In this document: one piece after another, positions 1 to 64,000 of the stretch
How positions within the stretch are numbered: the stretch's first letter is position 1
Layout of the letters: each line of letters opens with the position of its first letter
NCBI GenBank assembly: GCA_044892525.1
Contig: CM097888.1
Span: 32,302,001 to 32,366,000 of the forward strand
Origin: Schmidtea polychroa
Lineage: Eukaryota
Reading direction: 5' to 3'
Length of the DNA stretch: 64,000 nucleotides
Notes under the pieces: generated by a model
The model's database searches: none
What the model was told of the DNA's origin: nothing
Seen by the model: the letters and a program-made list of their open reading frames with translations, nothing else
Made by a program: the position numbers and the translations under genes

Positions 1-1
1 A

Positions 2-2806
2 ACCGCATTACTTGATACAGGATCCAAAATAACCACACAAGACCACGATCGGAAAAACGCACTACATCATGCTATCGAAGGGAAACGTACCGAAGCGTTC
101 ACGTCGCTGATGGAACTACTATCATATGAGGACAATCGAGAAGTCGGAAACATGTATGGTGGATTACTAACAGCGACCAAAGAAAAACTGACAACAATTA
201 CCGGAATATTAATTACATGGAGAAATCCAATTAAAAATGATTATATGATCAACGTAAACGAAGCGTTCACGAGAGGAGAGAACACGCTGATGAGAGAAGC
301 TATGAAAGGACATCATTTATTCGAAATCCCGAATCAATTACTGGAACGAGGAATAACCTTCACAAATCATAAGGATGAGCAGTTATTAAAAAAGCGAATT
401 GACACATTCGAAAAATCAATATTCCAATTCATTACTCAGGTACGAAATAAATATTGGGGAACGGTAAGTGTGTTATACATGATGGACACGATGAACAACA
501 TCCGCGAGAATTACCTAGATATTATTCAAATACTTACCGCAGAGGAACGAATCAATAATCCAACTGGAAAGAAGATAAAAATAAAACATGGGATACCAAC
601 AGAACCAAAGTCGCAAACAAACCAAACGGTCACAAATAACGTCACCGAAACCAAATCAATGAGTATAGATCAAAGAGCAATAATATGCAAAGCGAAAGAA
701 GTGTTCTTTGAGGAAATGCTAAAGTTGTCCGACGAAATAATATTGTCCAAAATAATAAAAGCCGTACACACATACGCAAGAGATCAAACCACGGGTTTAG
801 ATATCGGGAAAATCAAAACCTTTTTACCTAGAGCATTTACGATGGTAAAAAAGGATTCCAGAACACCTCTGCAACAAGCAATACTAGCAGCGAAAGAAAA
901 TAGAGCAATAACGATCATGAGAATCCTCAGAGATATGGGCGAAGAAACCAACACGAAAAATGAACAAGGCGAAACCGCCATGATGTATGCAGCTATAACG
1001 AAAATACACCCAAAAACACTCCACATCCTACATCAATCAGGATCGAGACTAGACGAAAAATCAAACGAAGGGAACTCCACATTGGACTGGGCAACCATAC
1101 AGCCAAACTTGGAAATTATCAGATTTATTTGCAAAAATGCGACAAAAGAGGAAGTTGAAAATATGTGCAAAAACACATCTCAATTTCAATGGAATACGGT
1201 ACGGAAAAATCTAGAAGCAATGAAACTATTATTGACATGGAGAGTACCACAAAGTAATAAATATGCGATAAATATAAACGAATTTTACGAAAACGGAGAA
1301 AACGCGATGGTAAAGAATACCCTAACTAAAGGGGGGACGCCTAAAATTATCTTAATAGTATTAAATCGAGAGGACCTCAAATTCACGCAAAATCAAAACG
1401 AGCAACAACGAATTGGAAAACATCGTCGTATTCAATTGAGAGAATTAGTCAAGGAATGGAATAGAAAGAGACATGCCGCAACGGGTAGAAAAGAATTTGA
1501 ATTCGAAGCAAAGTTAGCAAGGAACAGAGTGTTAACAGCATATCGCAAATTATTGAACGATATAAATGTCGAGGACGACATTTTAAACGACAGCGGGGGA
1601 GATAAACACGATGACAATGACGGAAAAGGCCGAAAAGAGGATAAAGGGAAAAGAGAACCGGAAGAGGATAAACCGGAAAACAAGGATTTGGATACGAAAA
1701 GAGAGGGAAACAGCCCGGGAACCAAGACCAAAGAGGAGGAAAAACCGAATAATGGAAAACAGAGGGTATGCCTACCTTTCACTAACAAAGAAATAGAGAC
1801 AAATATGATATTAATGATAATTATGCTTACCATGATAGAGTTAGTAACAGCTCATGGAGGGACGAGAACGATAAAAGAAACCAAAGAAGCGGAGAATCAA
1901 GATAGCAAAGAGGATGAACAAAAACAAGAAAAGAAAAAGCAAGCACAAGAGCAGCAGTGGGATTTAAAGGAAGAATGGGACCTAAAGGAAAGGTGCATAC
2001 TAGGAAGATGTATGTCTAGAGCGTATCAGAAATTAGTACTGATAAATGAGGACACAGAACCAATAACAGAGGTAAGAATACAAGAAGCATACAGAAATCG
2101 AGACGGGAAGAGAATAACGAACGTTAAAGGAAAAGAGGTGCACCTGGGAAAAGGAGGTGAAGTAGTAATAACGCAGCTCCAACCAAGAAAAGAGCACAAA
2201 GTCTGTATTTCAAGATTAGGACCAGGTGAGAGATGCCATCAATATGTGACGCAGCAGCAGCCGCCGAAAGAATACACGGTTTGTATCTGGAGGAACGAAT
2301 CAAAAAGAGAATGCCGACGATACCCGGGGAAAAGAGGAAAGAAAAGAAAAAACCACGACGAAAAGGACGAAGGAGGAAAGCACAAGAAAACCGGCGAGGA
2401 AGCTCAGGACAACTATGTTTCGGAGGAGGAGATGGAAAAAATACAAAAGATGGCAAAGGAGGGTATGAACGAGGAAATAGCAAGAATACGAGAGATGATG
2501 AAAGGGAATGACAAAAGAGGGAACGAGAAAAGTACAGAAGCAATATCAACATTAACAAACAAGGAAAAACCAGAGAGTATAAGCGTGAAGCAGATGATGT
2601 GGATCAGTGGGATAATAATAACAGGGGCATTCCTAATCATAACGGGGGGAACAATAAAAATAATTAAAGATAAACGACATCGCGGAGAACTAGAGATGAC
2701 CCGAATCAGAAATTTCCAACATCGAGTGAAACGACCAAGTGATATCAAACAAGAACAGTGGGTGGAGGCCTGGAACGCTCAGCGCCCTCCAAACTCACGT
2801 ATATAG
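2..2806 (+). CDS. Ankyrin-repeat protein with two hydrophobic segments (5'-partial, >934 aa)
   Basis: Frame is open from base 2 (TALLDTGSKITTQDHDRKNALHHAIEGKRTEAFTSLM, itself ankyrin-like), so the true start lies upstream of the window. Ankyrin repeats: DSRTPLQQAILAA, NEQGETAMMYAA, SNEGNSTLDWA. Hydrophobic segments NMILMIIMLTMIELVTAHGG and WISGIIITGAFLIITGG (followed by KIIKDKRHR). Confidence 0.8.
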   Translation, partial: TALLDTGSKITTQDHDRKNALHHAIEGKRTEAFTSLMELLSYEDNREVGNMYGGLLTATKEKLTTITGILITWRNPIKNDYMINVNEAFTRGENTLMREAMKGHHLFEIPNQLLERGITFTNHKDEQLLKKRIDTFEKSIFQFITQVRNKYWGTVSVLYMMDTMNNIRENYLDIIQILTAEERINNPTGKKIKIKHGIPTEPKSQTNQTVTNNVTETKSMSIDQRAIICKAKEVFFEEMLKLSDEIILSKIIKAVHTYARDQTTGLDIGKIKTFLPRAFTMVKKDSRTPLQQAILAAKENRAITIMRILRDMGEETNTKNEQGETAMMYAAITKIHPKTLHILHQSGSRLDEKSNEGNSTLDWATIQPNLEIIRFICKNATKEEVENMCKNTSQFQWNTVRKNLEAMKLLLTWRVPQSNKYAININEFYENGENAMVKNTLTKGGTPKIILIVLNREDLKFTQNQNEQQRIGKHRRIQLRELVKEWNRKRHAATGRKEFEFEAKLARNRVLTAYRKLLNDINVEDDILNDSGGDKHDDNDGKGRKEDKGKREPEEDKPENKDLDTKREGNSPGTKTKEEEKPNNGKQRVCLPFTNKEIETNMILMIIMLTMIELVTAHGGTRTIKETKEAENQDSKEDEQKQEKKKQAQEQQWDLKEEWDLKERCILGRCMSRAYQKLVLINEDTEPITEVRIQEAYRNRDGKRITNVKGKEVHLGKGGEVVITQLQPRKEHKVCISRLGPGERCHQYVTQQQPPKEYTVCIWRNESKRECRRYPGKRGKKRKNHDEKDEGGKHKKTGEEAQDNYVSEEEMEKIQKMAKEGMNEEIARIREMMKGNDKRGNEKSTEAISTLTNKEKPESISVKQMMWISGIIITGAFLIITGGTIKIIKDKRHRGELEMTRIRNFQHRVKRPSDIKQEQWVEAWNAQRPPNSRI

Positions 2807-2966
2807 AAAGGAATATGACTGTATATAATTGTAAAAAGTAAGTATATCTTATGTATATAACAGTACTATATCTTTATATAAGCGCGGTATCAATATTATA
2901 CAATAACGGGAATCATAAAATAAAATTAACTTTAAATAAGAGTTGAAAAGTGTATATAAATTAAGA

Positions 2967-3326
2967 ATGGATCAAGGAAATAACGAAATGAACCACAATA
3001 CAGTAACTGAAGAATTATGGAAGCAACAATGTGCCGTATTAGCACAATTAGTGTCCAATTTGCAAGAACAGGGATTGACGATGCACAGAAACCTAATCGA
3101 GAGTATGAATAGAGGATTTAGTTATTTGAAGATAATTGAAGACCAGAGGTTAAAAATCGAACAAATGCAAAGAGAGATAGAGAGGATAACCCAATATAGC
3201 CGTAGACAGGAAATTGAACTAGACAGAATGATGGAGGAAGCAGAACAGACAGAAATAGAAGACTGGTCAGAATGGCTAATGAATAGAGAGGAGAGCGGAC
3301 ACGAAGCCGACTCTTCCGAACCCTAA
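2967..3326 (+). CDS. Small coiled-coil protein with acidic C-terminus
   Basis: The ORF track starts at TTG 2943; the first ATG is at 2967, directly after ttaag. Heptad-like stretch KIIEDQRLKIEQMQREIERITQ. Confidence 0.6.
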   Translation: MDQGNNEMNHNTVTEELWKQQCAVLAQLVSNLQEQGLTMHRNLIESMNRGFSYLKIIEDQRLKIEQMQREIERITQYSRRQEIELDRMMEEAEQTEIEDWSEWLMNREESGHEADSSEP

Positions 3327-3411
3327 ACCAAACCTAGCTTAAAATGTAAATAATTGTAAATAAAATATCGAACCTGTATCGATAAGAACTATAAGTATAT
3401 ATAATTATAGA

Positions 3412-4800
3412 ATGGATAAACGACAAAGAGAAGAGTTCAGAGAGATTGTCGAACAAGTCAGAAAATCTACAACGATCCGAACACACAAACATGTTATGTG
3501 CGGGATATGTGAAAAGTTGTTAAAGGAACCTCACCAAACCCAATGTGGATGCAGAGTATGTAAAGAATGTATCAGTGAAGCAATAAAGAATAGACCACAG
3601 TGGTGCCTGGTGTGTAAAGAGACACTAATATCGAGTTTAGAAGACACTAACGAGGATAAAGCCGCAGTGAAAGACATGTTAAACACCAATCTGGGATGTA
3701 AAAATACCCCATGCGAATGGAAAGGAATAATATGGAAAGTAGTGCAACATATGGGAGAATGTATGTACAGAATCGGCCAGTGTGAAAGGTGCCATAAAAC
3801 CATTCAAGCAAGCGAAGAAAAAGAGCATCAAAGACAGTGTGAAGAGAGATTAGAAAGATGTGAACATTGTGGAGAAATAGATACGTGGAGAAATCTCACC
3901 ATCAAACATCACAATGTCCAAGAGGAGAGAGTATGTGCAGAGTTCAGTGGGGAATGCCCAAACGGATGTAACCAAGGGGAAATAATAAAGGTGGCACAGC
4001 ATCTAAGGGAATGTGAAAAGAAAAGAATGACATGTGTACTAGGTAAATGGGGTTGTCAGAAACTACTACACCGAGGGGAGTTACCACATCATTTAGTAGA
4101 AAATGCTTCAACCCACGCAGAAATGTGGTCGACTGCGTTACAAGAAAGCGAAGAGAAAGTAAAACAAATGGAGATAGAGATAACATCGTTGAAAGTGTTA
4201 GTCAAAGAACTACTAGAAGAAAGGGAAGCGTTCGAAGAAGCCCGAGCAAACATAAAGATGCAAATAAACCGAATAGAAATCAGTAATAATCAGGCCAAGG
4301 AGCTACATCAGAAAATACGGGAAATAAATCTAAATGAGATAACCCCAACAGCACCCTACATATGGAAAATAACGGGAGTAAAAGAAAGAATACGAAAAGC
4401 AAAAACCGGAGAAGAGACAAGAATAACAAGTCCTGCATTCCATTCTTGGAAAAATGGGTACAAAATGAAAATGAAGATATATCCCAACGGGGACGGAACC
4501 GGATTAGATACACACTTTTCGATTTTCTTTCTGTTATGTAAAGGGGAATACGACGAAATAATAGAGTGGCCGTTCCAGGCAAAAATCGATATTGCACTAA
4601 TGAATGACCGAAGCATCCACGAACAAAGCTTCAAGACAACTGGAAACCAAATGTGTTACCAGAGACCTACGGAAGAAGAAGGATCAGCAACAGGAGCACC
4701 TACGTTCATCCTACAACAAAAAGTAGAAGATATGGCAAGAAATGACACGGTGTATATCAAGATGACCGTGAGGAAAGAGGAGAAGGGTAGAACGGAGTAA
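3412..4800 (+). CDS. TRAF: TNF receptor-associated factor (TRAF2/3/5-like): RING, TRAF zinc fingers, coiled coil, MATH domain
   Basis: RING CGICEKLLKEPHQTQCGCRVCKEC...WCLVC; serial TRAF-type Cys/His fingers; coiled coil; MATH motifs YIWKI, SPAFHSWKNGYKMKMKIYPNGDGTGLDTHFSIFF, WPFQAKI. Single uninterrupted ORF. Confidence 0.95.
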   Translation: MDKRQREEFREIVEQVRKSTTIRTHKHVMCGICEKLLKEPHQTQCGCRVCKECISEAIKNRPQWCLVCKETLISSLEDTNEDKAAVKDMLNTNLGCKNTPCEWKGIIWKVVQHMGECMYRIGQCERCHKTIQASEEKEHQRQCEERLERCEHCGEIDTWRNLTIKHHNVQEERVCAEFSGECPNGCNQGEIIKVAQHLRECEKKRMTCVLGKWGCQKLLHRGELPHHLVENASTHAEMWSTALQESEEKVKQMEIEITSLKVLVKELLEEREAFEEARANIKMQINRIEISNNQAKELHQKIREINLNEITPTAPYIWKITGVKERIRKAKTGEETRITSPAFHSWKNGYKMKMKIYPNGDGTGLDTHFSIFFLLCKGEYDEIIEWPFQAKIDIALMNDRSIHEQSFKTTGNQMCYQRPTEEEGSATGAPTFILQQKVEDMARNDTVYIKMTVRKEEKGRTE

Positions 4801-4993
4801 CCAATCGAATAATGTTGTATATAATAATCTGTATATATCGGTGTATATAACCAATAAAATATTATATAATAATAGTATGAAAACCCTAAATACGAAAACC
4901 CAAAAATGATGCGAAAATTTCCAAAGAAACAGTAAATAATGAATAAATTCCTTTTTCATAATAAAAAGATTAATCGATGTCTATGATTTAGAG

Positions 4994-6049
4994 ATGACAC
5001 AAGAGAAACTAACCGAAACTGCGATAGCCCCAACCAATGTCAACAAGACACAAATTCCCCGAGAACATAACAAAAAATGGAACAAAGTAATGTTCCAACT
5101 AACTAATCTCACCCGAAATCACATCGAAGAAGCTAGAGAGGATGAGAATAGTCAATACCAATGGTTAATACACAACTTAAGAGCGGAAGCAGAAGCATGC
5201 AAAAGAGCATCAAAATGGGCGTCACTAGAAAATACCCGCCAAGAAGCGCACAGCCACTACTTAAAGCAGCTAGTGCAGGAAGCGAGAAAGAGACTTACCG
5301 ATGAGAACACCAAGCGCGAAGCGGAAAAGCAAATAGAAGGAAGGAAAATGATGCACTTAGTGGCAGAAGCGAGAAAATGGAAAAGACAAAACAGTGAAAT
5401 GAAAAAAGAGATGAAAGAATTGCCCATGAGACTCGGATATGAAAGCGAACAAGGTAAATGGGAGGAGAATTTAATAATAAAGGAAGAATTGAAACGGTTG
5501 AGAAAGGTCGCCGCCCGAAGTCAAACCTGGCAAACAAAGGCTATGGAGTTTGAGCGACATTTGGCAATAAAATGCGACATAAGAGAGCACGAGAATGCCG
5601 CAATGGAAGAGATGATAACCCAACAAGCAGGACGGGTTGTGGAATTAGTAAATCAGGTAGAAGAGATGAAAAGAGACCTTAATGGATTACAAGGATCGCT
5701 GGAACAAAGAAACATGGTCCTAGCTGGAAAAAACAGAAAATTAGAAAACGAAAGGAAAATGTACACCGAAAATATCAAAAACTTGGAAATAGAAATTGAA
5801 AAATGGAAGGGCGACGAGAAAATCAAGGCCCTAGATAGACAAATAGAGATGAAAGACGAAGAGACAAGGTACCTCACCTACCTGCTCGACGAGGAGCTGA
5901 ACATCACTCGAGCTCTAAGAGACGAAATTAATGAGTTGAGAGCCCAAATTCCCCAATATTACCTACCATACGACCCTATTGCGATACAGTTACATCCCGC
6001 GGTCGATAGTGATGAAGGTTATGTAGGCCAGGAGGAAACCTTCGTATAA
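4994..6049 (+). CDS. Coiled-coil protein, 351 aa, unknown function
   Basis: Long ORF with the same codon bias as its neighbours, E/K/R/L-rich heptads, tail PQYYLPYDP...DSDEGY. Confidence 0.7.
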   Translation: MTQEKLTETAIAPTNVNKTQIPREHNKKWNKVMFQLTNLTRNHIEEAREDENSQYQWLIHNLRAEAEACKRASKWASLENTRQEAHSHYLKQLVQEARKRLTDENTKREAEKQIEGRKMMHLVAEARKWKRQNSEMKKEMKELPMRLGYESEQGKWEENLIIKEELKRLRKVAARSQTWQTKAMEFERHLAIKCDIREHENAAMEEMITQQAGRVVELVNQVEEMKRDLNGLQGSLEQRNMVLAGKNRKLENERKMYTENIKNLEIEIEKWKGDEKIKALDRQIEMKDEETRYLTYLLDEELNITRALRDEINELRAQIPQYYLPYDPIAIQLHPAVDSDEGYVGQEETFV

Positions 6050-6217
6050 GGGTGGATAAAAAGATAAAAAACAAAAAACCGGGACGTATATCCCAAACAA
6101 AAAAATTAAAGTATTGTAAAAGTATCCAAGGGACTGTAACCCAAACTATTAAATTTTATATAAATGTATACGTATAAGTCGCACTATAGCGCACCATTAA
6201 CTGTACATATTATAGAT

Positions 6218-6919
6218 ATGAAAATCGAGGAAATAATAGAAATTATGAGCGACGTAGAAGAAGGAGAGATCGAAGCAGAAACAACAGAAACACAAACGCT
6301 AAAGACAGAGTTACGGGAAGAGAAGTATGAAAACGGGAGATTAATAAACAAATACCTGGAAGACCGTAAAATGATAAAGGTGTTAAAGAAAGAGTGTGAA
6401 GCGTTGGGGAAAATAAAAAGAGAAACGGAAGAGGAAAACGAATGGCTTCAGGAACAAAGGAAGCGAGGAAAAAACTGGGAAAAGATAGCGGGAGAATTAT
6501 GGAAAGAAAGAGCAAGCCTTAAAGCAGAAGAAGTAATTGAGGATTATTGGAAAGGTGAGGCGAAGGAACGCCAAACAGCAATAAATAAATTAAAACAACA
6601 ACTGGAAGAAAACCAACGGGAAAGTAAAGAAATGAGGAAGTGGATCCACAAATATAGAGAGATAGAAAGAGAACATCAACAACAAAATTACCGGCAAGAA
6701 AACGAACAAGACTTCCTACAAATTGAACTAAAAAGAAACCTTGAAAAGAAAAAGGAAGAAATTAGACGCTTGAAAAAAGAAATCAGACATCTAAGGAGAG
6801 AAAACCGTGAAAAAGACCGACAGTTAGCAATGCTACCTGAGTTGAGATATAGGGTCATTAAGGCAGAGACCACCCTAATGAGAATCACCGAAAACGATCC
6901 CCAAAAGAAAGACGATTAA
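6218..6919 (+). CDS. Coiled-coil protein, unknown function
   Basis: The ORF track gives 6164; ATG 6218 after tattatag is preferred by analogy with neighbouring starts. Charged heptad-rich sequence. Confidence 0.65.
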   Translation: MKIEEIIEIMSDVEEGEIEAETTETQTLKTELREEKYENGRLINKYLEDRKMIKVLKKECEALGKIKRETEEENEWLQEQRKRGKNWEKIAGELWKERASLKAEEVIEDYWKGEAKERQTAINKLKQQLEENQRESKEMRKWIHKYREIEREHQQQNYRQENEQDFLQIELKRNLEKKKEEIRRLKKEIRHLRRENREKDRQLAMLPELRYRVIKAETTLMRITENDPQKKDD

Positions 6920-6955
6920 CAAAAGAACGTCGACAATTGTAAATAAATTAAATGT

Positions 6956-7600
6956 TTGATGTATAACAGTATAATGCGGTGGGGAGTGACAATCACCTTG
7001 ATAATACTGGCTAACAATCTGATGAGCAAGCCACAGAGTAACCCCCAAATAAATAGCCTCCGAGATCACCGAAGAAAGAACTCGAAAACCCAATCCGAAT
7101 CACCTAAACCGAGATGCCATACCATGGTAAAGAGCAAAATCATAGACAACATCCGTTCAACCCGAACCTACATCGACAATATCCGAGTAATGTGCCAAGG
7201 AAACCTCCTGTGTAGAAAAATAAATAAGGTGATGATAGAACAAATCCATCACCTAGATCAACTAGAAGTGCAAATACGACAGGAAAATTCCGAACCTGAA
7301 AAAATCGAAAAATCCCCAGAACAAGGCGACACCCACTACCTTCTATATGTGGTGATCGCCGAAACAAGCCTATTATGTCTAATAACCTTCTTAGAAATCC
7401 TCGAATTCAAGAAAAAATGCCAACAACCGAAATCCAAAGCTACCCAGAAAAATTCGGTCGAACTTTCCAACATCACTCAAAATACAAGTCCACTCAGATT
7501 AACCCACCAAGAATCTCCCAAACCATCAACCAGTCGTCCGGCCTACTACAACATCGAGCCTAAAATGTACCAACAACCCCAGTCAGAGTCAGCAGAGTAA
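6956..7600 (+). CDS. Putative type I membrane protein (signal peptide, Cys-containing ectodomain, TM, Tyr-containing tail)
   Basis: N-terminal MRWGVTITLIILANNLMS (ATG 6974); TM YLLYVVIAETSLLCLITFLEIL followed by KKKC; tail PAYYNIEPKMYQQP. Confidence 0.6.
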   Translation: MMYNSIMRWGVTITLIILANNLMSKPQSNPQINSLRDHRRKNSKTQSESPKPRCHTMVKSKIIDNIRSTRTYIDNIRVMCQGNLLCRKINKVMIEQIHHLDQLEVQIRQENSEPEKIEKSPEQGDTHYLLYVVIAETSLLCLITFLEILEFKKKCQQPKSKATQKNSVELSNITQNTSPLRLTHQESPKPSTSRPAYYNIEPKMYQQPQSESAE

Positions 7601-8172
7601 TAAAACAATGCCAGTACTGATTTAAAACATTATCTAGTGTGAACTGTAAAACATTATCTGGTGTGAACTTCTGTGTATATAACCTATCACCATAAGTGAT
7701 ACCTGCTTGGTCCTATTTTGACCTTTATCCTACTAATAAATTTATTATATATGATGTTGTGGTTATTTTATTTTTCTTTTTATGAATGAATGAAGTAAGT
7801 ATGTAATTGCGGGACGCAATTTTGATGGGTCCCCGAGTGATTTGTTGGGCTGAATTGGAAAAAATGATCGTCGAAAAATAAGATAGATAAGAGGCGAATA
7901 AAATAAAATAAGACCACCAATTTTAGGAATAAATAAATCAAGACATAAAATAAACCATAAATAAGATATAAAAATTAAAACAAAAAAAAATAAAAATTAA
8001 AAAATTAAAAAATAAAGTAATAACATAATGAATAAGATACCGGAAAACGCAATAAATAATAAGGAATTTAGGAAATAAATAAAAGATATAATAAAAATAG
8101 GAAAATAAGTAAAATACCCAAAGAAATAGGAAAAAACAAATTAATTTAATAAAATAAGCGGTACTCAATTTT

Positions 8173-8235
8173 GATTGGTCCGCGTAAATGAAAAATTGGT
8201 ATATAAACCAACGCCAAAATCATAAAAATCAGTGT
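8173..8235 (+). promoter_or_regulatory. Pol II promoter in LTR-like region (inverted CCAAT, TATA, Inr-like TCAGT)
   Basis: GATTGG 8173-8178, TATATAAA 8200-8207, TCAGT about 8229, downstream of an A-rich tract from about 7860 to 8160. Confidence 0.55.
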
Positions 8236-8311
8236 TAATTTGAAAAAACATTACAGGTAAAGAAATTTTAGCATAAGTATCAACAGTGTTAATTTGAAAA
8301 AACATTACAGG
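8230..8311 (+). repeat. 28-bp direct repeat x2
   Basis: CAGTGTTAATTTGAAAAAACATTACAGG at 8230-8257 and 8284-8311. Confidence 0.9.
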
Positions 8312-8694
8312 ACTGACTCTAGGACCAGAAAACCTTCAATAAATTCAGAGAAACTACTCGAGAACCTCATAAAACCGACTACCAGCTTCGACACCAGTTG
8401 ACTATTTTGGAAAAGACGAGCCTTATATTTCGATTCAGCCTAACGTGATAGTAAGAGATTGTATTCATTTGTTATTCTTAATTTTTGAAGTAACAGTAAC
8501 TATGTATATTTATTAAATAATTAAAATTTTAAGTTACATTTGATCTTTTCTTTTCACTTGATCCCGATTGATAAATTTGATAAATTAACTGGTTTAAAAA
8601 TCTAAAGTCATTAATTCGATATGATTTGGCAATTCTTATGATTATTTTTATGAAGTATATTTTTATGCTGTTCAAAGTAACGAGTAACGTGGAG

Positions 8695-8813
8695 TTGAGA
8701 TACTCCATGTCATGGTATGAGGTGCCTTCGGGAGCTCAGCCGGTGGACATGGAGTATTTCAATCACGCAGCTAGATTGGGCCGAAATGTGAAGGCTTCTT
8801 CACGGGTCCAATC
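8695..8813 (+). other. Two adjacent strong stem-loops (candidate structured RNA leader)
   Basis: 17-bp stem 8695-8711/8746-8762 enclosing a C(UUCG)G loop; 9-bp stem 8774-8782/8805-8813 enclosing a GTGAAG/CTTCAC hairpin. Confidence 0.55.
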
Positions 8814-10110
8814 GCTGAAGGTGCGACTAAATTCTATGAAAAGATTGCTCTAGGAAAACCGTAGTTAGACAGTGATTGAAAAGACAGATGTATAAATGGA
8901 TGCATTTTTGACAATTCGCACGGTGATTGAGGAGGTCACGCTATTAGCTCATCGGTTCGTTTTCTTGAACTTTATCACATCTTAGTTATCGGAAAATAGT
9001 CATATAATTATTCAGTAAATTCGTCTAAAAATTGGTGTCATTTCATAACCTACATCACCTGAATGCATAATTTTACGAAAATTAGATCCTGTGACTTTCA
9101 GCTGCCAGAACTCCATAAATGTAGTCTATCGTATTTTTTCGCACATAATTAATAAATCGGTCGAGAGTACATATGGTAGCGAATCCCAAAAATTAATTAA
9201 TTCCAAAAATATTTACCGAACTACGAAATATCTCTAAATTCAATTCAACAAAATTTATTTTATACAAAGAAAAAACTAGTTCCATGCCATACCTTCCCCA
9301 GAGATCGAACAGGCAATGTCTAAGGCATAGTTGCGAAACTCACGAATCCAATGAGTAAAATCCAAATTTTCAGTGTAGTACCGAGAGGGGTCGAATGTAG
9401 TTTTCTTCATTACCTTCTTATTGATCGTCGGGAATTCCACTAAAAGTCCAATTTTTGAGTTTAACTTCATATTGAGAAACATCAGCAGTAGCAAGAGGAA
9501 ATCTACATAATCCACCGCACAATGAGTATCGGATAACATATGAGTAGCGGGATGTTGATGGAATTAGCAGCAAGTGCGATAGAAATCCAAAATTCATTTC
9601 AAGTAATAAACAACCACACGCAAATTCACATTGATACGGCAGACATACGAGAGTTCACATAACGCATGCACACCACACACTGACATGGAGAACATTCGCA
9701 TGAGAGACATGAGTCAATTCACAGGTAAATATCATCAGCAACAAACTCGGCCATATGTCATACTGATAGTAATTTTTCCTCTCTGCGAGATAATGACGGT
9801 GAAACATGTTAGATAGCAACTGGCCTGAGACTATTGTATTCAAGCTATCACTTCTCACATACTACTGGATAAAGATTTGGTCTAGACCAATTATGGAACA
9901 ATCACCAGATAATTATAACCCTGATTACGATCACAAATCGCACTCTTAAATTAGTTACAAATTATTTATGTTTTGGAAAATTAGAATGATTTAAATTAGG
10001 CTTACAGATAATACTAACAATTTCGTTCAGTAGCCCATTTAAATAATCGTAAGAATCTTCAACAAAGTACGATAACCAATGTATCAAAGTTTTCATTAAA
10101 CATCATTATA

Positions 10111-10112
<2 letters not shown>

Positions 10113-10157
<45 letters not shown>
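10113..10157. repeat. (ATT)n microsatellite
   Basis: Near-perfect trinucleotide tract. Confidence 0.95.
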
Positions 10158-10158
<1 letters not shown>

Positions 10159-10573
10159 TAATATTTTACTAAATATCATCGATCCTCAAACCACCACCTA
10201 TAATATCCTACGAGTGGGTGAAGGGGGCAAGAGCGTTGGGAAGGTCGTTAGCGTCGAGGTCGCGTAATTTTTGATCCTAAATGGAATTCCGGATTGGTAG
10301 GAGAAATTTTATGATCGGTAAAGGTATCCCTGAACCTGTATTAATCGAATTGCATTCGTCAAGTCAGTATAGTTCGGTTAGGTAAAGAATGTTATCCGTT
10401 AAACTCGTATTATTTAATGGAATTAAGTAATTTTGTACACAATTTAAATCGACGAGTAAGGACATTCATTGTTGTTTAGTGGCTGAATATCCACGGGCAG
10501 TCGATTATTCGTATTCCACGTATTTCTTCAACCATGTATATATTACGTCTTAACCTCATGCTTTATAGCGAGC

Positions 10574-11341
10574 ATGATACCAACTACCAAACCTGCGTTA
10601 CGTCCATGCTTCTCTTGTGCGGATAAAAACGCCATCATCAAAGATCTGCAAACCCAGATTGGACGGTACAAAAGGAAGATAGATGAGCTAGAAGGGACAT
10701 GGTTTAGTCCCGCTCGGATGAAAGAGATCCAAAAGAAGCTCGATCGTAGCGAACATTGCCGGGACGCGCTAATATCTGAGAGCCGTGCCCAAAGAAGTCT
10801 CATCAAAGAACAGTCAGAGGCACTGCACAAAGTCTACGTGCAGGCGACTACAACCCGGAAAATAGTGCAGATTCCTATGAGAGAGGCCGATAACATCTTT
10901 CCGCCTCATCACAACCCTTCCTCGAATCCATCTCCGCCGTTCAAGAGACCGTGTCGAGACTGCGTGGAAACCGAACTTTCACCTGGGCGACCGGACGTTG
11001 TCCTCACGAGTACTAGCAAGACTTCAGCTGCTAACATCTCTATACCCACTGCGCTTCAAACCACCACAACTACGAGCAAACCCAAGCGCAAACAATTATC
11101 GCGTGCGGAACGAAAGCGGAGGCAGCGTGAGCGTGCGTCCACCAAGCCAAGCCTCCTATCAATAGAAGACTCTACTGGCGGTGGTAGTTCTCGAATGTCC
11201 ATCGACTTGACAATAGGGGCCCCAGCGCGCATCATCTCGGCGGCTGGCGTGACATGGGAGGAAAATGCCTCCGAATTCTTTGATCTGGACGAGTTGCTCG
11301 CCGACACCGAATGGGAACATGAGATTCATGAAGTCCGTTAG
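10574..11341 (+). CDS. 255-aa protein: RPCxxC motif x2, coiled coil, basic NLS-like patch, acidic C-terminus
   Basis: GC-richer ORF preceded by tttatag; RPCFSC and RPCRDC; KPKRKQLSRAERKRRQRER; EFFDLDELLADTEWE. Confidence 0.65.
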   Translation: MIPTTKPALRPCFSCADKNAIIKDLQTQIGRYKRKIDELEGTWFSPARMKEIQKKLDRSEHCRDALISESRAQRSLIKEQSEALHKVYVQATTTRKIVQIPMREADNIFPPHHNPSSNPSPPFKRPCRDCVETELSPGRPDVVLTSTSKTSAANISIPTALQTTTTTSKPKRKQLSRAERKRRQRERASTKPSLLSIEDSTGGGSSRMSIDLTIGAPARIISAAGVTWEENASEFFDLDELLADTEWEHEIHEVR

Positions 11342-11574
11342 GAAGTCGTATCGCATTTATTGTGACATTTCTTTTTCTCCACGAATACTCGTGATGTGTA
11401 CGATTAACTCCTTGTGTATTAATATTGAATACTAATAAATTTCGTCGTTTACTTACTTCCGTTTATAAACTGTCAGATTTTAATTAAATAAGTTGAATAT
11501 AGCGTCTTCGAGAGTTAACGAATAATCCCCGATTTATCCTCGTGAAATTCTGGCAACCGGTGATGTAATGCAAT

Positions 11575-11843
11575 GGACGTAAGCCCTTCTATCGGCAGTC
11601 AGGAATGGAAAGTCGAGGCCTCAGCAAGGAGTAGTTTTAAGGCAGAAGCTCACCTGCTTGCTGGCGTCTCGCCTGCATAGTGCAGTACCAACGTGAAGTA
11701 ATTCACGGGCACTATGCTGGAGGAAAGTTATGTGGGGTTTCACTCCGGGTTGACAAAGCGGCGGCACATTTTATTCGAGATGGACAATCAACCCTTAGAC
11801 CAGACAATATGGTAGAGTAGTCAGCCGAGGTGTAACCCCAACA
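11575..11843 (+). ncRNA. Structured RNA motif, copy A (GGAC...CCTTCTA block, AGTACCAA-bulged stem, terminal stem, ends CCCCAACA)
   Basis: GCATAGTGC 11675-83 pairs with GCACTATGC 11709-17; bulge AGTACCAA; hairpin CGTGAA-GTAA-TTCACG. Blocks shared with copies at 34.8, 43.6 and 52.5 kb. Confidence 0.6.
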
Positions 11844-12071
11844 CTAATAATAATAATATTAATAATAAATAATAATAAAAAATATAATTACCGCCATAAA
11901 CCGAAATTTTATAAAAAATATATAAAATGAGATATATGGCCACCAATGTTTTATATAGTATTTATTTTAACAACAAAAATCAAAAAAATCAGAGAATTAT
12001 TTCTTTATTTTAAATAACAAATCACTTTTAAGATCATCGAATCTCTAATTAACGATTTACAGTCATTTATT

Positions 12072-12253
12072 NNNNNNNNNNNNNNNNNNNNNNNNNNNNN
12101 NNNNNNNNNNNNNNNNNNNNNNNNNNNNNNNNNNNNNNNNNNNNNNNNNNNNNNNNNNNNNNNNNNNNNNNNNNNNNNNNNNNNNNNNNNNNNNNNNNNN
12201 NNNNNNNNNNNNNNNNNNNNNNNNNNNNNNNNNNNNNNNNNNNNNNNNNNNNN
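12072..12253. other. Assembly gap (N run)
   Basis: Run of N. Confidence 1.
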
Positions 12254-14897
12254 AATAACTTGCAATTTATAAAAAATGAGCATATTATTTACAAAATAAA
12301 ACTAAGTTAATCGCATTTCACAGTTGTTACATGAATACCTTGCTCAAAATAATTATAATGATAATTAATAAACCGAAAGTAGTATAAAATAATTCATTAG
12401 CAAACAAAAAATAAAAATATTGCCCTAATAAAACGATTGGATTACATCTTGGACAAAATTAAAATTTCAGTTCGGCGCATTTGATTGCTATAAATCACAG
12501 AATTTCCTATGAATTATTTAACAGCTCGTCTACATCATAGTCCTGTGATGGTGCTTGATAATCGTCATTCACCACGAAGTAGTCGTGATTGTAAATATCT
12601 TCGAGGAAATTGTCAGAAATTGGTTCTTGTTTGGTGACAGATTTCTGAGCTTCTGAATTTATTAACTCGATTTTGCGGATTTTTACATGAGAGGTCTTCA
12701 TTTCACAATTTATTCTTAAATTTACAAAATAACAGTTAAATGAGCTCCAGAATATTGGAGGTTTATTATTTATGTATATGTTGAGATTTGTGGAAAGAAT
12801 TTTTGAAAAACAATCGATGAGAATTTCAGTCAGATTTCAATATAAAATCTCAAATTACAATCTCGAAATTTAAACTATACTAATTTCATTATACTTTAAT
12901 CTATATATTTCTTAATCTAATAATTATTTAGGAATCGATTTAATATTAATAAATAAATTGATTATTAAATTATTATTCAGTTCATTAATTCGGGCGCGTT
13001 TGAACACAAATAAATTCTAATCAAGTACAAACTGATCTCAGATTCGGTTTTATTTGATACGCATGCTTATTAGTATATGCAGCCAGAACCCCGGATCAAA
13101 TACAAAATACATCCGATTCTGCTTACATCTATCAAAATGATTAATAAGTTGACAATTCTAAGTTAATTGATCATTCTATGTAGCTGCAAAAGAATACAAC
13201 GTACAAATTTTTTACTTTACAGCAGATTCAATTTGGAAATCTTTACAATTAATATTACAGTTGAATACAGGACATTTTAATATTTCTTGTTATGTGGATA
13301 AATGCAACTACAAAAAGGAAATGAACACTGAATAATTAGAATCTTTATGAAATGTGTGCATATTGTTTGTTCATTATAGATCACCTTAAAGTAGCGTGAC
13401 CATTTGCTCATATTTACCCGGGATTTTTTTCAAAAATATATTCAGCAAATCAATTTTTTTAATCCAGATGAGCACAAGCAAAAGAAAGACTCCATGGAAC
13501 GAAAATATGGATTACTATTTTTAGTCACTTTCGCGAACAATCAACTCACTTGGTTAACATGGAAAGTACAGAGTTTGGATTTTCATTGCCAGGAACCTCG
13601 TGTGACGTAGAGAATTTTTTACTTTCATTTTTTACTTTCGAGTGTTGGAGGATGAGAAAAACAGATTTGATGTTAAAACTATAAGCGCTTTACTCACTAT
13701 TCAACACAACTCAGAGATAAATTGTACTTAATAAAAGGAAATGTTGAATTCTTATTCATAAGTTGTTATTCATAAGTATTTATTAAATTTTTTCATTTTG
13801 TCCCGTATAATTTTGAAAATCATCTGATCACGCTACCTTCAAGTAGCACCAAAATCATATACCAATTAAATCTTCGGTCAATGGCAACGATATCAAAGAA
13901 TTTCAACGACTGAAACGAAGGACCATTTTTAACTGAGAATTTAATTTGAGAACAGATTCATCATTGGAGTAAATTAATAACTGTTTCTTGAAAAGGGATA
14001 ACGGTTTTTGAATGAATCTTAAAATTCTAATGTGAGTAACAATAGAAACCAAACCGACGAATGAATATATTTACAATGAAGCATCTAAAGGACTGACTTT
14101 AACGGATGAGTCTAATGAGTTCACAAACCTATTTGTATATTTTCATGTGGTAATGAATGTTTCGATATAACTCAAAATTAATAAAAATTGAAAACGGGAA
14201 AATCAATATTTCAGTGACTATTGTTATAATAATTACATATCAAATAACTTTCATGTTACGGAGATTCCTAGACTGTTTAAACACAAGAAATTAAATCATT
14301 AATCATTGAGATTTTTCCAAACACAAATTTGCTATTTGATAACACGGAATTTATAAGAAACAACATTATCAATTTCTATTTATTTTCACCAGAGCAAAAT
14401 AGAGAGATTAAACTTATTTTTAAAATTTTCCTTTAATGCTACAAAATGTTATATAGAAAACGATTGTTATGTGTGTTATTCAATACAATTTCTATAACTT
14501 TTTTAATTAATGAAATGGTTTTAGCCGTCGTTTTTGGCGATGGGTTAAGTCAGTGTTTTCCAATACGTAGGGCTTTCACTAAGATATCATTTTCTAATAC
14601 TAAAATCACCGTATATGCTTGTATGAATTTATTTTTCTCACATTAAATTTTTCTAACTTTCTATATTGTAGATCAATCGCATTTATCCCAATTTAAATAC
14701 GATCCATTTTACAAATTATCAGGATATTGCAGGCCATTTAAATTGTCTTATCGTTTTTCATAATCAAATCAAAACATTATATTCAAAGGAGCTGAATAAT
14801 CAAAATCTAATTAATCAAAAATCGGATGAAATAATTCAAATTACAACCGATAAATATTGAAATATAAAATCAATACTAACAATGTTGTTAAATTTAT

Positions 14898-15097
14898 GGG
14901 TAAACTGAAATATCCCCCCAAATTGTATTTTAATTGATTTTTAATATATTATATATATAGTCAGAGTTTGAGCAATATGAGCAATACCCTTGCGAGCCGG
15001 GACAGAATATCTTGTCGGATAAACTCTGACTATATATATAATATATTAAAAATCAATTAAAATACAATTTGGGGGGGGGGAATACTTCAGTTTACCC
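14898..15097. mobile_element. 200-bp MITE with long TIRs and 8-bp TSD (hAT-like)
   Basis: Arms GGGTAAACTGAA...GTCAGAGTT and their reverse complement (about 80 bp each); AAATTTAT duplicated at 14890-97 and 15098-105. Confidence 0.85.
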
Positions 15098-15479
15098 AAA
15101 TTTATTATTTAATACTAAAAAGAATTTCTTTTTTTCATTAAATATTTAAATGAAAAAAATGATTTTTATTTTTCCTTGGCAAGATTTTGAATTTCAGATC
15201 TAATGAATTTGGTTTTATTTGTAAAATAAATTTTTTTTGTTCTATTATTTTAAATAATTCAATATTGTGTAATTGTTTGGGAACTAATAGATACGCGCAA
15301 CAACAGCCAGGAAGTTCATCGAGTCCTTGGATATTAGTTGATAGGATAGAAATGGTGTTATTTTTATCCAAAAATATATTCTTATGGAGCTTTTGAGGGC
15401 AGCTGAGGAAAAAATGTACTGTATCACAAACGAAATATTTTCGATGTCTATTTTTCTAGGATTGATGTCACATTAAAAT

Positions 15480-16376
15480 GCTTGCTAAACCTCCACTTAC
15501 TGATGCTCATAAAATAACAATAATTAACTTAGTCGAAAATCATATTAATAACCACACTGAGTGGATCAAGATAATATTCTCAGATAAGAATATTTTATTT
15601 GGATGGTCCTGATGATTATAAATACTATTGGCATCATCTAAAGAATTCAAAAAAAATTTTTCTAAGAGAATTTGTGGTGGAGGATCAATTATGGTATGAG
15701 GTGTCATAATTTATGATAAAAACCTAGCTTTACCTGTGATTCCAACAACTCTTAATGGTGACAAGTACTATGATTTGATAAAAGAAGTAGTAGTTCCGTA
15801 TATCAAACTTCCAGAAAATATCAATGTCATCTTTGAACCTTGTCATCGAGCTAAAACTAGACTTAATAAGTTCAGTGAAGATGGATTAAAAGTGTTAGAG
15901 CGGCCAGCAAAATCTCCTAGTTTAAATTCAATAGAAAATTTATGGTCTCAATTATTCTTTAATGTGTACAGTAAATGAAAACAGTATAACAAAATATCTG
16001 AGTTTAAAAATGCAATATTGGATGCTTGGGAAAAGGTTGAAATAAAGTGTAAATAGATTTATTAATTCGATAACTAAAAGGTGCGTAGAAGTACTGGAAA
16101 ACTCAGAAACATCAATAAAATACTAATTTTGTACAATACGTTGTATAGTCTCTTGAATAAAAAGTTTGTACATTTTGTCCTATAGTTTTGAAACAGAATT
16201 TATTAGGCTAAATGCAATTTAGTAGTTAAAAATATACTAAAAACGGAAATTATAAATAAACAGTAATTTATTCATGTTTATTTAATATATCGTGCAATTA
16301 ATTTGTAATATAATTTGTGTTTGTATATAAAGCAAAAATAGGAAGTGTTCTGTACTTTTGAAACAGGATATATAAA
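15480..16376 (+). pseudogene. Degenerate Tc1/mariner transposase and right end
   Basis: Frame-broken motifs KPPLTDAH, W.KIIFSD, LDGPD, GGGSIMV, RPAKSPSLNSIENLW. Confidence 0.8.
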
Positions 16377-16379
16377 GGA

Positions 16380-16750
16380 CGATTGGGTTGGGTCCAATAT
16401 TTAACACTGAAAAGATCTCGTTTTGGTATAAAATGTTATTTCATGTATGAATCGAAATCTGACTATTTGTTTTCGTTCATAATCTACACAGGAAAGAACA
16501 CAGCTGTCACGGATAAGTATAAAGAAATGTATCTCAATCACATCTTAAGTAGTGATATCATTACTTGATCCTCTGGCTACAGACAATTTCTAAGCTTCGT
16601 CATAATTAAAACCGATAATAATGGAACCATGAGAATAAACAGACGTGAAAAACCTAAAGAAATTAAAAAAAGAGCTGAAGAAAGGAGAAATGATAGCTTC
16701 CAAAGAGGAAAGGTTATGGTTATTAAATAGTGTGACAAAAAAGAAAAATA
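16380..16750 (+). pseudogene. piggyBac (PGBD4-like) transposase fragment
   Basis: GWVQYLTLKRSRFGIKCYFMYESKSDYLFSFIIYTGK; GTMRINRREKP...FQRGKVMVIK. Confidence 0.8.
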
Positions 16751-17980
16751 TACACACCGACCTGAGATAAGGTCAAAAATTAAGGGTGACCGGGTTAAAT
16801 TTTAAATCAATGTTATTTAGAAGTGATTCCCAAACTTTTCAGTTTGGTGAATCAGTAGAAAAATTTACTTATTGCACCAGGAACCGGTGACAATATTATT
16901 AATGATTTTTCTTTTTATATGGCCTTAAATATGCCATGAAATTGATATAAATGCATGTTTATCCAATTTTATATTAGACTAACTTTTTTATACCGTTCCT
17001 TGTTCCCGGTCTGCGGACCACCAATTTAGGAAGGACTAATTAAGATCATTATCAATTGCGCTTTTGTCTATCTCTCTTTTCATTAATTGTCTATTTCCAT
17101 TTATATTAAAGATGTCCTATTTAACCTTTTTGTGGGGAAAATTATTTGTTCCATTTGGAAATGAATGCTGATCGGATATGAATTTTTTATAAACAATATA
17201 GAAATGTTACAATAATGAACTTTTATATGTGTATTATGATGATTTATTCACAATTTTCGGTTATCGGAAACCGTCTTCTTGTGGGTCCCAAAAGTTTAAT
17301 GTCACAGGTTTAATTTAATCCCATATCAAGTGATATATAATTCATTGAAATGATATATAACAAACTAATTCGTAAAATATAGGTCAACTCCCCTTGATAG
17401 ATTTACTTACAATGTAAATTGGGAAAGTATCTGTGATCAAAAAATTTGAATATCTGATAAGTAATTTTGTGAAAATGAATCACCGCTAGTAGTTCCTGGA
17501 TAAGATAATTTCAGATGGTTAAATTCTGAATTTACTATCTTCAAAAACACAGGTCAGTGGACAGAAATTCTACAAAAAAGCTTTTTGATGCAATATTAAA
17601 AATTAAACCAACAACTACGGATGTTGAAAGAGTATTTCCAGTATGTCCCAGTATGTTCCAGTATATAAAACTTTTTTAACTTTAGCCATTGTTTATAAAA
17701 ATTAACTGTATTAAAAAATTTCAACTTATTTTTTTAATCATATATTGCCACCGTTATTAAAATTTCATTAGCCATGAAAAAACAGTTAACCCATGTTTTT
17801 CAGAAACTTTTCTATGGAATTAGTTTGTAATCTGTACACGGTTAATGGCTTCCAGTCTTTATGTCTTACAACTTAATAGTTTTTGATAACAGTGAAGCCA
17901 AATCGAAGAGACAAACAACATTATATGAGTTTTTATAATAAAATCGTCAATTTAAGTCTAGTTTTCTTTATAAAAATAAA

Positions 17981-18063
17981 ACCCTCTCTAATAGGACCAC
18001 CTCTAGTAAAGACCACTTTTGGTCCGGAACCAAGGGTGGTCCTATTAGAGAGGTTTCACTGTA
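17981..18063. mobile_element. Pogo/Tigger-like terminal fragment with internal hairpin
   Basis: 18-bp inverted arms 17984-18001/18035-18052; terminus GAGGTTTCACTG-TA (reverse complement TA-CAGTGAAACCTC). Confidence 0.55.
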
Positions 18064-19562
18064 TATCGATTTTAGTGAAATAAATTTTTAAATTGTGTGA
18101 AACTTGTCACAGATAGTTATTCAAAAAAAACTTGGGAAATGTTCAATCCGGAAACTTACATTTTTATTAACCCGTGAAGTGTTTGCACACAGAGAGATGG
18201 TTACAAGCTTCCTGAACCGCGATTGATAGCGCTATTGCTTACAATTCCCATTAAATTCTTGGTGCGTTGAAAGTTTGTTAAGATTTAAAAAAATCAATTA
18301 TTCTGATTGTTACTACTTTAAATATACATAACAAATAAAATTGATTAATGGCTAAAAAAGTAAATAACATGAATTAATTAATAAATTATCACAGGTTTCA
18401 ATATTGTTGTTTTTAAGATTTTATTTGGTGGAGCAAATATGGAGCAAATGAAAACATGTGCTATAAATTAATTTAGCACTTTTTACATTATTTCTACGTG
18501 AGGAAAAATTTTGAAAATATTTTAATCCTTTTACTGAAAATATTGATATATGCATCTGGAAAACGAGAAAATTAATATAGACAATCAAAAGTACATCAAA
18601 ATGAGTGCGGAAAGATGATTTAAACTTTTGTAATTGATAGGATTGCTACAAACTAAGGAAATATAATGCGGGTGTTCATATAACTCCATGGTGGAATATG
18701 AGCGGATGGGGGGGGGGGGGGGGTTGGAGAGGAAATTAGAGATATTTTCATATTGAATGTTCATTTAAGACATGTTGGTTATTGTTATAACGTAGTAACG
18801 AAAATAGAGATGATGTTCATGTGACTGTTAAATTAAAAACCACGAAACCGGTTTAACAAAGTCAATTTCAAAATAGTTGTTTCTCTATTTAAATTAGTTT
18901 TTTTTTCACAAATTGACGTGTTATTTGTCAATTGTTATTACTTTAAATAATATTTAAGTTGGGGAGGTATCATGTAAATGTACCGAAATACTTCTAAAAA
19001 AATAAAAATCAACAACAATTAAGTAAATAAAAATTATTTGTAGACTGGGGAATGTTTATGTGTCTATAAGCCAAAATATAAATCTTTCGAGTATATTTAT
19101 GCATATAGATTAGAAATAAATATTATTGGAATTTTATTATTATTTTATTCGTTTTATTATGAATATTAATTAATTAAACAAGTTACTGAAATATACTGCA
19201 AATGTTACATGTGAAACTTACACTGATTCCAATTGACTGTTGCTGGCAACGGATTTGTGCGATGCCGGTGCTAATGCCAGTAAATTACGTTTTATTGGAG
19301 CGCTGTAAAGTAGAGCATTTTTCAGATTTTCAGGAAAGTATCCCGACAATGAACCATAAATCTGAAAGTTCAAAATAAATCTATTTTATACTTATTGGAA
19401 AAATATAAGTTCAATTCATTAAAAAGTCAAACTTAATTATATAACAATACTAAATGATGATGAATCATAGCTTAGAATAACATTGCACTATCAGCAAAAT
19501 AATTGATGTCACTTGAAAGTCTTATTATAGAAAAAATTTTTTAAACAAAAATTGAATAAAAT

Positions 19563-20245
19563 TTATTGGCATGTTAAATACCTCAATATAAAAATAATAA
19601 TAATAAATACTTCATTTATCCAACTGGATTGTGTTTCCATCTGAATTCTGAAATCTTTTAATTCATTTTTCATTAGATCATTTTGCCTTTCTAAGTCGAG
19701 TATTTTATTCATTTTAATTTCATCTCTATTTCTCAAGTGACGAAATGCTGATTTTAATAAACATAATTCATATTTAAATGGATCACCCTGATTTTCTGAA
19801 ATATCTGGATTAACTGATATCTTCCTTTGTATTTTAAATAATAAGTCATGTCTATTTCTGACAAAATGGGGATGACTCCATTCAGAATCATCACAACTAC
19901 CTTTATTAGAATTAGTTCCTAATTCAATACGATTGATTTTATGAAATCCATCTAAAAAATATTTTGCATTATCTATAATTAATATATCCAATTACACATA
20001 TTCAACTGCCGAATGAAACTAAGCATGTTTTGATGTTTGAAAAGTAAAGGAAAATATTCTCTAGCCAATTGATGACCATCAGTAATAGAAAAACCTTTCC
20101 CGTCCTTAATTTGTGGAAATAAAAGTTTTCATTAGACAAATGTGTATACTTGATTCCAGTAAATAAGTTTGTCTGTTTTAGGTGAATCTACAAGCTTCCT
20201 TAGTTTCAATAAAAATTCGGGTATTTTTTGAGAATTATTATTCAT
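19563..20245 (-). CDS. HSF: Heat shock transcription factor (HSF DNA-binding domain plus HR-A-like coiled coil); spliced, 3' end uncertain
   Basis: Exons 20245-20150 (MNNNSQKIPEFLLKLRKLVDSPKTDKLIYWNQ), 20104-19996 (DGKGF...FKHQNMLSFIRQLNMY) and 19951 onward (GFHKI...EWSHPHFVRNRHDLLFKIQRK). GT-AG introns 20149-20105 (45 nt) and 19995-19952 (44 nt). Confidence 0.9.
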
Positions 20246-22099
20246 CGAGTTAATTAGCAATTCAAATTATTATTATTAAAACAAAGAAATAAAGAAATGC
20301 ATTTAAAATATTAAGCAATAAATCTTTAAATAAATGATGTGGTAGTAAAAAAAGAGTAACTATCGAGAACTAATAGCTGAAACTGATAAGCTTTTGAATA
20401 AGCTTTTGAATATTCCAGTTTTGTCGTAAACTCAAATTCAAATATATATAAGAATAATCTTAAATTTTGGTAACAATTTTACTTACAAATTTTTACATTA
20501 AGAAAGATACAGAAATGTACGCTTGTTTCTGATAATATTCTAATTTATTTATATTGCTAATTTTAAAATTGATATTAATAATTTTGTGATAAAATTTTTG
20601 TCTCAAGTGCCTGGTTCGTTGTTGGTGTGATTTAATTTTCCTCGTCGCAAACGTACTGTTTTGACATCTTGGCACCAGTTGTGAAGGTGGTAGAAGTGAG
20701 TAAGAGACTAATTCTATTCTTAGAACTTACAACTGTCCCTATCCTATCCTCATTCAAATCTTATTGAGTTTTTCCAGTTCCTCATTATAGAAATAAAAAT
20801 TTTATACTAATAAATGTTGAAATATATTGCTCAAATTTAATTGATGACTCAACTTTCACTGAAGATTCTTATGTAGATAAATAATGATAAGAGTAGTAAA
20901 AATTAAAATTATTCATTCAATATCAAAAATTACCAAGTAACAACCAATTCTTTCAGTTCATTAATTTGATCGGTAATTATTGCCGAAATTTTAAAATAGA
21001 TGGTTGTTATGTCGTTGTTATTTGTGTATCGGTTATATTATTCGTGTTCAAAACGTTGTGTAGAACGTTCATGTTTGTACAATTTTATTAACCCTTTTCA
21101 GCTCATGTTAGAAAGGTCGTTTTCTTTTGGAATAATTTTTGGGCGAATTGACTGGGTTTAGCATGCGTAATTATACTTATTTTTAATTCTAAATAATTTT
21201 TTTACCTGCTAAAAAATAGATATTTACTAATCATTATCTTGTTCACCCGCTTAAAATTATTATTTTTATATTATGTGTTATTAATGGTGTTTATTAATGG
21301 TGTTATTAAGGATATATATCTTATAGTCAAAAATATTTTCATTAAATACATTATTCGCAGCAAAAGGCTTAAATTATCACTTTATTGTTTTAAATAATAA
21401 ATGTTGCTACCAAGAAATCATCACTTTATGTTTTATACACATGAAATATTTTATAGCCAGACTTCAAATGGTCTTGTCCGTTTGGTTTCTGTCGCCATAA
21501 TATTATAAAACTATGACCCTGGGCACAAGTTCGATGATGTTTTGATCATATTACTATTTCGTGTTTGAACAATTCAAAAGATGTTGAGTCTTACTCAATT
21601 TTGGCATTTGTATTTTTTTTAAATTCTTAAAGTTATTTTCAATGTTTATTTAATTTTTTATTCTTAATTTTATTTGCATTATTATTATTCTAATGTTTAT
21701 TTAATAAATATAAAGTTTTTCGAGTCTTTAAATGTATTTTTTTCAAAAATACCCCGTTGATATTTTCAATGTTTATTTAATTTTTTATTCTTAATTTTAT
21801 TTGCATTATTATTATTCTAATGTTTATTTAATAAATATAAAGTTTTTCGAGTCTTTAAATGTATTTTTTTCAAAAATACCCCGTTGATAGCGATATTTCG
21901 CTTAACCCGATCATATCCAAAGAGTATCCCCGCATTGAACGGGGGTTACCTGTATAGTAATTTTTAATTACTATTTTTATTTTAATTCTAATGTTAGTAA
22001 ATATTAATAATTTATTTTATATATTTTTCTAAAAATTCCTGGCTCCTAATGAACCCCAACATTATGCCACATTAAAAACTAAAATCGGTTTAATCAAAA

Positions 22100-23708
22100 T
22101 CTGTATTCCATACAAAAAGAAATTATAAATTTTTAGTCTATTTTATTACTTTTCTTCAGAAAATATGATTTCAAAAAACATAGACTGTCCACTGAACGAT
22201 TACTTAATCTTGTTCTTATTTTGGAAACAATATTCCCTCAAATAGAAAATACTCTTTCACTGGCTACTGAACTTGGTTTAATGGCTTTCAGGGCATCAAA
22301 TAATAAATCTAAATTCCTTGTTCTTTTATTGGTTGCCTCATATTGAAAATTCAGTTTTCAGTGTCTTTGCATTTGAATTGACTTTTCCATGGCTTCTTTT
22401 AGAACTTTGTCATTGCCCCGATTATAAGTTTCTCGGCCTCCTCCAATATATTCATCTTCATCTTCAGAATCTGTTTCCCTTTCCACTGAAGAATTTGTAT
22501 ATATTATGAATAATATTTTTTCAGATAACTTAATAATATCCAATTTTGAAGCTTGTGGGAGTACACTACCAACACAAACCGAAGTTTTATTCGCTGAAAG
22601 GTTTTGTGGATTTTGCAAATATTGTAAAAGGGATATCAATCCAACTTGTTTTTTTTTCATTTATTCGAATTAGTAAAGCATTTAAAAATTCGGAACTAAT
22701 ATCAGTCTTTAAATTTTTTTAGTTCAATTAATAAAAATTCAAATATGCCTTCACTTCTTATTAAATTGGAATATCGCCTCCCTAAAGCCTCAGCTGCTAG
22801 ACGTATTGGTCCCAATATTTTAACAAGCTCAATGATTGTAGGATATTGAGCTTCGTTCCACATATGAGAAGCTCCAATATCATTCAAAGCTAAAACAACA
22901 CATTCTTTTAAAGTTTTAAATCTTTCAACCATGGCTTCTAAACTATTCCATCTCGTTTGGCAGTCTAGTATCAGACTTAATTTCTTTCCTTTTTCTTGTT
23001 TAACGTAATTCTGAAGAATGCTATCTCTAATAGGAGATTTTCTAAAAAATTTGCAAATTTTTCTAATTTGGGAAATTGATTCTCAGTCAAACAACATATG
23101 CAATTTTCTGTCATTATCCAGCTCATAGGAATTAAAAAAATCCTCGCCATACTTATCTTCGCACTCTAATGGCTCCATGCCATCTTCCGATTCATGACTT
23201 TTAGTTGTAGCATATACATCGAGTTCAGCAATTTCTTTATTTTTATATAACACATCAGTAACTGCTAAGTGTATGGGGTGTGAATAGCATTGCTGATCAA
23301 TTATAGGTGATAAATGACCAAATTTGTTCATAACAGCAGTACCATCATTTGTCGCTGCAACTATATCGGTTGCTAGATTCAAATTAAATTTTTTTTGCCT
23401 CTCGGAAAATAATTCTAATGTTTTCTTAGCATCGCAGGAACTAGCTATTGAAACTAATCCCAAATTAAAATCTTCCGCTAAATGGTGTACATCTATAGTT
23501 ATAGAAACTTTTTTCTTTAATTGACATCAGACCAGTCATATTTAAATTTGTATAATTGTAAACTTCATCAACTAAATAATTTAATTATTTTCACAAATTA
23601 AGATGGTAACTAAAACCGGTTTTTCCGTTTAAAACCCGTTTTTCAAATTTTAAAAAATTAGCAAAAAACTGGTTTTCATTACTGGTTTTAAAAAACCGAC
23701 AAACCCTA
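22100..23708 (-). mobile_element. Degenerate hAT transposon
   Basis: Fragments FSITID, ATNDGTAVM, CYSHPIHLAVTDVLY, LGPIRLAAEALGRR; TAGGGTTTGTCGG-type terminus at about 23708 with subterminal AAAACC repeats. Confidence 0.75.
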
Positions 23709-23812
23709 ATTTCTACATAGTTGTCAAGGTAAGTAACCATGCGTATAATGTTGTTCAAAATAAGCTAATAATCATTTAGCGTTTTGGGAAAACTTAGTCA
23801 TCGTATATCAAG

Positions 23813-24460
23813 TGTTGGGCTAAAAACCGGAAGGTCCGATGTTTAATTGTTTTTAAGTAATGAAAATAAAAACTTTAGGTATAAGATGGATTGAGGAAAT
23901 CAGTTAAGTAAAAGAAAATAAAGAATAAGGAAAAAAGAAATAATAAATAATAAATAAAATAAAATGATAAATAAACTCATTAAAAATTAAATATACAGCG
24001 AAAAACCTTTGAACAAGTAAAACACACAATCGTAACTAACAAGCAAAGAAAACACATAATTATAACTAAAAATCAGAATAAAATAATTAAGAGGAAATAG
24101 AATCCAAAAAACACCAAGATCAAAAGATTAATAGTAAAACAAATAATAATTAATAAAAAACAATAAATAGGAAAATAAAGAGAAAAGATAAAATCATAAA
24201 CAGAAAGACCAACAGGATCCAACAAAAGAAAGAGAAAATAGGCAAAATTAAATAATTAAATAAATTACAAAATAAAATAAATAAGAAAAAAACATTAAGA
24301 AAAGTATTAAAAAGAGTAAAAAATAGAAAAAATACAATTTCATACAATAGTTGGATCCTGTTTGGACGAAATCTAGTATATAAGAAAGCTAATTAACTGA
24401 TTCCCTCAATTGTTAACTTTTCAACTTAGATTAGAATCTTAACTTCTCAACCTAGCATAT
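23813..24460 (+). mobile_element. LTR-like A-rich fragment with TATA box and nested inverted repeats
   Basis: TGTTGGGCT at 23813, A-rich tract, TAGTATATAAG at about 24374; inverted pairs 23891-907/24393-409 and 24209-223/24350-365. Confidence 0.45.
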
Positions 24461-24468
24461 TATTTAAA

Positions 24469-27113
24469 GCCGTGCTTCCCAACGTTTATCAATCTATCAC
24501 ATATTTATAGAAAAAAACTCAAGTTTTGCAAAAAAAAATATTTTTAATAAAGTTATACATTTATATCACTTTATGTTTTTAATGGTAACCATCGATGAAA
24601 AGCTTTGTTCACAGATGTAGGTAGTAGCGAATGGTAACAGAATTTCAATTACTTTTTTTGAAATAGTTGGGAATTCCTTCTTAGCGATTAACCAAAACTG
24701 AGATATTGGAATATTGTCTTTATATTGAAGCTCACGATCATTTTTTAAATCTATTAGTTCTTCTTTTTGTTTCATCGATAAGTTTTGCGAAGATTCTTCA
24801 GATGGCAAAATAAAAGGATTTCGAACCCAATCAAATTCAATCAACTTATTTGATTTAAAATAATGCTACAGCTTTTCTTCAAGTAAATATAGATGCTGCT
24901 CCACAAGTTTGAATATTTGCTTACCAAGATTTAAAGTAGAACACCTATTAAACATAGAAATTTTACCAATTTTCACTTCATTAATCCACAGCTTAATTTT
25001 GGTCTTAAATCCATTTATTTTATCAGTGCAACTGAGTGTTGAGGTCCGTAAATTAAAATTTAAATTTAAATGAAATTTAGAATAATAATTCAAATAGAAA
25101 GTAAGCAAAGAAAAAAGACAAATAAAAGCGGGATCGCGCACAGAATCAATAGTAAAGGAAAGTGTGATGGAAACAGTATTAGAAAATGCCAAAAGCAATT
25201 ACGAAAGGCAAGAATCCGGAAATCCGAGAAAAATCAATAAATGAAAAAATAATCGAAATCGAATGGGAAAAACGGGACAGGTATAGATTAGCTAATGGTC
25301 AACAAGATGATGATTAGGGATTTATCAGAAAATGGTTAGGAAGGGTCGAAAAACATTCAAAGGTATGAAAACAGAAAACGTTAATTAATTAATTAATTGA
25401 CTAATGGAAAACCCGAGCTAATGGGAAACCCGAGCCAATGGAGAACCCGAGAGATAAAGGAAACCCGAGCTGGGTAAACAAGAAGAAAAGCAAACAGAAG
25501 GAAGATTTGGGCCCATTAGCTTGACACAATGATTAATGGGAAAAGAGTAAGGAGAAGATAGCGCGCGTAGGAAGACCGGTAGGGCCATTAATAATCTGGA
25601 TTCGTTGGACCATTATGTGTGACAGCCGAAGCAAATACGTAGGAGAAAATGTCAAACGAAAGATTGGCTCGGCAATAACCATTTGTCATCCTGATTTCGA
25701 GGAGTATATAAGCAAAGGGAAAATCAGAGAAAATCGGCATTTTGCCTCAGCTAGGGTTCGAAGAATCAGACTGTAGGAAAAGTTGGTAAACGAATTAGGG
25801 AAAGTAGGGAAAAGAAGAAACAGAATTAAGAATACGAAAAGGTGAAAAGGAATCAAACCAAACAGAAACCGAGGAAAACGAAAGTCAAGCGAATCTAAAG
25901 GATTAAAAGGTGAATATTATTTGTTTGCAGAGCATCAACGCCGAGCGGAGAATCGTATAAAACTTTGATCAGTAAGTGTAGCGTGATAAGAAATTGTGAA
26001 CCTGTTGTTTCAATATACGTTGGGTCGTTCATTGTTTTGATTTAAAGAACACTAGGAGTCAGAGAGAACCGACTTGAAATAATCCAAAACCCAACATGAG
26101 TATATTTTCATTTTTTCCTTGCATTTTACGATTAAGCTCGTTAAGATGTTCATATATATCAGCTAAATACGCAGACGTTATCTTTCAAAATTTTTTGATA
26201 AAAAGTGTCATTCTCGAAAAAAGTTTTTAATTCCTCAAGCTCATAAACTCTTGACATAACTCTTCCACTTGACAGCAAGCGCACTTCAGTATGAAAAAGT
26301 AAAGTCTGATGTTCGGACCCCATTGAGAATAAAATTGAGAAAAACCAAGATTGAAGTGGCCTAGATTCAATCACGTTTACCATTTTAACTATTTCGTTTA
26401 ACGTGATATTTAGATCTTCTGGTAACTTTGAGACATAAGAGCTTCCCTGTGGATAAAACAGTGTATTATTTGAATTTCATGATTTTCAGAGAGAACTTTA
26501 GTCACCAAGCTTTTAACAGTTCCTGTCATTGCAGCTGCACCATCTGTACATAAGCTAATACAATTTTTCCAATATATATTGCTATTGACAAAATACTCGT
26601 TGATTACTTTAAATATTTCTTCCCCAGTTGTTCGATTGGGAAGTTCTTTGCAAAATAAATAATGTACTTTCATTTCTTTTTCTTCACAAATTCGAACAAA
26701 TACCATAAGCTGAGCACAATTACTACACAATTACTAGATTCATCAACCTGTATCGAAAAAATTTCAGAATCTTTAATTATTTGTATTAACGTTGATTCTA
26801 TGTCAATAGACATTTCGTTAATACGCCTACTAATTGTATTATTAGAAAGTGGCACCTATTAAATTTCTTTTGCTTCTTTGTCTCCAAACATATGTCGAAC
26901 AATTTTTATGCAAGATGGTAGAATTAAAGATTCAGCTATAATGTGCGGTTTTTTAGCTTTAGCTACTAATTTTACAACATTGTAGCTAGCTTCTTGAGCA
27001 CGTCTTGAAACTGTGGTTGCTGAATTCATAAAAATACTTTGTTTTTTATTATCAATTTGCATTCGTTTAAAAAAATCAACACTCTTTACATCATAATTGG
27101 AATGTATAGCCAT
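24469..27113 (-). pseudogene. Buster/ZBED5-like hAT transposase, frameshifted and interrupted by a solo LTR
   Basis: KAKKPHIIAESLILP, PLSNNTISRRI, FSIQVDES, CTDGAAAMTG, HCFIHREAL, HTEVRLLSSG, LPFATTYICEQSFS. GKNENILSCTDK is restored when 25037-26096 plus one TSD is removed. Confidence 0.9.
25037..26096 (+). mobile_element. Solo LTR, 1060 bp, 4-bp TSD
   Basis: TGTTGAGG...CCCAACA; TGAG duplicated at 25033-36 and 26097-100; four 17-18-bp AAACCCGAG-type repeats 25401-25469; GATTGG 25662; TATATAA 25705. Confidence 0.9.
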
Positions 27114-27950
27114 TTAGCGGAAGATTTTAATTTGGGATTAGTTTCAATAGCTACATGAGGGAGTAACGTCAATAGTCATAATGAGCGTTTAGGAAGAAGT
27201 CCCCTGGTGACTAGAAATCGCTACCCTAGCAACCAACATCACGACACACCCCTAAGCACCCAACACAAGTAACTCTGACAATCGAAGCCAAGATAACCCT
27301 GAAACATCAACAGAACCCTTGCCACATTACCACATTTTGAAATAATGGGCCTCCTGGGATTACTAATCTTCCGCACATACAATTACACTATATAATTGAT
27401 TTGATTTTAGATTTGAATTGATACATTTGATTACATGTCATTTAAATTTAATATTTGCTATATATAATCTATTCAATGTTTTTATTGAGTTTAAATATTT
27501 TCATGGCTCTTTTCTGAAAATAAGTTAAGAATACTAAACACAGTGAAAAGCATAAAAGATTTTACTAATAAACATAAATTATACTGAACAATTATGGATC
27601 AAATAATTTGTTTTCTTTTTTAAGTTATAAGTCACAATATTAAGATTATTAAATAAAGAATAAACTTTGTAAACATTTAAAATTTTATATCCTTATAAAA
27701 AATGCTTATATAATGCTAATAAAAATTCTTATATAACTGTATTAAGATGACTTTCACATTAGAATAATCTCATCTTTTATCCAATAAAAATCTTGTTTAA
27801 AATTTTCATTTATTTTAATTGTTTATATTTCATACGTCAAATTTTATCATTTAGTACTCAACTAAAAATTTTTCGCTAAGTTATGAAGTGTTAATTTATA
27901 TTTTCCAAGGTATTTTATCCTATTAATCATTACAATTGGTTTTATTTTAG

Positions 27951-30900
27951 ATGAGAAAATTAATTTTTATTTTTCTTATTTTCCATGTTCATATTTTTAC
28001 TTGCACAAAAATACCCAAGCTCTTACGATGCACTGATGAAACATGTGAAGATAGAATTTCAACTGGCAGAATTATTAAATCTGCAAATTCTAAATACGGA
28101 AATCTGGATGTTTTGAAGAGTTCATCTATGGTATATGTAAGAGGTAAAAACGTTGATTCACAAAATACCCTTTGGTTAGTAGAGCAAGAAGGATATTATG
28201 GATTCGTAGATCTTTCGTTCATAAAAGAAATAAAAAATACTGTAATTGAAGAATTGATGATTGTTCAAAATCCTTATGATACTAAAGTTGATGAAACTGA
28301 AGACAGTGATGATTCCACAAATAATGTGGGTTTGTTCTCAAACGAAAATGCCAAAAACACTGATTTACTCATGGAGAATGATGAAACAGAAAACTTCAGT
28401 GAGATGAATTCTACAATAAAATCTAATAAAGAAAATTCAGACAATATAAAAAATGCTGAAGTTATGAATAAGCTTCTAAATAATAATATAACTACTTTGA
28501 ATTCACAAAATAATGATAAATTAGAAACCAATAAGGCAAATATTAATGATAAAATTAATAAAGAAAACGCCAAAATAATTGAAAGTTCGAATTCAAACAA
28601 TGGTATTGTCAATTCAGTTAATATCCATAAAGAAGAAATATTAAATTCTAAAAAGGTTCAAGATCCCGCGAAGAAAGACAGCATTTCTCAAGATATAAAA
28701 TCAGAAGTCAACCATGTCAAAACTGTTGACGTTAATGATGGACAGAAGTCAGTTAAGAAAATTGATTCTAAAGAGAAATTGGAACCACCGAAAGTAGTAA
28801 AAGATGTTAAAGTTAATAATGCAAAAGAACAACCAATAGTTATAAATGATGATAAAGATGACAAATCAGGTGAGAAAAGGAATTTACCCAACATTAATCA
28901 ACAAAATAGTGATAAGCATACAAAAATTCCGGATAAAATCGTCGACAATAGCCTTCAGAATTCAGAAAACGATTCAAAATCCAAAATAAATACCAAGCTT
29001 TCTCAAAATCTTCCTGTGGGTAGTAAGGTGGAAATTGGATCGTTAGAGATCTCTCAGATCACAATTAAAAATGAAAAACAAGTTCCCGAAACCCAAAAAG
29101 TCGCAGAACAAGGTGAAAGTAAAAAAACTAAAATAATCGATTCTTCCAAAGTCAATCCAGAAAAGAAGGTAACTCGAAACTCGAAACCGATTGAAAATAT
29201 TGATATGAAACTAGAAAAGACTGAAAATGTTGAATCGCCTAATAGTTTAAAATTTGAAAAGCTACCAGGATCTCCACCAAATAATGCTGCAAGTGAAAAT
29301 CCGATAAAACAAATTCCATCGAAAATCAATTTATCAACAGAGAAGCCAAATATACAAGTAAAGTCGATCGAAAACAGTGAAAACTCGGATAATACCAAAA
29401 CTATCGATTTTCCCAATAGCTTAGAATCTGAAAAGCTGTTGAATAAAGTTGTCAATGAAAATCCCGATAAACAAATTACACCAAAAATTGATCCGATAGT
29501 GGAAAATTCAATTCCAAAAATTCAATTAAAATCCACCGATAACAGTAGCAACAAGCACTCCAATACATTAGAAAATTCTGGCGAATCAACTACTGAAAGC
29601 AAAATTTTACAAACAGCCAATGAAGAATTAATGAAGAAGAGAGACATGAAAAACATTCCAACAGAGCCTATTAAAACTTTAGAAAATAACTCAGAATATC
29701 CAGTTCATTCCAAATCAGATCAAAAATCATCAGAATCAGTAATTGATAATCTATATAGTAAAAATCAAAATATTCAATCGAATGAAAACAAAATTGATCA
29801 ATCACAGAAAATGACAGTTGAAATCAATAATTCCAAATCAGATCAAAAATTATCAGAATCAACAAATGAGAATCTGTCCAATAAAAATCAGAATATTCAA
29901 TCGAATGAAATCAATGAAAACAAAATTGACCAATCGCAGAAAAAGTCGGTTGAAATCGATAATTCCAAATCAGACCAAAAATCATCAGAATCCACAATTG
30001 AGAATCTGTCCAATAAAAATCAGAATATTCAATCGAATGAAATCAATGAAAACAAAATTGACCAATCGCAGAAAAAGTCGGTTGAAATCGATAATTCCAA
30101 ATCAGACCAAAAATCATCAGAATCCACAATTGAGAATCTGTCCAATAAAAATCAGAATATTCAATCGAATGAAATCAATGAAAACAAAATTGACCAATCG
30201 CAGAAAAAGTCGGTTGAAATCGATAATTCCAAATCAGACCAAAAATCATCAGAATCCACAATTGAGAATCTGTCCAATAAAAATCAGAATATTCAATCGA
30301 ATGAAATCAATGAAAACAAAATTGACCAATCGCAGAAAAAGTCGGTTGAAATCGATAATTCCAAATCAGACCAAAAATCATCAGAATCCACAATTGAGAA
30401 TCTGTCCAATAAAAATCAGAACATTCAATCGAAGGAAATCAATGAAAACAAAATTGATCAATCGCAGAAAAAGACAGTTGAAATCAATAATTCCAAATCA
30501 GATCAAAAATCATCAGAATCAACAAATGAGAATCTGTCCAATAAAAATCAGAACATTCAATCGAAGGAAATCAATGAAAACAAAATTGACCAATCGCAGA
30601 AAAAGTCGGCTGAAATCGATAATTCCAAATCAGTTCAAAAATCATCAGAATCAACAATTGAAAATCTGTCCAATAAAAATCAGAACATTCAATCAATAGA
30701 AATCAATGAAAGAAAAACTGATCAATCAGGAGAAAAATCACACGAAATCAATAATCAATCCCAATCGGATAATAATTTACCAACAAAAACTTTGGTCAAT
30801 GAAAAAGGAACCAATTCAAAATTGAAATTCGAGAATAATAATAATAATAAAAAGCAAATAAAACAAAGTTTATACAGTGAAAAATCGGTTAAATTAACGC

Positions 30901-32579
30901 GTGACATGCAAATTGCAAATGAAGGATCAATGAAAGGTGATCCTTGGTTGGATAACAGTGGGCGGCCGGTTCACGATATTCACGATACCGACACTCAAAT
31001 AAGGTCGCCGCTCATCAAGCTAATTATGAAAATCGATATCCTTTCACAACTCGGTATCAAATACGTCGCATCGAAACTCGGATTTGATTCATCCAGTAAA
31101 CTGAACCAATTCACCAATCATTGGTTGCAAATGCCGCTCGAAGGCTTCATTTCGATTTTCCTCCTCTTTTCAGTTATTTTCCTCACTGTCTATACGCCGA
31201 AACTATTGAAATTCAATCGGGACTGGAAAACGGAACTGATCCGCCAATCCCAGCTGTTGAAAGAGCTCGAACTGAAACAGCAAACCACCGAAGAAGTTCG
31301 TCACAAACTCACAGTGCAAAATCACAATTTCGAGAAAGTGATCGATGAATACAAACAGAAAATCAATGAGATCCAAGAGGATTCAGCGAAAAACAGAAAA
31401 ACCGTCATATTAGAAATTGAGAAGATCAAAAAATCCAATGAATCGAATGTAAAAAACCTGATGAATGATTTGGCCAATAAAAACCAACAATGCCAATTAT
31501 TGGAGAATGATGTGTTCAATAAAACAAATATCATCGAAAATCTCGAAGAAGACAAACGACAAATGGAATTGCAATTCGACGATGAGAAATCCCAGCTGGA
31601 AGTGGAGTTATCGGAAAATAAGCGAGAATTGAATCGGATTGGTTGTTTAAATGACCAATTGAAACAGTCATTCCAGCAGTTGTCAATGGAAACCGGGGAA
31701 TTGAAAGCGAGAATCGACGAATTAAACGAGGAAATCATCTCGAGAAATGACTCGTATTCTCAGCTGGAGAAATCATTTGAACATTTGAAAGTATTCGAAG
31801 GATTGAATTATGAAGAATTCAACGAGCGGAAATCGATATATTTGGATTTAACCCAAACGAAACAGCGATTGGAATCAACCGAACGAAACCTGGAACAATT
31901 GAACGAGACCTTGCAAATCAAGAGCGAATTAATCCAACAACTGGAACAGGAGAAAATCGATATGAAACAGACGGTAAATCGATACGAAATCGAGAAATCG
32001 CTGGCAATCCAGGAGAAAGAAGCGGCAGAAATGAAATTGCAGGTTTTGACGGAATATTTCAAATCGAAAGAAGTGGAAATGGCAAAAACGCTTGGCCACC
32101 AGGTGATCGAGAGCACCCAATCGATGGATCAATTGGATTTCCTGAAGCATCGAATCCGGAATTTGGAGTCGGAAAATGAGGAGCTGTCGAAATCCGGGCA
32201 GAAATTGAAATCGGAAATCAAAGAAGCTCAAACTTTCGCAACAAAGTGCAAAACCGAAGCCAATGAAGAGATCAATCGATTGTTTTTGAGAAATGTGAAT
32301 TTGGAGCGAAGTTTACAAACGGAAAAGGAGGAGAATAAGAAACTTCGTACGAAATTGTCGCATTATTGCGGGCCAACTCCACCTCGGAATCAGACAGCAA
32401 TTCCTTACAATCACAACAAAGATCGGCCGCCATCTAGACAGTCGGGAATCAGTGAGCCTGTTACGACATTTGTACCGTTATCATTCATACCATTCACTTC
32501 ACCTCAGTCACCCATTCCCAACACCAATCAGTTCTCCGGAAGGAATTCTGTTAATTCTAAAAAATCTAATAATACATGA
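27951..32579 (+). CDS. MIA3: TANGO1/MIA3-like ER exit-site cargo receptor
   Basis: Signal peptide; MIA-type SH3 (RCTDETC...VYVRGK...LWLVEQEGYYGFVD); long lumenal region; TM GFISIFLLFSVIFLTVY; coiled coils with KLQVLTEYFKSKE; Pro-rich tail. Confidence 0.88.
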   Translation: MRKLIFIFLIFHVHIFTCTKIPKLLRCTDETCEDRISTGRIIKSANSKYGNLDVLKSSSMVYVRGKNVDSQNTLWLVEQEGYYGFVDLSFIKEIKNTVIEELMIVQNPYDTKVDETEDSDDSTNNVGLFSNENAKNTDLLMENDETENFSEMNSTIKSNKENSDNIKNAEVMNKLLNNNITTLNSQNNDKLETNKANINDKINKENAKIIESSNSNNGIVNSVNIHKEEILNSKKVQDPAKKDSISQDIKSEVNHVKTVDVNDGQKSVKKIDSKEKLEPPKVVKDVKVNNAKEQPIVINDDKDDKSGEKRNLPNINQQNSDKHTKIPDKIVDNSLQNSENDSKSKINTKLSQNLPVGSKVEIGSLEISQITIKNEKQVPETQKVAEQGESKKTKIIDSSKVNPEKKVTRNSKPIENIDMKLEKTENVESPNSLKFEKLPGSPPNNAASENPIKQIPSKINLSTEKPNIQVKSIENSENSDNTKTIDFPNSLESEKLLNKVVNENPDKQITPKIDPIVENSIPKIQLKSTDNSSNKHSNTLENSGESTTESKILQTANEELMKKRDMKNIPTEPIKTLENNSEYPVHSKSDQKSSESVIDNLYSKNQNIQSNENKIDQSQKMTVEINNSKSDQKLSESTNENLSNKNQNIQSNEINENKIDQSQKKSVEIDNSKSDQKSSESTIENLSNKNQNIQSNEINENKIDQSQKKSVEIDNSKSDQKSSESTIENLSNKNQNIQSNEINENKIDQSQKKSVEIDNSKSDQKSSESTIENLSNKNQNIQSNEINENKIDQSQKKSVEIDNSKSDQKSSESTIENLSNKNQNIQSKEINENKIDQSQKKTVEINNSKSDQKSSESTNENLSNKNQNIQSKEINENKIDQSQKKSAEIDNSKSVQKSSESTIENLSNKNQNIQSIEINERKTDQSGEKSHEINNQSQSDNNLPTKTLVNEKGTNSKLKFENNNNNKKQIKQSLYSEKSVKLTRDMQIANEGSMKGDPWLDNSGRPVHDIHDTDTQIRSPLIKLIMKIDILSQLGIKYVASKLGFDSSSKLNQFTNHWLQMPLEGFISIFLLFSVIFLTVYTPKLLKFNRDWKTELIRQSQLLKELELKQQTTEEVRHKLTVQNHNFEKVIDEYKQKINEIQEDSAKNRKTVILEIEKIKKSNESNVKNLMNDLANKNQQCQLLENDVFNKTNIIENLEEDKRQMELQFDDEKSQLEVELSENKRELNRIGCLNDQLKQSFQQLSMETGELKARIDELNEEIISRNDSYSQLEKSFEHLKVFEGLNYEEFNERKSIYLDLTQTKQRLESTERNLEQLNETLQIKSELIQQLEQEKIDMKQTVNRYEIEKSLAIQEKEAAEMKLQVLTEYFKSKEVEMAKTLGHQVIESTQSMDQLDFLKHRIRNLESENEELSKSGQKLKSEIKEAQTFATKCKTEANEEINRLFLRNVNLERSLQTEKEENKKLRTKLSHYCGPTPPRNQTAIPYNHNKDRPPSRQSGISEPVTTFVPLSFIPFTSPQSPIPNTNQFSGRNSVNSKKSNNT
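29710..30750 (+). repeat. Coding tandem repeat, 132 bp (44 aa) x8, within TANGO1
   Basis: KSDQKSSESTIENLSNKNQNIQSNEINENKIDQSQKKSVEIDNS units; central copies near-identical. Confidence 0.95.
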
Positions 32580-34313
32580 GTGATAATAATAATAATAATG
32601 ATGAAATGAGTTCTTGTTGCTTTGTTTTTAATAGCATATTGTGATCGATATACTGTTGAAAGTGAATTGTAATAATGATGATTTGGTGTCAGATAATGTG
32701 CAAATTACTGTGTTGAGTTTTTTTCTCACAATATTTATTGTTGATAAATCCACATTTTACAATAAAAAATAAATTATTTTTCTTTGTTGCCATGGTTACA
32801 ATAATAAATCCTTTCCCGTTAAACGTTTTTTTTTAATTAGTGTTTATAGAAATGTTTTTGTCGGGTGTGTATTTTACAGATTTATTCTTTTTTTTTGGAT
32901 TAAATTTTTTTCGGTGATTGTATTTTATATTTTTGAACATTTATAATTAATTTATATTTGTCGGTAGCTTATTTTTTAGTTTTATTGATACTTTTTCTAT
33001 GAGCTAGTGGTTCATTCAGGATTTAATTTGAAACTGGGAGTTGGCTGTGTAACAATGAAATTGCAGCAATTGAAATCTTAAAATCATGAAAATACAATAT
33101 TTGTGCGCATTTTTTCAAAATATTAGAATGTATCAATTGAAAAAACATAAAGAATTTAATTCATTTTTACGAAAATGGTCAATGTGCGCATGATTCAAGA
33201 GATTGTAAATTATTTTTTATTATTTGAAAATATGTATCTAGAAATTTTATTTTTATATCTTGAACATAATTCTAACTAGCTTTTATTTTCTTGTTTTATC
33301 AATTTTTTAAATGGTTGAGTTGTGATTGTGGATTAATTCAACAGATGCTTTAGATGATGGGTTATCATTATGTCGAACGATATACTTTACCGGACCTGCA
33401 GAAAGTTTTTACATATATTGTTATAAAAATATAATAACAAATGAAAACTAAAAATATTTAATTAATTAGATATGCACTGTTAACTATTTTTTCTGATAAT
33501 TATGTAAATTTTCCACAAGTATTTTTTGTATTCACATATTGACAATGGCCTTTCATTTCAATGGTTTATTTTAAATTGTCATCCATCGTAGTTACATCAT
33601 GCAGCCAGTAAAGGTGGTCTGTCCATTCAGTTGTACGTATTTGTTTCACAGATTTTGGAAGCTTTAAAACTTTAAATTATTTTGGGACTTTTACAATTCT
33701 GTTTACTTCCCTGTTAATTGATGACAAGATCTAATTGGTATTTTAGAAAGATTAACAATAAAATCAAACCAAAATTTATGGAACCGAAGATGTATATTGA
33801 AAGAAATGTCTACTTCAATGTTACTTGCTTAAACAAAATATTTGGTTTAATGTAAATATGCAATAATTCAATTAAAAATAATTGTATAATTAAACCGGAA
33901 ATTCAATTTTGAGTTCAAATTAATGAACAAATAGAATTCTGATTGGTTTTTTACGTCTACTATTTTTGAGTCAGGGTACCCATTCGCACTATTACGAACC
34001 TAATTAACTAAAATCAACTTCGTAGAATTGTTCCTATAAAACAAAATATAGCTTAGAAGGGCAATGGCGTGTTAGTTCAGTATTGAACTAATGCATTATC
34101 CGATCTTTAGAGTCATATTACAATTAGGACTCTGGTTTGACACCCACGGCTAAATTATGAATCCAAACCGGTCATTTGCCTATCGAGTTTTGGTCATTAA
34201 CTGAAACTTGACGTCGGTGCGATGATTCCAAAACCAAGTGTAAATGTTAGTAAAAAGTAGAGTAGAGATAGTTATTTGACTTAAGTACACGATTAAACGC
34301 AAATCAAAATAAA

Positions 34314-34623
34314 GAAGGGTCCAGCAATGTCGTAAGTTGAAAATTAGAATGCAGAAAAACAATAAACTTTAAAATATTGGAGGAAAGTTCGATAATCTTA
34401 CTCAGAGATATATATTATTATGATTAAGCTAAAGCAGAAAGCTATTCAAATCATTAAATTGTTTTTGAAGGGTCCAGCAATGTCTTAAGTTGAAAATTAG
34501 AATGCAGAAAAACAATAAACTTTAAAATATTGGAGGAAAGTTCGATAATCTTACTCAGAGATATATATTATTATGATTAAGCTAAAGCAGAAAGCTATTC
34601 AAATCATTAAATTGTTTTTGAAG
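34314..34623. repeat. 153-bp tandem duplication
   Basis: GAAGGGTCCAGCAATGTC... at 34314 and 34467, nearly identical. Confidence 0.9.
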
Positions 34624-34740
34624 TCAGGTACACAAGTCACGTAAAATAGGGGCAGATCCCTGCTCAAATGCTTGAAAGTATTTTGCAATGACTGATACCT
34701 ACAAACAGAATCTGAATAAAAGTAAGATTAATTACTATGA

Positions 34741-34951
34741 TGGGTTACAGATAACCAAAATTATTACTTTTGTGCTGTTTCCAGCGTAACCCAGAATGTA
34801 ATGCTTCCCTAATACACGACACCCGTTGAATGAACAACGTTGGTAATGTGTCCGATGGGCGAAATATAGTAAAAAGTGAGCTCACTCTGGTGAACTATAA
34901 TGAGCTAACATTTTTATGGGTCCATGGACTTTTTATGAAAGATATGTGTCC
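34741..34951 (-). ncRNA. Structured RNA motif, copy B
   Basis: Minus strand: GACAC-ATTACCAA-CGTTG(TTCATT)CAACG-G-GTGTC; TGGGTTAC-GCTG(GAAA)CAGC...GTAACCCA. Confidence 0.6.
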
Positions 34952-35912
34952 GATTTACTTCACGGTCCCTTCTATTGCTCAACGCTCAACGGAAAACATG
35001 AGAATGGTAGGAGAATCAGACTTACATGATTCATTTAAATTGTTATCATAAACGAAAACTAATTAATTATCTCAAGTTTATTCTGCTTGCGAATGGACTG
35101 CTGCATTTTTCCCACTTCAGACTAAAAGACCATAGCATTATTGACCAAATGTTTTAAATTAACCTGTTAAACAGGCATCAGAATTTCGTTAACGTTGTCA
35201 TCTAATTTGATTTATAATTTAACTACAATTTATTATCGTGTTTAAAAATTTTTTATATAACTTCTATTTCTATTATTCCGAGAAACTAAATTAATTTTGT
35301 TGACACAACAAATTGTTCATATTTATAAGACGGAAAACCTATTTATAACATTGCTGACTAAATTGCACCATGAAAATAGTACCCACCAATTTCCAAAAGT
35401 TTAATTGCACCAGCAACTATATCCCATAAAACGAACCACTGTATAAATTACTGATCTAACCAAACACATATCACCGATAAATCATCACAAATTAGTGTGA
35501 GATCAAGTAAATAAACCTTGTAAGTTAATCAACCAAAATTCAATTAATTCTTTGTCAATCTGACTTCAATGAAATAAACTACAATTCAGTTATTCTCCTA
35601 CGTTTCCCATTAGAAAATATAAACTACGCTAACACTAAAATATCTCTGAAAAACAAATCCAACTATTTACGATGTTACAGAATTTGCTTCTCTGTGTGAT
35701 TCATATACTTGTGCCAAATATGATGGTATAATGGGTTAGCTATTTGTTCTATTTTAACTATCTGCTAGATATCGGGTTTTGAAACTTACTCATTAATTAT
35801 TCGATTTAGTTGATTAAACTTGAAGTTTTATTGACACAAGGAAATCACAACGTTTTTTTAAATTCTATTTTTATCACAAAATCTGCATATTAAAACAAAT
35901 TTAATTATGCAA

Positions 35913-38714
35913 TTACATCTCCGCGTGATTTTCATCTTCGTTCTCGATAAAACTGGTTTCAAAATCATCAAGATAACGAGGTCTTTTCGTCCTGCCTCTA
36001 CGTTCATCTCGGCGAAGTGAGTTGAGTATAGGATTGTCTACGTCTGTTAATCCATCATTGTCGTTGTTCTCCACTGACGCTTCGTTGACAGCCGGTCGTA
36101 TGTCGGAATAGTGTCGCGGAATCCCGTTGATCTCGAAATTAGTCGATGAATTTACCTTCGTTACAATCCCTTCACCCCATGTCGATGTGCACTTCGCATT
36201 TGGTGGTTTAACGTAAACTGCATCGCCAACTTGGAATGACGTGTCCTGTGTCTTCTCTTCTGTATAACAAGCGCCAACTCCTTTCCAGCAATATGAAAAC
36301 ACTGATGAAGACGGCGGCGTTCCGCACTTGTCATTGGGTGCTAGGTTATACCAATATACCATTTCCAATATTCCCTTGTTGGTTCTTGCTGCCATGCGTT
36401 TAATTGTACGATGGTTCCGTTCTATTATGCCGTTTCCTGATGGCCGATAAGCACATCGAAACACACATTTCACACCCCATTTGCGACACAGTACTTTCAT
36501 TTGTGTCGAACGAAATGATGTCGCATTATCAATCAACAGCTCATCAGGGGAACCTCGTTCTCTAAAGATCTGTTCAAGATTCCGTGTGATGGTCTCCGCG
36601 TCTTCACATCTTATTTCTCTCCACAGAGCAAAACGACCCGGTCCACAATCAATCATAGTTAAATAAAGCTTACTTAGATAGTGTGTAACATCCATAGCCA
36701 GTCTCTTCCACGTCTCCTTAACGTTTAACTCTCCATGCTCCCATTTTACAGGCGCCGGATCGATAGATTGACATTCTGAACATTCACTAATTATAGCCTT
36801 TACATCCTCAAGTGTAACGTCCGGGCAAAGTTGCTTTGCAAAATACAACGTCTTCTTGGCACCGAAATGGTGCTGTCTATGACTTTCTCGTAACACTTGG
36901 TTCACAACAGCAACAGTGCTTGCAGTTGGTTCGACACACGATTTAACCCATGTCAGCCATTTATTACTGACTCTTGTGAGTGCATCTGCTCTGTTTTTAT
37001 CTGTCGGGACTAACTCGACCGAGATCGTTAAGTCATAGCTTTTTCGTAATTCACAAATGATCTGCAGACGTCTTCGGACTAGCATCTCAGCAATTCCATG
37101 AGTTCGGATTCTGGCAGTATCCGTTAAAACTGAATCTATCCAACTCCTGACGGTAGCGGAATCTGTTACTACAACTAAGTTGCTTCTTTCCCAGCTGATG
37201 GCTAAGTTAATTTCCTTTATCACAGCGTCTAACTCTGCAAGGTTTATATGAGCAAAATCGTTTTTCTTCCTCATCCATGATGCATCTTCGACGATTTTTC
37301 CTGATATTTCTAACGCAACTCCTAATGCCAGATTGCTCGCATCGCACCAGACAATCGTAGATCCGTCCTTGTTTACGTGCCACTCACCAGTCACGGGATC
37401 GCTCTCTTTCACACGATACATCATTTCGTTAACCATTTTTAACGCGATTTTTCCAATCGTATCATCCCACTTACTTCCAGCACTGTGTCGTTTTATATAG
37501 CTACTTGCTACTCTTAACCATCCAGCAACGGGATAGTGCCCAACAAGTTGACCGCAGAGGGAAAATAACTCCCTTCTTGACATAGTTGTAAACGCACTGT
37601 ATGGCAAAATATTTCCACGATGCCACGTACGACCGTTAATACTTGTTTGAAGCTGGAGACCTAGCACTCTTGCATCATCAAACTCTTCCGGTGGCTTTGT
37701 AATTAGCCCGTATGCTGCTAAATGGCCTATTACTTCATTGACGTTGATTCTTGACTGGTTGACAATAATGTCATCAATATAACTATCCGTTGCTTTCCTG
37801 ATATCTTCTCTTAAACTCAGTACCTTCCGTAATATTGTTGACATTATTTTCGGAGCCACATTTAAACCAAAACCGAGTCTCGTTAGAAAGTATCCGTTCC
37901 CTTTGTAACTAACCCTTTGGTGCTCCCATAGGTCTTCATCAACATGTATCTGAAGATAAGCATTTTTAAGATCAATTAACATTACCTGTTCACCCATCAT
38001 TCGCCATCGCCTTAATGATTCGCCACATACATCACTTTGTCCAGTATGGCTACTAACATATTTATTTAGTTCTCGAAAATCCATTACTGGACGAACTTTT
38101 CCTTTGTTTGCTTGCTCTACTGCCAATAACGGAATTTTTCCATACACAACGTCTTTCGTTGGAATTAGCCATCCTTCTTGAATCCACCGTTCAATCTCCG
38201 TGTCAAACTTGTGCTGCAGCCTTGGATCGATTTTATAATTTGAAATTCTATTCAATAGTACAGCTGGTTCTGCTTTCCATTTCCACTTCACCGTCCACTT
38301 GCCGTCACTGAATGCTGCCGAAAAATCACCATCTTCAATTTGCAAATTCTCATTTAACTGATTCTCAGCCACGCACGATACGTTTGCAATACCTGGAAAA
38401 GATACACCGGTCTTGTCAATTTTAAGACCTCCCAGCATCCCTATTACGTCCATTCCTAAAATCATTTCAACATTAAGTGGTAGTTTCATCAACGAAACAC
38501 AATTAACACTCAATAAACTACCACCAACGATCAGCTGAACTTTCACATCACGCATACACTTGACTAGTGATCCATCCACAGTCATGATACTCCCATTCCG
38601 TATAAATTTTTTCTTCGCAATTCTGGCTGACACAACTGATTTGGAACATCCCGAGTCGATCAATGCTTTCACGGACTCCCCATTGATTATGACTGAAATA
38701 AACTGCAGCGCCAT
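35913..38714 (-). CDS. pol: Pol polyprotein (PR-RT-RNase H-integrase)
   Basis: LIDSGCS; DFRELN, IDLKNAYLQI, YIDD; WCDAS/AELDA/VTDS; H-H-C-C, LAMDVT, LIDNATSF, IERNHRTIK. Likely start ATG 38714 overlaps the gag stop. Confidence 0.95.
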   Translation of the reverse strand: MALQFISVIINGESVKALIDSGCSKSVVSARIAKKKFIRNGSIMTVDGSLVKCMRDVKVQLIVGGSLLSVNCVSLMKLPLNVEMILGMDVIGMLGGLKIDKTGVSFPGIANVSCVAENQLNENLQIEDGDFSAAFSDGKWTVKWKWKAEPAVLLNRISNYKIDPRLQHKFDTEIERWIQEGWLIPTKDVVYGKIPLLAVEQANKGKVRPVMDFRELNKYVSSHTGQSDVCGESLRRWRMMGEQVMLIDLKNAYLQIHVDEDLWEHQRVSYKGNGYFLTRLGFGLNVAPKIMSTILRKVLSLREDIRKATDSYIDDIIVNQSRINVNEVIGHLAAYGLITKPPEEFDDARVLGLQLQTSINGRTWHRGNILPYSAFTTMSRRELFSLCGQLVGHYPVAGWLRVASSYIKRHSAGSKWDDTIGKIALKMVNEMMYRVKESDPVTGEWHVNKDGSTIVWCDASNLALGVALEISGKIVEDASWMRKKNDFAHINLAELDAVIKEINLAISWERSNLVVVTDSATVRSWIDSVLTDTARIRTHGIAEMLVRRRLQIICELRKSYDLTISVELVPTDKNRADALTRVSNKWLTWVKSCVEPTASTVAVVNQVLRESHRQHHFGAKKTLYFAKQLCPDVTLEDVKAIISECSECQSIDPAPVKWEHGELNVKETWKRLAMDVTHYLSKLYLTMIDCGPGRFALWREIRCEDAETITRNLEQIFRERGSPDELLIDNATSFRSTQMKVLCRKWGVKCVFRCAYRPSGNGIIERNHRTIKRMAARTNKGILEMVYWYNLAPNDKCGTPPSSSVFSYCWKGVGACYTEEKTQDTSFQVGDAVYVKPPNAKCTSTWGEGIVTKVNSSTNFEINGIPRHYSDIRPAVNEASVENNDNDGLTDVDNPILNSLRRDERRGRTKRPRYLDDFETSFIENEDENHAEM

Positions 38715-39406
38715 TATATTCGTGCTAGAGTAGACGCTGGCGCACGCGCTACTCCTTTGGCATTTCCCGACTCTGAATTCCTGGTACACTCCTTTGCAAT
38801 GTGGCCCTCTTCTGCACATAGCCAACACTTCTTTCCTTGTTTCTTGAAACAACGTTCTTCTAGATGGCCATTCTTTCCGCAATACGAGCATTTCTTTTTC
38901 TTGTCTTGTTTTCCAACGACAGCCGAACACAGTTCCATATTGTCACAGTTTACTAAGACACGAGACTGTTTCAAGACCTCAACAAGAGACATCTGCTGAA
39001 TATTGGCATTTGATCGTAACTGTTGTGATGACACTGCTGGCAAACCCATTATGAATGCGCTTTTAATTATGATTTCGTTATCTATCTTGGCCAGAGATGC
39101 TAAGTTTTTGAGATCATTCAAATAGACATCTACTGGCTCATTGCACCACCTTCGTTCACGGAATCGGTCATAAGCTTGGAACATATCGATCGAATAGACA
39201 TCGATTAAGGCATGTTCGATCTTCAATGCGTTGCCTTTGTCTTCTGTGCTCAAATGCTGATACACTGCAAAAGCTGGTCCATCTAGATATAAAGGAATTA
39301 TTGATTCCAACTCCACGATTCTTTGAATTTTTGCCACTAGCTTGACTTTCTGAATCCACTGTTGAACGTCACCTTCTCCATTGAAAATAGGTATCATCTT
39401 GTCCAT
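38714..39406 (-). CDS. gag: Gag with two CCHC zinc knuckles
   Basis: IPIFNGEGDVQQWI; CSYCGKNGHLEERC and CWLCAEEGHIAKEC. Confidence 0.93.
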   Translation of the reverse strand: MDKMIPIFNGEGDVQQWIQKVKLVAKIQRIVELESIIPLYLDGPAFAVYQHLSTEDKGNALKIEHALIDVYSIDMFQAYDRFRERRWCNEPVDVYLNDLKNLASLAKIDNEIIIKSAFIMGLPAVSSQQLRSNANIQQMSLVEVLKQSRVLVNCDNMELCSAVVGKQDKKKKCSYCGKNGHLEERCFKKQGKKCWLCAEEGHIAKECTRNSESGNAKGVARAPASTLARI

Positions 39407-41888
39407 GATATAGCCGCGATAGCTTGAAGTTTTATTGACACAAGGAAATCACAACGTTTTTTTAAATTCTATTTTTATCACAAAATCTGCATATTAAAAC
39501 AAATTTAATTATGCAATTACAAAACTATTTATTCAGAAATTATTGTTCTATTGCTCGTTAAATTCGATTTCTTTTACTTCGGTTCTTCAGGATTCATGAT
39601 TGATACTGATCTGTCTATATGAGAGTGTATAATTTTATAATTAATGAAGCATATGTGCCTTTTAAACTAGTATTTTGAGCTTTAAACAGAAATTAAAAAG
39701 CCGAAACTAATAATAAAAGTTATCGTGCATAGAATTTCAAAATAAAGGATTAGCGTGCGTTAAAAAGTGAAATTATGAAAAATAGTGTCGGTATTAACAC
39801 TGTTTATATCAGGGGTAGTCAACCCAAATGATCTTGCGGGCCACTTTGAAAAGGCTTCATAAGTCCGCGAGCCACATATAAAATTATGTATCCACATATT
39901 GGAATCTAAGTCATTTATATAAGATATTTTTGAAAAAATGAACGTCATTTGATAGATTTTCATTTTTTAAATTCTTATTTATGCCTCTGTTTATTATAAA
40001 TATATATAGATATGCTTATATGCACATATAACTAAATGGTAAAAACAAAGTAAACTCTTTGAAAATTAAAGATAATAAAAAAACAAGCTTTAAAGTATTT
40101 ATTTTGAAACAATTATTAAAAATTACAATTACATTTTATCTGTGTAAAAATAATCACTATTTTTTAATATAAACAAAAAAACGGCGGGCCGCGGGTTGCT
40201 CATGCGTTTTCGTTGTGTTTGAGTTTAATTTGACTTAATGCTATGTTTTTCGTGTTGTGTTACCGGCCTATTTCTTCAAAATCCTCACAATTAGAGTTTT
40301 GTTTTATCGAATGTCAGTTGTAACTCAACAATTATGTAACTGGTGTGGTTATAGAAAGAAAAAAGGATTGTTAATAACAATGTAAATTCTTCTATCAATA
40401 GTCAAAGAAAAAAGCATTATAAAGATTGTTAATTTTGTTGTTTAAAAGTTGTTAATGAGACTAATGTTTGAATTACGGAAAACTAGAAACCCAAAGAAAT
40501 ACGTTCCAAACTAGAAAATCGAACTGCGCCAGATCTGTTTATCAAATAAAAAAGTTGCCTATCACGTTAATCCATATTCACTCGAAGAGGAGCTGCAAAG
40601 ACCATCAGGCCAATAGACAGTCCAAACACCAGCTCGGCTCCGTCGCGTCCCAAAGTTGTGACCATTTTTACAATCACAAAGGGAACAAATAAGATAGGAT
40701 CAGTGTCTTCTATCGATACCTTGATCGAATGAGTGTCAAAAAGAATTGCCGATATGAATTTTTTCAATGACCACAATTCCACAAAATAATTTTACTTGTT
40801 CAGAGAAATAAATTTTCTCTAACACAAAATTCCTATAATAAAAAATGTTACCAAACTAGCGATCAAATCAATTGTTTCCTTCATTATCATCCAATTAGGC
40901 TTTTAATTTTAAAATAATAAATGATACCACTACTTTCAACATTATACAACATTATCAAAAATCTGAAGATTCTTTTTCCTAGCTTCCCCATAAACGCCAA
41001 TAAAATATTCAAAAAATTTTCTAAGGTTTTAAACATATATCCTCTTTAAAAAATTTTAACTTTTCATGATTAACAAAGATATAGATGGTTTTTCGATTTC
41101 TGAAAAGTTAAAAAATTTTAATGCGAGGTCTTTGTTTAAAATCTTAGAAAAAATTTTGAATAATTTTTGAAAAATACTTTGAAATTTTTTCATAAAATAT
41201 CGGTTTTGTAAAAATGAAATAAAAATAAAAGCCAAAATAGAAATTAGACGATTGTGATCATTAAAAAAATTAATGTTTGACTTGGAAAAATATTAATAAA
41301 AGTTTTCTCTATGGCTCATTGTATTTGTCTCAATGACCTACCATGAGATATAAACCTTTGACATAAACCTTTTGAATAAAAACGATGACTCATACTGAGA
41401 ACACACTCCGTAAATTTTTTACCTTTAGCAACGTGGTGTAGAATTCTAATTTGTTGGGAGAAATAATTTTTCTCGCACTCAAATTTCCTATGATAAAAAA
41501 TGTTATCAAACTAGCGATCAAATCAATCGTTTCGTTCATTATCATTCAATTGTTTTTTTTTAATTTTAAAATAAAGAATTTTCAAGTTATTTTCTTTACA
41601 TTTTTTTTATAAAAAAATCAAAAAAAATCGTATTAAATAAATTAAAATATTGGTTTATGTTCTGAAATGAAAATTAAATTGAAAAAATATTAATAAAAAA
41701 TTGATATTTACAATTCAAAATTTGACTATAAAACTTTTTTTAAATAATAATTCCCATTAAAAATTAAAATTTTGAAATTTAAAAAATAAAATTTTCATTT
41801 TAAATAATTTAAATTTCATAGCAAAACTTGAATAGAAATTTGTTTGTAATACAATTTATAATTATTATTTATTTTAAAAGATTTTATA

Positions 41889-43208
41889 ATGAATAAATCA
41901 AATATTAACACTATTAAGATCAACAGCTCTAATAGCAAAGTTAAACTTATTCCGCAGAACAAATATATTCAGCATCATGAAAAATCGTTTAAAATTAATT
42001 TTATAAAACCAACAGACAACCAATATGATGTTTTACTTTTTCTGAACGATTTTACATCCAATTTCGACTTTAGGGAAAAACCTATATTTATGAAACAATT
42101 TGTGAATAGAAAGGCAATTCGAAATAACAACGAACCAGAATTTGGAGGAGGGAGTACTTTCAGGAAAGAAAGGAAACAAACTAAAACTGAATCTGTCGAA
42201 ATACCAAATTACACTTTGACAATTGACAAGGCCAGTTCTCAAAAGCAACTTAGAACAGCTTCACAAGAAAACAGTTCAAATAAAGGATATTTCTTTTTTG
42301 TTAGAGTAAGCGAATCACAATTTGAGGCACATCCAATTGAAAATTGGTACCGAATCCTCCCGTTCAAAAAGTTAGATGTCAATGTCATTGAGGAAGCAGA
42401 ACGAAATATTTTAGAAAGGAATAAAAAATCCGAACAATATACGAAAATAATTGCAAAAAAATTTGAAACTGAAACAGTTGTAAATGAAATGGCTTTTGGC
42501 GATGAAGTTGAACAATTATCTGATTCAGAAATGCAAGAGGCAAAAATATTAAATAAAAGGAAAAAGGAAAATGTTTTTCAACGCGCAAGACATGGCAAAG
42601 GTAATGCTCATGCTGATGATAGTGACGTTGATGATCATCATGGAGATGAAGTTGATTATATGAGTGATTCTTCGTGTGATGAAGACATTTTATCAGACGA
42701 AGATAAAGAGAAATTATATGAAGCAGTTGAAGTTGATCAAGAACCAACATTAGGAAATAATATTCAAGACAATTCATCTGATGAGTCAGATAATAAAGAA
42801 GAAAAGATAGAAGTTGAGAAGATAGAAGATGAGGAACAAAGTGTTGAAGATGATAGTTCTAATGATTCATCATCTGATGAAGACGATAAACCTCCAATGC
42901 CAACAAAGACTTATTCAGCTCACCAGTCTGCTAATGTCACAATGAAAAGATCACATAATAATAGCTTTTCTATGGAAATTAAAAGACAAAAATTATCCCA
43001 AGAAGAGTGTCAAGAAGACCGGGTCATTAGAGAATTAAAATCGATGCTAACAAATAAAACTGTCAAGGTTACCCATGTATTCAAATCTTTATTGCAGAAA
43101 AACATTTTAGAAAATAATAATAAATGTAAAGCATTACTTTTTAAATGTTTATCTGAACTAAATGCAAAATGTGAAATTATCGATGGTAAAAAGTTTTACA
43201 GTTTGTAA
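41889..43208 (+). CDS. GTF2F1: General transcription factor IIF subunit alpha (RAP74)
   Basis: FGGGSTFRKERK; YFFFVRVSESQFEAHPIENWY; GDEVDYMSDSS; acidic linker; C-terminal winged-helix-like domain. Confidence 0.88.
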   Translation: MNKSNINTIKINSSNSKVKLIPQNKYIQHHEKSFKINFIKPTDNQYDVLLFLNDFTSNFDFREKPIFMKQFVNRKAIRNNNEPEFGGGSTFRKERKQTKTESVEIPNYTLTIDKASSQKQLRTASQENSSNKGYFFFVRVSESQFEAHPIENWYRILPFKKLDVNVIEEAERNILERNKKSEQYTKIIAKKFETETVVNEMAFGDEVEQLSDSEMQEAKILNKRKKENVFQRARHGKGNAHADDSDVDDHHGDEVDYMSDSSCDEDILSDEDKEKLYEAVEVDQEPTLGNNIQDNSSDESDNKEEKIEVEKIEDEEQSVEDDSSNDSSSDEDDKPPMPTKTYSAHQSANVTMKRSHNNSFSMEIKRQKLSQEECQEDRVIRELKSMLTNKTVKVTHVFKSLLQKNILENNNKCKALLFKCLSELNAKCEIIDGKKFYSL

Positions 43209-43458
43209 AAATGAAATTTATTAAATATTTCATTAATAAATGTTTTTTTAAAATGTACTTTTAATTTTTTTTCAAACGATTAAAAAATTCTTTACTTTTA
43301 ATAAATATAATTTAAATGATGTTTTTTTTCAAAAAAATATTATCAAGTGCGGTGGCTTATTTTTGATTTTTTACTTTATTATCAGTGGTCCGACCAAAAA
43401 AGTAGATATTTTGCAGTGACCACAGTCCACAAATTGATTTTGCTTTTTATAATAGCTG

Positions 43459-43672
43459 TGGGTCGCAGGTAATCTACATTTTACCAGTTCGTGTCGTTTC
43501 CGACGTAGCCCCAGTTACAGTGACTTGATTAACCATCCGACACACTTTGACCTATCAATGTTGGTAAAGTATCACATGGATTATTACTCGCGAGAAGTCA
43601 GAGTACCTTTTTACACTATAATCGTAGAGCATTAGAATGGGTTCGAGGACAGCCGATAGAAGGCGTATGCCC
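43459..43672 (-). ncRNA. Structured RNA motif, copy C
   Basis: Minus strand: GATAC-TTTACCAA-CATTGA(TAGG)TCAAAG-T-GTGTC; GTCG(GAAA)CGAC; GCCTTCTATCGGC block as in copy A. Confidence 0.55.
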
Positions 43673-44159
43673 TTCTTTACCTAGGTACTCTTATGCTATG
43701 GTACAATGCCGTGAGCATACTCCCTTATGGCTTCTCCCCCATGTTATAGTGTAAGCCGATAATATCCCACCAGAATTATTTTTCCCATATACCCGAATTA
43801 GACACGAGAATAAACTACATATAAATTTATTATAATTTACACACAACACTAAAATACCGTAATCCAAAACCGCATCGTTCATCATTCACGCAATCACGAT
43901 TTTCCTTTACAAATCAAATAACCAACAAAATTATCTATTCCTGAAACGTTATCTAGAAGGACAGCTTCGAACTGCGTAGTCGTCCACGTTTCAGAGGGTG
44001 TTTCTCACGTCTCAATTAAACCGTAATCAAAGTTTCTACCTGTTGATTCGGCCAGGTCCTTCTGCCACATAGATGTTCGCCGTCGGTATTGGAAATGATT
44101 CCTAGTTCAATTTTTTCTTCGACACGTCATACCTTGCGATTGCGAGATTGATTTCGTTA

Positions 44160-45300
44160 ACCAATTGCATCTGAGCAAGACGGGCGAGGTTTAAAATATA
44201 TAGTCACAAATTCAATTATATTCAAACATTTATTAATTAGATTGTTTAAATTTGTATTTACAAATCTGATGTTTAGATATTTGTCATTTTTGTATTTTCT
44301 CGAAAGGTCTTCTATCATCTTCACTACTCTTTCAGTCACAATATTGGAACGGGGAACATCAATAACTGATTCTTCATTTAATCAATGTCTTTTGAAGCTT
44401 TTTATTGCCTTCTGATATCAAAAAGGAGCTTGTCATAAAGTCGATAAAAGGTCTAAGAACTAGGTCCAGAATATGATTTTAACAACCGATATATTGTGAT
44501 CTATTATAGTCTTTTCTTTGAAATTCGGTTTTAACCCGCTGAATAGTTCCAATTTTTTAGGACAGTAATAGCTACAGTTGTGTCACAGACTACCATTTTG
44601 ATGCATTTTCAAGCCTAGAATTGATCTAAAAGATTCCTCAATTGATTGAATATATCCTCTTCAGAAACTCTTCTACAAATAAGTATCCCAAGATTTAAAC
44701 TTCCAAACGGACTTTTTAGCACAAAACTCGGTATTCATTATTTAACATCCGTTTACCATCAAAATATAGACAGAAATAACTTTCATGTTGGAGAAGCCTT
44801 TTATTTCAGAAACTCTTCTTTCGCCCTCTTTAATTTCTTTTCTCTACACTCCACTTTGTGACTGGGTTGATATATGATTATCGCTTTCCCTACCTAAGCT
44901 GTTGCATACTCTTGAAACTTGTCTTGTTGATAAAGCATACCTTGTAACAAGATTTGCAGTAGGCAATATACATTGGTAATTTCTCTTCTTTATCTGTGTA
45001 TCAAGTTCCATTACTGCATCAAGTGACATAATAGAAACATTTTCATCCAAGCATTCATCGGATAATTCGCCAGTACTGCTTAATTGATGTCACAGCCACT
45101 CTACTTCGCTTTGGTGGATGAACTTTTGATACAAATGCCCATTTCGATGTTGTATTTCCGATGCTACCCTTGGATTCAACAATTCTTAAATGCAACTGTT
45201 TGTCTTCTGAACTCAACCTTTACCCTGAAAGCCTTATGATTTTATTCTTTAAATTATGTTTACATACATCGACAACTTGTTTCGCTAACTTGGATAACAT
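44160..45300 (-). pseudogene. Degenerate hATm-like DDE transposase
   Basis: Frame-broken CLYFDGK, MVVCDTT, IGC..HILDLVL, NIVTERVVKMIEDL. Confidence 0.6.
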
Positions 45301-46288
45301 TATAAATTCTAAATCACATATTATAAACGACACAAATATTAACCAATCATGTAATAACCTATTACATATCTGAAAATGACTAATTGACTATCATATTTGA
45401 AATTATAAATAAAGTAAAGGTTATTTCGTGAATATAATTATACTTTAGATGTATATTTTATTTATATATAAATGTTGAGGTCTCGATATTCGAAAACACT
45501 CAACTTGTCTGGTTCTTATATAAATGCAAAATATAAAAACAAGTCTGTATATAAATATTTATTGAATAACAAAAATTTACCCAAAATAATTATTTCCAAA
45601 TCAAATATTCGATCACTTCTTGTTCTTAAATCTTTTCAAAATTACAATTTTCGAACAGTTAAAATGAATTAAATAAATGTGTTTGGTTATTATGTTTTGT
45701 AATGAATACTGTGTTATAAAATTACTGCGTTAAAAAGAAATTATGTGAGACTTTTTGATCTGTCTCGGGGTTTAATTTATTCTCAGGAATGCCCTTTGAA
45801 TATTTACGACTCTGATTTTTGGCGAATTTTTATGATTATTGTTTGGGTATTTATACTATTCCAATATTTAATAAATAAAAATATTTTAATTTCCGGCTTA
45901 TACGCACGAAATAATTTTTATAATATATTTTATTATAATATTTCCATAGCAGATGTTCTTATAACTTATTTTGATTGATTTGTTTTTCCAATAATATTAA
46001 TATTATAATATTTCAATAGCAGATGTTCTTATAACTTGTTTTGATTGATTTATTTTTTTAACTTAATAATTTAATAATTTACCCTTTTATTTTTAATTAA
46101 CTGTTTAAGATAGAATTAATAATTAAATTTTATTACATAAAAATAAAATACCCCGATGAAAGTAATAAAGTCTGAATAAGATAAAACATAAAATATAAAA
46201 TCAATACACTTAAAATATGAAACCAATATTTAATATGAAATTGTCAAATAAAAATTGATATATACACAATTGTCATAGAAACAGTCAA

Positions 46289-47520
46289 TGTTGAGGGATA
46301 ACTGATTGTTTCTTGTGTTGGGCTAGAACTGATTTCTGAACCCAAAGTTAGGAATGGGACGAAATGTGTCAGCACACAACACGCATACCCAGCATTAAGT
46401 TTACTTAAATAAAAATATATAAAACACCAAGTAAACAATGATAATAGAGAGATAATATACCCAAAAATAAAACATCTGAATTAAAAATAAAATAAAACAC
46501 GAGCAAGAAGTATTACACGAAAACTTACTCAAATATAACCGAAAGACATAAAACAACAAAAAACAAATTCGAATAAAGGCGATTAGTAAAAATTAAAAAA
46601 GAAAATTAAAGAAAATCTTCATAAAATCTTACGTAAAGAAAATTATATCGATATTTTGAATAAAAATCCAGAACAATTCATAAAAATGGTGAAATCCATC
46701 ATGACCGCCAAACGACCCAATAAAATTTATAAAAAATAAATATTTTAGTTTAAAAAATAAATATTTTAGAAAAGAAATCATAAAAAAACCATTTAAAAAT
46801 AAGAAATAGATTAAATTTAGCATGGAATGTTCTGGAAATGCTGAAATCCATCATGGAGGCAAATTTAATAAAAAATAATTCGAAAATAAAATTTCAAAAA
46901 TAAAAACAAAAATTCTTACTGAAAAATCGCCATCAAAATCGATAAAAATTAAAAATCGAATGTTCGATAATTAAAATAATCTGAATTTGTTTTACTGCAT
47001 CAATGCACGCATGTATACTTACACGTCAAACAGAGGCTATATAAACTAACATATTTCGTCACTTTTTAAGGAAAAAGATGCAAATGAATATTTTTACTCT
47101 TATGCCAAATTTTTGGTTTTGATTTTTCTGAGATTGTAAGTAAGGACGATTTCATTGTGAATTATAAATTATTATTATTGAAACTTTGTTTTCATTATTT
47201 CTATTTAATTATAGAGGTGTAGATTTGAATGAGATCGTCGGTTATCAATGATTTTGAAGCGAGATCCCAGCCAACCCTGCACCTATGCACTTTATCATTT
47301 ATGAATGCACAGTTCATAACGATTTCGGGTCCTCGACTCTACATGCACTAAAATCATAATCTTAACCAGAGGTCGCCACGAACTATTGGTGTTTAACCAT
47401 GAGTAGGGCGTATAAATCCTTCTTGGTAGTTGGCATAGTCACAGGGACTATGCGGACGAAATAATTATGGGAAACTAATTGTGGGCCTATCGTACCGTAC
47501 TCAGTGTAGTCGGGAAATTA
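46289..47520 (+). mobile_element. LTR-like region (boundaries uncertain)
   Basis: Starts TGTTGAGG like the solo LTR; A-rich tract; CTATATAAA at about 47038; AT-rich intron-like segment; GC-richer structured island at 47230-47520. Confidence 0.4.
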
Positions 47521-48469
47521 GGTAAATTTTAATTAAATTGACCTTTTCGTTAACTTACATATCTAAAATAACACTTAAATTATACTATTTTGCACACAAC
47601 ATTAGGAACTGATAAACGGGGAATATCCCCTGACTCAAATTTCACACAATAGAACATGTTAGTGTAGCTGGTTATTTCTAAACGAATCCCTCTTAAACGA
47701 TAAAGTCGAGGTGAACCTAAGAAACTAATTGACTCAAAATAACAGGGAGATCCCTGCGCAAAAATTTTTAAGGCAATTAAAGACTTAAAAATTCTGAACT
47801 ATTCCCTGTAAGAATACTGCAACCTAAAGTTCATGCGATGAGTAGGACCTAAGATGATATAATCTCAATCGCACTGGTAAGCGAACTAATATCTATAGAT
47901 GCCCACAAAATAACCTATTTTGATGAAAACTAAATTTCTCTATCGTAATGGTCTTGGTATGCGCAAATTCCCGTAGACATATTGACAAAGTCTCTTTATC
48001 TATAAACTACTAATATTATATCTATAACTTATAAGTTCGGGCAACATCTTCACATTATTCTACACTAAGTTGAATAGCTATAAAAAGTAAATTGTCGACA
48101 CAAATGTTATGTAATTACAATATACAGATTCATAACAAAGACAATTTTCCACTAAAAGTGCTTTTCATTCGACTCAAAAGTTGTTGAAATGATATTTTGC
48201 AGGCATAAATTTCTCTAGATATGATATAGGGATCCACAAAATAGATCTACGTTAAAACTGTCCTCCATCATAACCAAAACAAGGCTACATGGATAACTTG
48301 CAAGCATAAATATTATTTCAACATAAAGCATAAATCAAAACCAAGGAAAATATAGACTTTCAAGTACAACTGTCCCACCCCTAAGAGGTGTAGCAATAAG
48401 AAAAACCTTAGGATTATTAATATAAGTTATATATATACTAGTTTCTCTTAAGTATGTATTTTAATTTTC

Positions 48470-50047
48470 TAAGAAAATTTTTATTTTTTTTCCCTCAAAT
48501 TGTATAATAGTCAAAATCAATGTTAAAAATATTAATCTAAAATACATACATGTATAATAAACTCATAAAACTATAATTTATAAAATTTTCCCTAAATACC
48601 CAATCAGGCTGTATAATAGCCAAAACACATGTTCAAAGAAATATTCCAAACTATAATTGCACATTTTGAACTTATAAAGTATAATTTGTTCTCTTTCATT
48701 AGTACCCCCCCCCCCTAAGTTATATCATAATCAAAAGGGGCTAATGTTAATAATATAAAGCATATATAAGCATATTAGAACTTATAAAAGTATGATTTAC
48801 CTTTTTTCACAGATGCCTCCCTCAAGTAGTATGGTAGCTCAAATTTATGTCAAGAGTGCTGATTTAACTTACTTATAAATTGAAAATAAATCCATAAAAT
48901 TATAAATTATTAAACTTTCCCTAACTACCCCCTAAGTTACCGAATAGTCGAAAACAATATAAATTAACATATATATGTACAGATACCAAATTTATAAAAC
49001 TATAATTTATAATTTTTCCATAAATAACTTTCTCTTAAATCATATAACCATTAAACACTCCCTTAAAGCATTAACTTAGACTATTTTATATATATACTTA
49101 ACTTATATTACTTTTAAAATCATAGTTGAAAATTTTTCATTAAAGACCCCCCCCCATAAACCATATAGTCATCAACTACCACCTAAATATACTAAATTAG
49201 CTTATCTTAATATACATTTAACTTACATTATATTTTAAAATATAAATTGTGAATTTTCATAAAGTACCCCCCTCAAACTATACATTTGGCGAGAACAATA
49301 TATATAGTAATAAATTAACTTATATATGTACAGTTATCAAACTTAATAATTCCTCAGGTCCCCTAACCATTAATTATTGTCTAAATATATTAATACATTA
49401 CCTTTACGATATAAATTTGGAAAATTTTGATAAATGACCCCCTTAATTCATATAACCATCAACCACTACTTGATACACTCATTTGGACTATTTTATATAT
49501 ATACTTAACTTATATTACTTTTAAAATCATAGTTGAAAATTTTTCATTAAAGACCCCCCATGAACCATATAGTCATCAACTACCACCTAAATATACTAAA
49601 TTAGCTTATTTTAATACATATTTAACTTATATTATATTTAAAAATGTAAATTGTAAATTTTTATGAATGACCCCCCTACAAACCATATAGTCATCAACTA
49701 CCACCTAAATATACTAAATTAGCTTATCTTAATATATATTTAACTTATATTATATTTAAAACTATAAATTGTACATTTTCATAAATGACCCCCCTCAGAC
49801 CATATAGTCATTAAGGATTACCCAAAAGTACTAATTTAATTTGTTTTCAGATATGTTCAACTTATATTACCTTTAAAAATATAAATTGTACTTTTATTTA
49901 ACCGACCCCCCTCAAATCATGTAGCCATTAACTATTACGTAGGTATACTGAATTATATCCTATTCATAGACAGTTAAATTATATTTCATTTAAAAATATA
50001 AATTCATAAATTTTCGTAAATGACCCCTCCCCCCATATGTGGTAATC
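48470..50047. repeat. Degenerate tandem array, about 115-120-bp unit, running into an N-gap
   Basis: Periodic ATAAATTGT...ACCCCCC.CA.ACCATATAGTCAT units; poly-C tracts at about 49147, 49267, 49437, 49555, 49670, 49790, 49905, 50025. Confidence 0.8.
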
Positions 50048-50048
50048 T

Positions 50049-50243
50049 NNNNNNNNNNNNNNNNNNNNNNNNNNNNNNNNNNNNNNNNNNNNNNNNNNNN
50101 NNNNNNNNNNNNNNNNNNNNNNNNNNNNNNNNNNNNNNNNNNNNNNNNNNNNNNNNNNNNNNNNNNNNNNNNNNNNNNNNNNNNNNNNNNNNNNNNNNNN
50201 NNNNNNNNNNNNNNNNNNNNNNNNNNNNNNNNNNNNNNNNNNN
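50049..50243. other. Assembly gap (N run)
   Basis: Run of N. Confidence 1.
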
Positions 50244-50262
50244 CCAGTAACATTATCACTCT

Positions 50263-50659
50263 CAGTGCTCGAAGTGGAACAAAATATGTGCCGGGATAGG
50301 CATGCTGTGGCAACCGGGATTCCAGGCTTTTATGCAGAAATTTTCAGTTGGGGGTGTTGCAAAACTTTGGGGGGTGTCCACCCATTTAATCATAAGTTTC
50401 AGAATATACCTACCTATCCATTACTGCTGCTTGGGAAATTCTTAATTGAATAGAGAATAGAGAATAAAGAATATATATATACATACATATATGGATGTAC
50501 TATGTGTGACCTTAATTGCAGTATTTGTGTGCCTATAAAATGAAATAAGTACCGGGATAAACCTATAGATTATATGAAATGAAGTGCCGGGATGCTATTC
50601 CGCCTACATAATCAATGCCGGGATAATATCCCGGCTATCCCGCCTCACTTCGAGCACTG
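50263..50659. mobile_element. 397-bp hAT-type MITE
   Basis: TIR CAGTGCTCGAAGTG / CACTTCGAGCACTG; 8-bp TSD ATCACTCT; subterminal CCGGGAT repeats. Confidence 0.92.
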
Positions 50660-50896
50660 ATCACTCTCATTATTATTATTACTATTATCATTATTATTAT
50701 TATTATTATATTATTAAAATAATTATCTTTATTTCATGAAAATAAAATTATAAACCAAATTTTTGATATTGGGATTCCCCTATCTCTAAATTTAGCTTCA
50801 ATGGCCCTATCTTCCAATAAAATTACGGGAAATCACTAAAATCTATTTTTAGTAACACCCCCCCGGAAAACGACATCAATATTATTAATTTAAATT

Positions 50897-51077
50897 NNNN
50901 NNNNNNNNNNNNNNNNNNNNNNNNNNNNNNNNNNNNNNNNNNNNNNNNNNNNNNNNNNNNNNNNNNNNNNNNNNNNNNNNNNNNNNNNNNNNNNNNNNNN
51001 NNNNNNNNNNNNNNNNNNNNNNNNNNNNNNNNNNNNNNNNNNNNNNNNNNNNNNNNNNNNNNNNNNNNNNNNNNNNN
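50897..51077. other. Assembly gap (N run)
   Basis: Run of N. Confidence 1.
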
Positions 51078-51221
51078 TATGTATATATAGATTTATAAAA
51101 TAACCTTATAAAAATATGACCACCTTTCCCCAAAAGACCCCAAGTTGTATAATAACAAGAATTAAGGTTAATTCTAGTCGTCCTATAATCCTAAAAAAAA
51201 TTTTTATGATTTTGCATGTAT

Positions 51222-51341
51222 TATTATTCTCATTATTACCCTTAGTGTTATTATTATTACTACGATTATTATTATCATCATTATTATTATTATTACTATT
51301 ATTATTATTACTGCTATCAATGTTATTATTATTATTATTAT
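51222..51341. repeat. Imperfect (ATT)n microsatellite
   Basis: Trinucleotide tract with interruptions. Confidence 0.9.
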
Positions 51342-52851
51342 ACATAGAATAAGAAAGCATAAGAATGAATGAATAAAAAGAAAAAATAACTAAACAAAAT
51401 AGGAACTTTTATTGTGCAAATTGCTCGTTTTGAGAGCCGATAGAATTCCAATAATGAATGGAAATTCACCTTTTCCTGAAAAGTTTACTAAGTAATTTAT
51501 ACCCGTGTGCTCCGACTAGTATTTCTATTTTGGGTTTAAAATCGATTTCAGTTGTAAACTTTCCGTTCGAATATTTAAAAATAAGCCTCTCCACAATCTA
51601 CTAAAATAGCCACAGCGAGTGACCAGAACCTAAAAAAGGGAACAATTCCTGCTAACTTGTACCTGAAAAATTAGTGAAAATAAATATAACTATATAAATT
51701 ACCAAACTGAACGAGTATAAATTTGGATTATGCCGCTGCTGACTGCCGCAACTGAGGAAGAAGCAAGCATTTCGAAAACAAAGTTCGATGTTAGTGCTTC
51801 TTTCTCAGCGAGGTCGCATACAGTGGCAATTTCATACATAATTACTTAAAAATTTAATTCCTAAATAAATATAAAAATTTAAATTCACCGCTTTGAGGTG
51901 ATAAGTAAATGACTATCACGTCATCATTTAAAACAAATATTTAATAATATAACTTAATTTATTAATTTAAGTTAAAGATTTATTACTTTAATTTATTATA
52001 AAATTTTAATTTTTCACTAACTTAATTTATTAATTTGGGTTAAAGATTTATTACTTTAATTTATTATAAAATTTTAATTTTTCCGATGGAATATTAGTTT
52101 TAGGCTAAATTAATATAAGATTAAAATTTAGACTAGTTGCAAATTTTCGTGGAATGGTGTGATAAGGCGGTCTAGGTAGCTTGTCGGGATAGGTTGACAG
52201 AGTGGACCAGACGCGATGAGCATTTAAACCATAATTAAGTAGGGCAATGGACAACTTTAGGTAACGAATCTCATTTAGATGTCAGACGCAAGGAGATCCA
52301 ACAAAGACGGAAAGTTGGCCCATCTTCAGGGAAGGTAGGACAGATTGACCCATGAATAATGATGATTTATACGAATGGTGGGGTGAGCTGACACTGTGGA
52401 AGAATACAAGACATGTTAACAGGTTATCGGGAGCACTATCCGACGACAGGGACCATGTAAAGCGGACATAAACCTTCTAACGGTAGTCAGTGAACCCCAG
52501 TGGGTGCTAGACAATTATAGTATGTTAAACGTGCTCACTTTTTGCTAGTACCCAAACCCTTGATACAGTACCAACGTTGATTGCTCAACGGGTATCAAGT
52601 GGTCAGCTATAAATTGTATTCTGGGTTACGCTGGAAACAGCACTAAAGAGCAAAATATTTGATCATCAGTAACCCACCACTTGATTGTTTCTTGATGGAC
52701 TGTTTCTGATCGAATATTGACTGTATTTTTTCATCATTATTTATTTATTGCCTTTCTTCGGCACTTATGTTGATTCTATAACTCTTAGGCCCTGTTCTGT
52801 AATACTTATTGAGGGTGAATGTGGTGATGGGCCTACCCTCATCATCCAACA
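51342..52851 (+). mobile_element. Non-coding element ending in CCAACA and carrying RNA motif copy D
   Basis: (ATT)n, A-rich segment, TATA-like CTATATAAA at about 51690, AT-rich spacer, GC-richer structured island 52140-52680, terminal hairpin, ATCCAACA. Confidence 0.45.
52464..52676 (+). ncRNA. Structured RNA motif, copy D
   Basis: TTGATAC 52560-66, AGTACCAA, CGTTGA(TTGC)TCAACG, G, GTATCAA 52592-98; TGGGTTAC-GCTG(GAAA)CAGC...GTAACCCA 52622-76. Confidence 0.65.
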
Positions 52852-53762
52852 TAAATATAAATTAGAGAATATGTATTATAAAAAATATAAATATTAATGC
52901 TACATATATGTCCTGATCTGCACATTAGAAACAAGTGAGTGCGCGACCTTTTTTATAATTGTTTAATTAAAAACCTCAAAAATGGATGATTTATACAAAT
53001 TTTCATCTACTGAAAGCACAGAGAAAATATTTTGAAAAAAGGGCTCAAAATCATAACCATAAACATTCGATCAAGCCAACTTCTCCGAACGTCAACTTTT
53101 TGTTCTTTTTCTCAAATTGTATACACGTCAGAATATAAGATTCTTTAGTAGATTCTTTAGAGTAAAGTGGATTGAATGGAGAGAAGATCTCAGAGAAAAT
53201 GAACCGGTTAAATATATTCTTTCAGTCACCTGCAAATCGAAAGGTTATTAGGGGAATGACAGTTCCACTCGCGGAGTGCACCCTTTGTCGATAACCACAC
53301 ACTTATCACCGTACAACGTTGCGTAGCATGTAGATTGAGTGGATAAATAATTAGTCACCCTATTAACCCAGTCAAATTAACATTTCTTTATTAATATATT
53401 TTTTCAGTATATCAGTTGATGTTTGTTCATATGACTTTTTATTTTCTTATTATGCCTTTCAATTGCTGTGTTATTGTTGCTTTTACACTAAAATGCTGAT
53501 TGTCTACTTCTCTCCCAATAAGTATAGTTTTCAGACTAATTCTTTAATACCTTTGTTTATTGCAATTTTTCTTAAAAGAGTCATAATATAGGTTTATTTT
53601 ATTCTATTATTTATTATTTGAATTTAAATTTAAATTTCTTTTAAATGACTTTTTAATAAATTATTAATCTTAACATTATATAAAATTTCAAACACCTGAG
53701 TTTTAATAATTTCATTCGTAGCAAATTTTTAAACTTATAATAAACAATTATTCTAATAATTC

Positions 53763-55235
53763 ATGAGCGTGTATGATGAAGTAAATTCCATCATAAATAA
53801 ACCTCAAATATTTGAAAATAATCAATTTAATCAATTTATTAAAGAAAATGAAAATTTTGTCCCTAAATATATATGGGAACAGTATTATAATCAATTCAAA
53901 TGGATGTTTTATGAAAATGGTATTCTACAATGTCGATTTTGTCAAGATGCTTACAAGCGTTTTCCTTCACAAGTTGAGTCTGACGAATGGACTGAAGTAA
54001 ATGAATATAGTTATAGAATTTTTAATAAAGATGATATAATATTAATATTGAAAATTCATGACTTTTCTGAAAATCACATATGTTCAATGAATTTATTAAA
54101 TGGTGAAAATGATAGCATACAAAATTGCGATGTAATAGAATCAGATAGAAGTGGTGATATTTGCAACACTGAGTCAAATAACAACATACATGATTCATTA
54201 TCTGACGAACAGTTACCATTACCTATTATATGCTCTTCTAAATCATCATCGCGTTGGTCTCATTATATGAACTATTATCCATGGTTGTATCTTAAGCATA
54301 ATAACCCTGGTTGCCGATATTGTGAAGAAGCTTTCAAAATATCTACTGAAATGAGCGCTACGAAATGGACAGATCCAACCCCGACATTTGAAATAAATTG
54401 TAGTGATAGGCCAAACCGAGCTTTAAGGAGGCATCAACTTTCAAAAAATCATCGAAGAGCAATTGATATTTTAAATGAAAACTCAGTAAATAATGAAGTT
54501 GATGATGATTTTCCAAGAGGTTTCAGAAGAGAACGATGGGAGTTTATCAAGAAAAAATATTCCTGGCTATATTATAAAATAAGTAATTATCACTGTATGT
54601 ATTGTGAGCAAGCTTACGAGAATCCACAAATTCTTAATACTTTTGAAAATGAATCAAATAAATATTCCGAATCAGCGAAAATACGGCATTTTAATCACCA
54701 TCAAAATTCCAACGTTCACAAAATTGCTGAAGACAGATATAATTCCAATGGATCAATGACACTGGAAATGTTGAATGATGAATTAGACAATTCTACATTC
54801 AATGAAGAAAGCAATTATCGACCCATTAGTCAAGAAATAAATTGTGAATTGTGGCGAAAGTTAATGGATAAATATCCCTGGTTTATGGGTGAAAACGGCA
54901 AATATTACGGCTGCAAAGTTTGCAAAAATTCGTCGAAACTTTCTACCAATTTCAGCAATCTAAATTTATGGACCCAAGGAATGATCCCGTTCACGATTAT
55001 TACGACATATGAGCATTTACGGAAAAAATTGTACAGTCACAACTTAAACAAAACTCATTTATTAGGCGTCACCACAGACAATTCTTTAATTGTTGACAAT
55101 TTTAATTTTGATGAAATTCAATTCGACAATTTGACCAATGAGAATTCAGCATTTTCCGATCGAGTTTCTTTTAATCGGTTTTTAACGGAAAATATTATTA
55201 ACACGAATGACAGCAATATTTATGACCTAATTTGA
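53763..55235 (+). CDS. Protein with four tandem TTF-type (ZNF862/KIAA1586-like) zinc fingers and no transposase catalytic core
   Basis: Four repeats of W..(Y).....WL......C..C......(W)......H..S..H: KWMF..CRFC..HDFSENH; PWLY..CRYC..HQLSKNH; SWLY..CMYC..HQNSNVH; PWFM..CKVC..HNLNKTH. Confidence 0.75.
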   Translation: MSVYDEVNSIINKPQIFENNQFNQFIKENENFVPKYIWEQYYNQFKWMFYENGILQCRFCQDAYKRFPSQVESDEWTEVNEYSYRIFNKDDIILILKIHDFSENHICSMNLLNGENDSIQNCDVIESDRSGDICNTESNNNIHDSLSDEQLPLPIICSSKSSSRWSHYMNYYPWLYLKHNNPGCRYCEEAFKISTEMSATKWTDPTPTFEINCSDRPNRALRRHQLSKNHRRAIDILNENSVNNEVDDDFPRGFRRERWEFIKKKYSWLYYKISNYHCMYCEQAYENPQILNTFENESNKYSESAKIRHFNHHQNSNVHKIAEDRYNSNGSMTLEMLNDELDNSTFNEESNYRPISQEINCELWRKLMDKYPWFMGENGKYYGCKVCKNSSKLSTNFSNLNLWTQGMIPFTIITTYEHLRKKLYSHNLNKTHLLGVTTDNSLIVDNFNFDEIQFDNLTNENSAFSDRVSFNRFLTENIINTNDSNIYDLI

Positions 55236-56199
55236 TCTCGCTTTTAATTCAATCTTTTAATTTATTAATTTAAAAGAAACACTGAATGTGCAATACGCTT
55301 TCGATGATGTCGTGTAAATTTTATGTGTAACTTAGGGAATTTTATAAGTGTTAATAATAATTGAATTATTTTGTGATAAAATCACCTGTTGACAATTTGA
55401 CGATTTGTAAGAATTTTCCAAATACATTTTATAAAGTCCTTTAATTTTTTCATTATTGATCTGTTGTGTCAGGAGTTGATCCAATTATCGGTGATTATGC
55501 ACTTCATTGTTTAATTTTTTAAGATAAATTCGGACAGTAGGTCGTAATGTTGGTAGATGGTTTCTCCTGTAGATACAGGATTTTGTTCCTTTACATATTG
55601 AGTGTCCGGCAGGTGGGGTTTTTGTGACTATTTTAAACGGTATACCACGTTTAATGCAGAGAGCAGTGTTTCTTGTATTTAAAATAACAGTAATTATATT
55701 GTTGACTCCGTCGAGTCTTAAGGATAGATTCAGGCCTGGATCTACACTTAGGCTGAAGTCTATGGCCCGAGTATAACAGTTGGGCTTATCGTAGTGTATC
55801 CAATGTGACCACGAAAGTAAGAAAATTTTAATTAATCCGACTATTTTGTAATAGAAAACTCTAAACTGACATTCAAAATCATAACATTAAATTTTTTATT
55901 GTGAATTTGGTGTTTTTATATATTTATATAAATAACTCATTCAAAAGGTCTTGCAGTGGGCTTATAAATGAGCCATCGATCAAAAACTTCCGTTGGCGGG
56001 AACACTGAAAATTTAAATTTTAAAAATATGACCTTGAAATATGGTCTGAGAAAAATGCTAATATCTTTAACAATAATAATGATATCCATAGCTCATTCGA
56101 AAGGTCTTGCACTGGGGTAAAAATGTGCAGATCAAATAATAGGTCACCGCTAGACCACTTAATAATATTTAAAAAAAATAATAATATGAACTTGAATGA

Positions 56200-56420
56200 G
56201 TCACACAACCTTGAGAAATATTTTGAATGAGTCATGCAACCTTGAGAATGACCTTGAATGAGCCACGCGACCTTGAGAATGACCTTGAATGAGCCATACG
56301 ACCTTGAGAATGACCTTGAATGAGACATGGTCTTTGTTGAAATCATTTTGAAAAAAAAGCTCTTGGTGAGTCATTGTATGAGTCATCGTATTTGCTTAAA
56401 ATTCGACCTTGAAAAAATTT
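56200..56420. repeat. GACCTTGA-rich tandem array (about 31-bp unit)
   Basis: GACCTTGAATGAGCCACGCGACCTTGAGAAT-type units x4, plus scattered GACCTTGAA copies at 56030 and 56406. Confidence 0.8.
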
Positions 56421-56548
56421 TGATAAAAGTTTTTCATATGGACACCATCTGGGGGATGATACTTTTATAGATACAGATGATCCTCTGATGTCTCCAGATG
56501 CTAATGATTTCGAAGATTCTGAAGATCAAGAAACGCTAACATTGGATC

Positions 56549-56723
56549 NNNNNNNNNNNNNNNNNNNNNNNNNNNNNNNNNNNNNNNNNNNNNNNNNNNN
56601 NNNNNNNNNNNNNNNNNNNNNNNNNNNNNNNNNNNNNNNNNNNNNNNNNNNNNNNNNNNNNNNNNNNNNNNNNNNNNNNNNNNNNNNNNNNNNNNNNNNN
56701 NNNNNNNNNNNNNNNNNNNNNNN
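56549..56723. other. Assembly gap (N run)
   Basis: Run of N. Confidence 1.
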
Positions 56724-57294
56724 ATATAAATATGAAAACTAGAAAAAAATTAAGTACAATTTAAGATTTATGGTTAAAAATTATGGGGAAACTTAAAAGT
56801 GAATGACAATAATTTATTTGTTAACCTTTTGATCTATCAATATTGACATTCCATACATTAGTAACATCGAAAAAAATAATATAGGACATATAATAAAGAA
56901 AATTTTGATGATTAGACCATCAAGATTTGGTTGTTCTATTTTTAGATTAATTGGGAAGACTTCCTAAAGGTTTAAAAAGAAAAAACTGAACATATTTGAA
57001 GAATTTTTCTATCTTTCTAGGGGTATAAGCCACGATTAATAACATTATGGCATATAAAATGCTTCAAAAATTTTAAAATAAAATAATAATTATTTTTTTC
57101 ACATTGGATTCATATAAAAGTAAAGTAACCAGATATTTTTTATTGGAATGCGTGACATTTTCGAATCAAAACCGCATGATCCGGTACGCTTGATCACTTT
57201 ATATTAAACCTCTGTGCAAATACACTAATAACGTGTGCATTATGTAATACTATGAGAAGAATACTACTTTTATTTTTTCACTAGAAGTGTGTAA

Positions 57295-58710
57295 ATTGCA
57301 TATTTACATTTTGAAAAAGGCATTATACTAATTATTTAACCCAGCTGATCGTATTGTACACAACTTATAATGTACAATATTCTATTATATAACTATACAT
57401 TTTATGGAGAAAATACGAAAAAAGAAAAAAGAAGAAACCGAAAGAAGTATAAAAACACTTATTTTTTTCTAGGATCTCTTTATTGAAAATGTTAAAGTGT
57501 TACATGCCTAATGTGGGACACTTTCCGTTTCAATTTTCAGTGAGGGACAAACAACTCAAATCTGGCACTTTATATAAAAGAGAATATTCAAATACACTTT
57601 TTCTTAAAGTATATAAAACAATTTTATTAAAATTATTTTTTATAAATAAATACCTTTATCAAACGAAATATTTTAAATTATCGAAAATACAATTTAAATT
57701 GTTTATTTTGCATTCCAAAATTTTATTTAAACTTGGTATAACTGATTTTTATTTTTATAATTTTTTTTAATAAAATGCTTGCATTTCTAATTAATATTTC
57801 ATAATGAGTATCTATAAAAATACATCTTTAGACATTCATTTACCATACAGTGCACGAAGAATAGTCGAAACAATATCTATTTACTGTGTAATTTGGTAGA
57901 ATTGTTGATAGAGAAATTATAATCTGTGGTAGGACCCGCTTTTGACCAATTCCCGAATTCCATGAAAATAAAATTCTGCTGGTGATTTCCACAGTCCGAA
58001 AACATTATTGTCCCACCCTCAACGAGACAGTAATATTTATATGTGTTGGACTTTTTTATTCATAAAAATCGCATCCTTTTGAAAAAACGTGATTATTAAT
58101 TTTAGTTTTCGATAAATTTTTAAAAATTTTTCCATATATACCTAAATTTCTTCAAAAATAGCCTTATAAAGGGTCGATAAGTTTTGAATTTTTTAATTTT
58201 AATTTTAAAATCTTCGTCGCGATATTAACAACTTGAGAATTTTAAAATTGTAAATATTGTTTGTTCCTAAAATAAAGTAGATTTATATTAGGGTTTTAAC
58301 AATAAAATAATGATTATAAGCCCAAATTAGATCCCATATTACATTCTTATTGATTATATTACAATATTACCCTGTATCTTTTGAAGTGTTTGAAGAATTA
58401 TTCGAGTTAATTTTGTGACTTTTTCCGCAGAGTCGTATTAACACATGGTAGATCCCCTAACCGTTGAGCTTTTTTCAAGTCCTCAACATCCAACAACAAA
58501 TTTCGCGTTTTACTTATATTACATGCAATTTATGAATGTTTTTATACTTATTCCTTTGGTTTCTTCTTTTTTCGTATTTTTTTCATATAAAATATATATA
58601 TTATAAATTTGCATAATAGAATATTGTTCATATTAACTTGTGTACAATATGATCAGCTGGGTTAAATAATTAATATAATTGCTTTTTAAAAATGTAAATT
58701 TGCAATACAT
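57295..58710. mobile_element. Old non-autonomous element with about 180-bp diverged inverted arms
   Basis: 57295-57475 (...TTTAACCCAGCTGATCGTATTGTACACAA...) is the reverse complement of 58525-58710 (...TTGTGTACAATATGATCAGCTGGGTTAAA...). Confidence 0.7.
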
Positions 58711-58789
58711 ATTCAATTTTATGATATATTAAATGATAAGAACATGAATACTTATAAAAAGCTTTTTATATCGTAAAATTTGATTAGAT

Positions 58790-60841
58790 GATTATTGCCC
58801 ACACGATTAACGCCCACACAGAATAATGCCCACACAGAATAATGCCCACATAGACAAATGCCCACATAGAAAAATGCCCACACGAAAAATTATTTTAAAT
58901 ATAAAAATTAAATTAAAATTAAATTAAAATAAATAGAGAAAAAATCAAAAATTATATTCTATCTAGGAGATAATCTATTAGTGATTTAAAATAAAATATT
59001 AAAATGTATCAACAATAAATTTACAAATTTTACAATATATATTTACCTCTAATATGTAATATTTAAATTCTCTTTTGTTAATATAATACTTTTAATACCA
59101 TAATTTTCAAACGATATTTTTTAAAATATTTTTATAGGTCTGAAAATGGAATATTCTAGTACGCAGAGAGGCAATCGAGTTTTAATTTACTCTGGGTTTG
59201 AGTATATCTATTTCCGTACAACAAATGGAGTTTTGACTTGGAGATGCAGGCAACATCGCATTATAAACTGTCATTCCATCATAAAAACTAAAGATGGCAA
59301 TATTGTAAATCAACCAACGCAACATTGCCATGAATCATGCCCACAAAAAATAGAATGTAATTTAGCAAAGAAAAAAATGCAGGATGCGATGACATCAATT
59401 GGTGCTACTCCTAGAAATGTAATGGGGAGTATTTTATTAGAAGTGAGCAGTGAAGCACTAGCGTTTATGCCGAAAAAAACTTCAATATCACGAAATCTAC
59501 TGAATTTTAGAAGAGATGGACATTTACAAGTACCTAAAGATACAAATTTTTAAATTCCAGATAAATACACCGAGCTAGTACTTCATAATTCAGGTGCAAG
59601 TGATCCAGACAGAATTCTGGTTTTAGGAGATATTTATCTCTTAAAAGAATTAAATAAAGATACAATATTCGGAGATGGAACTTTTGATAAAGTTCCAAGC
59701 ATGTTTTATCAACTTTATACTTGGCATGCTCAGGTTGGTAATTCTTATCCACCTTGTATTTATTTTTTGTTAAAAAAAAACGGAGATACATACAAAAAAA
59801 TGTTTGAAATATTAAAGAACTTGCTACCAAATTTGGCACCTGAAAGAATATTACTAGATTTTGAGAAAGCAGCGATGAATGCAGCCAGAATTGCATTTCC
59901 ACAGACTGATATGAGAGGCTGTTATTTTCATTTGGCCCAAAGTATAACAAGAAAAATTAGTTCTGTTGGTCTAAAAACTACTTTTGAAAACAACCTGGAT
60001 ATGAAACTAAAGCTGAAATCATTAGCAGCATTGTCATTTGTGCCTCCATCTGATGTTAGATCAGTATTTACTAAGCTTGCAGCAACTTATCCGGAAGAAG
60101 AGAATTATAGTGAAATGCTGACATATTTTTTGGCACATATATTGAGGGTGCAGCTGGTAGAAATCCGCTGTTCTCTATTGAATTGTGGAATCATTATGAT
60201 TCAGCTTTGGAGAAATCACCGAAAACAACGAATTGCTGTGAGGGATTTCATAATGCATTGAATTCTTTATTCCACTGTAGTCATCCCAGCATTTGGTTTC
60301 TATTTGATGGATTGCAGCGAGATATAGCTTGCCATAGATTGACACTAGCTAACGCAGAAACGGGTCGTCCTGAAATTAAAAATAGGAAATACCAAAAATT
60401 AGCTGATTCGGTATTTACTATTGTGCAACAATATAGTACAACAGAAGATAAAATTGTATACTTAAGAAAGATGGCTAATTTACAATAAATTTAAAATGTA
60501 TATTTGTATTAAGTATTTGTATTTCTCTATTTATTTTTAATTTAATTTTTATATTTAAATTAATTTTTCGTGTGGGCATTTTTCTATGTTAATAAATGTA
60601 TATTTGTATTAAGTATTTGTATTTCTCTATTTATTTTTAATTTAATTTTTATATTTAAAATAATTTTTCGTGTGGGCATTTAATCTATGTGGGCATTTGT
60701 CTATGTGGGCATTTTTCCTTGTGGGCATTATTCTGTGTGGGCATTATTCTGTGTGGGCATTAATCGTGTGGGCAAAACTATCTGTGGGCAATTTTCTGTG
60801 GGCAATTTTCGTGTGGGCATTTTTCGTGTGGGCAATAATCC
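58790..60841 (+). mobile_element. Mutator-like (MULE) DNA transposon with repeat-array arms
   Basis: Left arm with 6 GCCCACA units, right arm with about 11-12 TGTGGGC units; internal FLYWCH-MULE transposase. Confidence 0.92.
59146..60488 (+). pseudogene. FLYWCH-MULE transposase with one in-frame stop (59551) and one frameshift (about 60135)
   Basis: FLYWCH (RVLIYSGFEY...WRC...C...HCH); IFGDGTFDKVPSMFYQLYTWH; LLDFEKAA; GCYFHLAQ; TTNCCEGFH. Confidence 0.9.
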
Positions 60842-61824
60842 GATCACGGTAAAATTTACACACTATTCTAGTGAAGAAATAAAAATAGTGTTCTTGTCAT
60901 AGTATTTCATAATGCATACATACTTTTAGTGTATTCATGCAGAGGTCTAGTAGCAACAAATGTTTGACGTTTGACCAATAATTGTTAATTTGTATATTCG
61001 AATATTTTAAAGGTCTAAATTTTTTGTGTGGTTGTGCACCAAAAAGTATGTATTTTTTAATATTAATTATGTTATTATAAATTCTAAATAAATAAAATTT
61101 AATTTAAAATAGCCAAAGAAAGGACTGCAAATTTAGAGACGAGATAAAAAAACGAATTAAAAAAAATTATTTTTATTTGAACATGTCACACATTCCAATA
61201 AAAAAATATCTGGTACTTTATATTATACTCAACACAAATTTTAGTCTTGTGTCTTCACATAAGTATATTAAAGTCCGACCCGTGAATGTATCCGTTGCAC
61301 TTTAAAAAATATATTATATGACACTTGAAAATCTGTCTGTCCGCACTGACCTTATCCCATATTATGACTTTAAATTTCTACTAATTTTCCTTTTGGTATA
61401 TCGTTTACTAGAAATATTTTCAATAACAGAAATTATCAAAGTGGGAGTTCGTTTTTTTTCTTTTTAGTCAAGTTTACAAAAAATTTGGGTTCCAAAGAAA
61501 ATTTTATTTTATTTTTTTCAAATAAAAGCGTGTTTTTTAGATGGTTTTAAAATTTAATTTTTTAGTGTTTCTTGAATTCACTTTAATAAAATAGATATTT
61601 TATAACTTTTAAATATTTAAATTAATCTTTATTTAAATTAATAATCTTTCGGTTGCAATATTTAAATGAGCTAATAATTGTTTAAATAACTGAGCTCGCA
61701 ATACATTTTAATGGTATTATTAAATTACTGTTAGTATTACCTGTTTAATTTGCACTTTACGTGAAATTGTTAGTTTTTCATTAATTTTAATTATAAATAA
61801 AATAATATATAATATATTTTTAGT

Positions 61825-62433
61825 ATGACTACTTCAATTCAAATTGAATATAAACAATGGTTGTTTATCTCCCAAGAGCTTTACTCATATTTTCATAATC
61901 TTTGTTTACTGGAAATTTCCAAAGAAAAGCAAGAGGGTATAAATGTAATCCAGCATTGGCTGTTAGTAATAAATGAGGATAAAACACTCCCAAAGTATTT
62001 CACTTTCCCTCTGCTTCCGAAAATCAAAAGTGAACATGAAATAGCCAATAAATTAGTTGATGCAATATTTGAAAAGAAATTCTTTTGGAAATATGAAACT
62101 TCTAGAAACGCCGTAAAAAATTTATTAGATTTCATAGATCAATCTCATGAAAGATACAGTGCATTAGAAACGGATATAGAGCTAGAAGTTATAAATGGTA
62201 TTATCCATTATGGAAATTTTGCATCTCTGGAATTTGACAACCTCTCATATTTGCTAAATAATTATCCGTTGGATGATGTAACTAGAATGTTGTTACGTTA
62301 TGAATCTCTTGGAAATGGGAGTTATCAATGGGGGGATCCGATGGAGTTACATTTAGCATATTATAGGCATTACAACGTTCGATACGAAGGATTTGCTTCA
62401 CCGATAAATTCTCGATTTCTAAGTAAGTATTAA
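61825..62433 (+). CDS. Hypothetical protein, 202 aa (possible donor GTAAGT at the 3' end)
   Basis: Long ORF in very AT-rich surroundings, normal amino-acid complexity, preceded by tttttag; no recognisable domain. Confidence 0.55.
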   Translation: MTTSIQIEYKQWLFISQELYSYFHNLCLLEISKEKQEGINVIQHWLLVINEDKTLPKYFTFPLLPKIKSEHEIANKLVDAIFEKKFFWKYETSRNAVKNLLDFIDQSHERYSALETDIELEVINGIIHYGNFASLEFDNLSYLLNNYPLDDVTRMLLRYESLGNGSYQWGDPMELHLAYYRHYNVRYEGFASPINSRFLSKY

Positions 62434-64000
62434 TTATTTTAATTTTCAAATATAATGAAATTTAATTTATTTACTAACTTATATAATATTTCTTTTTCTT
62501 GGATTTAAATTTAAATATTCTATTATAAATTTATAATAAATATCTATTGATCTTACAAATAACAATAATTGGTACACATCCTACTACTGTGTATGTTGAG
62601 TTTATTCTCATCCAAGGTTAATTAGCCTATCACTTCACAAATTACAATTACTGCTTACATGAATTGAATCTATCGGAGGGAGAAAAAAGCATGTATTTAT
62701 GACACCGAAACGAATAATTATTTTGATAGAGTTTTTTATTATTATAAAATAAAATAGACAATGTAAATTATTCAATTCACAAGTTCTCTTTAAGCCCTTT
62801 CATTGTCATCATGTTTTGTAATTTCTCAAGAATCTGATGTAAAATTTATAATCATCAGTTGCATCTAGATTTTATAAATTATGTGGTGCGAATGATTGAA
62901 TGAGCAAGTGTTGATTCACAATGCTAGCATGGGCGTCCGCAAAGGAGGGCAAGTGGGGGCACTTGCCCCCCCCCCTGAATTTCCAAAAAACAATTCTATT
63001 TTTCGATTAAGAACATCCGACTAATTTTCATTGAAAAGAAGTATCTTCGCATTTCCTAAATAAATTCCTCGATTATAGCGGTCCTTATGTTTTCCAATCT
63101 GATAACGAGAGTGAATTTTACGCTTGTCACGAAGTGTACAAGCGCGTTACACAATTCTTGAAATTAGCAAAAATTTGCGCATTTCATGAATTATGTTAAT
63201 TTATAATCTGGATATACAACATTAACACAGCATCAATACTAGAATATTTATCACAAGTAGAAGGGTAATTGCTATTAATTTCAATGGATTTTTGACAAAT
63301 AAATATAAGAAATGTACTTTAACATAATTCTCATTGAAAATGCACGTGTTTATCCATTTTTAACAGAGAAAGTCCTAAAAGAAACCTTTTATTTCCCAAA
63401 TTAATTACTCTGTAATTGCGTTTCGGCACTTTTGAATATAAAATTAAAATTAACACCAATATCAGTAAAAAATCAGCAAATTTCATAACATATAATTATA
63501 AATTGCCGTTTCAACATAAACAATACTCTTTATTAACTAATGATTAATAACATTTATTATATATTGTTATTTATTATTTATATGATAATTTAATTATACT
63601 TGTTATGAAAACATTAAAATATATGCACCAAAATTTTAAATAAAAAATTTTAAAACGGACATACTTGAATCGAAACTTTGGAAAACACTGATTCAATTTA
63701 GAAAATTATTTTAATTTTTTACATTTTTTATTGGAAAGAAATGTAATATGGAAACTTGGAAATATATTCGAGTTTGCTATGACGTATATTTGGAGTCCAA
63801 TGCCCTTACCATTCAACAGTCGTACTAAATGAATAAAAAACAGATTTTAACCTGTTGGGCATCACAGGTTTCATATGAGGTTTCCCATAAATGCTGCGCC
63901 AAACGTCGTTTGAGGTCCGTGACAGATTAAATAATAACTTATGCTAAATTATCGCTTACTTAAAATAATAAATTAAATCTGATTCTTTTATAACTATAAA

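Follow-up and report, generated by a model that had tools for sequence, protein, structure and literature searches.

The window analyzed here is a 64,000-nucleotide stretch of Schmidtea polychroa DNA. Its first 11,843 nucleotides are the 3' half of a young, multicopy Burro-type Gypsy LTR retrotransposon, an identification of which we are almost certain. We are also fairly confident of the whole explanation, in which this half carries accessory genes under selection, including a TRAF with a likely effect on host signaling. As described in PMC6431247 (after Jurka 2007 and Grohme 2018), Burro1/GYPSM1 of Schmidtea mediterranea is a giant LTR retrotransposon of the Gypsy type, and the Burro design set out there already includes TRAF/MATH and ankyrin cargo. 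The kind of element and its cargo are thus no new system; the layout of the cargo is still poorly described.

Identity and ends of the element

The initial annotation of the window had taken this region for the accessory end of a giant retroelement or endogenous virus, and the DNA upstream bears out the retroelement, with gag, env, pol, and a 5' LTR that matches the 3' LTR. The two LTRs differ at 5 of 4,001 nt (99.875% identity), and the insertion is recent. The LTR-like region expected downstream of the ORFs is a true 3' LTR, although it starts at 7843 and not at 7755. The 4-bp target-site duplication can be read in five of eight other copies as well. The element measures 33.5 kb with a nested hAT and ≈30.0 kb without it, other copies being ≈29 to 30.5 kb long. 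Its 19-nt primer site, 7 nt past the 5' LTR, is complementary to the 3' terminus of a genomic tRNA-Pro(TGG). No clear purine run precedes the 3' LTR; a conserved GC-rich motif stands in its place, with 557 exact matches genome-wide versus 0 for the reversed control. The hairpin predicted at this motif is weak (z −0.6), no more stable than shuffles in the three stretches compared.

Upstream of the window, profile matches (RVP, RVT_1, RNaseH, rve) give the order PR-RT-RNaseH-IN, preceded by a gag (Retrotrans_gag, E 4e-12) with three CCHC knuckles and, in frame between gag and pol, an env that matches a Monjiviricetes fusion glycoprotein (E 3e-71). Ubiquitin-like repeats (RA_2, weak at E 0.057) and a Bcl-2-like segment (weak at E 0.011) complete the polyprotein order gag-(ubiquitin-like, Bcl-2-like)-env-pol, and the element also encodes a 5' protein with an IAP-type RING. 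Between PR and RT, Pfam gives no dUTPase-like match at E ≤ 0.1, and no scanned ORF of the window copy contains a BIR. The polyprotein is one unbroken frame of 4,732 codons in three of eight other copies; in the window copy, it is broken by two frameshifts, one stop, and the nested hAT. MATH matches once per copy, downstream of pol and never inside the polyprotein, in the window copy and in all eight others, each of which also has a homolog (60–85% identical) of the ORF inside the 3' LTR.

Farther along the window, an HSF gene with short introns had been noted, and we likewise find an HSF domain match at 19988–20215 whose internal stops are consistent with introns.

Table 1. Features of the element in the window (window positions unless stated otherwise)
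Feature	Position	Strand	Basis or remark
5' LTR	contig positions 32280321-32284321 (G000:C4), upstream of window		matches 3' LTR
Pol C-terminal tail (ORF1)	2..2806	+	in frame with upstream PR-RT-RH-IN; Ank_2 E 5e-11
Predicted Ig/FN3-like beta-sandwich ectodomain in Pol tail	1964..2329	+	AlphaFold, all-beta
Six spacers, 902 nt total	within 2807..7842	+	11 TGTA[ACT]ATA motifs, AATAAA/ATTAAA hexamers, AG before ATGs
ORF2, 119 aa, likely coiled coil, no known family	2967..3326	+	sister-family homolog 31%, same place
ORF3, full-length 462-aa TRAF	3412..4800	+	RING, zinc fingers, coiled coil, MATH (Pfam)
ORF4, 351 aa, likely coiled coil	4994..6049	+	sister-family homolog 33%
ORF5, ≈233 aa, likely coiled coil	6218..6919	+	sister-family homolog 26%
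ORF6, predicted type I membrane protein	6974..7600	+	hydropathy, copy comparison
Conserved GC-rich motif	7810..7839	+	just before 3' LTR, expected polypurine-tract position; common to both families
3' LTR	7843..11843	+	4,001 nt, TGTTGGG...CCCAACA; TATA-like box near 8200
LTR-internal ORF, 255 aa	10574..11341	+	TGTAHATA motif 39 nt upstream
Target-site duplication CTAA (4 bp)	11844..11847	+	AT-rich flank

A conserved cassette in two Burro families

At least 150 copies are present in the genome (among 1,492 candidates, the best 150 have MATH-domain matches of 85–100%), which settles the question of multicopy status raised at the outset. Of 40 loci sampled, 36 have all six ORFs in identical order, and the TRAF is directly followed by ORF4 in all 40; because loci were picked by TRAF matches, the intactness of the TRAF itself (41/41) is biased. 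ORFs 1–5 are under purifying selection, with dN/dS of 0.05–0.25 among pairwise values that are not independent. The six same-strand intronless ORFs first proposed are all real frames. ORF1, however, is not a gene of its own: it comprises the last 934 residues of a 2,259-codon frame (PR-RT-RNaseH-IN-ANK) whose start lies 3,973 nt upstream of the window, which leaves five accessory genes in the cassette besides the Pol tail. The short spacers (160, 85, 193, 114–168, and 39–54 nt) and the A-rich strand (AT skew 0.36–0.47 versus ≈0 in the flank) were described correctly.

The same genome harbors a BIR-bearing, Burro1-like sister family, with MATH within a 4,791-codon frame and a BIR 13 kb downstream. 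Its cassette, ORF2-TRAF-IAP-ORF4-ORF5-membrane ORF, shares the order of the window family and places the TRAF beside a BIR-RING IAP. The two families are 88% identical in RT, 81% in IN, and 58% in env, whereas their cassette proteins are only 26–39% identical, with strong divergence in the ectodomain of the Pol tail and in the final membrane ORF.

By description, this sister family fits Burro1. The window family resembles Burro1 in its length of ≈30 kb, three-CCHC gag, ubiquitin-like and Bcl-2-like segments, env in frame between gag and pol, PR-RT-RH-IN order, ankyrins, and TRAF/MATH, but it lacks both a MATH in the polyprotein and a BIR-RING IAP after the TRAF. Burro-2, -3, and -4 are reported to contain MATH, ankyrin, and BCL2-like motifs (PMC6431247), and the window family, compared by description, is probably one of these; one supplement of PMC8532177 does not mention Burro2–4. 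A Burro-like element of Dugesia tigrina, as outlined in PMC6431247, similarly has MATH in a separate accessory ORF outside the polyprotein. That ORF is described as upstream, whereas the window family carries a full RING-ZnF-MATH TRAF downstream of pol.

The start of ORF5 is likely its second ATG (6218), kept in 36 of 36 open copies; the upstream ATG at 6164 is not present in all copies. Likewise, ORF6 likely starts at the second ATG (6974; the frame opens at 6959), kept in 32 of 32 open copies. A homolog search with ORF4 returned none at E ≤ 0.001. ORF6 is predicted to comprise a signal-like N terminus, a helical-hairpin ectodomain, a TM helix, and a low-complexity tail; its structure model has low confidence (pLDDT 45) and gives only a generic helical hairpin, and ESM Atlas offers only leads under 0.9. 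Its alleles are deeply diverged (identity down to 34%) and are swapped between copies together with the LTR type. We attribute this divergence to long-standing alleles exchanged along with the LTR block and not to positive selection, which we rejected in aggregate at dN/dS below 1 in every region (0.19–0.80).

A predicted membrane-anchored end of Pol

Beyond its ankyrin repeats, the Pol tail continues with a basic segment, an acidic linker, a hydrophobic stretch, a beta-sandwich, a TM helix, and a tail. Hydropathy places a signal-peptide-like stretch at residues 602–620 and the TM helix at 862–880, followed by a 46-residue cytoplasmic tail with a QEQW segment that is conserved in an alignment from which one misaligned row was removed. 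The AlphaFold model of the ectodomain (mean pLDDT 69.5) matches VIA best, at a middling Z of 7.3, under 8 (rmsd 2.5, 74 aligned), and FN3 and cytokine-receptor domains at Z 6–6.8; Foldseek against PDB and BFVD found no match at E ≤ 0.001, and ESM Atlas none that was usable. The tail as a whole (dN/dS 0.11–0.18) and its ectodomain (0.10) are constrained. Pol is predicted to end in a membrane-anchored Ig/FN3-like protein, which signal peptidase would free as a type I membrane protein.

The element TRAF and its origin

Pfam identifies both RING and MATH in ORF3 (MATH E 4e-26), and ORF3 matches TRAF1/2/3 in the PDB at E ≈1e-27, with dN/dS of 0.10–0.16. In what we take to be the receptor pocket, the Y, D, and G positions are kept and R is replaced by K, and the residues aligned to the S-A-S serines of TRAF1 read Q-M-C; the pocket is therefore partly diverged. 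Human TRAF1/2/3 and triclad short TRAFs (Dendrocoelum TRAF-2/-4, UniRef T1DF65/T1DBK6; intronless non-element loci L083–L093) have the same RING-ZnF-coiled coil-MATH arrangement at 29–40% identity. The element TRAF differs from them in the all-cysteine zinc ligands of its RING, its diverged pocket, and its place in a separate long-branch clade on a mobile element. A homolog search returned a single TRAF at E ≤ 1e-10.

The TRAFs of both families cluster together (SH-aLRT 94) in a tree that comes from a quick search, with the key node unstarred and compositional bias flagged. Of 23 non-element MATH domains sampled, none falls inside the element clade; judged by this tree, the sampled host TRAFs are not descended from the element TRAF. 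The element TRAF would have been captured once, from a lineage of triclad short TRAFs and ahead of the split between the two families. The genome owes at least 423 of its MATH loci to Burro copies. The suggested route to TRAF family expansion stands for raw copy counts but, by the sampled domains, fails for the origin of host genes.

What the cargo may do

Our preferred reading, slightly better than even on sequence grounds, is that the element TRAF acts on host signaling. It likely does so in cell-death or stress signaling, favoring cells that carry the element. By analogy with the B-IAP of Burro1, for which an anti-apoptotic role is reported (via PMC13465017), the TRAF, the 5' RING protein, and the Bcl-2-like segment would likely form an anti-death kit.

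The strongest competitor, to which we give somewhat less than a one-in-three chance, has the cargo serve the particle cycle of the element itself: the coiled-coil and membrane proteins would build or export particles, and the TRAF would contribute a ubiquitin step to budding or to turnover of the polyprotein. The env and ubiquitin-like repeats inside the polyprotein and the two predicted membrane and three likely coiled-coil proteins conserved in both families fit this proposal, whereas the IAP next to the sister-family TRAF, of a type reported as anti-apoptotic, and the element's own Bcl-2-like segment and IAP-type RING speak against it.

The receptor-adaptor-IkB module of the initial annotation, with receptor-mimic membrane proteins that recruit the TRAF and ankyrins as an IkB-like inhibitor, now appears unlikely. 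The Pol tail is receptor-like in layout, with its predicted Ig/FN3-like fold and conserved cytoplasmic QEQW, and the TRAF is adjacent to it in both families. However, canonical TRAF-binding motifs are absent from all 29 Pol tails compared and present in 3 of 32 ORF6 tails; a predicted complex of a TRAF-domain trimer with the Pol cytoplasmic tail (score 0.21) speaks neither for nor against recruitment. The IkB role finds no support: the ankyrins are fused to integrase and give generic ankyrin matches, with no IkB among 59 PDB matches. Clear NF-kB homologs are also reported to be hard to find in S. mediterranea, planarian ones being divergent or unclear (PMC13563047); our RHD search gave 0 matches, as did its control, and carries no evidential weight. 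A host gene cluster or endogenous large DNA virus, suggested by the intronless, tightly packed genes, is refuted by the near-identical LTRs and TSD, the continuity in frame with RT and integrase, and the ≥150 dispersed copies.

Spacer signals

The spacers contain all the copies of TGTA[ACT]ATA (UGUAHAUA in RNA) counted in the cassette, with none in 6,939 nt of coding sequence; shuffles average 0.64, 0 of 2,000 reach 11, and the spacer minus strand has 0. The first motif of each spacer lies a fixed 13–18 nt past the upstream stop, for most stop codons, and its distance to the next ATG is not fixed. Each spacer also has an AATAAA or ATTAAA hexamer, and an AG lies 0–4 nt before each accessory ATG. 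These acceptor-like sites fit the flatworm UUNYAG only partly, ORF2 having AAG/AGG.

We consider it probable, with moderate confidence, that these signals act at the RNA level, and the motif and AG hint at operon-like expression. Each accessory gene would receive a separate mRNA through the AG acceptor just before its ATG, by cis splicing from an LTR leader or by spliced-leader trans-splicing, and the stop-proximal UGUAHAUA would act on the RNA. A strict TATA-Inr-donor pattern is present in the LTR of only 3 of 41 copies, so we claim no shared donor. In contigs from four runs of uncertain kind, no joint falls at a predicted acceptor among the 15 of 44 joints listed, an uninformative result.

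Alternatively, though rather doubtfully, the spacers could act as promoters inside the element, with TGTATATA as a TATA-like or TGTAAATA as a forkhead-like signal, and make each accessory gene its own transcription unit in the style of DNA viruses. The motif resembles the LTR box GTATATAAA at ≈8200 and recurs before the LTR-internal ORF, and the hexamer in every spacer would suit separate units. Against promoters, the first motif is tied to the upstream stop and not to the downstream ATG, some copies lie just 16 nt before an ATG, and the minus strand has none.

Complex retroviruses and foamy-like ERVs have 3' accessory ORFs, and nematodes have SL operons. Like the former, the element has accessory genes in the interval that separates pol/env from the 3' LTR; like the latter, it combines short spacers, poly(A)-like hexamers, and an AG immediately preceding the ATG, read here from sequence. 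A Gypsy-type polymerase, an env that precedes pol, and the stop-anchored UGUAHAUA set it apart. SL operons are also reported in flatworms (PMC12582326).

An extension of the RNA-level reading, which we offer as speculation with perhaps little chance of holding entire, is that the Burro 3' cargo is run as a eukaryotic operon. Pumilio-type UGUAHAUA 13–18 nt past each stop and splice acceptors directly ahead of the ATGs would allow spliced-leader or LTR-leader splicing by the host to divide a single transcript into separate mRNAs for the TRAF, the coiled-coil proteins, and a rapidly swapping surface protein, all subject to post-transcriptional control in stem cells. The hundreds of element TRAF/ankyrin copies would supply the piRNAs that are reported to target planarian traf and ankyrin mRNAs.

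Implications

In the literature covered, we did not find the predicted Ig/FN3-like membrane protein that ends Pol, the exchange of deeply divergent ORF6 alleles among copies, or the stop-proximal UGUAHAUA with an AG before each ATG. If the spacer signals work as proposed, the element would be a retrotransposon with operon-style RNA processing, of which the same literature gave no description. Having a TRAF and no IAP, the window family offers a natural comparison for the action of the TRAF alone. Planarian TRAF expansion has been counted at 121–282 transcripts (PMC6109357, PMC7586133), and TRAF/ankyrin domains are enriched among SMEDWI-3 targets (PMC6824462). Because so many MATH loci are Burro cargo, both the counts and the enrichment need to be re-sorted into host and element genes.

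The cassette is cargo of a Burro-type LTR retrotransposon

The window's six same-strand frames on an A-rich strand, which the initial annotation read as candidate cargo of a giant mobile element, are present, with spacers of 39–193 nt, and sequence 5′ of the window identifies their carrier. In the 40 kb examined there, ORF1 is the continuation of a 2,259-codon pol frame encoding protease, RT, RNase H, and integrase. Farther upstream of pol are a match to a fusion glycoprotein (E 3e-71), a weak Bcl-2 match, and segments resembling ubiquitin. The same region holds three CCHC knuckles, gag, and an IAP-type RING ORF of 180 aa. The two LTRs are identical at 3,996 of 4,001 sites and have the termini TGTTGGG...CCCAACA, the LTR pair is flanked by CTAA, and the 19-nt primer site is complementary to tRNA-Pro(TGG) of a genomic array. 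The gag, envelope-like, and pol genes to be sought upstream are in place within an element of 33.5 kb, nested hAT included; in this copy, two frameshifts, one stop, and the hAT disrupt the polyprotein. Within the cassette, Pfam assigns ankyrin repeats to ORF1 and a RING and a MATH domain to ORF3; ORFs 2, 4, 5, and 6 match no family above cut-off.

The feature is real and, as the initial annotation guessed, it is Burro cargo; its kind was known before. In PMC6431247, Burro is described with MATH_TRAF_C, BIR, ankyrin, and BCL2 motifs and an in-frame env, and the same motifs are noted for Burro-2, -3, and -4. This family has probably been named already, and Jurka 2007, Grohme 2018, Lee et al. 2026, or their supplements may describe the cassette; our literature search, which lay outside those three works, returned no published account of the spacer motif or Pol-tail ectodomain discussed below.

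Other features of the locus and genome are collected in the table. Plus-strand priming may be unusual in both Burro families considered here. Across the genome, the tRNA-Pro(TGG) pattern matches at 2,291 places, and primer sites account for some of these. The HSF gene noted in the window by the initial annotation corresponds to a domain match with internal stops, consistent with introns. Besides the element, some host genes in the window have long intron-free frames.

Coordinates of features in the window and on large contigs of the same genome (C1, C2, and C4; C4 is CM097888.1); L numbers label loci
Feature	Location	Strand	Description
5′ LTR	C4:32280321-32284321		
3′ LTR	window 7843-11843		
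Nested hAT (L003/L004)	C4:about 32291591-32295095		3.5 kb, inside the polyprotein of the window's copy; unbroken 883-aa transposase, short inverted ends, 8-bp duplication
GC-rich motif	window 7810-7839		Precedes the 3′ LTR, at the place expected for a polypurine tract; kept in both families
LTR-internal ORF	window 10574-11341		~250 aa; homolog in 8/8 other copies examined, 60–85% identity; no Pfam family
HSF domain match	window 19988-20215		
Long single frame	window 27951-32579	+	1,542-aa protein, presumably TANGO1-like; signal peptide, repeats, coiled coil
Small unrelated Gypsy element	window 35913-39406	-	gag and pol in separate frames
TFIIF-alpha	window 41889-43208	+	Long single frame
tRNA-Pro(TGG) array (L105)	C1 from 130901009		Long tandem array, 475-bp period; primer tRNA of these elements
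TRAF copies 26.2 kb apart	C4:46257210/46283391		
TRAF copies 26.2 kb apart	C4:69865757/69892041		
TRAF copies 26.2 kb apart	C2:177700240/177726452		
Non-element TRAF cluster (L082, L084, L087, L088, L090-L092, L101)	C2 about 114.7-121.5 Mb		Closely related two-frame TRAFs, one pair inverted

The window's family is young and multicopy

Searches covered a 781-Mb genome with four large contigs. A DNA search gave 360 candidates, of which the 40 scored are 95–100% identical. At the protein level there were 1,492 candidates, and the best 150 showed MATH-domain matches of 85–100%. The motif preceding the 3′ LTR has 557 exact genome matches, two families together; by hand count, the first 100 in the list include 27 of the window family's type, suggesting about 150 copies. 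Forty of the 150 loci were fetched, spread over the identity range with open TRAF frames favored, and 36 carry the six ORFs in order. Among eight copies viewed over 40 kb, five have complete LTR pairs (99.6–100% identical) and three have one unbroken 4,732-codon frame from gag to tail. The family is young. Three pairs of TRAF copies show the spacing expected of tandem elements with a common LTR.

Across 41 copies, the window included, open frames number 29, 38, 33, 36, and 32 for ORFs 1, 2, 4, 5, and 6; the 41 for ORF3 is biased, copies having been selected on TRAF. Pooled pairwise dN/dS, from pairs that are not independent, is 0.05–0.25 for ORFs 1–5 and 0.26–0.49 for ORF6, the predicted membrane protein. 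ORF6 alleles fall to 34% identity, and copies whose TRAF is only 2–9% different from that of the window copy are 41–42% different in ORF6 (16 of 19 compared); the LTRs of copies with divergent ORF6 differ likewise. Positive selection on ORF6 was considered and, in aggregate, not supported: no region has dN/dS above 1, so we attribute the divergence to block swapping of old alleles.

A BIR-bearing sister family shares the cassette

A BIR search returned 150 scored matches, mostly in 392–393-codon frames, and 123 of the 150 best MATH_2 matches lie inside frames of 671–4,846 codons; those paired by coordinate have a BIR about 13 kb downstream. This family fits the published Burro1 description. 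In the two copies examined, the Pol-ankyrin-membrane tail is followed by a homolog of ORF2, a complete TRAF (at least 150 matches), a BIR-RING IAP, homologs of ORF4 and ORF5, and a final membrane ORF. The families are 88% identical in RT, 81% in integrase, 58% in env, and 26–39% in the cassette, and the window family lacks the IAP and polyprotein MATH that the sister family has. Because both share the same cassette, it is older than their split.

Origin of the element TRAFs

Among 177 MATH domains placed in a quick tree, the window family forms its own clade (support 100), with 0 of 23 non-element domains nested inside. A second quick tree, built from 40 full-length proteins, joins the TRAFs of both families to one unnamed protein (SH-aLRT 94), and this group falls within a set containing the triclad short TRAFs. 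These placements make a single ancient TRAF capture likely rather than proven. The MATH domain within the Burro1-like polyprotein does not cluster with the downstream TRAF but with non-element TRAFs that lack introns (support 96; loci of this grouping are L083, L085, L086, L089, L093, and L106-L108), and is likely a second, independent capture.

The suggestion that such elements drive TRAF expansion holds for counts, at least 150 + 150 + 123 MATH loci being element-borne, but not for the seeding of host genes, which the tree and our sample do not bear out. At the 20 fetched of 27 short-frame MATH loci, none has Burro gag, env, or cassette neighbors; LTR-ORF fragments lie near three. The TRAFs at these loci either lack introns or are divided between two frames, and they show 24–40% identity to the element TRAF. 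The C2 TRAF cluster is a host tandem expansion.

The TRAF, the ankyrins, and the Pol tail

The element encodes a complete TRAF whose RING is all-cysteine and whose pocket has diverged in part. The ankyrin region matches generic repeats among 59 hits, not the IkB-like inhibitor once proposed, and canonical TRAF-binding motifs are conserved in neither the Pol tail nor the ORF6 tail, which argues against a receptor–TRAF module. By analogy, we propose that the TRAF may have an anti-death role alongside the IAP, Bcl-2-like segment, and RING, because of this company and the reported function of B-IAP. Between two hydrophobic stretches of the Pol tail lies a conserved region (dN/dS 0.10) for which a beta-sandwich is predicted (pLDDT 69.5; the best structural match has Z 7.3, and FN3 domains have 6–6.8). 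The tail is probably cleaved from Pol as a type I membrane protein.

Spacer signals

The spacers carry TGTA[ACT]ATA, which matches the Pumilio element in sequence, 11 times in 902 nt in the window copy versus 0 in 6,939 coding nt and none on the spacer minus strand; shuffled spacers average 0.64, and 0 of 2,000 shuffles reach 11. Sister family spacers hold six in 662 nt (0 of 2,000 shuffles). In copies with open frames, no internal spacer lacks the motif (27/27, 38/38, 33/33, 31/31, and 29/29), and its first occurrence lies 13–18 nt 3′ of the stop in 4/5 internal spacers of the window copy and 5/6 of one sister copy. The 200 nt 3′ of 19 non-element TRAFs contain one motif in 3,800 nt. An AG lies 0–4 nt 5′ of the ATG in 35/38, 39/41, 32/33, 36/36, and 31/32 copies of the five accessory ORFs in order, the misses in the first three being starts not located by the search pattern. 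Planarian 3′ ends are reported without UGUA in PMC5068929, and PMC12582326 reports SL trans-splicing in S. mediterranea, including a stem-cell-enriched SL.

The residual interest of this family lies in the share of planarian TRAF counts borne by elements, the membrane tail of Pol, and the spacer signals.

Follow-up and report, generated by a model that had tools for sequence, protein, structure and literature searches.

Four G+C-rich islands in a 64-kb stretch of AT-rich DNA (the whole stretch analysed, referred to as the window) were found to be members of one non-coding RNA family that is kept by selection on its fold, a conclusion that we regard as secure. The original prediction had placed islands sharing ordered sequence blocks at 11.6, 34.8, 43.6 and 52.5 kb, and all four, designated copies A, B, C and D, were indeed present there with the listed blocks (Table 1). 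The copies measure about 240-295 nt (n=4) and have a G+C content of 38-51% (38% in copy B) compared with about 25-30% (~27%) in the background. They span 41 kb in both orientations and have the same 5′ and 3′ limits. By covariance model copy A covers 11552-11796, and its own 3′ domain extends to 11845. Homology continues weakly for 40-60 nt 3′ of copies B, C and D, while the flanks further downstream and the upstream flanks of the four copies were unrelated. Neither a shared flanking ORF nor, within 150 nt upstream of each copy, a shared promoter-like motif was found, and scanning the 64-kb window with the four-copy covariance model, and also with a model of B, C and D, returned no fifth copy. 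All six frames carry stops in each of the four copies, leaving no ORF; a protein-coding exon was rejected on these stops and because tblastx gave no signal outside the copies.

Table 1. Positions of the RNA copies, their predicted domains and other features of the window.
Feature	Copy	Position	Strand	Remarks
Whole copy	A	11552-11845	+	Most divergent member, with an enlarged 3′ domain of its own
Whole copy	B	34974-34730	-	Partly decayed member
Whole copy	C	43695-43447	-	Extent by covariance model; leave-one-out nhmmer E 1.2e-15
Whole copy	D	52444-52690	+	Best-formed member, 52/54 pairs formed
5′ hairpin	D	52463-52490	+	GGAC...GTC with inner CC/GG stem and 7-nt loop TTCTAAC; helices 2, 3
5′ hairpin	A	11574-11602	+	
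5′ hairpin	C	43646-43673	-	
5′ hairpin	B	34925-34952	-	Degenerate
Long hairpin	D	52502-52553	+	TTATAGT and GCTCAC blocks; helices 5, 6
Long hairpin	A	11615-11670	+	
Long hairpin	B	34861-34913	-	
Long hairpin	C	43582-43634	-	
Stem-bulge hairpin	D	52557-52601	+	Lower stem, 8-nt bulge AGTACCAA (52567-52574), upper hairpin, one unpaired G
Stem-bulge hairpin	A	11674-11717	+	
Stem-bulge hairpin	B	34814-34857	-	
Stem-bulge hairpin	C	43534-43578	-	
3′ domain	D	52623-52675	+	GGGTTAC...GTAACCC enclosing GCTG-GAAA-CAGC and an A/U-rich stretch; helix 9
3′ domain	B	34742-34792	-	
3′ domain	C	43460-43511	-	Hairpin is GTCG-GAAA-CGAC
Enlarged 3′ domain	A	11734-11839	+	Predicted in A's own MFE folds; closed by GGGGTTTCAC/GTGTAACCCC, inner GGGTTGA/TCAACCC
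(AAT)n-type repeat	A	11846-11885	+	Directly 3′ of the copy
ORF255		10574-11341	+	Intact 255-aa ORF, candidate protein partner of copy A
LTR retrotransposon		35819-39521	-	Compact, 3.7 kb
Likely Mutator-like element		57295-60775		
MULE transposase fragment (ORF)		59701-60261		PF10551, E 3e-9
Long imperfect inverted repeats		57295-57423/58578-58706		Around the MULE fragment
Long imperfect inverted repeats		58795-58961/60492-60775		Around the MULE fragment
Six co-oriented ORFs		1-7600	+	Short spacers; A-rich strand (AT skew ~0.4)
1542-aa ORF		27951-32579	+	No Pfam family
Eight tandem 132-nt (44-aa) repeats		29628-30851		Within the 1542-aa ORF
490-aa ORF		53763-55235	+	1.1 kb downstream of copy D
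44-nt perfect inverted repeats		23442-23485/27110-27153		3.6 kb apart
Perfect 56-nt palindrome		14914-15076		51-nt spacer
Tandem duplication		34314-34619		153 nt x2, 99% identical; just 3′ of copy B
Tandem duplication		21634-21887		127 nt x2, 100%
Tandem units		49093-50029		~117 nt x4-5
Tandem units		56186-56340		31 nt x4-5
69-nt direct repeat pair		47482-47550/55781-55849		71% identity, 8.3 kb apart
N runs		12072-12253, 50049-50243, 50897-51077, 56549-56723		175-195 nt each; one ~230 nt downstream of copy A

The consensus fold was predicted by RNAalifold on copies B, C and D alone, which yielded 54 pairs, and a covariance model of only these three copies (R1), with copy A held out, was scanned against the window with filters off. 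R1 recovered the held-out copy A at full length with 32.7 bits (rough E 1.3e-8), and its best unrelated match in the window scored 14.9 bits. A sequence-only model of the same alignment (R2) gave copy A 8.4 bits (E 0.076), which indicates that about 24 bits of the score of copy A come from base pairing. The pairing of copy A was thus predicted by a model that had not seen it. The four-way alignment was fitted to the model and, with only four sequences, offers weak covariation statistics; within it, 88.9% of cells form standard pairs, compared with 33-38% when the partners are slid by 1-3 columns, and both sides have changed in 31 of the 54 modelled pairs. None of 500 shuffles reached any of five pairing measures, and an independent MAFFT alignment yielded the same main helices. 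Standard pairs are formed at 43/47 positions in copy A (pairs with letters on both sides), 47/54 in copy C and 52/54 in copy D, and 10/53 pairs are broken in copy B. The compensatory change around an invariant unpaired motif that had been proposed originally is therefore borne out by the double-sided changes and by the scores of the held-out copy, and the suggested covariance-model check gave a positive answer both in the recovery of copy A and in the proportion of paired cells.

The strand asymmetry of the family was then considered. Among the four copies 17 G-U pairs were counted vs 6 A-C mismatches, and the fold z-scores of copies A, B and D were -2.5 to -2.6 on one strand but -0.4 to -1.7 on the reverse complement (for the MFE of copy D, -2.5 vs -0.6). 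This G-U excess, together with z-scores that favour one strand, fixes the sense strand of the RNA, with A and D on the + and B and C on the - strand. Since 81-96% of the pairs are intact at 40-66% sequence identity, which is beyond what neutral decay would leave, selection on the RNA itself can be taken as secure.

At the sequence level the copies are far less alike. In the structural alignment, B, C and D are 57-66% identical to one another and A is 40-48% identical to each of them, and blastn detected a single pair (B-D, 75% over 118 nt). With leave-one-out nhmmer profiles, E values of 1e-15 to 1e-28 were obtained for B, C and D, and copy A was not recovered by the same sequence-only procedure (E 0.83). 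Taken with the recovery of copy A by structure and the lack of any ORF, these profiles uphold the earlier view that the copies are homologous and non-coding. The hexamer TACCAA alone occurs in the window at chance frequency (42 observed vs 42.3 expected), while the composite pattern of CCTTCTAWCGGNWGTC, a gap of 70-95 nt and TACCAACRT matched three copies and gave 0 matches in 100 shuffles. Chance is thus excluded for the composite of blocks, not for TACCAA by itself. Pattern scans for outside relatives returned 0 matches and 13 chance matches in metagenome contigs, 11 chance matches in bacterial and archaeal genomes and 0 in viral contigs; none of the 24 chance loci from the metagenome, bacterial and archaeal scans fitted the covariance model. 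A full-text literature search on the bulge motif brought up primer noise only.

The RNA is predicted to be a string of four hairpin domains. In the first, the 5′ hairpin, the 7-nt loop reads TTCTAnC; in the second, the long hairpin, both sides have changed in 14/19 pairs of helices 5 and 6, and copy C has TCTGAC in place of the GCTCAC of the other copies. The third domain consists of a lower and an upper stem (helices 7 and 8), in which 94% and 92% of cells are paired and 8/15 pairs are double-changed, around a TACCAAC bulge that is invariant in 4/4 copies. The lower and upper stems, the 8-nt bulge ending in TACCAA and the single unpaired base were all correct as quoted in the original prediction; the upper stem of copy C contains one A-A mismatch. 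A linker of ~20 nt leads to the 3′ domain, where the four-pair GAAA-loop hairpin covaries among B, C and D (GCTG/CAGC vs GTCG/CGAC). The two changes of copy C in the GGGTTAC/GTAACCC closing stem are not compensatory, and the 3′ domain may be closed either by GGGTTAC/GTAACCC or by GGGTT pairing with the 5′ AACCC block. Copy A lacks a 5′ AACCC-type block, yet its own 3′ domain is predicted to be closed by a comparable stem of greater length. Pairing of the extended flanks into a terminal stem was inconsistent between copies and was discarded. Blocks are lost in some copies, as had been noted: B is without the CCTTCTAnCGG hairpin, and A without the GAACCC block and the GAAA hairpin. Several motifs recall known signals, a likeness to which we attach no importance in the interpretation. 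The bulge presumably resembles the yeast branch-point consensus (6/7 positions), a GTAA(A/T)(G/T) block near the 5′ end is taken by us as similar to a 5′ splice site, copy B has what we assume to be a Sm-site-like AATTTTGG, and the GGGTTA and TAACCC blocks each presumably correspond to one telomere-type repeat unit.

Comparison with catalogued RNAs gave no assignment. At the gathering score, the whole window had 0 matches to Rfam 15 (4227 models, including hammerhead, HDV-like, twister, pistol, hatchet, snRNAs, SRP, RNase P/MRP, Y, vault and snoRNAs), and at E up to 10 the sense strand of the copies was still unmatched; sub-threshold noise resembling C/D snoRNAs and bacterial sRNAs was confined to the 3′ edges of B, C and D or the sequence past them, with none on A. 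ARAGORN found no tRNA or tmRNA in the window. These searches agree with the original statement that the elements do not fit hammerhead, HDV, twister, tRNA or snoRNA, and, together with the fold, with the proposal of a structured RNA outside the catalogued families. In B and D the conserved GCTCAC-TTTTT block contains a T5 run, which argues against transcription by RNA polymerase III, and T4 runs lie inside A. A tRNA or tRNA-derived SINE was accordingly rejected, as ARAGORN returned no cloverleaf and internal T5/T4 runs are present.

The copies were also compared with the main classes of mobile DNA. The best direct repeats flanking the four copies are 9-12 nt and fall within the shuffle range, so that no target-site duplications were detected, although old retroposed copies could have lost them. 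End-to-end inverted alignment did not exceed the shuffled mean in 4/4 copies, and a MITE or DNA transposon was rejected for want of terminal inverted repeats. An LTR or solo LTR was dismissed on the ground that the 97-nt LTRs of the resident element are unrelated to the family; copies B and C were likewise rejected as an LTR pair, being direct but 57% identical and having the TFIIF-alpha gene between them. A role as primer for the resident LTR element was discarded too, the complementarity to its 5′ leader and to the stretch before its 3′ LTR being no more than in shuffles. The ORFs near the copies are ORF255 (no family), the LTR gag and pol, TFIIF-alpha and a zinc-finger ORF; a Pfam search of the neighbouring ORFs showed no adjacent RuvC-type nuclease, and an omega RNA (TnpB, Fanzor, IscB) was set aside. 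No non-LTR-type reverse transcriptase was found in the window. Common limits of the copies, as originally sought, were found, but no autonomous partner with a non-LTR reverse transcriptase in the window. Membership in a mobile-element family, also part of the original prediction, was not confirmed, as target-site duplications, terminal inverted repeats, LTR features, a shared flanking ORF and flank homology were all lacking. Directly 3′ of copy A lies an (AAT)n-type repeat, and B, C and D have no such tail; (AAT)n-like repeats are common throughout the window.

The resident LTR retrotransposon has direct repeats of 99 nt that are 100% identical, with the LTR proper read as 97 nt (TG...CA), and is flanked by a 5-bp duplication, AGTTT. 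Its 5′ LTR is separated from the gag start by ~16 nt, and a TGG-starting tRNA-type primer site was not seen. Its gag ORF, with a zinc knuckle, and its 1005-aa pol ORF are both uninterrupted; the two lie in different frames and overlap. Pol comprises protease, RT, DUF7047 and integrase; a literature search on DUF7047 returned nothing. Among its 791 homologues, identity was 43-54% for the 120 listed, and most lie on 3.6-4.5 kb metagenome contigs, that is, of element size, with some on contigs up to 730 kb. The long ORFs of the window are of a eukaryotic type, and no ORF of the window was present in the protein collection searched. Elsewhere in the window, the first 7600 nt differ in composition from the rest and encode, among other products, an 898-aa ankyrin protein and a RING+MATH (TRAF-like) protein. 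In the 1542-aa ORF the inner copies of the tandem repeat are 90-93% identical to the reference copy. The 490-aa ORF has four CxxC...H...H zinc-finger-like repeats and sub-threshold Pfam matches only (zf-C17orf113, zf-WIZ). The 44-nt inverted repeats are possibly DNA transposon ends, and the 69-nt direct repeat pair may be a diverged dispersed element.

A candidate partner lies next to copy A. ORF255 ends 210 nt upstream of copy A in the same orientation, is G+C-rich, and contains a coiled-coil module and an arginine-rich stretch; it has no Pfam family. The spacer between the two is as AT-rich as the background, so that ORF255 and copy A may merely be neighbours. A full HMMER search detected ten weak homologues of a ~95-aa module of ORF255 (E 1.6e-8 to 8e-4; UniParc entries UPI0006...). 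In 8/10 of these the module stands beside Pfam domains of unrelated host proteins, namely SNF transporter, glycine-cleavage P protein, ribosomal L21, CRAL-TRIO, actin, subtilase, DAD and tyrosine phosphatase, and one of these partners being an SLC6-type transporter, the hosts look animal-like. Fusion of the module to unrelated host proteins in other genomes suggests a mobile ORF; the simplest reading of the homologues is a mobile ORF fused to its neighbours by gene predictors, and ORF255 is probably an undescribed mobile-element protein. The family has in common a coiled-coil region, a P/S/T-rich linker and an arginine-rich stretch, which in one homologue gave a sub-threshold Pfam match to the REV family that we take to reflect composition only. 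The coiled-coil and arginine-rich make-up would suit the binding of bulged RNA helices. No ORF255-like locus occurs elsewhere in the window, including remnants near or upstream of B, C and D, and no relatives were found in viral contigs or PDB. ORF255 and copy A may form a small unit whose protein binds its own 3′ RNA, in the manner of the R2 protein.

As the likeliest but still tentative interpretation, to which we give somewhat less than an even chance, the family may represent the cis-acting 3′ module of small retroelement-like units. Its mode of action would be that of the structured 3′ UTRs found in sequence-specific non-LTR retrotransposons, with an element-encoded protein binding the invariant bulge and loops and so marking the RNA as the element's own. 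Copy A would be a full unit of ORF255, 210-nt spacer, RNA module and (AAT)n tail, and B, C and D would be ORF-less copies from other lineages, B being in decay. Selection would act on element lineages, each copy being a recent snapshot and B an older one. An element context is favoured by the intact, co-oriented ORF255 upstream of copy A, by the (AAT)n tail and by the transposon-rich neighbourhood (the LTR element at 35819-39521 and the MULE at ~57-61 kb); separate element lineages would also be compatible with identities at 40-66%, with the exchanged 3′ domain and with the decay of one copy. There is a precedent in R2: its RNA has a structured 3′ UTR to which the R2 protein binds selectively (PMC11194090). 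The 3′ UTR modules of sequence-specific non-LTR elements (R2 3′ RNA; the 3′ stem-loops shared by 'stringent' LINE/SINE pairs) are multi-hairpin RNAs of a few hundred nt that stand at the 3′ end of the element transcript and are bound selectively by the element's own protein (PMC11194090). Like them, the present family keeps its fold with little identity between lineages, and copy A has an ORF upstream and a short simple repeat at its 3′ end. Short derivatives without ORFs exist for such modules as well. Unlike them, it is accompanied in the window by no ORF for a non-LTR reverse transcriptase or endonuclease, the neighbour being a 255-aa protein of unknown family; the four copies have no target-site duplications, B, C and D have neither tail nor ORF, and similarity to known modules was found neither in Rfam nor in sequence. 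Several observations count against an element module: target-site duplications are not above chance and B, C and D have no tail; the four copies have a common start, unlike random 5′-truncation; the window holds no non-LTR reverse transcriptase, and no ORF255 remnant lies near B, C and D; and no relative occurs in the metagenome, genome or viral contigs scanned.

Nearly as likely as the element module, and also possible rather than probable, is a local cluster of paralogous cellular ncRNA genes whose products would serve as RNP scaffolds, B being a pseudogene and each copy being held in place by selection, as in the Y and vault RNA gene clusters of vertebrates. Four copies within 41 kb, in both orientations and with the same limits, would agree with this arrangement, as would unrelated flanks and the absence of transposition hallmarks (target-site duplications and terminal inverted repeats), and Y and vault RNA loci and the nematode stem-bulge RNAs similarly comprise about four diverged paralogues within tens of kb in mixed orientation. 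The intact pairing of A, C and D at 40-60% identity would imply continued selection or a very recent origin, and insertion of elements next to RNA genes would be consistent with the transposons that lie less than 1 kb upstream of A and B. The conserved stem-bulge-stem of the Y RNA, vault RNA and stem-bulge RNA families is the likely protein-binding site, and copies A-D likewise keep stem, bulge and stem. However, they are two to three times longer than those RNAs, the internal T5 runs of B and D argue against polymerase III, no upstream motif common to the copies was found, and the Y RNA, vault and sbRNA models of Rfam, like the rest of its models even at E up to 10, did not match. A whole-domain difference such as that of copy A is, moreover, rare among paralogues of one cellular RNA.

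That the RNA cleaves itself or is catalytic in some other way, in an element or a gene context, appears improbable. On this account the TACCAAC bulge, the TTCTAnC loop, TTATAGT and GCTCAC would make up a putative active core, with the covarying stems and a contact of the GAAA tetraloop holding it in place. Unpaired blocks that do not vary, set between stems that covary freely, are a ribozyme pattern, and the GNRA-type loop and the T-loop-like 7-nt loop hint, from their letters, at tertiary packing; yet a protein-binding RNA would show the same conservation, the GAAA hairpin is missing in A and the loop motif in B, and the Rfam ribozyme models were unmatched. Retroelements carry hammerhead and HDV-like ribozymes, the former in Penelope-like elements and retrozymes and the latter in R2/RTE, and these share with our family invariant unpaired nucleotides, covarying helices and copies dispersed in transposon-rich DNA, but four serial hairpins with an 8-nt bulge fit none of their folds, and Rfam gave no match. 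The omega RNAs of TnpB, Fanzor and IscB are similar in being structured RNAs of ~200-300 nt that keep their fold while the sequence diverges fast; they are tied to transposons, whereas copies A-D have no adjacent RuvC-type nuclease ORF and did not match Rfam HEARO. Less probable still is a DNA-level element (a MITE, solo LTR or other repeat) with leftover palindromic pairing, or chance. The copies do sit amid repeats and transposons, and B-D is the only pair visible to blastn, but had the copies decayed neutrally to 40-66% identity, many more pairs should be broken than the 4-19% observed, the strand asymmetry in G-U over A-C and in z-scores points to RNA, the composite pattern was absent from 100 shuffles, and terminal inverted repeats, target-site duplications and similarity to the resident LTR were not found. 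A broader proposal, which we consider rather unlikely, is an undescribed compact multi-domain RNA class that would act as a new ribozyme or else as the RNA component of a new RNP. It would be recognised through the invariant 8-nt bulge and the T-loop-like hairpin, would be kept in several deeply diverged lineages of one eukaryotic genome and might pair with ORF255 as a new coiled-coil and arginine-rich protein family moving among unrelated host genes.

If the fold holds in a larger alignment, a ~250-nt structured RNA family of eukaryotes absent from Rfam would be added; this newness is judged against Rfam, and Dfam or Repbase may already list the family as a repeat with its structure unnoticed. 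Invariant unpaired blocks between covarying stems are usual in ribozymes or in RNAs bound by specific proteins. Should the family be the recognition module of a small element that has only a coiled-coil and arginine-rich protein, it would define a kind of non-autonomous retroelement not recognised before, together with a new pair of RNA and recognising protein, while a cellular gene cluster would provide a new RNP RNA. Under either reading, the covariance model is a direct handle for annotating the source genome.
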